Shown piece by piece: positions 1 through 34,968 of a stretch of DNA of 34,968 nt. The position numbers were made by a program, and so were the translations under genes. The first letter of the stretch is position 1. Every line of letters starts with the position of its first letter. The notes under the pieces are model-generated. The model ran no database searches. It was not told the origin of the DNA and saw nothing but the letters and a program-made list of their open reading frames with translations. The stretch is taken from contig SHWK01000001.1 in NCBI GenBank assembly GCA_009693885.1, forward strand, positions 1 through 34,968. Reading direction: 5' to 3'. This DNA comes from Rickettsiales bacterium (GTDB lineage: Bacteria > Pseudomonadota > Alphaproteobacteria > Rickettsiales > UBA1997).

Positions 1-1
1 G

Positions 2-74
2 TGAGCACGGATGGAATCGAACCATCGACAACCTGATTAAAAGTCAGGTGCTCTACCGACTGAGCTACGTGCTC
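2..74 (-). tRNA. tRNA-Lys (anticodon UUU)
   Basis: The reverse complement folds as a canonical 73-nt cloverleaf. Acceptor GAGCACG/CGTGCTC; D arm GCTC-AGTCGGTA-GAGC; anticodon arm CCTGA-CTTTTAA-TCAGG (anticodon TTT); T arm GATGG-TTCGATT-CCATC; discriminator A. The window edge cuts off any encoded CCA. Confidence 0.93.
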
Positions 75-174
75 TCACTAAAGAGATCAATCAAAAATTC
101 TGATAAAATGGATATACCAAAAAAGAAGAGCGTGAAATTTCATATCTTCCGCACTCAAAAGTCAACAAAAAATA

Positions 175-1194
175 TTAAATATCCCTATCCATACTTCTTT
201 GATTGCTTTGAATAGGAGAAGTTGTGGATGTGACTGCTAAGACTCTACTTCGAGCAAGCGTACCGGGAGCTCTGCGCAAAAAAGATGAAGGAGTGGTAGT
301 TAAAGGCATCTTTACGCCAGTAATTTCTGGCAAAAAATTATTTTGTGTGGGCTGCGCAGAATACGATTTAGCAAAAAGATCTTTTGGTTTTGGGGCGATA
401 ATAGGTTTTGGTTTTCCTTCAAATACTAGTGTAGGTAAAGTAGTTTTTGGCGTCGTAGTTGATTGCGCCAGAGCGCCTCGTCTTAAATGCCTCTCTGTTG
501 TAGCTAGATAAGACCCTGCAATAACAGGAGCAAATTTTTGATTGAGGGATAATCTGACATCAATATATTTATTATTTCTATTGCTTGCTTTAGGAGTTGT
601 GTATTTATCTGACGAACTAGATTCACTAGATGACCAATTTTCTTCAGAAGAAACATCAGAAACATCTATGTCACTCGATCCTTTATATTGCTCCATCTCC
701 TCATCAATACGACATAATGCCGGAAAGGCACTAGCTAACTTGTTATTAGGAGCAATTGTTTTAGCGCTGACCATCATCGCCTTTAGTTCTTTACTGGCAT
801 TCAATTTAAAACCCAATGGCTGAAGTATAGGAGCGCTGATATCATGCCTATTAAGATTTTTTCTTAATCCTATTTTTTGAGCAACTCTGCTAATCAAACT
901 TCTATTAATAGGCATAACAATGCGAGGCTTTAGCTCAATTACACTTGTAACAACTTGTATATTTTCAACGGGTTTGGCTGCTTTTAGATGAGATCGATTA
1001 TATTTGAATCTATCAATAATTAGATTCATCATTTTTTCTTTTAGTCTCTTTCTTGGATCAACATCCACATCGCTCAATGGCTTGGGTAAATATACCTTTA
1101 GCTCCACCTCCATAATCTGCATAGCAAGATCTTTGCCAGTTGCAAGCTTTATAGGCTTAGTCGGCGCACTTATAACAATAGTTCTTTTAGACAT
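175..1194 (-). CDS. Hypothetical protein, 339 aa, with an acidic Ser-rich centre and a Thr/Pro/Ala/Arg-rich C-terminal third
   Basis: A 1-kb open frame in AT-rich DNA, 3 nt downstream of the pepA stop on the same strand. I recognise no family motif. Low-complexity stretches include SSEENWSSSESSSSD and TTTPKTTLPT. No signal peptide or TM segment is apparent. Confidence 0.6.
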   Translation of the reverse strand: MSKRTIVISAPTKPIKLATGKDLAMQIMEVELKVYLPKPLSDVDVDPRKRLKEKMMNLIIDRFKYNRSHLKAAKPVENIQVVTSVIELKPRIVMPINRSLISRVAQKIGLRKNLNRHDISAPILQPLGFKLNASKELKAMMVSAKTIAPNNKLASAFPALCRIDEEMEQYKGSSDIDVSDVSSEENWSSSESSSSDKYTTPKASNRNNKYIDVRLSLNQKFAPVIAGSYLATTERHLRRGALAQSTTTPKTTLPTLVFEGKPKPIIAPKPKDLFAKSYSAQPTQNNFLPEITGVKMPLTTTPSSFLRRAPGTLARSRVLAVTSTTSPIQSNQRSMDRDI

Positions 1195-1197
1195 ATT

Positions 1198-2691
1198 TTA
1201 GTTAACTTTTTTTTCATAAAAATCTTTTACTAACTGATTTAACAAACGCAAGCCATATCCCGTCGCGCCTTTAACCGCCAAAGAATCACCCTTGCCTTTC
1301 CAAGCCACGCCAGCAATATCAAGATGTGCCCATTTTGTCTCACCAACAAATCTTTTTAAAAACTGTGCTGCTGTAGTGCTACCAGCACCTCTTCCTGATC
1401 CAGTATTTCTCATATCAGCAATATCAGAATTGATCATTTCATCATATTCTTCACCAAGAGGAAGTCTCCAAACCGTTTCACCAGAAGCTTTTCCAGCTTT
1501 TTCAATCTGCGCAGATAAATTATCATCGTTAGAAAATAATCCCGCATGAACATCAGCCAAAGCCACTACAATGGCTCCAGTTAAGGTTGCGAGGTCGATG
1601 ATAAATTTTGGCTTAAATTTTGTGTTAGTATAATGAAGGGCGTCAGCCAGCACCAGACGGCCTTCCGCATCAGTATTGATAATTTCAATAGTTTGCCCCG
1701 ACATTGAACGAACCACATCCCCTGGGCGTTGCGCCGTGCCTGAAGGCATATTTTCTACAATGCCAATAACACCAATTGCATTAACTTTTGCTTTGCGCTG
1801 CGCCAAGTTACGAAGCAATCCCACCACTACAGCTGAGCCAGCCATATCGGTTTTCATATCTTCCATATTATTTGCCGGCTTGATTGAAATTCCACCAGTA
1901 TCAAAAGTTACACCCTTGCCAACAAAGGCGATTGGCTGCTCTTTAGAGTTTTTTAAGCCATTCCATTTTAATATAACTAATTGTGATTCTTTATCGCTAC
2001 CCTGCCCCACACCAAGAAGCGAGCCCATTCCCAGCTTTGTCATTTCTTTTTCGCCAAGCACTTCAACTTCTAATCCATCTTTTTTTAGAGTTTTGCAAAT
2101 TTCTGCATAGCTTTCTGGATTCAATATATTAGATGGTTCAGAGACCAAATCACGAACGAAGAAAATATTTTTTGCTAAAATTTCTAACTCAGAAAATTCT
2201 TTTTTTACTGAAATTAAATCACTTGTGGCAACGCTTATAGCGCCGATCTTTAACTCTTTATCTTTTTTTCTTTTCTCAAAATATTTATTGAAACGATAGC
2301 TTTGTAAAACTGCACCAAAAGCTAAATTGCAATGATTTTCAACGTTTTCCCCTTTTGGTTTTACTTTGCCATTTGCATCAATTTCGAATCCAAAAAACAA
2401 TGTCGCATCTTTTATTTTAGTGACATTCAAAAATGAAACAATTTTTGCTCCAGCTTTTTGCAAAGAATTTGCATCTAATTTTTTTTCTTCGCCAAGTCCA
2501 GCAACAACAAGGGTTTTGCCTTCAAATGAAACCAAATGCGCGCCGCTTTTCCCCGTGAAATCAAATTGCTCTTTAGCAAATTTAACTGGCGCAAAAGTTG
2601 ATTTCTTTACTTCTTCTTCAGTTAAAATTAAAACTGGTACAGAATTTTTAAGAGCAGAAAATGATGTGGGATTAGAAAAATTTATTTTCAT
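1198..2691 (-). CDS. pepA: Leucyl aminopeptidase (M17 family)
   Basis: 497 aa. Contains the M17 signature NTDAEGRL (IINTDAEGRLVLADAL) plus VGKGVTFDTGGISIKP and DMAGSA blocks in the expected order. Confidence 0.95.
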   Translation of the reverse strand: MKINFSNPTSFSALKNSVPVLILTEEEVKKSTFAPVKFAKEQFDFTGKSGAHLVSFEGKTLVVAGLGEEKKLDANSLQKAGAKIVSFLNVTKIKDATLFFGFEIDANGKVKPKGENVENHCNLAFGAVLQSYRFNKYFEKRKKDKELKIGAISVATSDLISVKKEFSELEILAKNIFFVRDLVSEPSNILNPESYAEICKTLKKDGLEVEVLGEKEMTKLGMGSLLGVGQGSDKESQLVILKWNGLKNSKEQPIAFVGKGVTFDTGGISIKPANNMEDMKTDMAGSAVVVGLLRNLAQRKAKVNAIGVIGIVENMPSGTAQRPGDVVRSMSGQTIEIINTDAEGRLVLADALHYTNTKFKPKFIIDLATLTGAIVVALADVHAGLFSNDDNLSAQIEKAGKASGETVWRLPLGEEYDEMINSDIADMRNTGSGRGAGSTTAAQFLKRFVGETKWAHLDIAGVAWKGKGDSLAVKGATGYGLRLLNQLVKDFYEKKVN

Positions 2692-2755
2692 GATTATTTA
2701 ATGAATATTTATAACAAAGACACCTACGAGTAAGACTAAACAAACATTTGAAAAA

Positions 2756-3463
2756 ATGCAAAGCTATAATTTGACTATTCTAATATCGCTGATCAATCTC
2801 GGTTTTTTTGGCGGCTTCACCCATTGCAGCGGAATGTGCGGCCCCTTTGTGCTGACACAAGTTTCAAATCGCTTGCAAAATATTTCTCTGGCACAATTTT
2901 CGCGTTTTGAAAAATTACGCAGCATGGCTTTATTGCCTTATCATTGTGGCAGAATCACTACTTATATATGTATTGGATTTTTTTGCTCTCTCATCACTAA
3001 AAATCTTCAAGAGATTGACGGTTTTAATATTATCAGCGGATTACTGCTTTTATTTGCCGCTGCATTTTTCTTGCAAAATCTCTTCGGTAGAAAAATATTT
3101 AAATTTAATTTTCGATTACCATTTCACTTGCCAAAAATTAAAAATCCGTCAATATTAAAAAAACTTTTTCAAAACCCTTATGGTTTTAATGGATTTTTAT
3201 TAGGAATAATCTTAGGATTCATTCCCTGCGGTCTGCTTTATGGAGCATTTGCTCTTTCAGCATCAATCGCCAACCCAATGCTTGCAGCGTTAGGAATGTT
3301 CTTGTTCGGAATCATGACTTTTCCGGCCCTCTTCCTTACTGCTTCGGGCGGATATTTTTTCTTGAAACTCACTAAGGTGAATTTCAAACTGATTTCTAAA
3401 ATAATAATGTTAATTAACGCCATAACACTTGGCGTTATGGGTCTCGAACTAATTATAAAATAA
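2756..3463 (+). CDS. DsbD_2/TauE-SafE-like polytopic membrane protein with an HCxGMCGP motif
   Basis: 235 aa with multiple hydrophobic helices. N-terminal [10 protein letters not shown] motif is typical of the PF13386-like proteins often found with cbb3 oxidase maturation genes. Its stop is 2 nt before the ccoN ATG. Confidence 0.7.
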
Positions 3464-3465
3464 CA

Positions 3466-4893
3466 ATGGCATCAAACCAGATATCTCAAGCTCCAGTCGA
3501 TTATAATTACGACATCATCAAACTATTCACTCTAGCCGCCACTTTTTGGGGAATCATCGGATTTTCGGTTGGCGTTCTCATTGCCTCGCAACTAACTTTT
3601 CCACTTTTAAATTTTGATATTGAATGGTTAAGCTTCGGCAGATTGCGCCCTCTGCACACTTCTGCAGTTATTTTTGCCTTTGGTGGAAATGTCCTTTTTG
3701 CTACTAGTTTTTTTGTAGTGCAGCGCACTTGTCAAACAAGACTTTGGGGCCGCGATTCTTTACTTAAATTTATTTTTTGGGGCTACCAATTATTTATAAT
3801 AATGGCCGCGATTGGCTATATTAATGGCGTTACGCAAGCCAAAGAATATGCTGAACCAGAATGGTACGCTGATTTATGGCTAACCATAGTTTGGGTTTGC
3901 TACTTTTTTGTTTTTATTCTCACATTAAAAAATCGTCAAGAGCCGCATATTTATGTGGCCAACTGGTTTTATTTGGCTTTTATTGTTACGGTTGCAATCT
4001 TGCATATTGTTAATAATTTAGCGATTCCTTTGCGTCTTGATTCTACTCATAGTTATTCATTATTTGGTGGTGTACAAAGTGCGATGATCCAATGGTGGTA
4101 TGGTCATAATGCGGTTGGATTTTTTCTTACTGCGGGTTTTATCGGAATTTTATATTATTACATTCCTAAAAGAGCTAATCGCCCAGTTTATTCTTATCGC
4201 CTTTCAATTTTGCATTTTTGGTCTTTGATTTTTATTTATATTTGGGCGGGCCCTCATCACTTGCATTATACTTCTCTGCCTGATTGGGTACAAACTCTTG
4301 GAATGACATTCTCAATCATGCTATGGATGCCATCTTGGGGCGGCATGATCAACGGTATAATGACTCTCTCCGGTGCGTGGCACAAATTGCGCGAAGATCC
4401 AGTATTGCGCTTCTTAATCACTGCCGTCGCTTTCTATGGCATGAGCACTTTTGAAGGTCCATTAATGGCGATCAAATCCGTCAATTCACTATCGCATTAC
4501 ACTGATTGGACAATCGGCCATGTACATTCTGGCGCTCTCGGATGGGTTGCGATGATAAGCTTCGGAGCCCTTTATCATATGGTACCAATCTTGTGGAATA
4601 AAAAAGATCTATACTCAATCAAATGGGTTAGTGTGCATTTTTGGCTCGCCTCAATCGGTATTGTTCTCTACATCACTGCGATGTGGATTTCTGGCATCAT
4701 GCAAGGCCTAATGTGGCGCGCTTATGATGATATGGGATTCCTACAATACTCATTCATTGAAACAGTCGTAGCAACACATCCACTTTATTTAACCAGAGCA
4801 ATCGGAGGAGTATTTTTCCTTAGCGGCGCTTGTTTAATGGCCTATAATTTCTACAAAACAATTCGCTACGCGCCTATTGCGCAAGCAAAATAA
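3466..4893 (+). CDS. ccoN: cbb3-type cytochrome c oxidase subunit I (CcoN/FixN)
   Basis: 475 aa, about 12 TM helices. Heme-copper oxidase His-containing blocks are present ([28 protein letters not shown]), followed directly by ccoO. Confidence 0.95.
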
Positions 4894-4906
4894 GCAAAGT
4901 TTTATT

Positions 4907-5635
4907 ATGTTTAAACACGATAAAATCGAGAAAAGCTCGATACTACTTTTAATATTAACTGTGATCGTAATTTCAATCGGCGGATTAATTGAAATCACGC
5001 CACTTTTTCGTATCGAAACCACAATTGAAAAAGTTGAAGGCATGCGGCCTTATACCCCGCTTGAGCTGGCTGGATCAAAAATCTATAAACGCGAAGGATG
5101 TTATGGCTGCCATTCACAACAAATTCGCGTTTTGCGTGATGAGGTTGAGCGCTATGGTCACTACTCTCTTGCGGCTGAAAGCATGTATGATTTTCCTTTT
5201 CAATGGGGCTCAAAACGCACAGGGCCAGATCTAGCGCGCATCGGTGGCAAATATTCTGATCAATGGCATGTTATGCATTTGGTAAATCCACGCTCAGTTG
5301 TGCCACAATCAATCATGCCGGGTTATAAATTTTTAGTTGAGCGCGATGCTGATATTTCTGGTCTACAAGATGATATTGCCGTGTTACGCAAACTTGGCAC
5401 GCCATATAGTGATGAGATGGAGCAAAACGCCGTCAGTGATGCGGTGCTACAAGCATCAAACGATCGCGACACTTCTGGATTAGAAAAAAGATACGGCAAA
5501 AAAATCAACATCCATGATTTTGATGGCAATCCTGATCGTGTTTCTGAAATGGATGCTCTGGTTGCTTATCTACAAATGCTTGGATCACTAGTTGATTTTT
5601 CAAAATATGAGCCAGCAACAAAAGAGAAAAAATAA
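4907..5635 (+). CDS. ccoO: cbb3-type cytochrome c oxidase subunit II (CcoO/FixO), monoheme
   Basis: The ATG at 4907 gives [11 protein letters not shown] followed by a TM anchor and one CxxCH heme site (CYGCH). The track ORF begins at a TTG at 4877 that overlaps ccoN, so the ATG is preferred. Confidence 0.93.
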
Positions 5636-5781
5636 TGGACTTCATCATCAATAATGCAGCCACAATCGCTACAATATTTTTCTTTATAGCATTTTGTTAC
5701 GCCGTTTTTTATGCCTTTAGCAAAAAGAATAAAAAGCAGTTTGAGGAATCCGCAAAGATTCCTTTAGATGGAGATAGATAG
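5635..5781 (+). CDS. ccoQ: cbb3 oxidase small subunit CcoQ/FixQ (48 aa), below the ORF-track size cutoff
   Basis: Hand translation: [48 protein letters not shown]. It has a single TM helix followed by a basic patch and a FixQ-like 'F-E/D-E-x-A-x-I/L-P-L-D' tail. The ATG overlaps the ccoO TAA as TAATG. Confidence 0.85.
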   Translation: MDFIINNAATIATIFFFIAFCYAVFYAFSKKNKKQFEESAKIPLDGDR

Positions 5782-5828
5782 GAGTAGTTTGAGGAATCTA
5801 TAAGAATCCCTCTAGATGTTAATAGATA
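5738..5828 (+). repeat. Imperfect tandem duplication (48-bp period) of the ccoQ 3' end
   Basis: Copy 1 is 5738-5780 (agtttgaggaatccgcaaagattcctttagatggagatagata). Copy 2 is 5786-5828 (agtttgaggaatctataagaatccctctagatgttaatagata). By hand alignment 33 of 43 positions match. Copy 2 read in the same frame gives FEESIRIPLDVNR* against the genuine FEESAKIPLDGDR*. Confidence 0.8.
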
Positions 5829-5860
5829 AAGATAAAGTGCGATTCATGCTAAAAGCAAGA

Positions 5861-6256
5861 TTAGTTTTGGTTAACAAAAAACTTAATCCGACTCAATTCT
5901 TTACCACAAATAGGATCAACCCTGATCAACTCTTGTTTCCCATCAAAAATCTTAGTCAAAACCATCACAACCCCATCATCTTCTTTGACAGAATCAATAC
6001 CCTGTGCAATATTTATTTTTGTCACTTCAGGGCATTTTGACACTATAGTATTTTGCAACTCTTTATTATGACGCACAATTTCAAACGCCGCTATCGACAC
6101 CACTAAAACTATAAAAAGCGCAAACACCGTTGATTTTAACAAAATCATAGTTTTGCTATATTTTTTTGTTGGTGCTGAAGTGGAATGGTAATGTTTTTCA
6201 TGACTATTGTCGCGACGATCGTGGCTTTGGGTGCTTGATCTTCTATTATTATACAT
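5861..6256 (-). CDS. Hypothetical single-pass membrane protein with a His/Arg-rich N-terminal tail
   Basis: 131 aa. N-terminus is RRSSTQSHDRRDNSHEKHYH, followed by one TM (ILLKSTVFALFIVLVVSIAAF) and a roughly 70-aa soluble domain with 2 Cys. It starts 7 nt downstream of the kbl stop on the same strand. An internal start at MILLK is possible. Confidence 0.55.
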   Translation of the reverse strand: MYNNRRSSTQSHDRRDNSHEKHYHSTSAPTKKYSKTMILLKSTVFALFIVLVVSIAAFEIVRHNKELQNTIVSKCPEVTKINIAQGIDSVKEDDGVVMVLTKIFDGKQELIRVDPICGKELSRIKFFVNQN

Positions 6257-6263
6257 AAGTTTA

Positions 6264-7469
6264 TTATTTAATTAATTGTAATTTTTTACCAACCTTAATA
6301 AATGCAGCAATGGCGCGATCTAAATGCTCTCTATCATGAGAAGCAGAAATTTGCACACGAATGCGCGCTTCATTTTTTGGTACTACAGGAAAAGAAAAAG
6401 CAATAACATAAATTCCCTCTTCTTCAATCATCATTTTTGCAACTTTAGATGCAAGTACCGCATCCCCAAACATCACTGGCATTATTGGATGTACACCAGT
6501 TCTAATATTAAAGCCAGCCTCAACCATTTTTCCTCTAAAATAAGCAGTGTTATCGGCTAATTTTTTAATTAAGTTTTTTGATTGTTTGAGCATTTCAATT
6601 ATTTCAATCCCAACAGCAGCAACCATTGGCAGCACATTGTTAGAAAAAAGATATGGACGACTTTTGTTGCGCAACTTATCAATAATTTCTTTTTTAGAAG
6701 CGATGAAGCCACCACCAGAGCCACCTAAAGCCTTACCAAGAGTACTAGTCAGAATATCAACCCTACCCTCAACTCCGCATAATTCTAATGTTCCACGACC
6801 GTTAGCACCAATAAATCCGGTTGCGTGCGAGTCATCAACCAAAACCATCGCATTATATTTATCAGCTAAATCACAAATTTCTTTTAATTTAGCAATGTCG
6901 CCATCCATTGAAAATACACCGTCGGTAACGATCAGGCGATTTTTAGAATTTTGTGCAGCTTTTAATTTTTCTTCTAAATCTGCCATATCATCAAATTTAT
7001 AGAAGTGACGCGCGGCCTTGCACAACCTAATTCCATCAATTAAACTTGCATGATTTAAATCAGCAGAAACAATTGAATCATTTTCATCTAATAGCGCTGA
7101 GAACACGCCACCATTAGCGGTAAAGCATGATGAATAAGTTATGACATCTTCAAATCCAAGAAATTCGGCTAATTTTTTTTCAAATATTTTATGAAGATCA
7201 AAAGTGCCGCAGATGAAACGCACAGAAGCGGTTCCAAGACCATATTTATCGAGAGATTTTTTAGCGACTTCAACTAAATTATTGTTATTTGCCAAACCCA
7301 AATAATTGTTAGCACAAAAATTTAAAACACGTTTTTTTGTACCATTAATAGCAATTTCAATATCTGAAGATTGGGCACTAATAATTTGATATTCGTTTTT
7401 GTAAAGAGCATTTTCCTTAAGGGAGTCTAATTCTTTTGTAATATTGTTTAGAAAATTTTGCTGCATCAT
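6264..7469 (-). CDS. kbl: Glycine C-acetyltransferase (2-amino-3-ketobutyrate CoA ligase), PLP-dependent
   Basis: 401 aa, collinear with my recollection of E. coli Kbl. Matching blocks: NFCANNYLGLA, SVRFICGT, SSCF-ANGG, LNHASLIDG, TDGVFSMDGDIA, VDDSHATGF, TLGKALGG (PLP Lys), RPYLFSN and ARIRVQISA. Confidence 0.9.
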   Translation of the reverse strand: MMQQNFLNNITKELDSLKENALYKNEYQIISAQSSDIEIAINGTKKRVLNFCANNYLGLANNNNLVEVAKKSLDKYGLGTASVRFICGTFDLHKIFEKKLAEFLGFEDVITYSSCFTANGGVFSALLDENDSIVSADLNHASLIDGIRLCKAARHFYKFDDMADLEEKLKAAQNSKNRLIVTDGVFSMDGDIAKLKEICDLADKYNAMVLVDDSHATGFIGANGRGTLELCGVEGRVDILTSTLGKALGGSGGGFIASKKEIIDKLRNKSRPYLFSNNVLPMVAAVGIEIIEMLKQSKNLIKKLADNTAYFRGKMVEAGFNIRTGVHPIMPVMFGDAVLASKVAKMMIEEEGIYVIAFSFPVVPKNEARIRVQISASHDREHLDRAIAAFIKVGKKLQLIK

Positions 7470-7597
7470 TGTGTTGAAAAATATATTGTTAAAAAAATAA
7501 AATTGACTTTCTTGCAGTAGAGCCTAAGTTGATCAGCGCTATAAAAAGCATTACAAACTAAAATAATATAAAATAATAATCAAAAAACAGAATAATT

Positions 7598-7885
7598 ATG
7601 AACAAAAAATTTATTAAATCAATGGTTGCTGCTATTGCAGGTTTAGGCCTTCTTTCTTCTTGCTCTATGATGAGCGGAAAAGATTCTCACAAATGTGGTG
7701 GAAAAAATAGCTGTAAAGGTAAAGGTAAAGCTATAGAAGATTCTAACAAATGTTCCTCTTCTAAAAAAGAAGAAGCTAAAAAAGCAGAATCTAACAATTG
7801 CGGCGCTAAAAATGGCTGTTCTGCAGCTAAAGCTGATGTAGCAAAAACTAGCAAATCTAAAAAATCTACCACTAAAAAGAATTAA
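7598..7885 (+). CDS. Putative RiPP precursor: small secreted or lipid-anchored Cys-containing, Lys-rich peptide (bufferin/HvfA-like candidate)
   Basis: 95 aa: MNKKFIKSMVAAIAGLGLLSSC... with lipobox L-S-S-C (Cys22). The mature part has 5 Cys in repeated contexts SHKCGGKNSCKG / SNKCSS / SNNCGAKNGCSA, then a K/S/T-rich tail. The stop is 5 nt (TTG start) or 14 nt (ATG start) upstream of the DUF692 gene. Confidence 0.7.
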   Translation: MNKKFIKSMVAAIAGLGLLSSCSMMSGKDSHKCGGKNSCKGKGKAIEDSNKCSSSKKEEAKKAESNNCGAKNGCSAAKADVAKTSKSKKSTTKKN

Positions 7886-7890
7886 TTTTT

Positions 7891-8787
7891 TTGATTCAAA
7901 TGAAGTTAGCAAAAAGTCCAACCTCCTCAAATCTTGTCGGGGTTGGGCTTCGCTCTCCACATATTCCTTATATTCTCAAAAATCACCAAAAAGTTTCACA
8001 AAAAATTGGATGGTTCGAAGTTCATAGTGAGAATTATTATAATACTCTATCCTCTTCATCAGCAACCCTTCTTCAGGTTAGAAAAGATTTTCATATCAGC
8101 CTACATTCAGTTGGAAATTCTCTCGGATCAGCACAAAAAATTGATCTAAATCATCTTACTAAACTTAAGCAATTAATTGAAGTTATTGATCCATTTTTAG
8201 TTTCTGATCATATTTCTTGGGGCTTAATTGATGGAAAGCACTCAAATGATTTATTACCCCTACCCTACAGCAAAGAGGCTGTAAAAACCCTGTCAGACAA
8301 TATCTCTATAATGCAAGATTTTCTAGGGAGAGAAATTTTAATTGAAAATCCATCAACTTATTTAGCTTATAAACATTCTGAAATGAGCGAAGTTGATTTT
8401 ATTAATATCGTTACAAAAAAAACTGGCTGTAAATTGCTACTCGATATAAATAATATTTATGTTAGTGCACAAAATAATGCGCAATTTGATCCAATAGATT
8501 ATCTTAATCAAGTCGATAAAAAAATTGTCAAAGAAATTCACTTAGCTGGGCATTCCAAAGTGCAAATTTTTGATGGTAAAAAACATCAACAAATTTTGAT
8601 TGATACCCATAATGATTTAGTTTGCGATGAGGTGTGGAGCCTTTATAATCATGCCGTTAAAAGACTTGGCAAAATTCCAACTTTATTAGAATGGGATCAA
8701 GATATTCCAGAATTTAAAGTTTTTGTTAGCGAGGCTAAAAAAGCTAAAAAAATTCTCTTTAACGGATCAATAAAAAAACCGACCTAA
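7891..8787 (+). CDS. DUF692/UPF0276 multinuclear non-heme iron oxidase (MNIO; MbnB/HvfB/BufB-like)
   Basis: 298 aa. Family blocks appear in order: VGVGLRSPH, WFEVHSENYY, HSVGNSLGS, VSDHISWG, LIENPSTY, LLLDINNIYVS, EIHLAGHS, LIDTHND, PTLLEWD. The track start is a TTG at 7891; the ATG at 7900 is an equally plausible start. Confidence 0.9.
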   Translation: MIQMKLAKSPTSSNLVGVGLRSPHIPYILKNHQKVSQKIGWFEVHSENYYNTLSSSSATLLQVRKDFHISLHSVGNSLGSAQKIDLNHLTKLKQLIEVIDPFLVSDHISWGLIDGKHSNDLLPLPYSKEAVKTLSDNISIMQDFLGREILIENPSTYLAYKHSEMSEVDFINIVTKKTGCKLLLDINNIYVSAQNNAQFDPIDYLNQVDKKIVKEIHLAGHSKVQIFDGKKHQQILIDTHNDLVCDEVWSLYNHAVKRLGKIPTLLEWDQDIPEFKVFVSEAKKAKKILFNGSIKKPT

Positions 8788-9554
8788 TGGATCCTAAAAA
8801 CTCAATAACATTATTAGATCTACAACAAGAGTTTTTTGCCCATTTATATGATGATAAAAAACTAAAAATTACCGACTCTCTTGTTCCTTATTCTAACCTT
8901 GAAGCTCTAGCGCGCTTAAATATTTATCGTAATAATGTTTTTGGCAATTTTTCCTCTGTTTTATCTGCGATTTTTAATGTGACTAATAAGATTGTTGGTG
9001 ATGAAAAATTTTCTGCTTTTGTTGAGCAATATATAAAATCTTATTATTCACATAGCGGAAATCTTGATGAATATGGTGAGTTTTTCCCACAATTTCTAAA
9101 TAAAATATTAAGAAAACATAAATTAAGCTATTTATCAGACCTTGCTACGCTTGAATTAGCTCATTATAAAACTTTTTTTGCTGAAAAAATCAAGGATGAA
9201 TTTCCTCTAAAAAAGTTTAAAAAAATATCTCCAGAACATTTTTCAAATCTAGCATTCGCTCTTCATCCATCATGTGTTTTATTTTCTTCAAAATTTCCAA
9301 TTTATTCAATTTGGAATAAGGCAAAAAAATCTAGCAGCAAAAAAGCAGAATTTATACTAGTGGCCAATAGCATGCAACCATTGGTTACAGAGCTATCTGA
9401 AACTGAATTTTTATTTTTAATTGAAATTGGTGAGGGTAAAAAACTTTATCAAGTCTATCAAAAAATTTGTAAAAAAATAAAAAAAGAAGTTGATATAGGA
9501 AAGATATTGAATCACTTTATTACAACTAGAATAATTATTGATTTTTCAACATAA
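8787..9554 (+). CDS. DUF2063 protein (HvfC/BufC-like MNIO partner, putative precursor-recognition subunit)
   Basis: 255 aa. The N-terminal DUF2063 pattern is present: LQQEFFAHL...LARLNIYRNNVFGNFSSVL...VGDEKFSAFVEQYI...SGNLDEYGEFFPQFL. Its ATG overlaps the MNIO stop (TAATG). Confidence 0.85.
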   Translation: MDPKNSITLLDLQQEFFAHLYDDKKLKITDSLVPYSNLEALARLNIYRNNVFGNFSSVLSAIFNVTNKIVGDEKFSAFVEQYIKSYYSHSGNLDEYGEFFPQFLNKILRKHKLSYLSDLATLELAHYKTFFAEKIKDEFPLKKFKKISPEHFSNLAFALHPSCVLFSSKFPIYSIWNKAKKSSSKKAEFILVANSMQPLVTELSETEFLFLIEIGEGKKLYQVYQKICKKIKKEVDIGKILNHFITTRIIIDFST

Positions 9555-9566
9555 TTAACTTTAAGA

Positions 9567-10556
9567 ATGGCAAAAAATATAGCCGAATTCTCTATTATTG
9601 ATGAATTTTTTAAACCACTAACAAACTCTGTTGCAGCTGCGCAGAACTTGGCTGATGATGTAGCAAAAATTTCCTTAAAAAAAGGAGAAGACTTGGTTAT
9701 CAGCAAAGATATGATTGTTGAAGATGTTCATTTTTTAAGAAAAGATGGCGGATTTAAAATTGCCTCCAAGTTGTTGCGATCCAATCTTTCTGATATTGCT
9801 GCCGCTGGCGCAAAGCCAATTTATTACATGTTAGGATTCTCTAAAGATAATAAAATGGATAAATCTTTTTTTACAGAATTCGCTCGCGGTCTTAAAGAAT
9901 CACAAGATGAATTTGGCATTTCTTTAATTGGTGGTGATACAGTAAAAACATCTAGCAAATTGTTTTTTTCAATAACAATTCTTGGTATAGTTAAAGAAAA
10001 TCAAAATTTATTGCGTAAAAATGGCAAAAAAGATGATATAGTTTTTGTTTCAGGAAATATTGGCGACGCCGCTATAGGGCTAATGTTGGCACGAGGTTCA
10101 AAACTTGATTTGATCGCTGACGAAAAAAAATATTTTTTAGCACGGCACTTTTTTCCAACTCCAAGAATCAAACTAGGACAATCCCTCGCCTCACAGAATC
10201 TCTCGCACTGCGCTATTGATGTTTCTGACGGTCTATTGGCTGATTTACAGCATATTTGCGAAGAATCAAATCTATCAGCATTTATTTATCAAAGCAGAAT
10301 TCCTCTTACAATTACAAAAAAAACTTTACCTAAGAGCATTTCTCCACTTGATTTAATTAGTGCTGGAGACGATTATGAGTTAATCTTTACAGCGAAAAAA
10401 TCTGCTGAAAAAAAGATTTTACGGTTAGCAAAAACTTTAAAAATAAAAATCACTGCCATTGGCTATTTAAAAAATGCCACAAAAAAACCGACTGTCACGA
10501 TACTTGATAACAGTGATAAGCCAATAAATTTTTCTAAATATGGCTACCAGCATTAA
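9567..10556 (+). CDS. thiL: Thiamine-monophosphate kinase
   Basis: 329 aa. PurM-like ThiL pattern: EFSIIDEFF...DDVAKI...VISKDMIVEDVHF, SDIAAAGAKP, LIGGDT, VSGNIGDAA, AIDVSDGLLADL, GDDYELIFT. Confidence 0.9.
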   Translation: MAKNIAEFSIIDEFFKPLTNSVAAAQNLADDVAKISLKKGEDLVISKDMIVEDVHFLRKDGGFKIASKLLRSNLSDIAAAGAKPIYYMLGFSKDNKMDKSFFTEFARGLKESQDEFGISLIGGDTVKTSSKLFFSITILGIVKENQNLLRKNGKKDDIVFVSGNIGDAAIGLMLARGSKLDLIADEKKYFLARHFFPTPRIKLGQSLASQNLSHCAIDVSDGLLADLQHICEESNLSAFIYQSRIPLTITKKTLPKSISPLDLISAGDDYELIFTAKKSAEKKILRLAKTLKIKITAIGYLKNATKKPTVTILDNSDKPINFSKYGYQH

Positions 10557-11187
10557 TGATGTAGAATATGTCAGCTCCTTTAAAAGAAGCACTGCAATTT
10601 CAATTGATATGATGATTGTAATGTTTTTTAGAATTGTTATAGCGCAACTTCTTGGAGTTCTGTGGATTAACAATACTATTGCAAAATTTATAGCAGATTT
10701 TCACGAACATTTTGGCACTGAAGTGATCAAAAATAATCCAGAACATATTGAATATATCATCCATCATTTCGCTTTTCGTGAAATGTTATTTTTTTATTTT
10801 ATCATACTATCAATTGGCTTGGTTTATCACGCTTACCTCAATTCTTCAGCTTGGCAAGCCACTATTGGCAAAAGAGTCATGAATATCCAAATTGTAAAAG
10901 CAAATCATCTAAAAATTGGCTTCGGCACAGCAGTCCTTCACTATATTTTATCGATACTGCCAATTATTTATATTATTTATATTTTTGTATTCTTGGTAAA
11001 TAATAACTTAACATTATTCCATGCCATTACCCATACACCATTTAATATATTCTTTGGATTTTTATCTATTATGTGGATTCAAATTCATAGCTTTACCAAA
11101 AGAAAAACCACTATGTATGATCTAATATGTAAGGTAGTTTTTATTCATGGAAAAGTAGATACAAAATTACCTTGGAGCAAGATTTAA
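10540..11187 (+). CDS. RDD-family integral membrane protein
   Basis: 215 aa. N-terminal F-K-R-x-x-A-x-x-ID-x-x-I pattern and a later GKRVMNIQIV block flanked by TM helices, as in RDD domains. It overlaps the thiL end by 17 nt. Confidence 0.6.
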   Translation: MATSINDVEYVSSFKRSTAISIDMMIVMFFRIVIAQLLGVLWINNTIAKFIADFHEHFGTEVIKNNPEHIEYIIHHFAFREMLFFYFIILSIGLVYHAYLNSSAWQATIGKRVMNIQIVKANHLKIGFGTAVLHYILSILPIIYIIYIFVFLVNNNLTLFHAITHTPFNIFFGFLSIMWIQIHSFTKRKTTMYDLICKVVFIHGKVDTKLPWSKI

Positions 11188-11199
11188 TATTTGTGATAA

Positions 11200-14199
11200 A
11201 TGTCAAATAAAAAACATACCAATCATGAGGAAGCCAATTACAACAAGGCTTCCCGTCTTCATGTCAAAAAAAATAAAATTAGTTTATTCTATAAAATAAA
11301 CTTTTTTGTTATACTTTTTATTTCATTGATCTTGCTTTATTTTATAATTTTAGTTTCAGCAAAACCAAAATCTTTTCCCTACATTACCAAAAAAGTTGAA
11401 ACATATCTTCAAGAAAACTTCGGCAAAGATATTGCAATCGATAGCTCTTATATTGGCTTCACAAAATATGGAAGCTTCAAAATTTCAGTTAATAATTTAA
11501 AAATTAACAAATTAAATGATGATGGCACTAGTCAAGAATTTGAGATACCTGTTATTGAGGGAGAGCTGCCTTTATATAATGTTATATTGCTAAATTTTAC
11601 TCCAAGTAAAATAAAAGTTATCGATCCAACAATTATTTTTCATCCCTCTAGCAACACCACATTAGATAAGGCGGCTAGCGACCCGCAAAACCCACTGATT
11701 TATTCTGCGCCATTAATTAGTTTTTTATCGGCAATCAAAAATGATAGACTTCTAATTAAAATTTTTGAAATGCAGAATCTAAAATTTATTATTAGAAAAG
11801 AAAATAAATCTGATACCGAAATATTTCTCAAAGAATCTCGTATTAAAGTTGAATCAAAAAATAGATTTTCTAATGAGGCTTTACAAATTTCATCAGTAAA
11901 CATTGTAAGCTTTAACCATGGTTCTGACATTCATTTAAACGCAAATTGTAAATTTAATGCGCAAGATAGCACTCTTTGCGCTCTCGCCTTATCAAATTTA
12001 TCAACTGGGTCAATTGCCAGTTTAAACCCCGCTTTAGCTGCTATTTATCAAGTCAATACATCGATAAACGCTACCGCAACTCTCATAATAAAAAACCAAC
12101 AAATTCACGGCCTCTCTTTTAAAGCTCAAGCCAAAAATGGTTATTTTGATTTACCTGAATTTTTTAGTAAAAAAATTAATTTCTCAAATTTAATATTAAG
12201 TGGCGATTATAATAATGATCTTGATGTTCTTAATTTATCATCTATCGAAGCTGATCTTGATGCGGATAAAAATAATCAAAGCACAATAAAAGAAAAACAC
12301 TTATTGATGTCACTTTATGTTACTAATTTACAGAGTACTCAGAATAAAAAATCAAATTTTGATATTAGGCTATCAAATGTTCCAACCAATCAAATAGAGG
12401 GCTTTTGGCCAATTTCTATTCCTGGTCAAGATATAAGAAAATGGGTAGTTGCACATATTAGTGATGGAAAAATTGAAAATGCATTTGCAAAATTTTCTCT
12501 ATCAACAATAGCTGGAGTTACCAATCTTGATAGAATTGATTCGCAAATTTCCTTCACTAATTTAAGCCTAAATTATAATGAATATTTCCCAAAAATTACT
12601 GCTCTAAAAGGAATGGCAGTATTTACAAAAAATCAAATGAATATTGCTATTGCAGGCGCCGATGTATTGGGCAGCAAAATTTATGATGCTAATGTTGCAA
12701 TCGACGATTTTAGCTCCCCAATCACAATATTAAATATTGCTGGAAACCTTTCTGGCAATGCTGCAGATGGTATAAAGCATGCTGATTATAAATCATCTTT
12801 TGCCGCAGAAATAGAAAAATATTTCAATGGAAGCGCCGTTGGAAATTTCACTATTAAAATTCCTCTACAAGAAACAGTTGCCCTAAAAGATATTTATATT
12901 TTAGCCAATGAAAAAATAGAAAATCTTAATAATGTTTATGTAAAAGGTGCCATCGCTGTAAATTCTGTTAAAAACTTCAATAGCAACAGCTTTATTACCT
13001 CAATTGATTTAACAGCTGCTACCTTGGAATTTAAGGCATTTGATATTGATAAAAAACTATCAATCCCCAGTGGAATTAATTTTTCTTTTATTGTTTCTGA
13101 CGATGATAATATTCAATTAAAAAATATTAATTTGTGGAAAAAAGATAATATTATTGAAAATAAAAAATCAATAATTGCTGAAGCAAAGCTATCTGGCGAT
13201 ATATCATTTGGAACCGCTCCATTCATACTTACAGCTCTTAATTTAAAAAATCAAAACTTTGGCAAAAATAATTATTCTTTTTCCTACCAAAATAATGAGA
13301 AACAAAAATCACAAACAATTTCTGTTAGTGGAAAAATTTTAAATTTAGCCGCCTTCCTTCAAAACAAACTACCATTTACCAGCTCTTCAAATGATGCGGG
13401 AAGGATCTCTCTTAAGGTTGCTATAGATAAGGTGCTATTGGTTAATAAAAAATATCTCAACAAGTTGTATCTATCATTAAATTATGTTAATGGAATTTTT
13501 TACAACAGCACTATCAAAACCAACTATAGCAAACAACAAAGCCTTAATTTATATACCACTGAGCGCAAACCAAAAGAAAATTTTACAACTATTATAGGCG
13601 CAGTTACTGATGTTGGATATCTGGCTGAGGGCTTAAATATTTCAGATACAATTTTTGGAGGAAGTGCAAAAATTAAAATCACCAATCAAATAACCAACAC
13701 TTTGCCAACCTTTATTGGTGAGGTTAAAATTGATAATGATATAACTTTCTATGAAAACAATATCACTAAACTCTTAGCAAAAAATACACTTTTTTCTACC
13801 ATTAAAGATACGATTTTTTCTAATAATAAAACTATTTTTAATACAGTGAAGCTCAATTTTACCTTTAGCAAAATGAACCTTCAGATAGATTCATTTATAG
13901 CGAATAATTACAAAATTGGCGTTACAGCTAAGGGATTAATAAATCTTTCTGATAATACTTATGATATTAAAGGAATGATTATTCCTGGATTTGTAATTAA
14001 CAATCTTTTTGGAATTGGAAAAATTCCTTTGATTGGCGGAGTAATTAGTGGCATATTTACTGGCGGCGAAGGCGGTGGATTGTTTGGAATCAAATATGAA
14101 TATAAAAAATTAGATCCTAAAAGAGAAGCTACATTCGAAACCAACAAAGTAAGCGCCTTTGTGCCAGTTAGTATTAGAAATTTATTTGATGGGATTTAA
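11200..14199 (+). CDS. Large AsmA-like/YhdP-like (DUF3971-type) envelope protein, N-terminally membrane-anchored
   Basis: 999 aa with one N-terminal TM (FFVILFISLILLYFIILV). The body is long and beta-rich, N/S/I-rich. The Gly-rich C-terminal segment (PLIGGVISGIFTGGEGGGLFGIKYEYKK) resembles AsmA-like C-terminal regions. Assignment rests on architecture, not alignment. Confidence 0.55.
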   Translation: MSNKKHTNHEEANYNKASRLHVKKNKISLFYKINFFVILFISLILLYFIILVSAKPKSFPYITKKVETYLQENFGKDIAIDSSYIGFTKYGSFKISVNNLKINKLNDDGTSQEFEIPVIEGELPLYNVILLNFTPSKIKVIDPTIIFHPSSNTTLDKAASDPQNPLIYSAPLISFLSAIKNDRLLIKIFEMQNLKFIIRKENKSDTEIFLKESRIKVESKNRFSNEALQISSVNIVSFNHGSDIHLNANCKFNAQDSTLCALALSNLSTGSIASLNPALAAIYQVNTSINATATLIIKNQQIHGLSFKAQAKNGYFDLPEFFSKKINFSNLILSGDYNNDLDVLNLSSIEADLDADKNNQSTIKEKHLLMSLYVTNLQSTQNKKSNFDIRLSNVPTNQIEGFWPISIPGQDIRKWVVAHISDGKIENAFAKFSLSTIAGVTNLDRIDSQISFTNLSLNYNEYFPKITALKGMAVFTKNQMNIAIAGADVLGSKIYDANVAIDDFSSPITILNIAGNLSGNAADGIKHADYKSSFAAEIEKYFNGSAVGNFTIKIPLQETVALKDIYILANEKIENLNNVYVKGAIAVNSVKNFNSNSFITSIDLTAATLEFKAFDIDKKLSIPSGINFSFIVSDDDNIQLKNINLWKKDNIIENKKSIIAEAKLSGDISFGTAPFILTALNLKNQNFGKNNYSFSYQNNEKQKSQTISVSGKILNLAAFLQNKLPFTSSSNDAGRISLKVAIDKVLLVNKKYLNKLYLSLNYVNGIFYNSTIKTNYSKQQSLNLYTTERKPKENFTTIIGAVTDVGYLAEGLNISDTIFGGSAKIKITNQITNTLPTFIGEVKIDNDITFYENNITKLLAKNTLFSTIKDTIFSNNKTIFNTVKLNFTFSKMNLQIDSFIANNYKIGVTAKGLINLSDNTYDIKGMIIPGFVINNLFGIGKIPLIGGVISGIFTGGEGGGLFGIKYEYKKLDPKREATFETNKVSAFVPVSIRNLFDGI

Positions 14200-14213
14200 A
14201 ACTATTGAGGCAA

Positions 14214-15158
14214 TTACATCAAGCGCAGCAACTTCTCACGATCAGCTTCAATAAAAGAATTTTTGTGCAAATCGATCAAATAGCTTTTTGATTCCGTCCC
14301 CAACTCTCTCGTAAATATTTTTTTACGCGCTTCGGCCGCATCATTTTCTTTTAATTCAGTCACTGATTTTTTATCAAGCAATCTAAAAATATAGTAGCCA
14401 TCCGATAAAAATACCGGATCAGAATATTCGTTTTTATCCAAAGCACTAATTGAATCATAAATTTTAATATCAATATCAGCGCGAGAAACCCAGCCGATCT
14501 CGCCGTCACCCTCAGATGTAGGGCTACGAGAAAATTGTTTAACAATAGTTTTAAAATTTGCGCCATGCTTTAATTCCACAACTAGCTTTGTTGCCAGAAG
14601 CTTTGCATCTTTTTCATCTGGGATAAAAATTTCTGCAATCAAAAATTTTGTAATATCAGTATTTAATTTTTGCTGCTCTAAAAACTCTTTAATCTCAGAA
14701 TCAGTAATTTTAATGCGTGATTTCACGGAATTAGAAATAATTTGTGACCAAATTAAATCTGCTTTAATTTGATTGCGATAAGCAGAAAAAGATATTTTTT
14801 TACTAGCAAAATATTTTTTTAAATTAGCGGTATTTTTTTTCTGTCTTTCAGCTAAAGATTCAACAACGCCATCAATTTCAGCATTAGTTAATTCTATGTG
14901 CAACTTATCGCCTTCTTGTCGAATAAGCTCTTCATCAATCATTTTATCAATAATTTGATTGAGCAATAATCGCTTTTCTTCAGAAGAATTTACTTTGATT
15001 TTTGATTCGGAGATAACAAAATTATAACGATCTTCAAGATCAGAAAAAGAAATGACACGATTGTTAACTTTAGCTATTATAAAGCCAGTTTCAGCATTTG
15101 CAGAGCAGATTAGAGAGATAAAAAAAATTACAGAAATAAAAACTCGAAAGAAAATCAT
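14214..15158 (-). CDS. surA: SurA-like periplasmic chaperone / parvulin-type peptidyl-prolyl isomerase
   Basis: 314 aa with a signal peptide (…LICSANA). It has a SurA N-domain-like region and a parvulin block (AEIFIP...GANFKTIVKQFSRSPTSEGDGEIGWVSR...Y.IFRLLDKK). The start overlaps the ctpA stop by 4 nt. Confidence 0.8.
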   Translation of the reverse strand: MIFFRVFISVIFFISLICSANAETGFIIAKVNNRVISFSDLEDRYNFVISESKIKVNSSEEKRLLLNQIIDKMIDEELIRQEGDKLHIELTNAEIDGVVESLAERQKKNTANLKKYFASKKISFSAYRNQIKADLIWSQIISNSVKSRIKITDSEIKEFLEQQKLNTDITKFLIAEIFIPDEKDAKLLATKLVVELKHGANFKTIVKQFSRSPTSEGDGEIGWVSRADIDIKIYDSISALDKNEYSDPVFLSDGYYIFRLLDKKSVTELKENDAAEARKKIFTRELGTESKSYLIDLHKNSFIEADREKLLRLM

Positions 15159-16480
15159 TTGATTTTTTTGTAAACATTAACTCCACGCAATACATCTATG
15201 GCGCGCGCCAATTGATAGTCTTGCTCATAAAGCTTAATATTATCATCTTTAATTTGAGTCGCTTTAGCTTCTTCAATTTCTTTTTGTAGCTGTACTTCAA
15301 TATGACCTTTTAAATCAGCTTCAGAATCACGCTCAAGGACTTTTTCGCCTTGAGAAATTTTTGCATCACTAACAATGATATCTGGCTCAATTCCATGCGC
15401 TTGAATTGATTTGCCGCTTGGTGTGTAATATAGCGAGGTCGTAAGACGCAAAGCGCCATGATTTTGCGCAAGAGGAATCACTGTTTGCACAGATCCTTTA
15501 CCAAAAGATTTAATGCCCATGATTATTGCGCGCTTATTATCTTGCAAAGCACCCGCAACAATTTCAGATGCAGAAGCTGATCCCTCATTGATCAACACCA
15601 CAATTGGAACATTTGGTATCAAGGCTTCATTTTGCTCAGCAACATAATTTTTACTTTCTGATTTATCGCGTCCAGAAATTGAAACTATGGTTTTTCCCTT
15701 ATCTAAAAAAAGCTCACTAATTTTATTTGCTTGATCCAAAAGACCACCGGGGTTATTTCTTAAATCCAAAACTAATCCTTTAAGATTTCCTTCTCCAATT
15801 TGTGTTTTTAATTTTTGTAATTCTGTTATTAAGCCTTGCGCAGCTTGTTCTGAGAAGGTGCTAACCTTAATATAGGCGACTTCTTTGAAACTAGCAGATT
15901 TAATAGCTTTTACTTTGATAATTTCGCGTTTGATAGTTTTTTCAAGCTGGGCTTTTTCACCTTTACGAATAATAGTAATCTTAACTTCAGTACCAGGTTT
16001 GCCACGCAATTTTTTAACAACTTCATCAATTGATTGTCCAACAACTGTTTTTCCATCAACTCTAGTAATGTAATCTCCAGATTTGATACCAACCTTAAAA
16101 GCTGGTGTATCATCGATCGCAGTTACAACCTTTACAACTTGAGATTCCAGGGTAATTTCAATGCCTAAGCCGCCAAATTCGCCTTTGGTTTGCACTTGCA
16201 TCTCTTTGAGAGCCTCTTCATTTAAATAAGAAGAGTGTGGATCAAGCGCTGTTAAAATACCATCTGCTGCCGATTCATAAAGCTGACGATCAGTTTTTTC
16301 TTCAACATATTCTTTTTTTACACGAACAACAATATCATCAAGAAAACTTTTTTGATTAGTAAAATCACCATCAGTAGAAACCTTGAGGGGCTTAATTTGA
16401 ATTTGAGATATCGAAAAAGCAGAATAAAATCCAGCAGAAATCGATGCGATTATGACCAGAGAAAGGTGAAGTTTTTTCAT
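15155..16480 (-). CDS. ctpA: S41 carboxy-terminal processing protease
   Basis: 441 aa with a signal/anchor. PDZ block (GGLGIEIT...TPAFKVGIKSGDYITRVDG) and S41 catalytic blocks (VLINEGSASASEIVAGALQD, FGKGSVQT). Confidence 0.92.
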   Translation of the reverse strand: MKKLHLSLVIIASISAGFYSAFSISQIQIKPLKVSTDGDFTNQKSFLDDIVVRVKKEYVEEKTDRQLYESAADGILTALDPHSSYLNEEALKEMQVQTKGEFGGLGIEITLESQVVKVVTAIDDTPAFKVGIKSGDYITRVDGKTVVGQSIDEVVKKLRGKPGTEVKITIIRKGEKAQLEKTIKREIIKVKAIKSASFKEVAYIKVSTFSEQAAQGLITELQKLKTQIGEGNLKGLVLDLRNNPGGLLDQANKISELFLDKGKTIVSISGRDKSESKNYVAEQNEALIPNVPIVVLINEGSASASEIVAGALQDNKRAIIMGIKSFGKGSVQTVIPLAQNHGALRLTTSLYYTPSGKSIQAHGIEPDIIVSDAKISQGEKVLERDSEADLKGHIEVQLQKEIEEAKATQIKDDNIKLYEQDYQLARAIDVLRGVNVYKKIK

Positions 16481-16848
16481 TATTTGATTCCGTATTCTTC
16501 TTTTAGTTTGTTGGTTATTTCAACCGGCGGCTCATCTCCATAGGCTGAATGCAGGATTTTGCCATAATTCTCGAGATGAATGATATCATCATTTAAAGCC
16601 TTAAGAAAAAGCTGCAATTTTAAACGCTCAACCAAAACATAATACCAAGCATTGCGCTCAGCATCGATACCTTTGACTAGATAGATTAAATCAGCCTGCA
16701 TCTTTTTTTGCGGATCAATTTGCTTTAAAGGCACAACGGGCTTAGATACAGCCATATCAGAAATACTACTTTTAGATTTTTGCGCCTCCTCCAAAACATT
16801 TTTTGAAGTTACTGCGGGTTTTTTAGCGTATTTATCTGCAAAAGACAT
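16480..16848 (-). CDS. Hypothetical protein (122 aa), translationally coupled to ctpA
   Basis: The ORF's stop overlaps the ctpA start by 1 nt. There is no signal peptide and I recognise no family. The C-terminal half (NAWYYVLVERLKLQLFLKALN...) looks globular. Confidence 0.5.
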   Translation of the reverse strand: MSFADKYAKKPAVTSKNVLEEAQKSKSSISDMAVSKPVVPLKQIDPQKKMQADLIYLVKGIDAERNAWYYVLVERLKLQLFLKALNDDIIHLENYGKILHSAYGDEPPVEITNKLKEEYGIK

Positions 16849-16872
16849 ATTAATTTATTATTTGATTATTGA

Positions 16873-17040
16873 TTAAACTGATTTATCAAGCCACCAATTA
16901 TTTATAGGCTTTTTTGGTCCACAAGGGCCATCATCATTTGATACGCATGGGCTTTTGATATCCAAAGTTTTTGTAGAACAAGAGGAAATCAGGATTAAAG
17001 CCAAGAAAATAGTACTTATTTTAGTGGTTATTTTTTTCAT
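16873..17040 (-). CDS. Small lipoprotein (55 aa), below the ORF-track cutoff
   Basis: Hand translation: MKKITTKISTIFLALILISSCSTKTLDIKSPCVSNDDGPCGPKKPINNWWLDKSV*. Lipobox I-S-S-C, two further Cys and a WW pair. It lies 24 nt upstream of the 122-aa ORF on the same strand. Confidence 0.6.
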   Translation of the reverse strand: MKKITTKISTIFLALILISSCSTKTLDIKSPCVSNDDGPCGPKKPINNWWLDKSV

Positions 17041-17108
17041 AGTCTACATTATGTAAAAAGATTTTAATATAACAACTAGCCTATTTAATAAAAAAAAAAT
17101 TGCAATAA

Positions 17109-18158
17109 ATGAATAAAATTTTAATTATCGGACTTGGACTAATTGGCGGATCCTTCGCTAAAGCATTGCGCCACAACAAGGCTGCAAAAGAAATTTGGGC
17201 TTTCGATACAAATATCGAGACAATTAACCTTGCAAAAAAATCCGGAACAATCAATGGATTCGTCGTTCTCGATGATGTTTTAAAGGATTTTGACCTGATC
17301 GCAATTGCAACTCCACTCGCCTTTTACAAGGATATATTGCAAAAAATTTCTGAGATAAATCCTCAAAATAGTATAATTATTGATCTTGGATCACTTAAAG
17401 AAGAAGTTTTAAAAAAATTACCACAAAATTTACAGAAAAATTTTGTTGCTTGTCATCCCATTGCTGGATCAGATAAATCAGGCTTCGAGAACTCTTCGGT
17501 AGATTTATTTGTTGATAGAAAATTTATTATTTGCAAAGGAAAACATAGCTCAGAAAAATCTATAAAAATCGTTGAAAATCTAGCAAATAAAATTGGAGCA
17601 AAGCCTGATTTTATTGATGCTAAGGCTCATGATGAAATTTATGCCTTAGTTTCACATTTGCCACAATTTTTATCATTCTTAACCAAAGAATTTTCTCCAA
17701 AAAAACAAGAGAATGATTTTATAAAAGCTGCCTTTAGGCTTGATAATTCAAGCCCAGAGCTCTGGGAAGATATTTTTAAAATGAATGAAAAAAACTTAGA
17801 AAAATTTTATTTTGAATTTTTTGATAATTTGACAGATTTTGCGACAAAAATGCAAAATAAGAAATATTCTGAGATTTTAACAAATTTAAAAAATATTGTA
17901 GTATTTTCTGCCAATAACTCAGAAATACCTGATTTTAAAGCTCTCTCAGAGCCATCATCAATAATCTTTCGCTTATTTATAGTTGCAAGCTATTTACAAA
18001 TTAATAAAATTAAAAGCTTACAAAACTATACTGGTAGTGGCTTTAAAGACTTTACTTCAATAATTTCTATCTTAAAATCAGATCAGACATTTTTATTAAA
18101 AACTTTAGAAACCGAACAAAAGGATATCTTGTCCTTCATTAAAAAAATATCTTCCTAA
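17109..18158 (+). CDS. tyrA: Prephenate/arogenate (cyclohexadienyl) dehydrogenase
   Basis: 349 aa. Rossmann motif IIGLGLIGGSFAKAL, then DLGSLK, CHPIAGS and HDEIYALVSHLPQ blocks in the family order. It carries a longer C-terminal region than usual. Confidence 0.85.
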   Translation: MNKILIIGLGLIGGSFAKALRHNKAAKEIWAFDTNIETINLAKKSGTINGFVVLDDVLKDFDLIAIATPLAFYKDILQKISEINPQNSIIIDLGSLKEEVLKKLPQNLQKNFVACHPIAGSDKSGFENSSVDLFVDRKFIICKGKHSSEKSIKIVENLANKIGAKPDFIDAKAHDEIYALVSHLPQFLSFLTKEFSPKKQENDFIKAAFRLDNSSPELWEDIFKMNEKNLEKFYFEFFDNLTDFATKMQNKKYSEILTNLKNIVVFSANNSEIPDFKALSEPSSIIFRLFIVASYLQINKIKSLQNYTGSGFKDFTSIISILKSDQTFLLKTLETEQKDILSFIKKISS

Positions 18159-18172
18159 ATTAAAGCAAACCA

Positions 18173-19276
18173 GTGCAAGAACTAAACGAAATAAGACCTT
18201 ACCGCACCATTAATCGTCGCAAGTCTCGCCAAATTTTTATTGGCAAAGTTGCGATTGGTGGCGATGCGCCAATTTCGGTGCAATCAATGACCAACACAAA
18301 AACAACTGATGTGCGGGCTACAATCCAACAAGTTAACGAATGCGCAGAGCTTGGAGCAGAATTAATGCGCATTTCTGTACCAGACAAAGAATCGGCTGAA
18401 GCCTTAAAGCATATAGTTCCACACTGCCAAGTGCCAATCATTGCCGATATTCATTTTCACTATAGAAGAGCCATTGAAGCCGCCGAGGCTGGCGTCAAAT
18501 GCCTACGCATCAATCCAGGAAACATTGGTAGTGATAAAAAAATTCGCGAAGTAATAAAGGCCGCAAAAGATTATGGCTGTAGTATTCGTATCGGAGTTAA
18601 TGCTGGTTCTTTAGAGCAAGACTTACTCAATAAATATCGTACACCAACGCCAGAAGCCCTTGTAGAATCTGCTCAGCGCCATATGAGGATTCTCGAAGAT
18701 AATGATTTTTTTAACTTCAAAATTAGTGTAAAAGCCTCTGATGTTTTCTTAGCTGTAGCCGCTTATCGTAAGCTCGCAGAGGTTTGTGATTATCCCCTAC
18801 ATATCGGAATAACTGAAGCAGGAAGCCTAGCCGCAGGAACAGTAAAATCATCAATTGGTCTCGGAACCTTACTCTGGGCTGGCATTGGCGATACTATGCG
18901 AGTTTCACTTTCTGCAGATCCAAAAGAAGAAATAAAAGTTGCCTACCAAATCCTCAAAACATTGGGCTTGCGCCATCGTGGTGTAAACTTAATTTCTTGT
19001 CCTTCTTGTGCCAGACAAGCATTTGATGTAATAAAAACCGTTGAGGCTGTTGAGAAGCGCGTCGAACATATAAAAACTCCGCTAACAATTTCAATTTTGG
19101 GCTGCGTGGTTAATGGTCTTGGCGAAGCTGCTCACACGCAAATTGGCATTACTGGTGGCGGTGGCGGACGCCATAATGTTTATATGAATGGCCATCCTGA
19201 TCACAAGGTTAGTAGCGATGATTTAGTCGATCACATCGTAAGCCTCATCGAAAGTGAAGCAAAAAAAACTGTGTGA
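18173..19276 (+). CDS. ispG: 4-hydroxy-3-methylbut-2-enyl diphosphate synthase (MEP pathway)
   Basis: 367 aa with a GTG start. Blocks: [47 protein letters not shown], and the Fe-S Cys pattern SCPSCAR...GCVVNGLGE. Confidence 0.93.
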
Positions 19277-20034
19277 TAAATAAAAAAACCGTTCAACATA
19301 ATTTTAGCAACAAAGCGGCAATTTACAACGATTGTGCCTTGCTTCAAAAAACCGCTGCAAAAAAATTATGTGATTTAGCAAAAGATTATATCATCGATGA
19401 TGCAACCATTCTGGATCTTGGCTCAGGCACAAGTTTTATCGCAAAAAATCTTTTGTTATTTCAAAAAAATCTTAAAATATTTGAGGTTGATTTTGCTGAA
19501 AAGATGCTTAATCAATGGCAAGATAGACCAAAAAATGTCACGCCAATCCTCGCTGATATCGAAAATTTACCATTTAAAAATAATGAAACTTTTGATATAA
19601 TTTTTTCTTCCTTTGCCCTACAATGGATTGACAATTTTGAGCAATTATTTACAAATTTACAGTTACTATTAAAACAAAATGGCTTGATAATTTTTTGCCT
19701 ACCAACTGAACAAACTTTTTCTGAAATCAAAGATGCTAGCAAAAAATCTGGCTGCAATTTTATGATGAGAAACCTTGCTAATCAGGCTTCTATAAGACAA
19801 ATTTTATTAGATCTTGGCTTTAAAGAAAATTTTTTTATATCAGACATTGTTAACCAAAAATATCAAAATGCTGTTGGGGCATTAAAAGAATTCAAAAAAA
19901 TAGGCACTAATTATTCAGAAAATTCAAAAATAATTATCACAAAAAAAAGTCTACAAAAATTTAATCTTTTCTTTTCACAGAATAGTAATAATATTGCTTC
20001 TTGGCATTTATGTTATTTGATTTTTAAAAAATAA
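19273..20034 (+). CDS. Class I SAM-dependent methyltransferase, BioC-like
   Basis: 253 aa. F-S-x-x-A-x-x-Y-x-x-x-A-x-LQ N-terminal pattern, SAM motif [27 protein letters not shown]. The GTG start overlaps the ispG stop. No other bio genes are in the window, so the BioC function is unproven. Confidence 0.6.
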
Positions 20035-20037
20035 AAT

Positions 20038-20484
20038 ATGTTTAAAATTTTTAAAAAAGCTATCATCGGCAAATCTGAAGATAAAGATAAGGCTCAAACT
20101 ATAGAGAATAAAGTTAGTATTGTGCAAAAAATGCAAGACAAAGCCCGTAACTTTACTAATTTCTTGAAAACAAAAATTCAAGAAACCAAAGATGAATTTG
20201 GCGACATTAAAACAAAAGTATCTAAGTTACTTGAAACCAACTACAATCTTGGTTTAAAACACCTAGAAAAAGGTAATATTTCAGATGCAATTTTTCGATT
20301 TCGTTTTATTAAAAAATTCTGGCCAGAACATTTTGATGCTTACTATCAATTGGCATATTCATTATCTTTAAACAAACGCCCTTTTGAAGCAAAAAAAATT
20401 CTAACTGAGCTTTTAGTCAAAAAACCAGACTATGATTTAAAGGCACAAGACCTTCTCGACAAAATCAATCGAGGAGAAATTTAA
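20038..20484 (+). CDS. Small TPR-like repeat protein
   Basis: 148 aa. The C-terminal half shows TPR-like helix pairs (LGLKHLEKGNISDAIFRFRFIKKFWPEHFDAYYQLAYSLSLNKRPFEAKKIL). It starts 3 nt after the preceding gene. Confidence 0.5.
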   Translation: MFKIFKKAIIGKSEDKDKAQTIENKVSIVQKMQDKARNFTNFLKTKIQETKDEFGDIKTKVSKLLETNYNLGLKHLEKGNISDAIFRFRFIKKFWPEHFDAYYQLAYSLSLNKRPFEAKKILTELLVKKPDYDLKAQDLLDKINRGEI

Positions 20485-20488
20485 TAAA

Positions 20489-21265
20489 ATGCCCAATAAT
20501 CATTTAATTACATTGATTATTGCTTTCAGCTTTTACGGCACTCTTTCTTTTGCGCAAATCGAACAAAACAACCAACAATCTTATGATGATGAATTTGCAA
20601 CTTACGAAGCAGAGTTCACTAAAAACACACAAAAAGAAATCTCCGATCCGCTAGAAAAAATGAATCGCAAAATTTTTGCTTTCAATAACACGCTGGATAT
20701 CTATTTAATTGAGCCGGTAGCTCGTGCTTATCGTGATTACACCACTAAAGCAGTCAGAACATCTTTGCATAATTTTGTAACAAATCTTACTTTGCCATTG
20801 TCAGCGCTAAATTCTTTTGCTCAGGGAAAAGTAGAAAATGGTCTCGCAACTTCCTCAAATTTTTTAATCAATAGCACTATCGGAATTGCTGGATTATTTG
20901 ATGTTGCTGGCAATAAAAAAATTAAATATGAGGAAGAAGATTTTGGCCAAACCCTTGGATATTATGGCGTAAAAAACGGCCCCTATTTAATGCTTCCAAT
21001 ACTAGGACCAAGCACTAGTCGTGATTTTGGAGGATATATTATTGATAGATCAGTCGATCCTATGGGCTTTAATCTTCTCAAAATTGGCGGCTCTACCGAT
21101 GCAATTAGTATCGAATACAGAACCGCAGACGCTACACTCATTGCACTAGATTTAAGAGAACAATTGCTTGATCCAATTGCAGAGGCTAAAAAAGACTCCT
21201 TCGATTTATATGCCACACTTCGAAGTGTTTATATTCAACAACGAGATCAAAAAATAAAACAATAA
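20489..21265 (+). CDS. mlaA: MlaA/VacJ family outer-membrane lipid asymmetry protein
   Basis: 258 aa. Blocks: DPLEKMNRKIFAFNNTLD, EPVARAYRDY, NFVTNL..P, NSTIGIAGLFDVA, EDFGQTLGYYG...GPYLMLPILGPSTSRD. The N-terminal signal has no lipobox Cys. Confidence 0.88.
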   Translation: MPNNHLITLIIAFSFYGTLSFAQIEQNNQQSYDDEFATYEAEFTKNTQKEISDPLEKMNRKIFAFNNTLDIYLIEPVARAYRDYTTKAVRTSLHNFVTNLTLPLSALNSFAQGKVENGLATSSNFLINSTIGIAGLFDVAGNKKIKYEEEDFGQTLGYYGVKNGPYLMLPILGPSTSRDFGGYIIDRSVDPMGFNLLKIGGSTDAISIEYRTADATLIALDLREQLLDPIAEAKKDSFDLYATLRSVYIQQRDQKIKQ

Positions 21266-21270
21266 ATAAT

Positions 21271-21876
21271 ATGAAAAAAATCATAGCACTAATAGTTTTT
21301 ACTTTTTTAACAAACTCAGCCTTGGCTCAAACCGTCAATATTTCTGATAATGTTATAAAATTTATTGACCATCTTGGCAACAAAATAATTTCAATCGCCG
21401 CAGAAAAACAAACTTCTGAAAGCGCTAAAAAACAAAAAATTATTGCAGAAATTGATCGCGTTATTGATACAGCTTGGATTGGACATTTTGTGTTAGGAAA
21501 AAACTATAAAGATGCCAGCGAAGCCCAACGTACTCGCTTCATGGAGCTCTACCGCCAATTTATGATCAATACTTATGGACCAAAATTTAAAAATTATAAT
21601 GGCAAAAGTTTTAACGTTATTTCCGTTGATCAGCAAGGGGGCTTTTATGTTGCAAAATGCAATTTTTGGCCAAAAGACTCTACCACTGCCATCAATGTTC
21701 AATTTCGCGTTAAAGAACGCAATGGCAAGCTTGCAGTACTTGATTTTGTTACTGAAGGCATCAGCTTAATTGAAACTCAAAGATCAGAATTTAATTCTGC
21801 CATCTCAGAAAAAGGAATGGAACAATTCATCAACGATTTAGCAAAAAGAGTGTATGAATTAAAAAACAAAAAATAA
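21271..21876 (+). CDS. mlaC: MlaC/Ttg2D-like periplasmic phospholipid-binding protein
   Basis: 201 aa. Signal peptide (…NSALAQ), then the family pattern ID..WIGHFVLGKNYK.AS..QR.RF..LYRQFMINTYG. It lies directly after mlaA. Confidence 0.75.
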   Translation: MKKIIALIVFTFLTNSALAQTVNISDNVIKFIDHLGNKIISIAAEKQTSESAKKQKIIAEIDRVIDTAWIGHFVLGKNYKDASEAQRTRFMELYRQFMINTYGPKFKNYNGKSFNVISVDQQGGFYVAKCNFWPKDSTTAINVQFRVKERNGKLAVLDFVTEGISLIETQRSEFNSAISEKGMEQFINDLAKRVYELKNKK

Positions 21877-21881
21877 AATTT

Positions 21882-21900
21882 GCGGCTATTTAGTGGCCGC
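21882..21900. terminator. Candidate bidirectional intrinsic terminator between convergent mlaC and mnmE
   Basis: GCGGC(T)-loop-(G)GCCGC hairpin with a 5-6 bp GC stem. It is flanked by a T-tract downstream (ttatttt) and an A-tract upstream (aaaataaaattt). The stem is short, so confidence is modest. Confidence 0.4.
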
Positions 21901-23238
21901 TTATTTTCCTATACAAAATTTGGAAAACACCACATCTAAAATATCATCAACATCAATTCGTCCGGTGATTTTTGCAATTGCATAAGAGGCGATACGCAAA
22001 TCTTCTGCGGCAAGTTCAATATTTTTATCAAGAGAAAAATCGTCTAGAGCACTAATAGCCTTGCTTAAGCAGTGCCGATAGCGCTCTTGAGTGATTAGTG
22101 GCGAAGATTGTTTAGGTAAAAGCTCTAATACTTTTTCCTCAAGTTTTTGAATCAGCGAATCAGTGTTTTGTTGTTTTTTAATTGATAGATTGATCAAATT
22201 TTTATTATCTAGCTCTAACAAATTATTGGCAGTTTTAAGCTTTATTAAATCAATTTTATTTACAATAATTATCGTATTTTCATCAATCATTTTTTTCTCT
22301 GCGGCAGAAATTTTTGGATTCATAGCGTCAAGAACAAGCAGCTTAATATCAGCCTCAGCAGCTTTTTTATAAGCTCTTCTAATTCCCTCTTGTTCAATTT
22401 TATCTTTGCTTTCACGAAGGCCCGCTGTATCAGCTATTTTTATTGCAACACCTGCGATTTCTAGGTGAATTTCAATTACATCACGCGTTGTTCCAGCAAT
22501 TTCCGAAACAATTGCTACTTCACTTTTTGCTAAAAAATTCAACAAACTAGATTTTCCTACATTGGGAGAACCAATAATAGTAAGGCTTAATCCATCTTTA
22601 ATTTTTTGTCCACGCTTTTTATCATCTAGATGAGAAGCTATTTGATCCTTTAAAATCAGCAGTTTGCGAGATATATCATCAATAATATTTTGTGGCAAAT
22701 CTTCATCAGGAAAATCAATGCAGCTTTCAATTAAAGCAAGCAGCTCAATAATTTGCAGACGCCAATTTTCATAGATTTTTCCAAGATCACCTTGCAATTG
22801 TTTTAGTGATTGCTTGTGCTGTGATGAGGTTTCGCAGGCAATTAAATCAGGAATCGCCTCTGCTTGCACTAGATCAATTTTACCATTTAAGAATGCAACT
22901 TTACTGAATTCTCCAGCCTCAGCCATGCGCACATTTTCAATGCCCGATAAAATCTGAAAAATCTTTTTAAGAATAAAGGAAGAGGCGTGAATACTGATCT
23001 CAGCAACATCATCACCAGTAAAACTATTGGGCGCTTTAAAAAAAGAAATTAATGTTTCATCAATTAATTCTGCATTTTTTGGATCAAAAATTTTGCAGAA
23101 TTTTATTTCATTGGCATTGGGAATTTTTGCAACACCAAGAGTTTCTAGGCATTCACGCGTTTTTTCTCCAGAAATTCTTATAAGAGAAACGCCAGCTTTA
23201 GTTGGAAATGTGATTGGTGCAAAAATTGTTGCCGGCAT
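21901..23238 (-). CDS. mnmE: tRNA uridine-5-carboxymethylaminomethyl modification GTPase MnmE (TrmE)
   Basis: 445 aa. N-terminal GVSLIRISG, G-domain GSPNVGKSSLLN / DTAGLR / NKIDL, and the C-terminal FCIGK motif. Confidence 0.93.
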   Translation of the reverse strand: MPATIFAPITFPTKAGVSLIRISGEKTRECLETLGVAKIPNANEIKFCKIFDPKNAELIDETLISFFKAPNSFTGDDVAEISIHASSFILKKIFQILSGIENVRMAEAGEFSKVAFLNGKIDLVQAEAIPDLIACETSSQHKQSLKQLQGDLGKIYENWRLQIIELLALIESCIDFPDEDLPQNIIDDISRKLLILKDQIASHLDDKKRGQKIKDGLSLTIIGSPNVGKSSLLNFLAKSEVAIVSEIAGTTRDVIEIHLEIAGVAIKIADTAGLRESKDKIEQEGIRRAYKKAAEADIKLLVLDAMNPKISAAEKKMIDENTIIIVNKIDLIKLKTANNLLELDNKNLINLSIKKQQNTDSLIQKLEEKVLELLPKQSSPLITQERYRHCLSKAISALDDFSLDKNIELAAEDLRIASYAIAKITGRIDVDDILDVVFSKFCIGK

Positions 23239-23358
23239 TTTATAAAATTAAAAATCAGGATCGCCCAAATTTTGCGACGAACTTAAAAGTTTTATTGAAA
23301 ATAAATTTACAAAAATATTCGCAATCCAAATTTAACTAAAAACTATAGCTAACGATTT

Positions 23359-24408
23359 CTAGGGAAATAGTGGCGCAAATTCCAATCCAGATTTTTCATC
23401 AAACCCAAAAACAATATTCATGTTCTGCACCGCCTGACCAGAGGCGCCTTTGCACAAATTATCAATCACCGAAACCAATATCACTTTGCCGCCAGCTCTA
23501 TTTTGATGCGCCGCCATCACACAAAAATTTGTACCAACCACATCTGAAATATTTGGCTCACCATCAATTACTCGAACAAAATATTCATCCGCATATTTTG
23601 TTTGAAGACAATTTTTAATATCTTGTAACGAATATTTTGGGTTAATATCAGCATAAATTGTTGAAATAATTCCTCTATTAATTGGAATTAAATGCGGAGT
23701 AAAATCAACTTCAAGGCTTGACCCGTATGCCTTGCCAAGTTCTTGTTCAATCTCGCCAGTATGTCTGTGTTTGCCAATTGAATAGGCTTTAACTGAATTA
23801 TTTATTTCACAAAATAAATTTCCAACTTTAAGCGATCTACCTGCCCCAGTAGCGCCAGACTTGGAATCAATAATGATTCCCTTTGGCAAAATTAAATTAT
23901 TTTCAAGCAATGGAATTAGCGGAAGTAGCGCCGATGTTGGATAACAACCAGGACAAGCAATCAAATTTGATTTCTTAATTTTATTTCTATGAATTTCCGA
24001 TAGGCCATAAACAGCCTGTTTCTGCAGGCCCTTAGCCACATGTTCATGACCATACCATTTTTTATAATTCTCAACATTTTCTAATCTAAAATCTGCAGAA
24101 AGATCAAATATTTTTAAATGTGAATTTTTCTTATCAGATATTAATTTTGCAATAACTTCTTGGCTAGTCGTATGAGGCAAACAGCAGAACACTGCATCGA
24201 TATCAGCAAAATCAACTTCATCAATTTTTACTAAAGTTGGCAAATTATAATGCCCAAAATGTGGATAAATTTCTTCTATTTTTTGTGAAGCATTGCTATT
24301 GGCAACCAAGGCTTTTATTTCAGCATCTGGATGATTTAGTAAAATTCTGATAAGCTCTGCACCGGTGTATCCAGAAGCGCCGATGATCACAATTTTTAGT
24401 TTTTTCAT
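23359..24408 (-). CDS. argC: N-acetyl-gamma-glutamyl-phosphate reductase
   Basis: 349 aa. IIGASGYTGAELIRIL NAD motif and active-site block ACPGCYPTS, at the typical ArgC length. Confidence 0.92.
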   Translation of the reverse strand: MKKLKIVIIGASGYTGAELIRILLNHPDAEIKALVANSNASQKIEEIYPHFGHYNLPTLVKIDEVDFADIDAVFCCLPHTTSQEVIAKLISDKKNSHLKIFDLSADFRLENVENYKKWYGHEHVAKGLQKQAVYGLSEIHRNKIKKSNLIACPGCYPTSALLPLIPLLENNLILPKGIIIDSKSGATGAGRSLKVGNLFCEINNSVKAYSIGKHRHTGEIEQELGKAYGSSLEVDFTPHLIPINRGIISTIYADINPKYSLQDIKNCLQTKYADEYFVRVIDGEPNISDVVGTNFCVMAAHQNRAGGKVILVSVIDNLCKGASGQAVQNMNIVFGFDEKSGLEFAPLFP

Positions 24409-24433
24409 TTTAAAATTTAATTAAATAATTCGT

Positions 24434-25564
24434 TTAATTTTCTAAGATATTTTTATCCAATCTACATTCATTTGCGACCTCTTCTATCCGCCCTTCCCAA
24501 AACTGCTGAATCACAATATTGGCGCGATATTTTTGTATGATTTCTATATTCAAATCACAAGGAAATTCATTAACAAAATAACTTTGTGAAAAATTATTAG
24601 CAAAGAATTCCATCATATTATCAAAAAATGAATCTTTGTAAACAAATAAAATTGGTAAATTTTTGTTATAATTGCGATATACCGCTGGCTTATGGAATAG
24701 CCTATAATCTGCTTCTGTAGGATTAACGCTATAAAAATTTGGTACAAAATTCTCTTTTAAATTATAATCGATATTTTCTGCCTTAATACCTATAACATAA
24801 GAAATATCGCCATCATCCATCATGCCCTCAACATTGACAAAATGCTTACGTTGGAGATACAGATGATTCATCTTTTGCATAATTTCAGAATAACCAACAT
24901 AGGCCCCGCGCTTGTTCCAATGAGCATCAGTTTTGTGATAGATAATTTCATGTTTTTTTGCCTTTTTTAAAAATGGCCTCAAATCAAGCACAGGAAAGCT
25001 TGGGGCATCTTTTTTAAGTGCATTAATAAATTTATCAATCCGATGCTCTTTGTTAGAAATTTTAATAAAGTCAGGCAAAAATTCGGGATAAATAGAAGTT
25101 TTATCCGCCGCAATTACCACTAAATAATCAATATTTTTAGCACGCAGAATTTGCCAATTTTTAATAAAAGATTTTACCATAAGAGCAATTTTTTGGTCAT
25201 CCAATTTTGCCAAGCCCTGCGCATCTAAAAATGAATTTTGATTATCAAAATAAAACCACTCATCCTTACCAATTAAGGCACTAGAGCTTGGTGATTCATT
25301 AAAAATATTATCCATTATTTGGCTATTCGTAAAAATCAAACTTTTACGAAAGCCATAATTATCATTAAAAAACTCTTCAAATTTTTTAGAATATTTAGCA
25401 AATTCAGACACGTTGCGCGGTTTTTCTGGTATAGAAGCAAGAAATCTTTTTTCAAAAAGATTTTGAATGGGAGAAAAATTAAAAATATTATCAAGAATAG
25501 GCATCAATAGAATCGCAACAAAAAATATAATCAATAATATATTTTTTTTGCGTGATAAAATCAT
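24434..25564 (-). CDS. AlgX/AlgJ-like SGNH-hydrolase-like (polysaccharide O-acetyltransferase-type) protein, N-terminally anchored
   Basis: 376 aa with an N-terminal TM (LLIIFFVAILLMPIL). It has the DxHW-type block YHKTDAHWNKRGAYVGY characteristic of the AlgJ/AlgX family. The start overlaps the yebC stop. Assignment rests on motif and architecture only. Confidence 0.55.
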   Translation of the reverse strand: MILSRKKNILLIIFFVAILLMPILDNIFNFSPIQNLFEKRFLASIPEKPRNVSEFAKYSKKFEEFFNDNYGFRKSLIFTNSQIMDNIFNESPSSSALIGKDEWFYFDNQNSFLDAQGLAKLDDQKIALMVKSFIKNWQILRAKNIDYLVVIAADKTSIYPEFLPDFIKISNKEHRIDKFINALKKDAPSFPVLDLRPFLKKAKKHEIIYHKTDAHWNKRGAYVGYSEIMQKMNHLYLQRKHFVNVEGMMDDGDISYVIGIKAENIDYNLKENFVPNFYSVNPTEADYRLFHKPAVYRNYNKNLPILFVYKDSFFDNMMEFFANNFSQSYFVNEFPCDLNIEIIQKYRANIVIQQFWEGRIEEVANECRLDKNILEN

Positions 25565-26307
25565 AATTTATCTTCAATTTCAGCCGCGAAAGAGTAGTTT
25601 CCGGTAACATTTTGAACATCATCGCATTCTTCTAATGCATCAATCATTTTCAATAATTTTTGTGCTTGCTCAGGATCAAAAATTTCAGTTAAACTTTTTG
25701 CTTTCCATTCTAATTTTGCACTTAAGGCATCGCCATATTTTGCAGCAAGTTTATCGCGAACAGAACTTAAATTTTCTGTTGCAGTAAAAATAAAATGACA
25801 ATCAGTCGAAGATTCAATATCATCTGCACCCGCTTCAATCGCGGCTTCAAACATTTTTTCTGCCTCGGCAACTTTTATATCATATTTAATTAAGCCAACA
25901 TGATCAAACATAAATGAAACCGAATTGGTTTCGCCCAAAGCACCACCACCCTTAGTAAAAATGCTGCGCACTTCACTTGCCGTACGATTGCGATTATCGG
26001 TTAGCGCCTCAACAATAACAGCAAAGCCTCCCGGCGCATAACCTTCATAGCGAATTTCATCAAAATTATCGCCAGAGTTTCCTGAGGCCACTTTTTTTAT
26101 TGCTGCTTCAATGCGATCTTTTGGCATATTATTAACTCTTGCATCAATAATAGCACTGCGCAAACGCGGATTAAAATTGGGATCAAGTTGGCCAGATTTA
26201 GCGGCAACAGTAACTTCGCGGATAATTTTAGTGAATAATTTTGCTTTCCTGGCATCTTGCGCACCCTTACGGTGCTTGATATTGGCAAATTGCGAATGTC
26301 CTGACAT
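25561..26307 (-). CDS. yebC: YebC/PmpR family protein
   Basis: 248 aa. MSGHSQFANIKHRKGAQDARKAKLFTK N-terminus and RYEGYAPGG, NRNRTASEVR blocks typical of the family. Confidence 0.93.
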   Translation of the reverse strand: MSGHSQFANIKHRKGAQDARKAKLFTKIIREVTVAAKSGQLDPNFNPRLRSAIIDARVNNMPKDRIEAAIKKVASGNSGDNFDEIRYEGYAPGGFAVIVEALTDNRNRTASEVRSIFTKGGGALGETNSVSFMFDHVGLIKYDIKVAEAEKMFEAAIEAGADDIESSTDCHFIFTATENLSSVRDKLAAKYGDALSAKLEWKAKSLTEIFDPEQAQKLLKMIDALEECDDVQNVTGNYSFAAEIEDKL

Positions 26308-26351
26308 AGGATATATTTATTTTGGCAGTAGCTAAGCCACCCGCTTAAAAT

Positions 26352-27074
26352 TTAATTAATAATTGTAAATTTGCCCTTACCCACAACCACGTTACACAAT
26401 GCATCTTCACCTTTAATAGAGAATACTATAATCGGCAATTTGTTATCTTTAGCAAGAGTAATCGCGGTTTGATCCATCACCTTTAAATCTTGTTTTAGCA
26501 CATCAATATATTTGATTTTATCATAATGCACCGCATTTTTATCGAGTTTAGGATCAGCAGAATAAACACCATCAACCTGCGTGCCTTTAAGAATAGCATC
26601 GCAGCCCATTTCTACAGCACGAAGAACTGATGCGGTATCTGTAGTAAAAAATGGATTGCCAGTTCCGGCGGTGAAAATTACAACACGGTTTTTTTCTAGA
26701 TGGCGGGCGGCACGGCGCTTAATATAAGGCTCGCAGATGTTGTTCATTTGAATTGCTGATTGCATGCGGGTATCAATCCCGAGCTTTTCTAGCGCACTTT
26801 GCAAGGCGATTCCGTTAATGCAAGTGGCCAACATTCCCATATAATCAGCACTGGCGCGCTCTATTCCAGCAGCGGCTTGTGATACTCCCCGAAAAATATT
26901 TCCACCTCCAACAACAACACAAATTTCGCAGCCCAACTTGTGAGCTGCGATAATTTGACTACATATTTTTTGAACAGCAACCGCATCATGACCAAAACCC
27001 TTATCTCCCATCATCGCTTCACCAGAAACTTTGAAGAGGATTCTTTTAAATTTTAGATCAGATTTAGTTGGCAT
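26352..27074 (-). CDS. pyrH: UMP kinase
   Basis: 240 aa. RILFKVSGEA, VVGGGNIFRG, DYMGMLATCINGIALQ, FTAGTGNPFFTTDTA, GVYSADP blocks. Confidence 0.95.
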   Translation of the reverse strand: MPTKSDLKFKRILFKVSGEAMMGDKGFGHDAVAVQKICSQIIAAHKLGCEICVVVGGGNIFRGVSQAAAGIERASADYMGMLATCINGIALQSALEKLGIDTRMQSAIQMNNICEPYIKRRAARHLEKNRVVIFTAGTGNPFFTTDTASVLRAVEMGCDAILKGTQVDGVYSADPKLDKNAVHYDKIKYIDVLKQDLKVMDQTAITLAKDNKLPIIVFSIKGEDALCNVVVGKGKFTIIN

Positions 27075-27168
27075 GAAATAATGAATTTAAGATTTCTTTG
27101 GCCCTTTGATGCCAAAATTTATTTTCGCCTTTAAAAGCACTAAAAATATACAAAAAAAATTCGATTAG

Positions 27169-28083
27169 CTAGCGAGTCATTGACGCAACTTCTGCCGCAA
27201 AATCATTTTCTTTTTTATCAATACCTTCACCAAGTATAAAAAGTTTAAACCCAGTGATTTTAGTATCGCTATTTTCTTTGCTAAATTTTGTAAGTAAATC
27301 TTTGATTTTCATTTTGTCATCCATCACAAAAAGCTGCTCAAGAAGAACGACTTCTTCGTAATATTTTCTGATTCTACCTTCGATCATTTTATCAATGATG
27401 CTTTCAGGCTTGCCAGAAGCGCGTGCCTGATCTTTTAAAACATCTGTTTCTCTTTTTAATTTTTCTGGCTCAACTGATTCAATACTAAGAGAATCGGGTT
27501 TTGCTGCCGCAATATGCATTGCAATTAATTTGCCAAATTCTGCTAATTTATCCGCAGAAACGTCAGATTCAAGAGCAACCAGAACTGCAATTTTACCCAT
27601 ATTTGCTGATACTGAATTATGAACATAACTAACAACTGCGCCATTTGTAACTTGCAGAGAATCAATTCTTCTAACATTGATGTTCTCACCAATAACGCCG
27701 ATTTGACCTTTAACTTCTTCATCAACTGAAATGCTTTTTCCAACAAAAGTAGAAGCTTTGAATTTTTCGATATCGCCGCCAAAGTTAATTGCGCTTTTAG
27801 CTAAAATAGCTACAAAATCTTGAAATTTTTGATTGCGAGCAACAAAATCTGTTTCAGAGTTGACTTCAATGATTCCAGCTTTTTTGCCTTCAACAAGAAC
27901 AGCAACAAGCCCTTCAGAAGTAACGCGTCCGCTTTTTTTAACTGCTGAGGAAAGACCTTTTTTGCGCAACCAATCAACTGATTTTTCAAAATCATCTTGG
28001 CATTCAGCCAAAGCTTTATTGCAATCTGCAATGCCGCATCCTGTAGCTTCGCGAAGTTTTTTAATTAAGTTTAAGTCTGCCAT
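27169..28083 (-). CDS. tsf: Translation elongation factor Ts
   Basis: 304 aa. LIKKLREATGCGIADCNKAL UBA-like N-terminus, SETDFVARN, and a conserved position between rpsB and pyrH. Confidence 0.95.
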   Translation of the reverse strand: MADLNLIKKLREATGCGIADCNKALAECQDDFEKSVDWLRKKGLSSAVKKSGRVTSEGLVAVLVEGKKAGIIEVNSETDFVARNQKFQDFVAILAKSAINFGGDIEKFKASTFVGKSISVDEEVKGQIGVIGENINVRRIDSLQVTNGAVVSYVHNSVSANMGKIAVLVALESDVSADKLAEFGKLIAMHIAAAKPDSLSIESVEPEKLKRETDVLKDQARASGKPESIIDKMIEGRIRKYYEEVVLLEQLFVMDDKMKIKDLLTKFSKENSDTKITGFKLFILGEGIDKKENDFAAEVASMTR

Positions 28084-28150
28084 ATATTTAAGTGATTAGA
28101 TTAGTTATTTGTGTAGAAGCGCGATTTAACACGCCCCTACCCCAAGATAA

Positions 28151-29083
28151 TTATTTTTTTGTAGTTTTTTTTGCAGCTGGTTTTTTAGCTGGCTTTTCTT
28201 CAGATTTTTTTTCAGTTTTTACTTCTTCTGCTTTTTCAGCTGGAGTTTCTACTTTAGCTGCAACTTCTTTCTTTTTATCAGGCTTAGCATGATGAGTTTT
28301 TTTAACATCTGCAACAACGGCCGGACGCTTAACATCAGGAAGGGCGCCTTCTGCAACAGAGCTTAAATCAACACCAGCCGCAGCTAGGTTATCTCTAAGA
28401 CCAGCAACAATTGCATCAGAAATTAAATTGCAATAAAGTTTGATCGCTTTAGCAGAGTCGTCATTGCCAGGGATTGGATAAGTGATTCCATCTGGATTAG
28501 AGTTAGAATCTACAACTGCAATGATTGGAATGTTTAGTTTTCTAGCTTCATAGATTGCAAGATCTTCTTTGAAAGTGTCAATTACAAACACTAGATCAGG
28601 GTATCCGCCCATGTTTTTAATGCCGCCGAGAGCTTGTTCAAGCTTCAAACGCTTTCTTTCAAGAACCAATTTTTCTTTTTTATTGAAATCAATATCTGCG
28701 CCAGCAAGCTGTTCTTCAATTTTTTTCAATGTTTTGATTGATTGCGAAACTGTTTTCCAGTTAGTCAACATGCCACCTAACCATCTGTGGTTAACATAAT
28801 ATTGACCACATCTTTTTGCTGCTTCAGCAATTGTAGCCGATGCTTGTTTTTTAGTGGCAACGAACAAAATTCGGCCGTTATTTTTTGCAACTTCATTAAC
28901 TGTAACAAGCACTTTATATAGCATTGATGCTGTTTTGTTAAGATCGATAATGCTAATACCATTACGGTTTCCGTAGATGTATTTAGACATTTTAGTGTTG
29001 CGGCGCATGCTTTTATGGCCAAAGTGAACACCAGCTTCTAGAAGCTGTTTAATAGTAAATTTAGGTAAGTTATTTTTAGACAT
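28151..29083 (-). CDS. rpsB: 30S ribosomal protein S2 with a roughly 55-aa Lys/Ala/Glu/Pro-rich C-terminal extension
   Basis: 310 aa. LLEAGVHFGH, RWLGGMLTNW, PDLVFVIDT and VDSNSNPDGI blocks. The tail is ...KPDKKKEVAAKVETPAEKAEEVKTEKKSEEKPAKKPAAKKTTKK. Confidence 0.95.
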   Translation of the reverse strand: MSKNNLPKFTIKQLLEAGVHFGHKSMRRNTKMSKYIYGNRNGISIIDLNKTASMLYKVLVTVNEVAKNNGRILFVATKKQASATIAEAAKRCGQYYVNHRWLGGMLTNWKTVSQSIKTLKKIEEQLAGADIDFNKKEKLVLERKRLKLEQALGGIKNMGGYPDLVFVIDTFKEDLAIYEARKLNIPIIAVVDSNSNPDGITYPIPGNDDSAKAIKLYCNLISDAIVAGLRDNLAAAGVDLSSVAEGALPDVKRPAVVADVKKTHHAKPDKKKEVAAKVETPAEKAEEVKTEKKSEEKPAKKPAAKKTTKK

Positions 29084-29230
29084 AATTTAATTTTTAGTTG
29101 GTTAGTTACCAATAACAGCTAAATCGCTTAGACCCATAAGGGTTTGGCAACACCAATAGCGCTGAAAAAATCAGCCAGCTGTCATTGTGGCAATAAGTTA
29201 TTTTGGTCGATAAAAATCTGGTGGGCGCGG

Positions 29231-29258
29231 ATTATAGGCCCTATTTACAATAATTCAA
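29231..29258 (-). promoter_or_regulatory. Candidate sigma70-type promoter for rpsB-tsf-pyrH
   Basis: On the minus strand: TTGAAT (complement of 29253-29258), a 16-nt spacer, then TATAAT (complement of 29231-29236). This would give a leader of roughly 140 nt before the rpsB ATG. It is a motif match only. Confidence 0.45.
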
Positions 29259-29262
29259 GCAA

Positions 29263-29562
29263 TTATTCGACAATAAGTTTAGTCTGCTCTATTTGGTTTT
29301 GCAGCATTATCGGTTTGGTTGTTATTACGATAAAAATCAAACTAACGATTATAAGCAGAAAAGTTAAGAATAATATTATCACAAAACTACTGTTGCGCAG
29401 AGAAAAGGCCCCGATTTGCTCGTTTTTTGGTTTTTCATTTACAACCTTATATTCACCATCAATATAATCTTTTTTGCCATTCTTTTTAAAGACAAAAACC
29501 CAGATTATATAAATGATAATTGGCAGAAGTGCTGGCCATATTTTTAAAATAAATTTTAGCAT
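29263..29562 (-). CDS. Small membrane protein (99 aa, two hydrophobic segments)
   Basis: TM1 is IWPALLPIIIYIIWVFVF and TM2 is FVIILFLTFLLIIVSLIFIVI. It starts 3 nt after the zapE stop on the same strand. The competing plus-strand ORF was rejected. Confidence 0.55.
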   Translation of the reverse strand: MLKFILKIWPALLPIIIYIIWVFVFKKNGKKDYIDGEYKVVNEKPKNEQIGAFSLRNSSFVIILFLTFLLIIVSLIFIVITTKPIMLQNQIEQTKLIVE

Positions 29563-29565
29563 ATT

Positions 29566-30648
29566 TTATATTTTTTGGTTAGTAAATTTGCTTGCCTGCC
29601 AATATTCATCAGATTTGATTTCTTGTAGGCGTGAAATTGTGCGTGCTGAATAGCTCTCTCCTAGCTCATGGCCGTATATTTTTTCAATTTTAGTTTTTGC
29701 TGTTATGATTAAAGCAGTTTTATTTTCATAGATCTCATCAATAAAAAGCGTGAACCGACGTGATTCATTGCGATCTTCCTTGGTAAGAATTGGCAATTTT
29801 AGCAAAAATATCAAATCAAATTCTTGGGTAATGGCACGATAGTCTGAGGCAGCTAGCTCAACACGGCAAATATCATCAAAATTAATTACGGCAATTTTTT
29901 CAAAGGTTTTTTTGATTTTTACCTCACGACCCCAAACCTTTATTTGCTTGGCTTTTAATGGTTTATTTTGAGTAACATTAGTAATGATTTCTTGAACTTG
30001 CGCGCGATTATTTTGATTTGCAACAAAATATCTCTTGGTAATGCTTTGGCGGTATAGTGCGCGGTAATCAATAGCATTATCTAATTTAAAAATTTCACAA
30101 AATTTAAGCAAAATTTTATTAACAAATTCAAGAAAAACCTCGCGCTGAAGCCCGTTTTTGTAGAGATCACGCGGTGCAGAGTTGGAGGTAAAAATAACAA
30201 TAGTTTGTTTCTCAAATAGATAAGAAAAAATTCGCCCTAGAATCATCGCGTCAGCAATATCAAGCACTTGGAACTCATCGAAGCATAAAACCTTTTTATT
30301 ACCAACGACTCTTTTTACAGCCCAGATCAACTCATCTTGATATTTTTTCTTTTCATGACGAATATCTCGCAAAGCCTCATGTATAGAGTGCATGAAGCCA
30401 TTAAAATGAAAATAAATCTTTGAAGTTTTATCCAAAGAATCATAGAATTCTCGCATTAACATAGTTTTACCACAGCCTACAGAGCCATAGATATAAAGCC
30501 CCTGTGGCTGCAATTTTTTTGCTGCAAATATATTGCCCAAAAAACTCGCCTGAGAGTCATTATTTAGGCTCGAAGCTAGGTTTTGTAATTTTTGCTGCAA
30601 TTTTATTTGCGCCAAATCTAATAAAGTATTTTTTTTATCCTGAAGCAC
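29566..30648 (-). CDS. zapE: ZapE/AFG1-like ATPase
   Basis: 360 aa. Walker A GLYIYGSVGCGKTMLM, Walker B LCFDEFQVLDIADAMIL, TSN sensor (VIFTSNSAP), typical length. Confidence 0.88.
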   Translation of the reverse strand: MLQDKKNTLLDLAQIKLQQKLQNLASSLNNDSQASFLGNIFAAKKLQPQGLYIYGSVGCGKTMLMREFYDSLDKTSKIYFHFNGFMHSIHEALRDIRHEKKKYQDELIWAVKRVVGNKKVLCFDEFQVLDIADAMILGRIFSYLFEKQTIVIFTSNSAPRDLYKNGLQREVFLEFVNKILLKFCEIFKLDNAIDYRALYRQSITKRYFVANQNNRAQVQEIITNVTQNKPLKAKQIKVWGREVKIKKTFEKIAVINFDDICRVELAASDYRAITQEFDLIFLLKLPILTKEDRNESRRFTLFIDEIYENKTALIITAKTKIEKIYGHELGESYSARTISRLQEIKSDEYWQASKFTNQKI

Positions 30649-30731
30649 TTTTAAATTGATTCGTAAATTTATATTTTTATCATCGCCACTTGTATTTGCT
30701 TAACAAGCCATTCTAACGAAGTAATCACAAA

Positions 30732-32201
30732 ATGATCAACAGTTTTCCTATTTTATCGTTAATTACTTTTTTGCCAATTGCAGCCGCGATTTTATTGCTG
30801 CCATTAAAAAGCAAAAATTATAAAAATTTTTATTATTTTGGACTTTTAATTAGCTTAGTTACTTTTGTATTATCAATTAAGTTACTCTTTTCTTTTGATA
30901 AATCCAGCGCTGATTTTCAATTCGTAGAAATCTTTAGAATCCTAGAAGGTAAAGCCTTCCAATACCATATGGGAATCGATGGAATTTCAATTTTATTGAT
31001 TATTCTTACCACTTTTTTAATACCTATTTGTTTAGCAATTAGCATTAATTCTATAACCAATCGCGTTAAAGAATATGTGATCTGCTTCTTGCTGCTAGAA
31101 GGCTTCACCATTGGTTCGTTTTGTGCAATAGATCTATTATTATTCTATGTTTTATTCGAAGCGATGTTGATCCCAATGTTTTTAATAATTGGCATTTGGG
31201 GCGGCCAGCAAAGGATCTACGCCTCTTACAAATTTTTTCTTTATACACTTTTTGGATCAGTTTTATTTTTGGTTGCCATTATCTATATATATGTAACAAC
31301 TGGCTCAACCGATATTAATGTTCTCAAAGATCTATTGCCGCAGCTTGTTTTAGAGCATCAAAAATGGCTCTGGTTGGCTTTCTTTGTATCTTTTGCCATC
31401 AAAGTGCCAATGTTTCCATTTCACACTTGGCTTCCCGATGCCCATGTGCAGGCTCCTACCGCTGGTTCAGTAATTTTAGCGGGGATTTTAATCAAGATTG
31501 GAGCCTACGCAATGCTGCGTTTCTCTTTGCCATTTTTTCCGCAAGCATCTGAATATTTTGCTAATTTAGTTTTTGCTTTAAGTATTATTGCTATAATTTA
31601 TGCATCTTTGGTTGCCTTGATGCAAGAAGATATGAAGAAGATGATTGCCTACTCTTCCGTGGCTCACATGGGTTTTGTAACAATGGGGATTTTCAGTTTT
31701 ACTCGCCAAGGAATCGATGGCGCAGTTATGCAAATGATTAGTCACGGCTTGGTTTCTGCGGCATTATTCATGTGCGTTGGTGTAATTTACGAACGCCTGC
31801 ACACCAAGCAAATAGGCGATCTAGGTGGCATCGTACAAAAAATGCCCAACTTTGCTTTATTAGCGATGATCTTCACCATGGGTTCAGTTGGGTTGCCAGG
31901 AACCAGCGGTTTCGTTGGTGAATTTTTAGCAATAATCGGAACATTCCAAGCTAACAAAATCGTTGCAATCCTTTCAACCATTGGCGTAGTGCTTGGAGCT
32001 TGTTACATGCTGTGGCTTTACAAACGCGTTTTATTCGGTGAAATCACCAATGCTAAAATCGAAAAATTACATGATTTAAACGCGATAGAATTAATTTCAC
32101 TAAGTGCCATCGCCTTACTTGTAGTATTGTTCGGTATCATGCCAAATTTGCTTTTAAGCTATTTTGCACAACCAGTAATTTTGTTAGTTGCTTTGTTTTA
32201 A
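30732..32201 (+). CDS. nuoM: NADH-quinone oxidoreductase subunit M
   Basis: 489 aa, about 14 TM. Blocks: GIDGISILLIILT, FYVLFEAMLIPMFLIIGIWGG, KVPMFPFHTWLPDAHVQAPTAGSVILAGILIK, IAYSSVAHMGF. Confidence 0.93.
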   Translation: MINSFPILSLITFLPIAAAILLLPLKSKNYKNFYYFGLLISLVTFVLSIKLLFSFDKSSADFQFVEIFRILEGKAFQYHMGIDGISILLIILTTFLIPICLAISINSITNRVKEYVICFLLLEGFTIGSFCAIDLLLFYVLFEAMLIPMFLIIGIWGGQQRIYASYKFFLYTLFGSVLFLVAIIYIYVTTGSTDINVLKDLLPQLVLEHQKWLWLAFFVSFAIKVPMFPFHTWLPDAHVQAPTAGSVILAGILIKIGAYAMLRFSLPFFPQASEYFANLVFALSIIAIIYASLVALMQEDMKKMIAYSSVAHMGFVTMGIFSFTRQGIDGAVMQMISHGLVSAALFMCVGVIYERLHTKQIGDLGGIVQKMPNFALLAMIFTMGSVGLPGTSGFVGEFLAIIGTFQANKIVAILSTIGVVLGACYMLWLYKRVLFGEITNAKIEKLHDLNAIELISLSAIALLVVLFGIMPNLLLSYFAQPVILLVALF

Positions 32202-32246
32202 CTTATAAATTTTTTTAAATAAAATTTTAACCAACATTAAACAGCC

Positions 32247-33716
32247 ATGTTTTTACCAGCACTATATCCAGAATTAGCTCTATTTTGTGGCGCATTAATC
32301 ATCTTGATGAGTGATGTTTTTTTTGCTAAAAACAAGCCAGAATTTTTTCGCGCTTCTTACTTAATAGCACTACTTTCATGCCTAGCCTCCCTATATTTTA
32401 CAGCACATAATACATTTATCGTGGGATCTTTTTTTCATGGCATGTTTTTTATTAATTCATTCACTTGTTTTATAAAATTTGTTACGGTTATTTTATTAAT
32501 TTTTGTAATTATTTTGTCATTAGGATTTCTCGCTAAAGAAAAAGAAATCAGCGCTGAATTTCTTGCTTTATTAATGATATCAACTTGCGGTGGAATGTTC
32601 TTAATTTCTGCTAATGATTTTTTAACATTCTATTTAAGCTTAGAGCTACAAGCATTGCCGCTATATTTATTAGCATCAATGAACCGCAAATCTGGCAAAT
32701 CTTCAGAGAGTGGAATGAAATATTTTATTCTTGGATCAGTAGCTTCTGGTCTACTACTTCTAGGAATTTCATTATTTTATGGATTTTCAGGAACAACAAA
32801 TTTTGATGTAGCAACCTATCTTTACAGCGCTAATCCAGTGCCTCCAGCAGTTATTCTAGGGTTCTTACTAATCATTATTGCAATGTTTTTCAAAATATCT
32901 GCCGCACCTTTTCATATGTGGACACCCGATGTTTATGAAGGCTCCAACACAATCGTTACAACTTTTTTTGCTACTGTCACAAAATTTATTGCAACCATGG
33001 TTTTATTGCGCTTATTTCTTGATTTATCACCAAGTTGGCTCGGGATGGAAAAGGTCTTAATCCTTGTAGCCATCACTTCAATGGCCGTTGGAAGTTTTGG
33101 CGCGATCAAACAAAATAACATCAAGCGTCTATTAGCTTATAGCTCGATTGGCCATGTCGGCTTTGTAGTTTTTGCCCTTTCGGCTCTAAGCCCCGATGGC
33201 ATCAAAGCTTGCGTTATTTATATGCTAATTTACGCAGTTCTATCCCTTGGAAATTTCGGATTTTTAAATTTAATTCTCGGATTAAAAAATAGCACTCAGG
33301 CTTCTGGCGCTTGCGATGAATCTGATAATAAAATTTTTAATATTTCTTCTTTTTCTGGTCTAGCTAAAACCAATCCATTGATGGCAGCTTTTCTAACAAT
33401 TCTGATGTTTTCAACTGCAGGAATTCCACCACTGGCAGGGTTTTTCTCAAAATTTTATGTTATCGCCGCTACCGTAAAATCAGGCTATTACATCACTTCA
33501 ATTATCGCCGTTTTATTTAGCGTAATTAGCGCTTTCTACTATTTGCGATTAGTAAAAGTTATGTATTTTGATGATGTCAAAGAAGATCAACAGCTAGTAT
33601 TTATCGATAGATTTAATCCAAAGCTCGTTATTGCCTTTGTTATAGCTTTTAACTTGATCTTTCTTGCCTTTATGAAGCCTTTGATTACAACGGTAGAATC
33701 TATGTTAGGATTTTAA
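32247..33716 (+). CDS. nuoN: NADH-quinone oxidoreductase subunit N
   Basis: 489 aa polytopic protein. Blocks: LSLELQALPLY, ESGMKYFILGSVASG, KISAAPFHMWTPDVYEG, LLAYSSIGHVGF. It immediately follows nuoM. Confidence 0.92.
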   Translation: MFLPALYPELALFCGALIILMSDVFFAKNKPEFFRASYLIALLSCLASLYFTAHNTFIVGSFFHGMFFINSFTCFIKFVTVILLIFVIILSLGFLAKEKEISAEFLALLMISTCGGMFLISANDFLTFYLSLELQALPLYLLASMNRKSGKSSESGMKYFILGSVASGLLLLGISLFYGFSGTTNFDVATYLYSANPVPPAVILGFLLIIIAMFFKISAAPFHMWTPDVYEGSNTIVTTFFATVTKFIATMVLLRLFLDLSPSWLGMEKVLILVAITSMAVGSFGAIKQNNIKRLLAYSSIGHVGFVVFALSALSPDGIKACVIYMLIYAVLSLGNFGFLNLILGLKNSTQASGACDESDNKIFNISSFSGLAKTNPLMAAFLTILMFSTAGIPPLAGFFSKFYVIAATVKSGYYITSIIAVLFSVISAFYYLRLVKVMYFDDVKEDQQLVFIDRFNPKLVIAFVIAFNLIFLAFMKPLITTVESMLGF

Positions 33717-33764
33717 GGATAAATTAATATCTCCTCACCTTCTTTTGATATGTTTTTTCTTTAC

Positions 33765-34968
33765 TTATTTCAATAGATCATCACGCTGCAGCTTAAAATC
33801 GCTCTCTATCCATCTTTTTTTTGCTTGCAGCAAAGCCTTGCCGATATCTTTTCCCAAGATCCCGCGCTCTATAAAATCATCGCCATTAATAGGAAAATTC
33901 GGTAGAGAAAAATCATCAATAATTTTTAATAATTTTTGCGCCTCATTTTTTGCAAAAGAATTTTGTGATAAGTTTAGCAAATAAACATCGCGCACAAAAT
34001 CTTTTTCTTCAAAAACTAATAAGCTGCGCAACGCTTGGTAATCAAGGACCGGTGTGGTTTGATAAGTTTTGATAAGAAATCTAAAATATTCTTTTTCGTG
34101 ATTTGAAAAATTTAAGCGCAACAGAATTTCTTCTAGATCAATATTGCGATCAAGCACTAATGCCGCAAACTTAATATGACTAGAAAGCTTGATTTTAAAG
34201 GATTCTTCAAGCTCTAATAATTTTTGTAAATTAACAATTTGTAACTTAGCAGAAAATATTTGAGCTGCAATTCCACAATTTTCTAACGCCTCAAAAATCC
34301 ATATTATTTTTTTATTTTCAGCCGCTATAAAAGTTTTAAAAATTTCATTTCTGATGCGATCTGATGATAATGATTTAATACCATTTTTATTAGCAATACA
34401 GGCTTGCAAACCCTTATCATCAAGCTCTAACGCATATCTACAGCTAAAGCGAAAAAAGCGCAGAATACGCAAAAAATCTTCCTCGATTCTTTGTGAGGCA
34501 TCTCCAATAAATCGTACCTTGCCAGATTTTAAATCAGAGTTTCCATCAAAATAATCATACACCACACCTTCGCTATCAAGATAAAGTGCGTTCATTGTAA
34601 AATCACGACGCGCAGCATCAAAAAAATAATCATCAATAAATTCTGGTTCACAATGACGACCGTCATGCTCATTATCCTTACGCAGAGTAGTGATCTCAAA
34701 ATGTTTATGATTAATAACGGCGGTGATGGTGCCAAATTTTATTCCAGTAGGAACGGCATGAATATTATTTTCTGCTAAAATTTCCATTGTTTCTTGCGGC
34801 AAAAATTTAGTAGCAAAATCAAAATCTTTCGCTTCAAAACCTAAAAGCATATCTCTTACACAGCCGCCAACCAAGCGGATTTCATCACCATTGAGCTTTT
34901 TATTTTTTAAAAAAACTGCAAAAATTTGCTCAACTTCACGAGGAAGATTTTTAATTAAATCTGGATTA
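33765..34968 (-). CDS. CCA tRNA nucleotidyltransferase / poly(A) polymerase family protein (5' end beyond the window)
   Basis: GGCVRDMLLG head-domain motif, DFDFAT, and RRDFTMNAL. The frame stays open upstream of the listed TTG to the window edge (…NPDLIKNLPREVEQIFAVFLKNKKLNGDEIRLVGGCVRD), so the true start lies outside the window. Confidence 0.85.
   Translation of the reverse strand, partial: NPDLIKNLPREVEQIFAVFLKNKKLNGDEIRLVGGCVRDMLLGFEAKDFDFATKFLPQETMEILAENNIHAVPTGIKFGTITAVINHKHFEITTLRKDNEHDGRHCEPEFIDDYFFDAARRDFTMNALYLDSEGVVYDYFDGNSDLKSGKVRFIGDASQRIEEDFLRILRFFRFSCRYALELDDKGLQACIANKNGIKSLSSDRIRNEIFKTFIAAENKKIIWIFEALENCGIAAQIFSAKLQIVNLQKLLELEESFKIKLSSHIKFAALVLDRNIDLEEILLRLNFSNHEKEYFRFLIKTYQTTPVLDYQALRSLLVFEEKDFVRDVYLLNLSQNSFAKNEAQKLLKIIDDFSLPNFPINGDDFIERGILGKDIGKALLQAKKRWIESDFKLQRDDLLK

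Follow-up and report, generated by a model that had tools for sequence, protein, structure and literature searches.

Three co-directional genes at 7598-9554 of the window, the whole 35-kb stretch of DNA analysed (34,968 nucleotides), encode a 95-aa Cys peptide, an MNIO oxidase and a DUF2063 partner according to the list of open reading frames. They likely constitute a reduced bufferin (captophorin) operon of the form bufA-like/bufB/bufC, for which modification, lipidation and metal binding of the peptide are predicted. The core order of a bufferin biosynthetic gene cluster (BGC), precursor-MNIO-DUF2063 with or without DoxX, is the order found here. A sequence-only reading of this DNA had proposed a RiPP cassette of the bufferin/Hvf kind; the score on the BufB equivalog model, the intact ligands and the DUF2063 plus RRE-like fold of the partner agree with this assignment, which is a prediction from sequence and models. 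The cassette lies among housekeeping genes of a MAG labelled Rickettsiales. Its sole unusual feature appears, among the sequences compared, to be the precursor, which is short, predicted to be anchored in the membrane and probably disordered, and which is confined to environmental genomes with a Rickettsiales label.

Gene arrangement and candidate promoter

The three open reading frames, the spacing of 5-14 nt between peptide and MNIO and the overlap of the following ATG and stop codons were found in the sequence as the sequence-only reading had given them (Table 1). Two starts are available for the MNIO, TTG 7891 and ATG 7900, which lie 5 nt and 14 nt after the peptide stop, respectively; public gene calls use the ATG, giving a protein of 295 aa. 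The MNIO stop at 8787 overlaps the ATG of the DUF2063 protein in the sequence TAATG. Downstream, a gap of 12 nt separates the DUF2063-protein gene from thiL, thiL overlaps the RDD gene by 17 nt, and no terminator-like site was found on the + strand between 7885 and 10765. Because of this tight packing without a terminator in between, thiL and the RDD gene are probably co-transcribed with the cassette, judging from the layout. Both are housekeeping genes outside the biosynthesis, and the order pep-B-C-thiL-RDD is kept in relatives.

Table 1 Positions of the cassette genes, the downstream genes and the candidate promoter region in the window
Feature	Position	Strand	Details and basis
Precursor-like lipopeptide gene	7598..7885	+	95 aa; open reading frame
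BufB-type MNIO (DUF692) oxidase	7900..8787	+	295 aa from ATG; PF05114, NF050167
BufC-type partner (PME-type 1)	8787..9554	+	255 aa; PF09836, predicted fold
thiL and RDD-family gene	9567..11187	+	TIGR01379 thiL, PF06271
Candidate promoter region 5' of the peptide gene	7474..7545	+	cross-locus conservation

The candidate promoter consists of a -35-like TTGAC at about 7503-7508, a spacer of about 16 nt and a -10-like TAAGTT. When the kbl-peptide intergenic regions of 10 loci, MNIO-less loci included, are aligned, the TTGAC element is invariant. A separate match of the generic scan lies at 7474-7503. In the window, neither the generic sigma-70 promoter scan nor the terminator scan gave counts above those of shuffled sequences. 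Since the sigma-70 scan is not enriched over shuffles, it is the conservation, and not the scan, that points to a promoter function.

The 95-aa peptide is the only signal-bearing, Cys-rich small open reading frame of the 35-kb window, in which neither BufA1 nor DoxX was found. A plasmid search with the cassette DNA returned no match and hence no sign of mobility.

The oxidase and its partner protein

The MNIO matches PF05114 over profile positions 2-261 of 263 (E 1e-94, 317.2 bits against a cut-off of 25) and passes the MNIO_BufB equivalog NF050167 with 337.5 bits against a cut-off of 310. Related MNIOs score 340-386 bits on this model, which is also matched by both BufA1- and BufA2-associated MNIOs of the comparison loci. 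The solved homologue 3BWW was matched with E 4e-37. A position of the window MNIO outside the HvfB clade is suggested by HMM scores only.

The iron ligands of MbnB are H54, H90, E133, D163, N166, H192, D208, H210 and E239 (PMC9060507). The corresponding nine positions of the window MNIO are all conserved (H69, H104, E149, D182, N185, H214, D235, H237 and E264, numbered from the ATG at 7900): H104, E149, D182, N185, H214, D235 and H237 were mapped via an alignment with 7TCR, and the 3BWW alignment shows conservation of H69 and E264. We take MbnB H54 to be H69, in 'HSVG', and E239 to be E264, a pairing that is less rigorous. All eight DUF692 motifs quoted in the sequence-only reading are present (8/8), and the alignment gives no indication of the loss of iron ligands that it had named as a check. 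However, its description of the motifs as metal-ligand blocks holds for the nine ligand positions and probably not for the His of 'EVHSEN', since 3BWW has Ala at that position. By profile score and alignment, the MNIO is a multinuclear non-heme iron oxidase of the BufB type that has its full set of ligands.

The partner matches PF09836 with E 4.7e-22 (78.5 bits against a cut-off of 27.2). Its AlphaFold2 (AF2) model has a pLDDT of 93.5 and contains a C-terminal domain of the beta3/alpha3 type at residues 156-254. A Foldseek search with the model identified TglI (8HI7_A, E 1.4e-4) and 3DEE (E 4.7e-4), both with probability 1.00, as well as the RRE protein TbiB1 with probability 0.96. The 3DEE match came from the fold comparison alone; sequence searches of the PDB with the partner, either as a single sequence or as a 69-sequence profile, did not find it. 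On the basis of the model, the partner is a PME-type 1 protein with an N-terminal DUF2063 helical domain and a C-terminal RRE-like winged helix.

An alternative assignment is an Hvf/oxazolin-type system, in which an HvfB-class MNIO acts on Lys-Cys repeats, as with EGKCG peptides. The [HN]-K-C-[SAG] motifs repeated in the window peptide and its relatives resemble the 'Lys-Cys' precursor group of PMC13097082, and the best NCBIfam match of the partner is the HvfC equivalog NF050145, no model specific for BufC having come up. This full-length match is weak, however, and fails the cut-off (56.3 bits against 142), the MNIO reaches 217.6 bits on the HvfB equivalog NF003818 where 360 are needed while it passes BufB, the peptide carries no EGKCG motif on direct reading, and its nearest outgroup MNIOs are all DUF2282-associated. 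We therefore consider this assignment very improbable. The oxazolin, fontiphorin and gonophorin systems (HvfABC, FonABC; captophorins; PMC11252979, PMC13097082) also pair an MNIO with a PME1 on an exported Cys-rich peptide, and their disordered Lys-Cys repeat cores bind copper, but the window MNIO belongs to another subfamily and its peptide lacks the EGKCG repeat.

The precursor-like lipopeptide

Residues 1-21 of the peptide form a signal peptide with positive K3, K4 and K7, a hydrophobic h-region at 8-19 and a lipobox L-S-S-C ending at Cys22, which fits the SPII pattern [LVI][ASTVI][GAS]C (a pattern match only). By these features, the peptide is a predicted bacterial lipoprotein with an SPII-type signal and not one with a plain Sec signal; the export signal noted in the sequence-only reading is thus present, but of the lipoprotein type. 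The core contains His31, Cys33, Cys39, Cys52, Cys68 and Cys74, with the motifs CGGKNSC, NKCSS and CGAKNGC; CX5C occurs twice and the C-terminal tail is Lys-rich. In the AF2 model, a helix at residues 3-23 is the only predicted structure and the remainder has a pLDDT below 50, suggesting that the Cys/His/Lys-rich mature part is probably disordered. The peptide gene is genuine and did not arise as a random open reading frame, as it is kept beside the MNIO in 15 distinct loci with a dN/dS of 0.2-0.55.

No curated Pfam or NCBIfam model matched the window peptide. PF10048 (DUF2282) gave no match, and the BufA2 model NF050166 (criterion of at least 60 bits plus six Cys) gave none even at E<=10. LptM-like and other known small lipoproteins were considered and rejected, with no Pfam or NCBIfam match beyond low-complexity and signal-peptide noise.

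The peptide belongs to a family of about 120 clusters at 90% identity, all metagenomic, whose named members are labelled as Rickettsiales or Pseudomonadota MAGs. An exhaustive search with the family profile found 68 representatives in 1.84 billion proteins, two of them BufA1. The lipobox, in a slightly wider pattern, is present in 116 of the 120 members, with the Cys almost always at residue 22. The Cys motifs are conserved across the 120 homologue clusters; a subset of relatives has CX4C instead of CX5C, and some members, such as P0251, lack any core Cys. Neither the peptide sequence nor Rickettsiales rows listing it were matched in the supplements of three papers, for PMC13056109 those of the preprint.

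The two BufA1 (DUF2282) precursors were retrieved with E 2-4e-4 and are colinear with the family through the signal peptide and Cys I-III. The description of the precursor as neither an obvious DUF2282 nor an EGKCG protein thus holds for PF10048, BufA2 and EGKCG, but it has to be qualified by this BufA1 match. About 20 of the 37 bits linking the family to BufA1 come from the signal peptide, and no significant similarity resulted when the mature lipopeptide cores were compared by hhalign with those of BufA1 and BufA2 (probability 0.3% and 4.9%). PF10048 was not among the 25 most-matched families for 105 family members, and sub-threshold BufA2 matches occurred in 7 of these 105 (best E 1.2e-4); the Planctomycetota controls score 50-65 bits on NF050166. 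The BufA1 link emerged only with full-length precursors of the same lineage. The signal-peptide motif F-[IL]-[KQ]-S-x-x-x-G, defined post hoc, is shared with BufA1 and occurs in 94 of 120 lipopeptides; it is present in 30 of 1867 background open reading frames, 29 of which are BufA1 or lipopeptide precursors. These alignments show remote homology between the family and BufA1 in its N-terminal half, comprising the signal peptide and Cys I, II and III.

Compared with bufferin 1 of Caulobacter vibrioides (BufA1/DUF2282, BufB1, BufC1 and BufD1-DoxX; PMC11626156), the cassette shares the A-B-C order, an MNIO of the BufB model, a DUF2063 plus RRE-like partner and a precursor with an N-terminal export signal whose signal motif and Cys I-III align colinearly with BufA1. 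In contrast, the window precursor fails PF10048 and has neither Cys IV nor the C-terminal beta-sheet half, which makes a Cys I-IV disulfide impossible. It is predicted to be disordered whereas bufferin 1 is a folded mini-protein; a lipobox replaces the SPase I site, the CX5C unit is duplicated and the tail is Lys-rich. The cassette also lacks DoxX and the SigF/NrsF regulators, and thiL is probably co-transcribed with it.

With BufA2 (Buf_6/12Cys, NF050166) the peptide shares the local motif C-x-G-K-N-x-C-K-G. Members of both families can carry lipoprotein signals, as in the Planctomycetota loci L069-L072, and about 16% of BufA2 / Buf_6/12Cys bufferins are predicted lipoproteins (PMC12452194). 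However, the peptide has no 6-Cys domain, and in a neighbor-joining (NJ) tree its MNIO groups with the BufA1-type and apart from the BufA2-type enzymes. The RiPP-lipoproteins DybA and NedA (PMC13056109) are likewise MNIO precursors with an SPII leader, for which cytoplasmic modification followed by Lgt, LspA and Lnt is expected; DybA differs in being made by a ChrH-type MNIO to give a macrocycle/hydantoin, and NedA in having EGKCG repeats and an HvfB-type enzyme. Compared by description, the 'Cluster X' lipoprotein-signal CxxxxC peptides (PMC13056109) have a similar SPII leader; against these and the 'CxxxxC' precursor family (PMC12452194), the window peptide has CX5C, twice, and CX4C is seen in some relatives.

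Related loci, proposed mechanism and meaning

The order pep-MNIO-PME1 is conserved in the 15 loci within the synteny kbl<-|pep-B-C-thiL, and it persists across MNIO identities from 88% to 59%. In the NJ tree, the MNIOs that accompany a lipopeptide group as a single clade inside the BufA1-associated BufB, with loci carrying BufA1, lipopeptide and DoxX in basal position. These basal relatives have the order BufA1-lipopeptide-BufB-BufC-DoxX (DoxX in L077, L081 and L082). The ancestral operon was probably BufA1-lipopeptide-BufB-BufC-DoxX next to thiL, from which the window clade lost BufA1 and DoxX while retaining the lipopeptide as the sole adjacent substrate.

The lipopeptide could instead be an ordinary small envelope lipoprotein, a thiol/His metal binder or a polycationic protein, that is independent of the MNIO and merely syntenic with it, the BufB-BufC precursor being encoded elsewhere or the enzymes being in the course of loss. 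Several loci speak for this. In one sublineage (L080, L084/L085 and L086), the kbl-thiL position still holds the peptide, its Cys motifs conserved and preceded by the candidate promoter seen in the other loci, but no MNIO or PME1, and L005 has BufB-BufC with no peptide ORF adjacent. Together these cases bear out in part the refuting outcome named in the sequence-only reading, relatives without a conserved adjacent Cys peptide. A bona fide BufA1 lies upstream in the basal loci, where the substrate may be other than the lipopeptide; furthermore, non-RiPP lipoproteins are known within bufferin clusters (PMC13056109) and orphan bufferin precursors are common (PMC12452194). Against it, the peptide occupies the bufA position directly 5' of bufB in 15 loci, and its homology to BufA1 spans the signal peptide and Cys I-III. 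BufB-BufC still evolve under purifying selection (dN/dS about 0.15-0.17), and no ligand has been lost in at least 10 loci that offer the lipopeptide as their sole adjacent candidate; the 35-kb window contains no BufA1. On balance, we regard an MNIO-independent lipoprotein as unlikely.

The losses of BufA1 and DoxX from the ancestral operon, and of the peptide or the enzymes in related lineages, would also fit a cassette that is decaying and no longer functional as the genome is streamlined. With three intact ORFs, nine of nine ligand positions kept, dN/dS well below 1 for all three genes, conserved promoter elements and an arrangement that persists over the whole range of MNIO identities, decay seems very improbable.

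For the favoured reduced bufferin operon, the following mechanism can be proposed. In the cytoplasm, BufB and BufC would bind the precursor, probably recognising it via part of F-[IL]-[KQ]-S-x-x-x-G by analogy with known systems. With O2, BufB-BufC would then convert selected Cys residues into 5-thiooxazoles, with a change of -4 Da each. Thiooxazole formation requires BufBC and nothing beyond them, the modification proceeds without DoxX and export is by Sec (PMC11626156), and 5-thiooxazoles are broadly installed by MNIO-PME1 pairs (PMC13097082). For enzymes of the BufB type, 5-thiooxazole has now replaced oxazolone/thioamide as the product to be expected (PMC11626156, PMC13097082); the sequence-only reading had suggested a Cys-derived heterocycle/thioamide. 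The best candidates for modification would be Cys39 and Cys52, by homology with Cys II and III of BufA1, and possibly Cys74 of the second unit CGAKNGC. After Sec export, Cys22 would be diacylglycerylated by Lgt, the signal cleaved by LspA and the N-terminus acylated by Lnt, as may be expected from other lipoproteins; lipoprotein signals have been predicted in bufferins (PMC13056109, PMC12452194), and for NedA a lipidated MNIO RiPP has been shown experimentally (PMC13056109). The peptide would be tethered to a membrane facing the periplasm, and Ser at +2 speaks against inner-membrane retention under E. coli rules. There the thiooxazoles, perhaps together with His31, may chelate and buffer copper, as in related metallophores.

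We put forward only tentatively, and with some doubt, that the lipopeptide family is a naturally minimised, membrane-anchored descendant of BufA1 that retains only the recognition motif and the Cys I-III segment. If so, the related loci would form a series of tandem BufA1, lipopeptide and DoxX, lipopeptide as sole substrate, enzymes without peptide and peptide without enzymes; the family would define a minimal BufBC substrate; and a RiPP precursor could also serve, or come to serve again, as an unmodified lipoprotein that binds metal through its thiols.

The sequence-only reading had called the cassette a candidate new system, and this claim of novelty is overstated. The enzyme pair is an ordinary BufB/BufC, and surveys published in 2024-2026 cover more than 24,000 such loci, among them lipidated members and numerous precursors that fit no class. 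Already listed are hundreds of unclassified Cys ORFs that have a signal peptide and lie upstream of such MNIOs (PMC12452194), lipidated members have been both predicted and shown (PMC13056109), and five BGCs have been counted in Rickettsiales (PMC13097082 SI). A co-occurrence table in a published supplement gives zero MNIO in complete Rickettsiales genomes. Nothing in the enzyme, the chemistry or the organising principle is new, all of it being covered by the 2024-2026 bufferin/captophorin literature. If modified as predicted, the peptide would be a bufferin of very small size, disordered and anchored by lipid, and thus a convenient minimal substrate for studying BufB-BufC recognition (signal motif plus C-x5-C...H-K-C). 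Thiooxazole metallophores would then extend to a Rickettsiales-like lineage with small AT-rich genomes, an order in which such clusters are reported to be depleted. That the cassette has been kept among tightly packed housekeeping genes suggests that copper buffering may be under selection even in such genomes.

The cassette, its setting and its candidate promoter

The open reading frames of the window place the three genes exactly where the sequence-only reading had put them. The spacing from the peptide stop to the MNIO gene is 5 nt if the latter starts at its TTG and 14 nt if at its ATG, and the public gene calls for the same contig (from a MAG named 'Rickettsiales bacterium' in NCBI; lipopeptide locus tag EXR06_00050) use the ATG, giving a protein of 295 aa. 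The MNIO gene ends, and the DUF2063 gene begins, within an overlapping TAATG. The cassette is surrounded by housekeeping genes in a window with a GC content of around 28-41%, with ccoN/ccoO/FixQ and kbl upstream and thiL, RDD, YhdP-like, surA, ctpA, ispG, mlaA/C, mnmE, asd, pyrH, tsf, and rpsB downstream. No mobile-element genes were seen around the cassette in the window, and a plasmid search with the cassette DNA gave no match.

Coordinates of the features in the window and in comparison loci (L numbers) from other genomes
Sequence	Feature	Position	Strand	Details
Window	DsbD_2-family membrane protein, ccoN, ccoO, FixQ-like gene	2756-5780		cbb3-type oxidase; FixQ-like 48 aa
Window	ORF	5861-6256	-	131 aa; polar His/Arg/Ser-rich N-terminus, one hydrophobic segment
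Window	Candidate promoter elements	7503-7545		TTGAC, ~16 nt, TAAGTT
Window	Lipopeptide gene	7598-7885	+	95 aa
Window	DUF692/MNIO gene	7891 (TTG) or 7900 (ATG) to 8787	+	
Window	DUF2063 gene	8787-9554	+	
Window	thiL, RDD-family gene, YhdP-like gene	9567-14199		YhdP-like 999 aa; gaps 12 nt or overlaps 17 nt
Window	Two adjoining paralogous Proton_antipo_M genes	30732-33716		489 aa each
L009	Tandem precursors	3389-3976		DUF2282/BufA1 gene directly 5' of lipopeptide gene
L077	Tandem precursors	6697-7183		As L009
L082	Tandem precursors	5639-6192		As L009
L080	Enzyme-less lipopeptide gene	7001-7261		Between kbl and thiL
L084	Enzyme-less lipopeptide gene	2408-2665		Between kbl and thiL
L085	Enzyme-less lipopeptide gene	168-425		Between kbl and thiL
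L086	Enzyme-less lipopeptide gene	878-1153		Between kbl and thiL
L005	Gap upstream of BufB-BufC (kbl-thiL spot)	3822-3982		161 bp; no + strand peptide ORF
L081	VirB8, CagX/VirB9-like type IV secretion genes	1-1866		~4 kb from lipopeptide-BufB-BufC-DoxX cluster

The TTGAC element upstream of the peptide gene is invariant, with the same spacing to TAAGTT, in all ten loci of an alignment of the kbl-peptide intergenic region (A4), in which no palindromic operator is evident. This sequence pattern suggests constitutive sigma-70-type expression, in contrast to the SigF/NrsF control of the Caulobacter buf operons. Since the promoter elements are conserved and the window scan found no terminator between the cassette and thiL, the peptide gene probably heads an operon with housekeeping genes.

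Three further observations concern the neighborhood. The genes of a copper enzyme, the cbb3-type oxidase, lie around 2 kb away from the cassette with its putative role in copper buffering, and any functional link would be conjectural; no ccoP adjoins the oxidase genes in the window. The 131-aa ORF has no Pfam match and is conserved beside kbl in five comparison loci (L001, L002, L004, L006, and L007). The Proton_antipo_M pair could belong to a DAB-type CO2-uptake system or an Mrp/Nuo module, because in L079 a member of this gene family adjoins DabA.

The maturation enzymes

The MNIO matches PF05114 (E 1e-94) and passes the NCBIfam equivalog BufB ('MNIO family bufferin maturase') with 337.5 bits against a cut-off of 310; in comparison loci, the MNIOs with an adjoining DUF2282 or BufA2 precursor match the same model. 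The HvfB, MbnB, ApyH, and ChrH models of that scan were all failed by the window enzyme, and an Hvf-type system is a poorly supported alternative. Seven of the nine iron ligands of MbnB (His54, His90, Glu133, Asp163, Asn166, His192, Asp208, His210, and Glu239; PMC9060507) map through the 7TCR alignment onto H104, E149, D182, N185, H214, D235, and H237. Furthermore, 3BWW has the same residues at the positions of H69 ('HSVG') and E264 ('LEWD'). We take these two to be the probable equivalents of MbnB His54 and Glu239, an equation that also uses the MbnB sequence. The expected conservation of iron ligands thus held on both alignments; the EVHSEN block, also proposed as a metal-ligand block, fared less well, since 3BWW carries Ala in place of its His, which is probably not a ligand.

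The partner protein matches PF09836 and is modeled confidently by AlphaFold2 (pLDDT 93.5; 69-sequence alignment) as a helical N-domain followed by a C-terminal strand/helix domain. Foldseek with this model retrieved TglI (8HI7_A, E 1.4e-4), NGO1945 (3DEE, E 4.7e-4), and, more weakly, the RRE protein TbiB1 (probability 0.96). As judged from the predicted fold, the partner joins DUF2063 to an RRE, as in the 'PME-type 1' architecture known from BufC and HvfC (PMC11626156; PMC12452194; PMC13097082). Collectively, the window enzymes are an ordinary BufB and BufC.

The lipopeptide family and its kinship to BufA1

The 95-aa peptide has no match in Pfam or NCBIfam. Its N-terminus carries Lys3, Lys4, and Lys7, a hydrophobic stretch, and the lipobox L-S-S-C22; the mature part has His31, Cys at five more positions (C33-GGKNS-C39, NK-C52-SS, and C68-GAKNG-C74), and a Lys-rich tail at its end. 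AlphaFold2, run with 105 homologues, yields a helix for the signal peptide only, with pLDDT below 50 for the remaining residues. A word-indexed profile search collected homologues in 120 clusters at 90% identity, and of the 1.84 billion representatives searched exhaustively with HMMER, only 68 matched at E<=1e-3. All are metagenome-derived, and the named ones are 'hypothetical protein' entries of Rickettsiales or Pseudomonadota MAGs. Nearly all begin with M-[NK]-K-x-F-[IL]-[KQ]-S and place the lipobox Cys at residue 22; the unit C-[GSAN]-[AGS]-(K)-N-[GSKT]-C, with CX5C or CX4C spacing, is present in most, and the number of [HN]-K-C-[SA] repeats varies. At least one member, the single protein P0251, conserves the signal peptide and lipobox and has no Cys in its mature part, so it cannot serve an MNIO as a typical substrate. 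The lipopeptide gene is under purifying selection (dN/dS 0.2-0.55), laxer than that on BufB (0.15) and BufC (0.17), and the reading of the cassette as a pseudogene remnant is poorly supported.

DUF2282, BufA2, and EGKCG membership were all failed by the lipopeptides, in agreement with the earlier claim that the precursor is not obviously of any of these types. Two DUF2282/BufA1 precursors, P0258 and P0260, were nevertheless retrieved by the exhaustive search of the whole library at E 2e-4 and 4e-4. The alignment is colinear, opening at the signal peptide (KFLQS...AS[C/T]S) and continuing through Cys I, a 5-residue gap opposite BufA1 'YGVVK', 'GAKNGC' against 'AGKNDC' (Cys II), and 'AAKKxEAHKC' against 'ASAKKGGHSC' (Cys III), with around 20 bits from the signal peptide and 12 bits from the core. 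A signal-peptide pattern defined post hoc, [LFIVM][LIVF][KQ][ST]xxx[GC] with each x a small or hydrophobic residue only, occurs in 94 of the 120 lipopeptides and in 30 of 1867 background ORFs, 29 of which are themselves BufA1 or lipopeptide precursors. The signal peptide is dispensable on over-expression (PMC11626156), and a later paper has preliminary data that place it within the recognition sequence (PMC12452194). BufA2, in contrast, resembles the lipopeptide at the motif level only (CxGKNxCKG): the hhalign probability is 4.9%, and 7 of 105 lipopeptides match the BufA2 model, all below threshold. On these sequence comparisons the lipopeptides belong, in a loose sense, to the bufferin precursor superfamily, and their most probable origin is a BufA1 gene.

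Proposed reductive history and function

A genome-collection scan with the MNIO as query returned 74 loci. The nine closest share 59-88% identity, with L009 at 56%, and come from MAGs labeled Rickettsia, Rickettsiales, Pelagibacterales, Rhizobium, and Pseudomonadota. The next tier (42-47%) comprises Gamma- and Betaproteobacteria with DUF2282 precursors ahead of the MNIO; four Planctomycetota loci carry BufA2 repeats with a lipobox. Together with look-ups of peptide homologues, these loci gave five architectures: BufA1-lipopeptide-BufB-BufC-DoxX-thiL (L077, L082; L009 likewise without DoxX); lipopeptide-BufB-BufC-DoxX (L081), where the nearby VirB8/CagX genes are consistent with a Rickettsiales-like host; lipopeptide-BufB-BufC-thiL-RDD beside an oppositely oriented kbl (window, L001-L004, L006, L007, L078, L079, L083); BufB-BufC-thiL without a peptide (L005); and, beside kbl again, lipopeptide-thiL-RDD-LpxC without MNIO or PME1 (L080, L084/L085, L086).

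In a neighbor-joining MNIO tree, drawn without bootstrap values, the lipopeptide-associated enzymes form one clade, which lies inside the BufBs associated with BufA1 and has the tandem-precursor loci at its base. These loci hold both precursors upstream of one BufB-BufC pair, their two signal peptides start almost identically (MNKKTF[IL]SSV against MKKTFLKSV), and even here BufC adjoins thiL. In the simplest history, an ancestral Buf1 operon gained another gene of precursor type, probably by duplication of bufA1, and the window lineage later lost BufA1 and DoxX. At the kbl-thiL spot of L080, L084/L085, and L086 no MNIO or DUF2063 gene was found, as if both had been precisely excised.

The main rival explanation is that the lipopeptide acts independently of the MNIO. 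Two observations favor it: this enzyme-less sublineage retains the lipobox, Cys motifs (CN[ST]NSC, NKCSS repeats), and promoter, and in L005 the enzymes stand without a peptide. However, the lipopeptide is homologous to BufA1 and fixed in the bufA position, and many loci keep an intact, constrained BufB-BufC with the lipopeptide as the only adjacent candidate.

Bufferins are the largest MNIO RiPP family (PMC11626156). One survey notes that such MNIOs are preceded by Cys ORFs with a signal peptide of which hundreds are unclassified, and that 16% of Buf2 carry lipoprotein signals (PMC12452194); over 24,000 MNIO-PME1 loci are united as 'captophorins' in a paper whose main text calls Rickettsiales depleted and whose SI counts 5 BGCs for this order (PMC13097082); and RiPP-lipoproteins have been shown experimentally (PMC13056109). 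The proposal of a new system is therefore overstated, since the enzymes are ordinary and such loci and lipoprotein precursors are already covered; the specific precursor family, like its BufA1 derivation and the reductive series of the lineage, is not described in the published literature as far as searched.

In conclusion, the window encodes a BufB-type oxidase that is intact, its PME1 partner, and, at the place of bufA, a lipobox-bearing, Cys-rich, predicted-disordered peptide whose N-terminal features resemble those of BufA1. The central Cys of BufA1 are the PTM targets (PMC12452194), and by homology the modification would most likely fall on Cys39 and Cys52, with Cys74 as another candidate. 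In Caulobacter the PTM does not require DoxX (PMC11626156), so its loss poses no problem. By analogy with characterized systems, BufB-BufC would oxidize selected Cys to 5-thiooxazoles in the cytoplasm, Sec would export the peptide, Cys22 would be lipidated, and the membrane-tethered product would bind copper in the periplasm.

Follow-up and report, generated by a model that had tools for sequence, protein, structure and literature searches.

The PME1-dependent MNIOs characterised so far install 5-thiooxazoles on Cys residues of precursors that carry a Sec signal and are encoded before the MNIO gene (PMC11626156, PMC12452194, PMC12668002); in BufA1 the thiooxazole sites are CysII and CysIII (PMC11626156). 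It was predicted in 2025 that ∼16% of the Buf2 bufferins have lipoprotein signal peptides (PMC12452194), and in 2026 MNIO-modified peptides were shown experimentally to be triacylated via the lipoprotein pathway and named ‘DAG-RiPPs’ (PMC13056109). The demonstrated lipidated MNIO RiPPs, for which modification outcompetes export, include the EGKCG peptide lipo-NedA as an example of the copper-binding type, and the same study also mined bufferins with SPII signals, oxazolins and an uncharacterised CxxxxC group (PMC13056109). The suggestion of an earlier note on the DNA studied here, that a diacylglyceryl-anchored modified peptide would constitute a new topology, is therefore outdated, and the locus described below opens no new category. 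What appears to be new is the precursor family itself, which is known in kind, is restricted to one lineage and has apparently not been described before, unless it coincides with a published group such as CxxxxC or ‘Cluster X’.

The window, that is, the whole stretch of 34,968 nucleotides that was analysed, contains a small gene followed on the same strand by the genes of a modifying enzyme and its partner protein:

7474..7503, + strand: sigma-70-like promoter candidate in the divergent intergenic region between kbl and the peptide gene (10 of 12 positions match; weak evidence)
7598..7885, + strand: candidate precursor gene with ATG start, encoding a lipobox-bearing, Cys/Lys-rich product of 95 aa (NCBI MSP33281.1, ‘hypothetical protein EXR06_00050’)
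7891..8787, + strand: BufB-type MNIO (DUF692; Pfam PF05114, 1e-94)
8787..9554, + strand: DUF2063 partner (BufC/HvfC-like, ‘PME-type 1’; Pfam PF09836, 4.7e-22), its start overlapping the MNIO stop codon

The MNIO start lies 5 nt (TTG) or 14 nt (ATG at 7900) past the stop codon of the peptide gene. A promoter/terminator scan found no terminator-like site on the + strand between these two genes, and the number of promoter-like sites which it returned for the kbl/peptide region equals the expectation from shuffled sequence. The MNIO scores 337.5 bits with the BufB equivalog NF050167 of NCBIfam (‘MNIO family bufferin maturase’), above the cutoff of 310, and 217.6 bits with the HvfB model, below the cutoff of 360; it also matches PDB 3BWW (4e-37). 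Its DUF2063 partner, the gene of which is kept downstream of the MNIO gene in all related loci, gives a weak score of 56 bits with the HvfC model of NCBIfam (cutoff 142). Neither of the two proteins carries a signal peptide. The locus thus comprises what is used to recognize bufferin/captophorin BGCs, i.e. (i) a bufferin-maturase MNIO, (ii) a DUF2063 gene downstream of it, and (iii) a gene for a Cys-containing precursor with a Sec-type signal preceding the MNIO, and the assignment of the peptide as a precursor in the earlier note agrees with this position in a BufB-type MNIO/DUF2063 operon. With a product that is rich in Cys and Lys and has a lipoprotein signal, this small conserved gene upstream of the modifying enzyme probably encodes a membrane-anchored, copper-binding modified peptide.

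The full translation of the peptide gene is MNKKFIKSMVAAIAGLGLLSSCSMMSGKDSHKCGGKNSCKGKGKAIEDSNKCSSSKKEEAKKAESNNCGAKNGCSAAKADVAKTSKSKKSTTKKN, and all motifs that had been listed in the earlier note are present in it. The following parts can be distinguished:

7598..7660, + strand: signal peptide predicted by a rule-based test, residues 1–21, with n-region MNKKFIK and h-region SMVAAIAGLGLL
7652..7663, + strand: lipobox L19-S20-S21-C22, with C22 as the predicted diacylglyceryl-modified N-terminal Cys and Ser at +2
7685..7720, + strand: SHKCGGKNSCKG, residues 30–41, with two [N/H]-x-C units, H-K-C33 and N-S-C39, which form a Cx5C pair
7742..7759, + strand: SNKCSS, residues 49–54, with a single [N/H]-x-C unit, N-K-C52
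7790..7825, + strand: SNNCGAKNGCSA, residues 65–76, with two [N/H]-x-C units, N-N-C68 and N-G-C74
7844..7882, + strand: Lys/Ser/Thr-rich C-terminal tail KTSKSKKSTTKKN, residues 83–95, predicted to be disordered

AF2 predicts a helix for residues 3–20 only and disorder for the rest of the peptide, with pLDDT values below 50 across the mature part. The peptide belongs to a small family of 150 sequences, which fall into 47 clusters at 50% identity and come without exception from uncultured, AT-rich “Rickettsiales” MAGs; a metagenome scan with the family alignment yielded 7 loci only. Mature regions across the family contain 27% Lys, are of low complexity and predicted to be disordered, and carry 2 to 9 Cys.

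An ORF of this kind might be spurious, that is, a chance reading frame of low complexity in an AT-rich intergenic region. The peptide sequence is indeed low in complexity, has no match to any Pfam or NCBIfam family (a search with 14 members of the family returned none for all 14), and evolves rapidly: a crude codon comparison with the closest orthologue, L001, gives 13 non-synonymous versus 5 synonymous differences. This fast evolution implies that constraint is concentrated on signal, lipobox and Cys units and does not extend evenly along the ORF. Against a chance origin, the 150 homologues have the start, the signal peptide, the lipobox and the Cys contexts in common, while their DNA diverges and indels are in frame, and the ORF has a constant place and direction upstream of the MNIO gene. 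Because conservation is family-wide, this explanation is effectively refuted. Lack of conservation in related genomes had been named in the earlier note as a finding that would speak against its proposal; the ORF is instead real and conserved.

The assignment of the signal rests on a PROSITE PS51257-style rule, for which the family pattern reads [LVIAT][ASTG][SAG]C. The N-terminus of the window peptide passes this rule with three Lys within the first seven residues, an uncharged h-region, L-S-S-C, and the Cys at residue 22. A canonical lipobox is found in 147 of the 150 family members, the Cys is residue 22 in 136 of the 150, and a Cys ends the h-region in every one of them. In alignment A1, this Cys as well as M1, F5 and S8 of the signal peptide are invariant, while the remaining mature peptide diverges and varies in length. 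The +2 residue is Ser in 98 of 116 sequences and Asp in none, and neither Asn nor His ever occurs at position −2 of the lipobox Cys across the family. A second small ORF in the window bears the same ‘ISSCS’ lipobox; MlaA, considered as a lipoprotein positive control within the window, has an N-terminus without a lipobox. The reading of L-S-S-C as a type II lipobox that was proposed in the earlier note is therefore upheld by both rule and near family-wide conservation, and the peptide is a probable lipoprotein as judged from its predicted signal, although an SPI site after S23 is formally possible.

If SPI did cut, for example after S23, C22 would stay unlipidated and the MNIO-modified product would be a free, soluble periplasmic peptide like Buf1 or HvfA. 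Ser residues at −3 (S21) and −1 (S23) fit the small-residue rule for SPI, and HvfA as well as the characterised Buf1 and Buf2 peptides are SPI substrates. However, an SPI substrate would gain nothing from keeping the Cys that closes the h-region, which is retained here without exception in the context of an almost universal lipobox, the lipobox rule admits just 5 of the 592 candidate starts in the window, the same lipobox recurs on the other small ORF, and lipidation of MNIO precursors with such signals has already been demonstrated. We thus consider it very unlikely that the peptide is released in soluble form.

All five mature Cys of the window peptide have Asn or His at position −2, which was reached by none of 200,000 composition-preserving shuffles; two Cx5C pairs arise in 0.8% of such shuffles. 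Across the family, the [N/H]-x-C context is found for 501 of 568 mature Cys (88%). The 12-residue repeat described in the earlier note hence reflects repetition beyond chance, but not the actual unit, which is [S/A/K]-[N/H]-x-C, the 12-mer being two such units adjoining each other. Likewise, the earlier expectation that orthologues conserve both lipobox and repeats applies to the lipobox, but not to the number of repeats, which varies with the number of mature Cys. The first CGGKNSC copy is absent from many orthologues, S30, H31 and C33 of SHKCGGKNSCKG are nearly invariant (alignment A1), and units of the SNKCSS type, (E/D)-x-[N/H]-K-C-[SA]-[SA]-K-K, vary in copy number among relatives. The best-conserved core element is CGAKNGC in SNNCGAKNGCSA, with C68, G69, N72, G73 and C74 invariant (alignment A2); the more general C[GAS]xKNxC is found in 68 of 116 members. 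Odd numbers of Cys, present in 72 of the 150 members, argue against a purely disulfide-forming role.

The context of these Cys is that of the modified Cys of BufA1 from Caulobacter vibrioides and its relatives (PMC11626156), a substrate of the same enzyme subfamily as the window MNIO. The modified Cys of BufA1 lie in K-N-D-C and H-S-C-A-G, and in the BufA1 alignment Asn precedes CysII at −2 in 60 of 60 sequences and His precedes CysIII at −2 in 56 of 60, while the two unmodified Cys lack this context. The rule has an exception, in that CysI of BufA2 reads H-A-C and yet is unmodified. Homology of the mature region to BufA1 or BufA2 is not claimed: none of 14 members matches PF10048 (BufA1, DUF2282) or NF050166 (BufA2), the latter being matched by the positive controls L068 and L070, and when profiles were compared with hhalign, using alignments of BufA1 and of BufA2 from the collected loci, only 9–13 columns aligned, at probabilities of 0.7% for BufA1 and 2.9% for BufA2. 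With a probability of 7.6% for BufA1 versus BufA2 themselves, this test is weak for short Cys-rich peptides. The likeness to DUF2282 that had been noted earlier is therefore retained for the K-N-x-C context of the modified Cys, but not as homology. BufA1 differs further in having an SPI instead of an SPII signal, and a four-Cys fold with a disulfide clamp, both of which are absent from the disordered, low-complexity lipopeptide.

Members of BufA2 (Buf_6/12Cys, NF050166) with lipoprotein signals, exemplified by the Planctomycetota loci L068–L071, share with the window the lipobox, the BufB-type MNIO and the DUF2063 gene. Their unit CAGKNSCKG is nearly identical to CGGKNSCKG of the window peptide, a likeness that spans nine columns only; where BufA2 has the third Cys of its unit, the lipopeptide has a Lys. 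BufA2 is, moreover, a small folded domain with 6 or 12 Cys, whereas the lipopeptide is predicted to be disordered and has a more variable number of Cys.

Lipo-NedA of Neisseria dentiae, a lipidated EGKCG ‘oxazolin’/captophorin (PMC13056109), resembles the window peptide in several respects: (i) an SPII lipobox signal on a short Cys-rich precursor, (ii) a precursor gene located directly 5' of the MNIO and DUF2063 genes, (iii) a Lys-rich, repeat-based core, and (iv) a proposed sequestration of copper at the membrane. In both systems the enzymes are devoid of signal peptides, so that modification would precede export. Moreover, two of the features that characterize DAG-RiPPs are found in the window as well, namely an SPII lipobox signal, here identified by rule, and a gene adjoining a RiPP biosynthetic cluster; for lipo-DybA and lipo-NedA, a modified core and an N-terminal Cys bearing diacylglycerol and an N-acyl chain were in addition established by co-expression and MS. 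Unlike lipo-NedA, however, the window peptide has an [N/H]-x-C unit in place of EGKCG (neither EGKCG nor GKCG occurs in any of the 150 family members) and an MNIO that scores as BufB and not as HvfB, and its family is confined to the uncultured ‘Rickettsiales’ MAGs and known here from sequence alone.

The ‘CxxxxC’ family (PMC12452194) and the SPII ‘Cluster X’, which has a conserved CxxxxC motif (PMC13056109), likewise comprise uncharacterised precursors with signal peptides encoded beside bufferin-type MNIO/DUF2063 genes; here they are compared by description only. The pairs in the window peptide are Cx5C, and while Cx4C or Cx5C is found in 106 of 116 family members, Cx4C with Asn at the right place is found in only 38 of these. 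The published CxxxxC BGCs carry DoxX and, in 54% of cases, Lactamase_B_2, which was seen in none of the present loci having Pfam annotation. Among the listed CxxxxC members are RefSeq (WP_) proteins from cultured bacteria, in contrast to the MAG-only family described here, and the accessions MSP33281, MBP7709788, MES2677591, HLD77169 and MDX2083040 were not found in the part of the PMC12452194 supplements that was searched.

Taken with the gene order, these comparisons lead us to regard the 95-aa product as the probable substrate of the BufB-type MNIO encoded next to it and of the DUF2063 protein, maturing into a lipid-anchored, copper-binding DAG-RiPP of the bufferin/captophorin class. The family of the enzyme and the context of the Cys lead us to infer thiooxazole formation and copper binding. 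In the cytoplasm, the MNIO–DUF2063 pair would convert some or all of C33, C39, C52, C68 and C74 into 5-thiooxazoles, with a mass change of −4 Da each, while C22, in its S-S-C context, would escape modification. The Sec system would then carry the modified peptide out, whereupon Lgt would attach diacylglycerol to C22, LspA would cut before C22, and Lnt would N-acylate it. Thus anchored, the peptide might sequester copper at the membrane face through its thiooxazole and His groups.

Four gene-order states are found at one syntenic locus, which thereby provides a natural experiment bearing on whether the peptide needs to be modified and whether one MNIO handles two types of precursor. The peptide gene lies immediately 5' of the MNIO gene in 21 of the 24 distinct loci that carry it. 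BufA1, lipopeptide and enzyme occur together in six loci (class A: L008, L078, L080, L081, L083 and L090), where the BufA1 gene is immediately upstream of the lipopeptide gene and the latter is nearer to the MNIO gene, with gaps of 7–105 nt. Lipopeptide and enzyme are combined in 14 distinct loci including the window (class B), where the peptide is the sole candidate precursor in cis. The lipopeptide alone is found in one subclade (L082, L084/85 and L086), in which the peptide is intact with its [N/H]-x-C Cys and in which no MNIO or DUF2063 gene precedes thiL, and the enzyme alone in L004, where MNIO and DUF2063 genes are present, the peptide gene is absent, and no remnant of it was found in the intergenic gap.

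These states also bear on the alternative that the peptide is a real small lipoprotein, but an accessory one on which the MNIO does not act. Copper or a different soft metal would then be bound directly by the Cys thiolates and His residues of the peptide, or the polycationic chain would have a role in the envelope, and the MNIO would act on BufA1 encoded upstream or elsewhere. The class A loci offer such a BufA1 directly upstream, and the three loci of the subclade that kept the peptide with its Cys motifs after loss of the MNIO and DUF2063 genes suggest that the peptide may work unmodified. The persistence of the MNIO in L004 implies that trans arrangements exist, so that a BufA1 elsewhere in the genome from which the window derives could be the true substrate. 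Furthermore, profile-level homology to proven precursors was not detectable, and several clusters of lipoproteins from bufferin BGCs, one of them named ‘hypothetical protein’, have been classed as non-RiPP (PMC13056109). On the other hand, the peptide is the only Cys-rich ORF with a signal peptide beside the well-conserved MNIO/DUF2063 pair throughout class B, and even in class A it is encoded closer to the MNIO than BufA1 is. Its Cys share the context of the modified and not of the unmodified Cys of BufA1, and both tandem and stand-alone precursor genes are known for bufferins, the latter being common for Buf1 and Buf2. An unmodified accessory lipoprotein thus appears unlikely, and we prefer to view the peptide as a precursor.

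It is then tempting to speculate that a single BufB/DUF2063 pair serves two tandem substrates, the folded soluble BufA1 and a disordered, polycationic, lipid-anchored chain of [N/H]-x-C units, which would form a soluble-plus-tethered pair for copper buffering. The tethered peptide would have become the sole substrate in streamlined freshwater alphaproteobacteria, as in the window, and would have outlived the enzyme in one subclade. This scenario, conceivable if doubtful, would imply that the same Cys motifs also have an activity that is independent of modification.

If the peptides are indeed substrates, bufferin-type MNIOs would have in this family their simplest set of natural substrates: mature peptides that lack a fold, may comprise only ∼30 residues and carry between two and nine independent [N/H]-x-C units would be useful to define recognition by BufB/BufC. 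Lipid-anchored copper-binding RiPPs would then also include a BufB-type system and occur in uncultured freshwater alphaproteobacteria, which are abundant and have streamlined genomes.

Three further observations concern the surroundings of the peptide gene. A functional link to the cbb3 oxidase genes beside the cluster was rejected, since these genes adjoin the cluster only in L001 and L089, its nearest relatives. Where FonB has Phe250 (D-F in PDB 3BWW), the MNIOs of all groups read E-W-D-Q-D, which is uninformative as the loci were collected by the pattern EWDQDIPE. Finally, no DoxX gene is present between the DUF2063 gene and thiL in the window or among the ORFs scanned, and a DoxX gene was found in the related loci L078, L081 and L083; in published bufferin/captophorin BGCs, DoxX is a frequent, though not an obligatory, core component.

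The open reading frame at 7598-7885 matches exactly that of the earlier note, and the genes of immediate interest are:

7598-7885, plus strand: lipopeptide gene, 95 residues (NCBI MSP33281.1)
7891-8787: MNIO/DUF692 gene, starting 5 nt downstream of the lipopeptide gene; NCBIfam equivalog
8787-9554: DUF2063 partner gene, its start overlapping the MNIO stop codon (PF09836, 4.7e-22)

The MNIO scores 337.5 bits against the curated cutoff of 310 for the NCBIfam 'MNIO family bufferin maturase', and well under the HvfB cutoff. The DUF2063 gene is followed by thiL and an RDD-family gene, kbl is transcribed divergently upstream of the lipopeptide gene, and no DoxX gene is present in the window, whose remaining genes are housekeeping (ccoNO, SurA, Ctp, ispG, MlaAC, mnmE, tsf, rpsB, nuo). 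The G+C content is 34%, and the contig belongs to a MAG labelled 'Rickettsiales bacterium'.

The lipopeptide N-terminus exhibits three Lys among residues 1-7, the uncharged stretch SMVAAIAGLGLL, and L-S-S-C22 followed by Ser, and conforms to the PROSITE PS51257-type lipobox rule; of the 592 potential starts in the 35-kb window, just 5 pass it, this one included. A sequence search followed by a profile search retrieved 116 related clusters at 90% identity, and when HMMER was run exhaustively against 1.84 billion representatives, the yield was only 47 clusters at 50% identity. All named members are from 'Rickettsiales' or unclassified Pseudomonadota MAGs. The lipobox proposed earlier is well founded, being canonical ([LVIAT][ASTG][SAG]C) in 147 of 150 family sequences, with the Cys at residue 22 in 136. 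At the following position, 98 of 116 members carry Ser, 13 Ala and none Asp; M1, F5, S8, C22 and S23 are invariant in one alignment of family members (A1). The mature region is Lys-rich (27%), of low complexity and variable length, and AlphaFold2 with the family alignment predicts the signal helix only (residues 3-20), the mature part having a pLDDT <50.

All three Cys-containing segments described earlier are present, but the true repeat unit is shorter than the 12-mer then perceived: Asn or His stands at position -2 of all five mature Cys (C33, C39, C52, C68, C74), a pattern that shuffling the mature sequence 200,000 times did not produce once. Family-wide, this context is found for 501 of 568 mature Cys (88%; 150 sequences), and never for the lipobox Cys. 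Members possess 2 to 9 mature Cys, the count being odd in 72/150; neither the repeat number nor the first CGGKNSC copy is conserved. A close orthologue (P0002, L087:2307-2588; 77% identity) has Ser in place of the otherwise nearly invariant Cys33 (S-H-K-C to S-H-A-S), so individual Cys units are dispensable. The lipobox Cys and the Cys contexts, which the earlier note wished to see compared among orthologues, are both kept, favouring its observation.

Related loci, collected from the MNIO side, the peptide side and metagenomes and then annotated, constitute one syntenic locus, kbl (divergent) - [bufA1] - lipopeptide - [MNIO - DUF2063 - [DoxX]] - thiL - RDD - lpxC, encountered in four states:

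Class A: BufA1 - lipopeptide - MNIO - DUF2063 (- DoxX); 6 distinct loci (BufA1/lipopeptide at L008:3389-3976, L078:4697-5183, L080:151-658, L081:3628-4219, L083:3639-4192, L090:1636-2325)
Class B: lipopeptide - MNIO - DUF2063; 14 distinct loci, the window among them, and in addition L007, truncated where its contig ends
Class C: lipopeptide - thiL, without MNIO/DUF2063; 3 loci of one subclade (L082:4001-4331; L084/85, L084:2408-2867; L086:878-1224)
Class D: MNIO - DUF2063 without a peptide gene; 1 locus (L004)

In class A, a classical BufA1 (DUF2282) gene immediately precedes the lipopeptide gene, so that tandem, unrelated candidate precursors stand before one MNIO; DoxX occurs in 3 of the 6 loci. 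The class C subclade has retained the lipopeptide gene after a clean loss of MNIO and DUF2063; conversely, L004 has kept these two genes and contains neither a peptide gene nor a remnant of one at 3822-3982. More distant MNIOs (~45% identity) are preceded by a classical BufA1 gene, and those of Planctomycetota by BufA2 with lipoboxes of its own: the precursors in L068-L071 (about 3470-3900) all have a lipobox-like Cys (VTSSC, GASC, LGGC), and that in L069 also a twin-arginine-like n-region (SRPTRRDFTKL).

We consider it reasonably probable that the lipopeptide is the substrate of the adjacent MNIO. Its gene occupies the precursor position, is in class B the sole Cys-rich signal-peptide ORF in cis, and lies in class A nearer to the MNIO gene than does BufA1. 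In BufA1 proteins from the collected loci, position -2 of CysII is occupied by N in all 60 and that of CysIII by H in 56 of the 60; neither residue is found there for CysI or CysIV. It is exactly CysII and CysIII that become 5-thiooxazoles, as shown by Leprevost et al., whereas CysI and CysIV form a disulfide (PMC11626156). Since the modified Cys carry N/H at -2, the lipopeptide is essentially a chain of 'modified-type' contexts, and it likewise supports substrate status that the Cys needed free for lipidation lacks this context. Moreover, the BufA2 unit CAGKNSCKG nearly equals CGGKNSCKG of the lipopeptide. Against this, classes C and D show that peptide-MNIO coupling is not obligatory, the [N/H]-x-C rule breaks down at BufA2 CysI, and comparison of profiles revealed no homology to any proven substrate. 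The real substrate could be BufA1, where present or encoded elsewhere. This objection, as well as that of non-obligatory coupling, is softened by the stand-alone and tandem precursor genes already documented for bufferins (PMC12452194). That the lipopeptide is instead an unmodified accessory lipoprotein appears rather unlikely; some lipoproteins in bufferin BGCs are non-RiPP (PMC13056109).

If the lipopeptide is the substrate, the signal-less MNIO/DUF2063 pair would modify it in the cytoplasm, Sec export would follow, and Lgt, LspA and Lnt would then act at C22, an order mirroring that shown for lipo-DybA and lipo-NedA (PMC13056109). Because the +2 residue is Ser and not Asp, Lol-dependent transfer to the outer membrane may ensue, although this sorting rule is that of E. 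coli and may not be that of this lineage. The product would be a flexible chain, polycationic and tethered, whose thiooxazole plus His sites, up to five in number, would presumably bind copper.

Such a system would work like a known kind, since lipoprotein-signal bufferins and DAG-RiPPs have been published (PMC12452194, PMC13056109). A lipoprotein signal peptide is predicted for about 16% of Buf2 bufferins, with membrane anchoring as a possible consequence (PMC12452194, 2025), and triacylated MNIO RiPPs, named DAG-RiPPs, have been demonstrated (PMC13056109, 2026), including the modified and lipidated EGKCG peptide NedA, for which copper sequestration at the membrane was suggested; SPII-signal bufferins and oxazolins, and an uncharacterised CxxxxC 'Cluster X', were reported as well. 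Both papers contradict the earlier assumption that bufferin/Hvf precursors are all soluble, and precede the 'new topology' once claimed. The earlier interpretation is thus supported in part, namely for the lipobox and the RiPP context. The lipopeptide falls outside BufA1, BufA2 and EGKCG in membership tests, and apparently represents a precursor family, specific to its lineage and not characterised before, among the lipidated bufferin-type RiPPs already known; this family may coincide with the CxxxxC group/Cluster X. The chief remaining interest lies in the modular gain/loss pattern and the possible dual-substrate operon.

Several minor observations were made. P0095 and P0101, two homologues, are named 'uncharacterized low-complexity protein' in JGI/IMG; COG-type annotation may thus already cover part of the family. 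In L007, the lipobox Cys of the truncated lipopeptide gene (2-325) is doubled (LTSSCC), and the DNA leading into the MNIO coding region (at 351-480) specifies a short tandem repeat (AGQIKAGQIKAGQVK), taken in by the longest ORF as an N-terminal extension. The MAG records L001, L002, L007 and L065 are titled 'Rickettsia typhi isolate ...' with sample-style isolate names and encode MNIO and kbl, plus cbb3 oxidase genes in L001; the species label looks wrong. At 2756-5781 (plus strand) of the window, the gene for a DsbD_2-family membrane protein (HCSGMCGPF motif) is immediately followed by ccoN, ccoO and a small ccoQ-like ORF; among relatives, only the closest, L001 and L089, likewise have this cbb3 oxidase block beside the bufferin-type locus. 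MlaA usually has a lipobox; in the window homologue (20489-21265, plus strand; PF04333, 5e-65), the first 50 residues (MPNNHLITLIIAFSFYGTLSFAQIEQ...) include no Cys and thus, as called, no lipobox. Finally, a 55-aa ORF (16873-17040, minus strand) without Pfam match, located upstream of S41 peptidase/SurA genes and of a 122-aa ORF that lacks annotation, is among the five rule-passing starts and, with its canonical lipoprotein signal and the same ISSC-S lipobox (MKKITTKISTIFLALILISSCSTKTLDIKSPCVSNDDGPCGPKKPINNWWLDKSV), plausibly encodes a second small lipoprotein.
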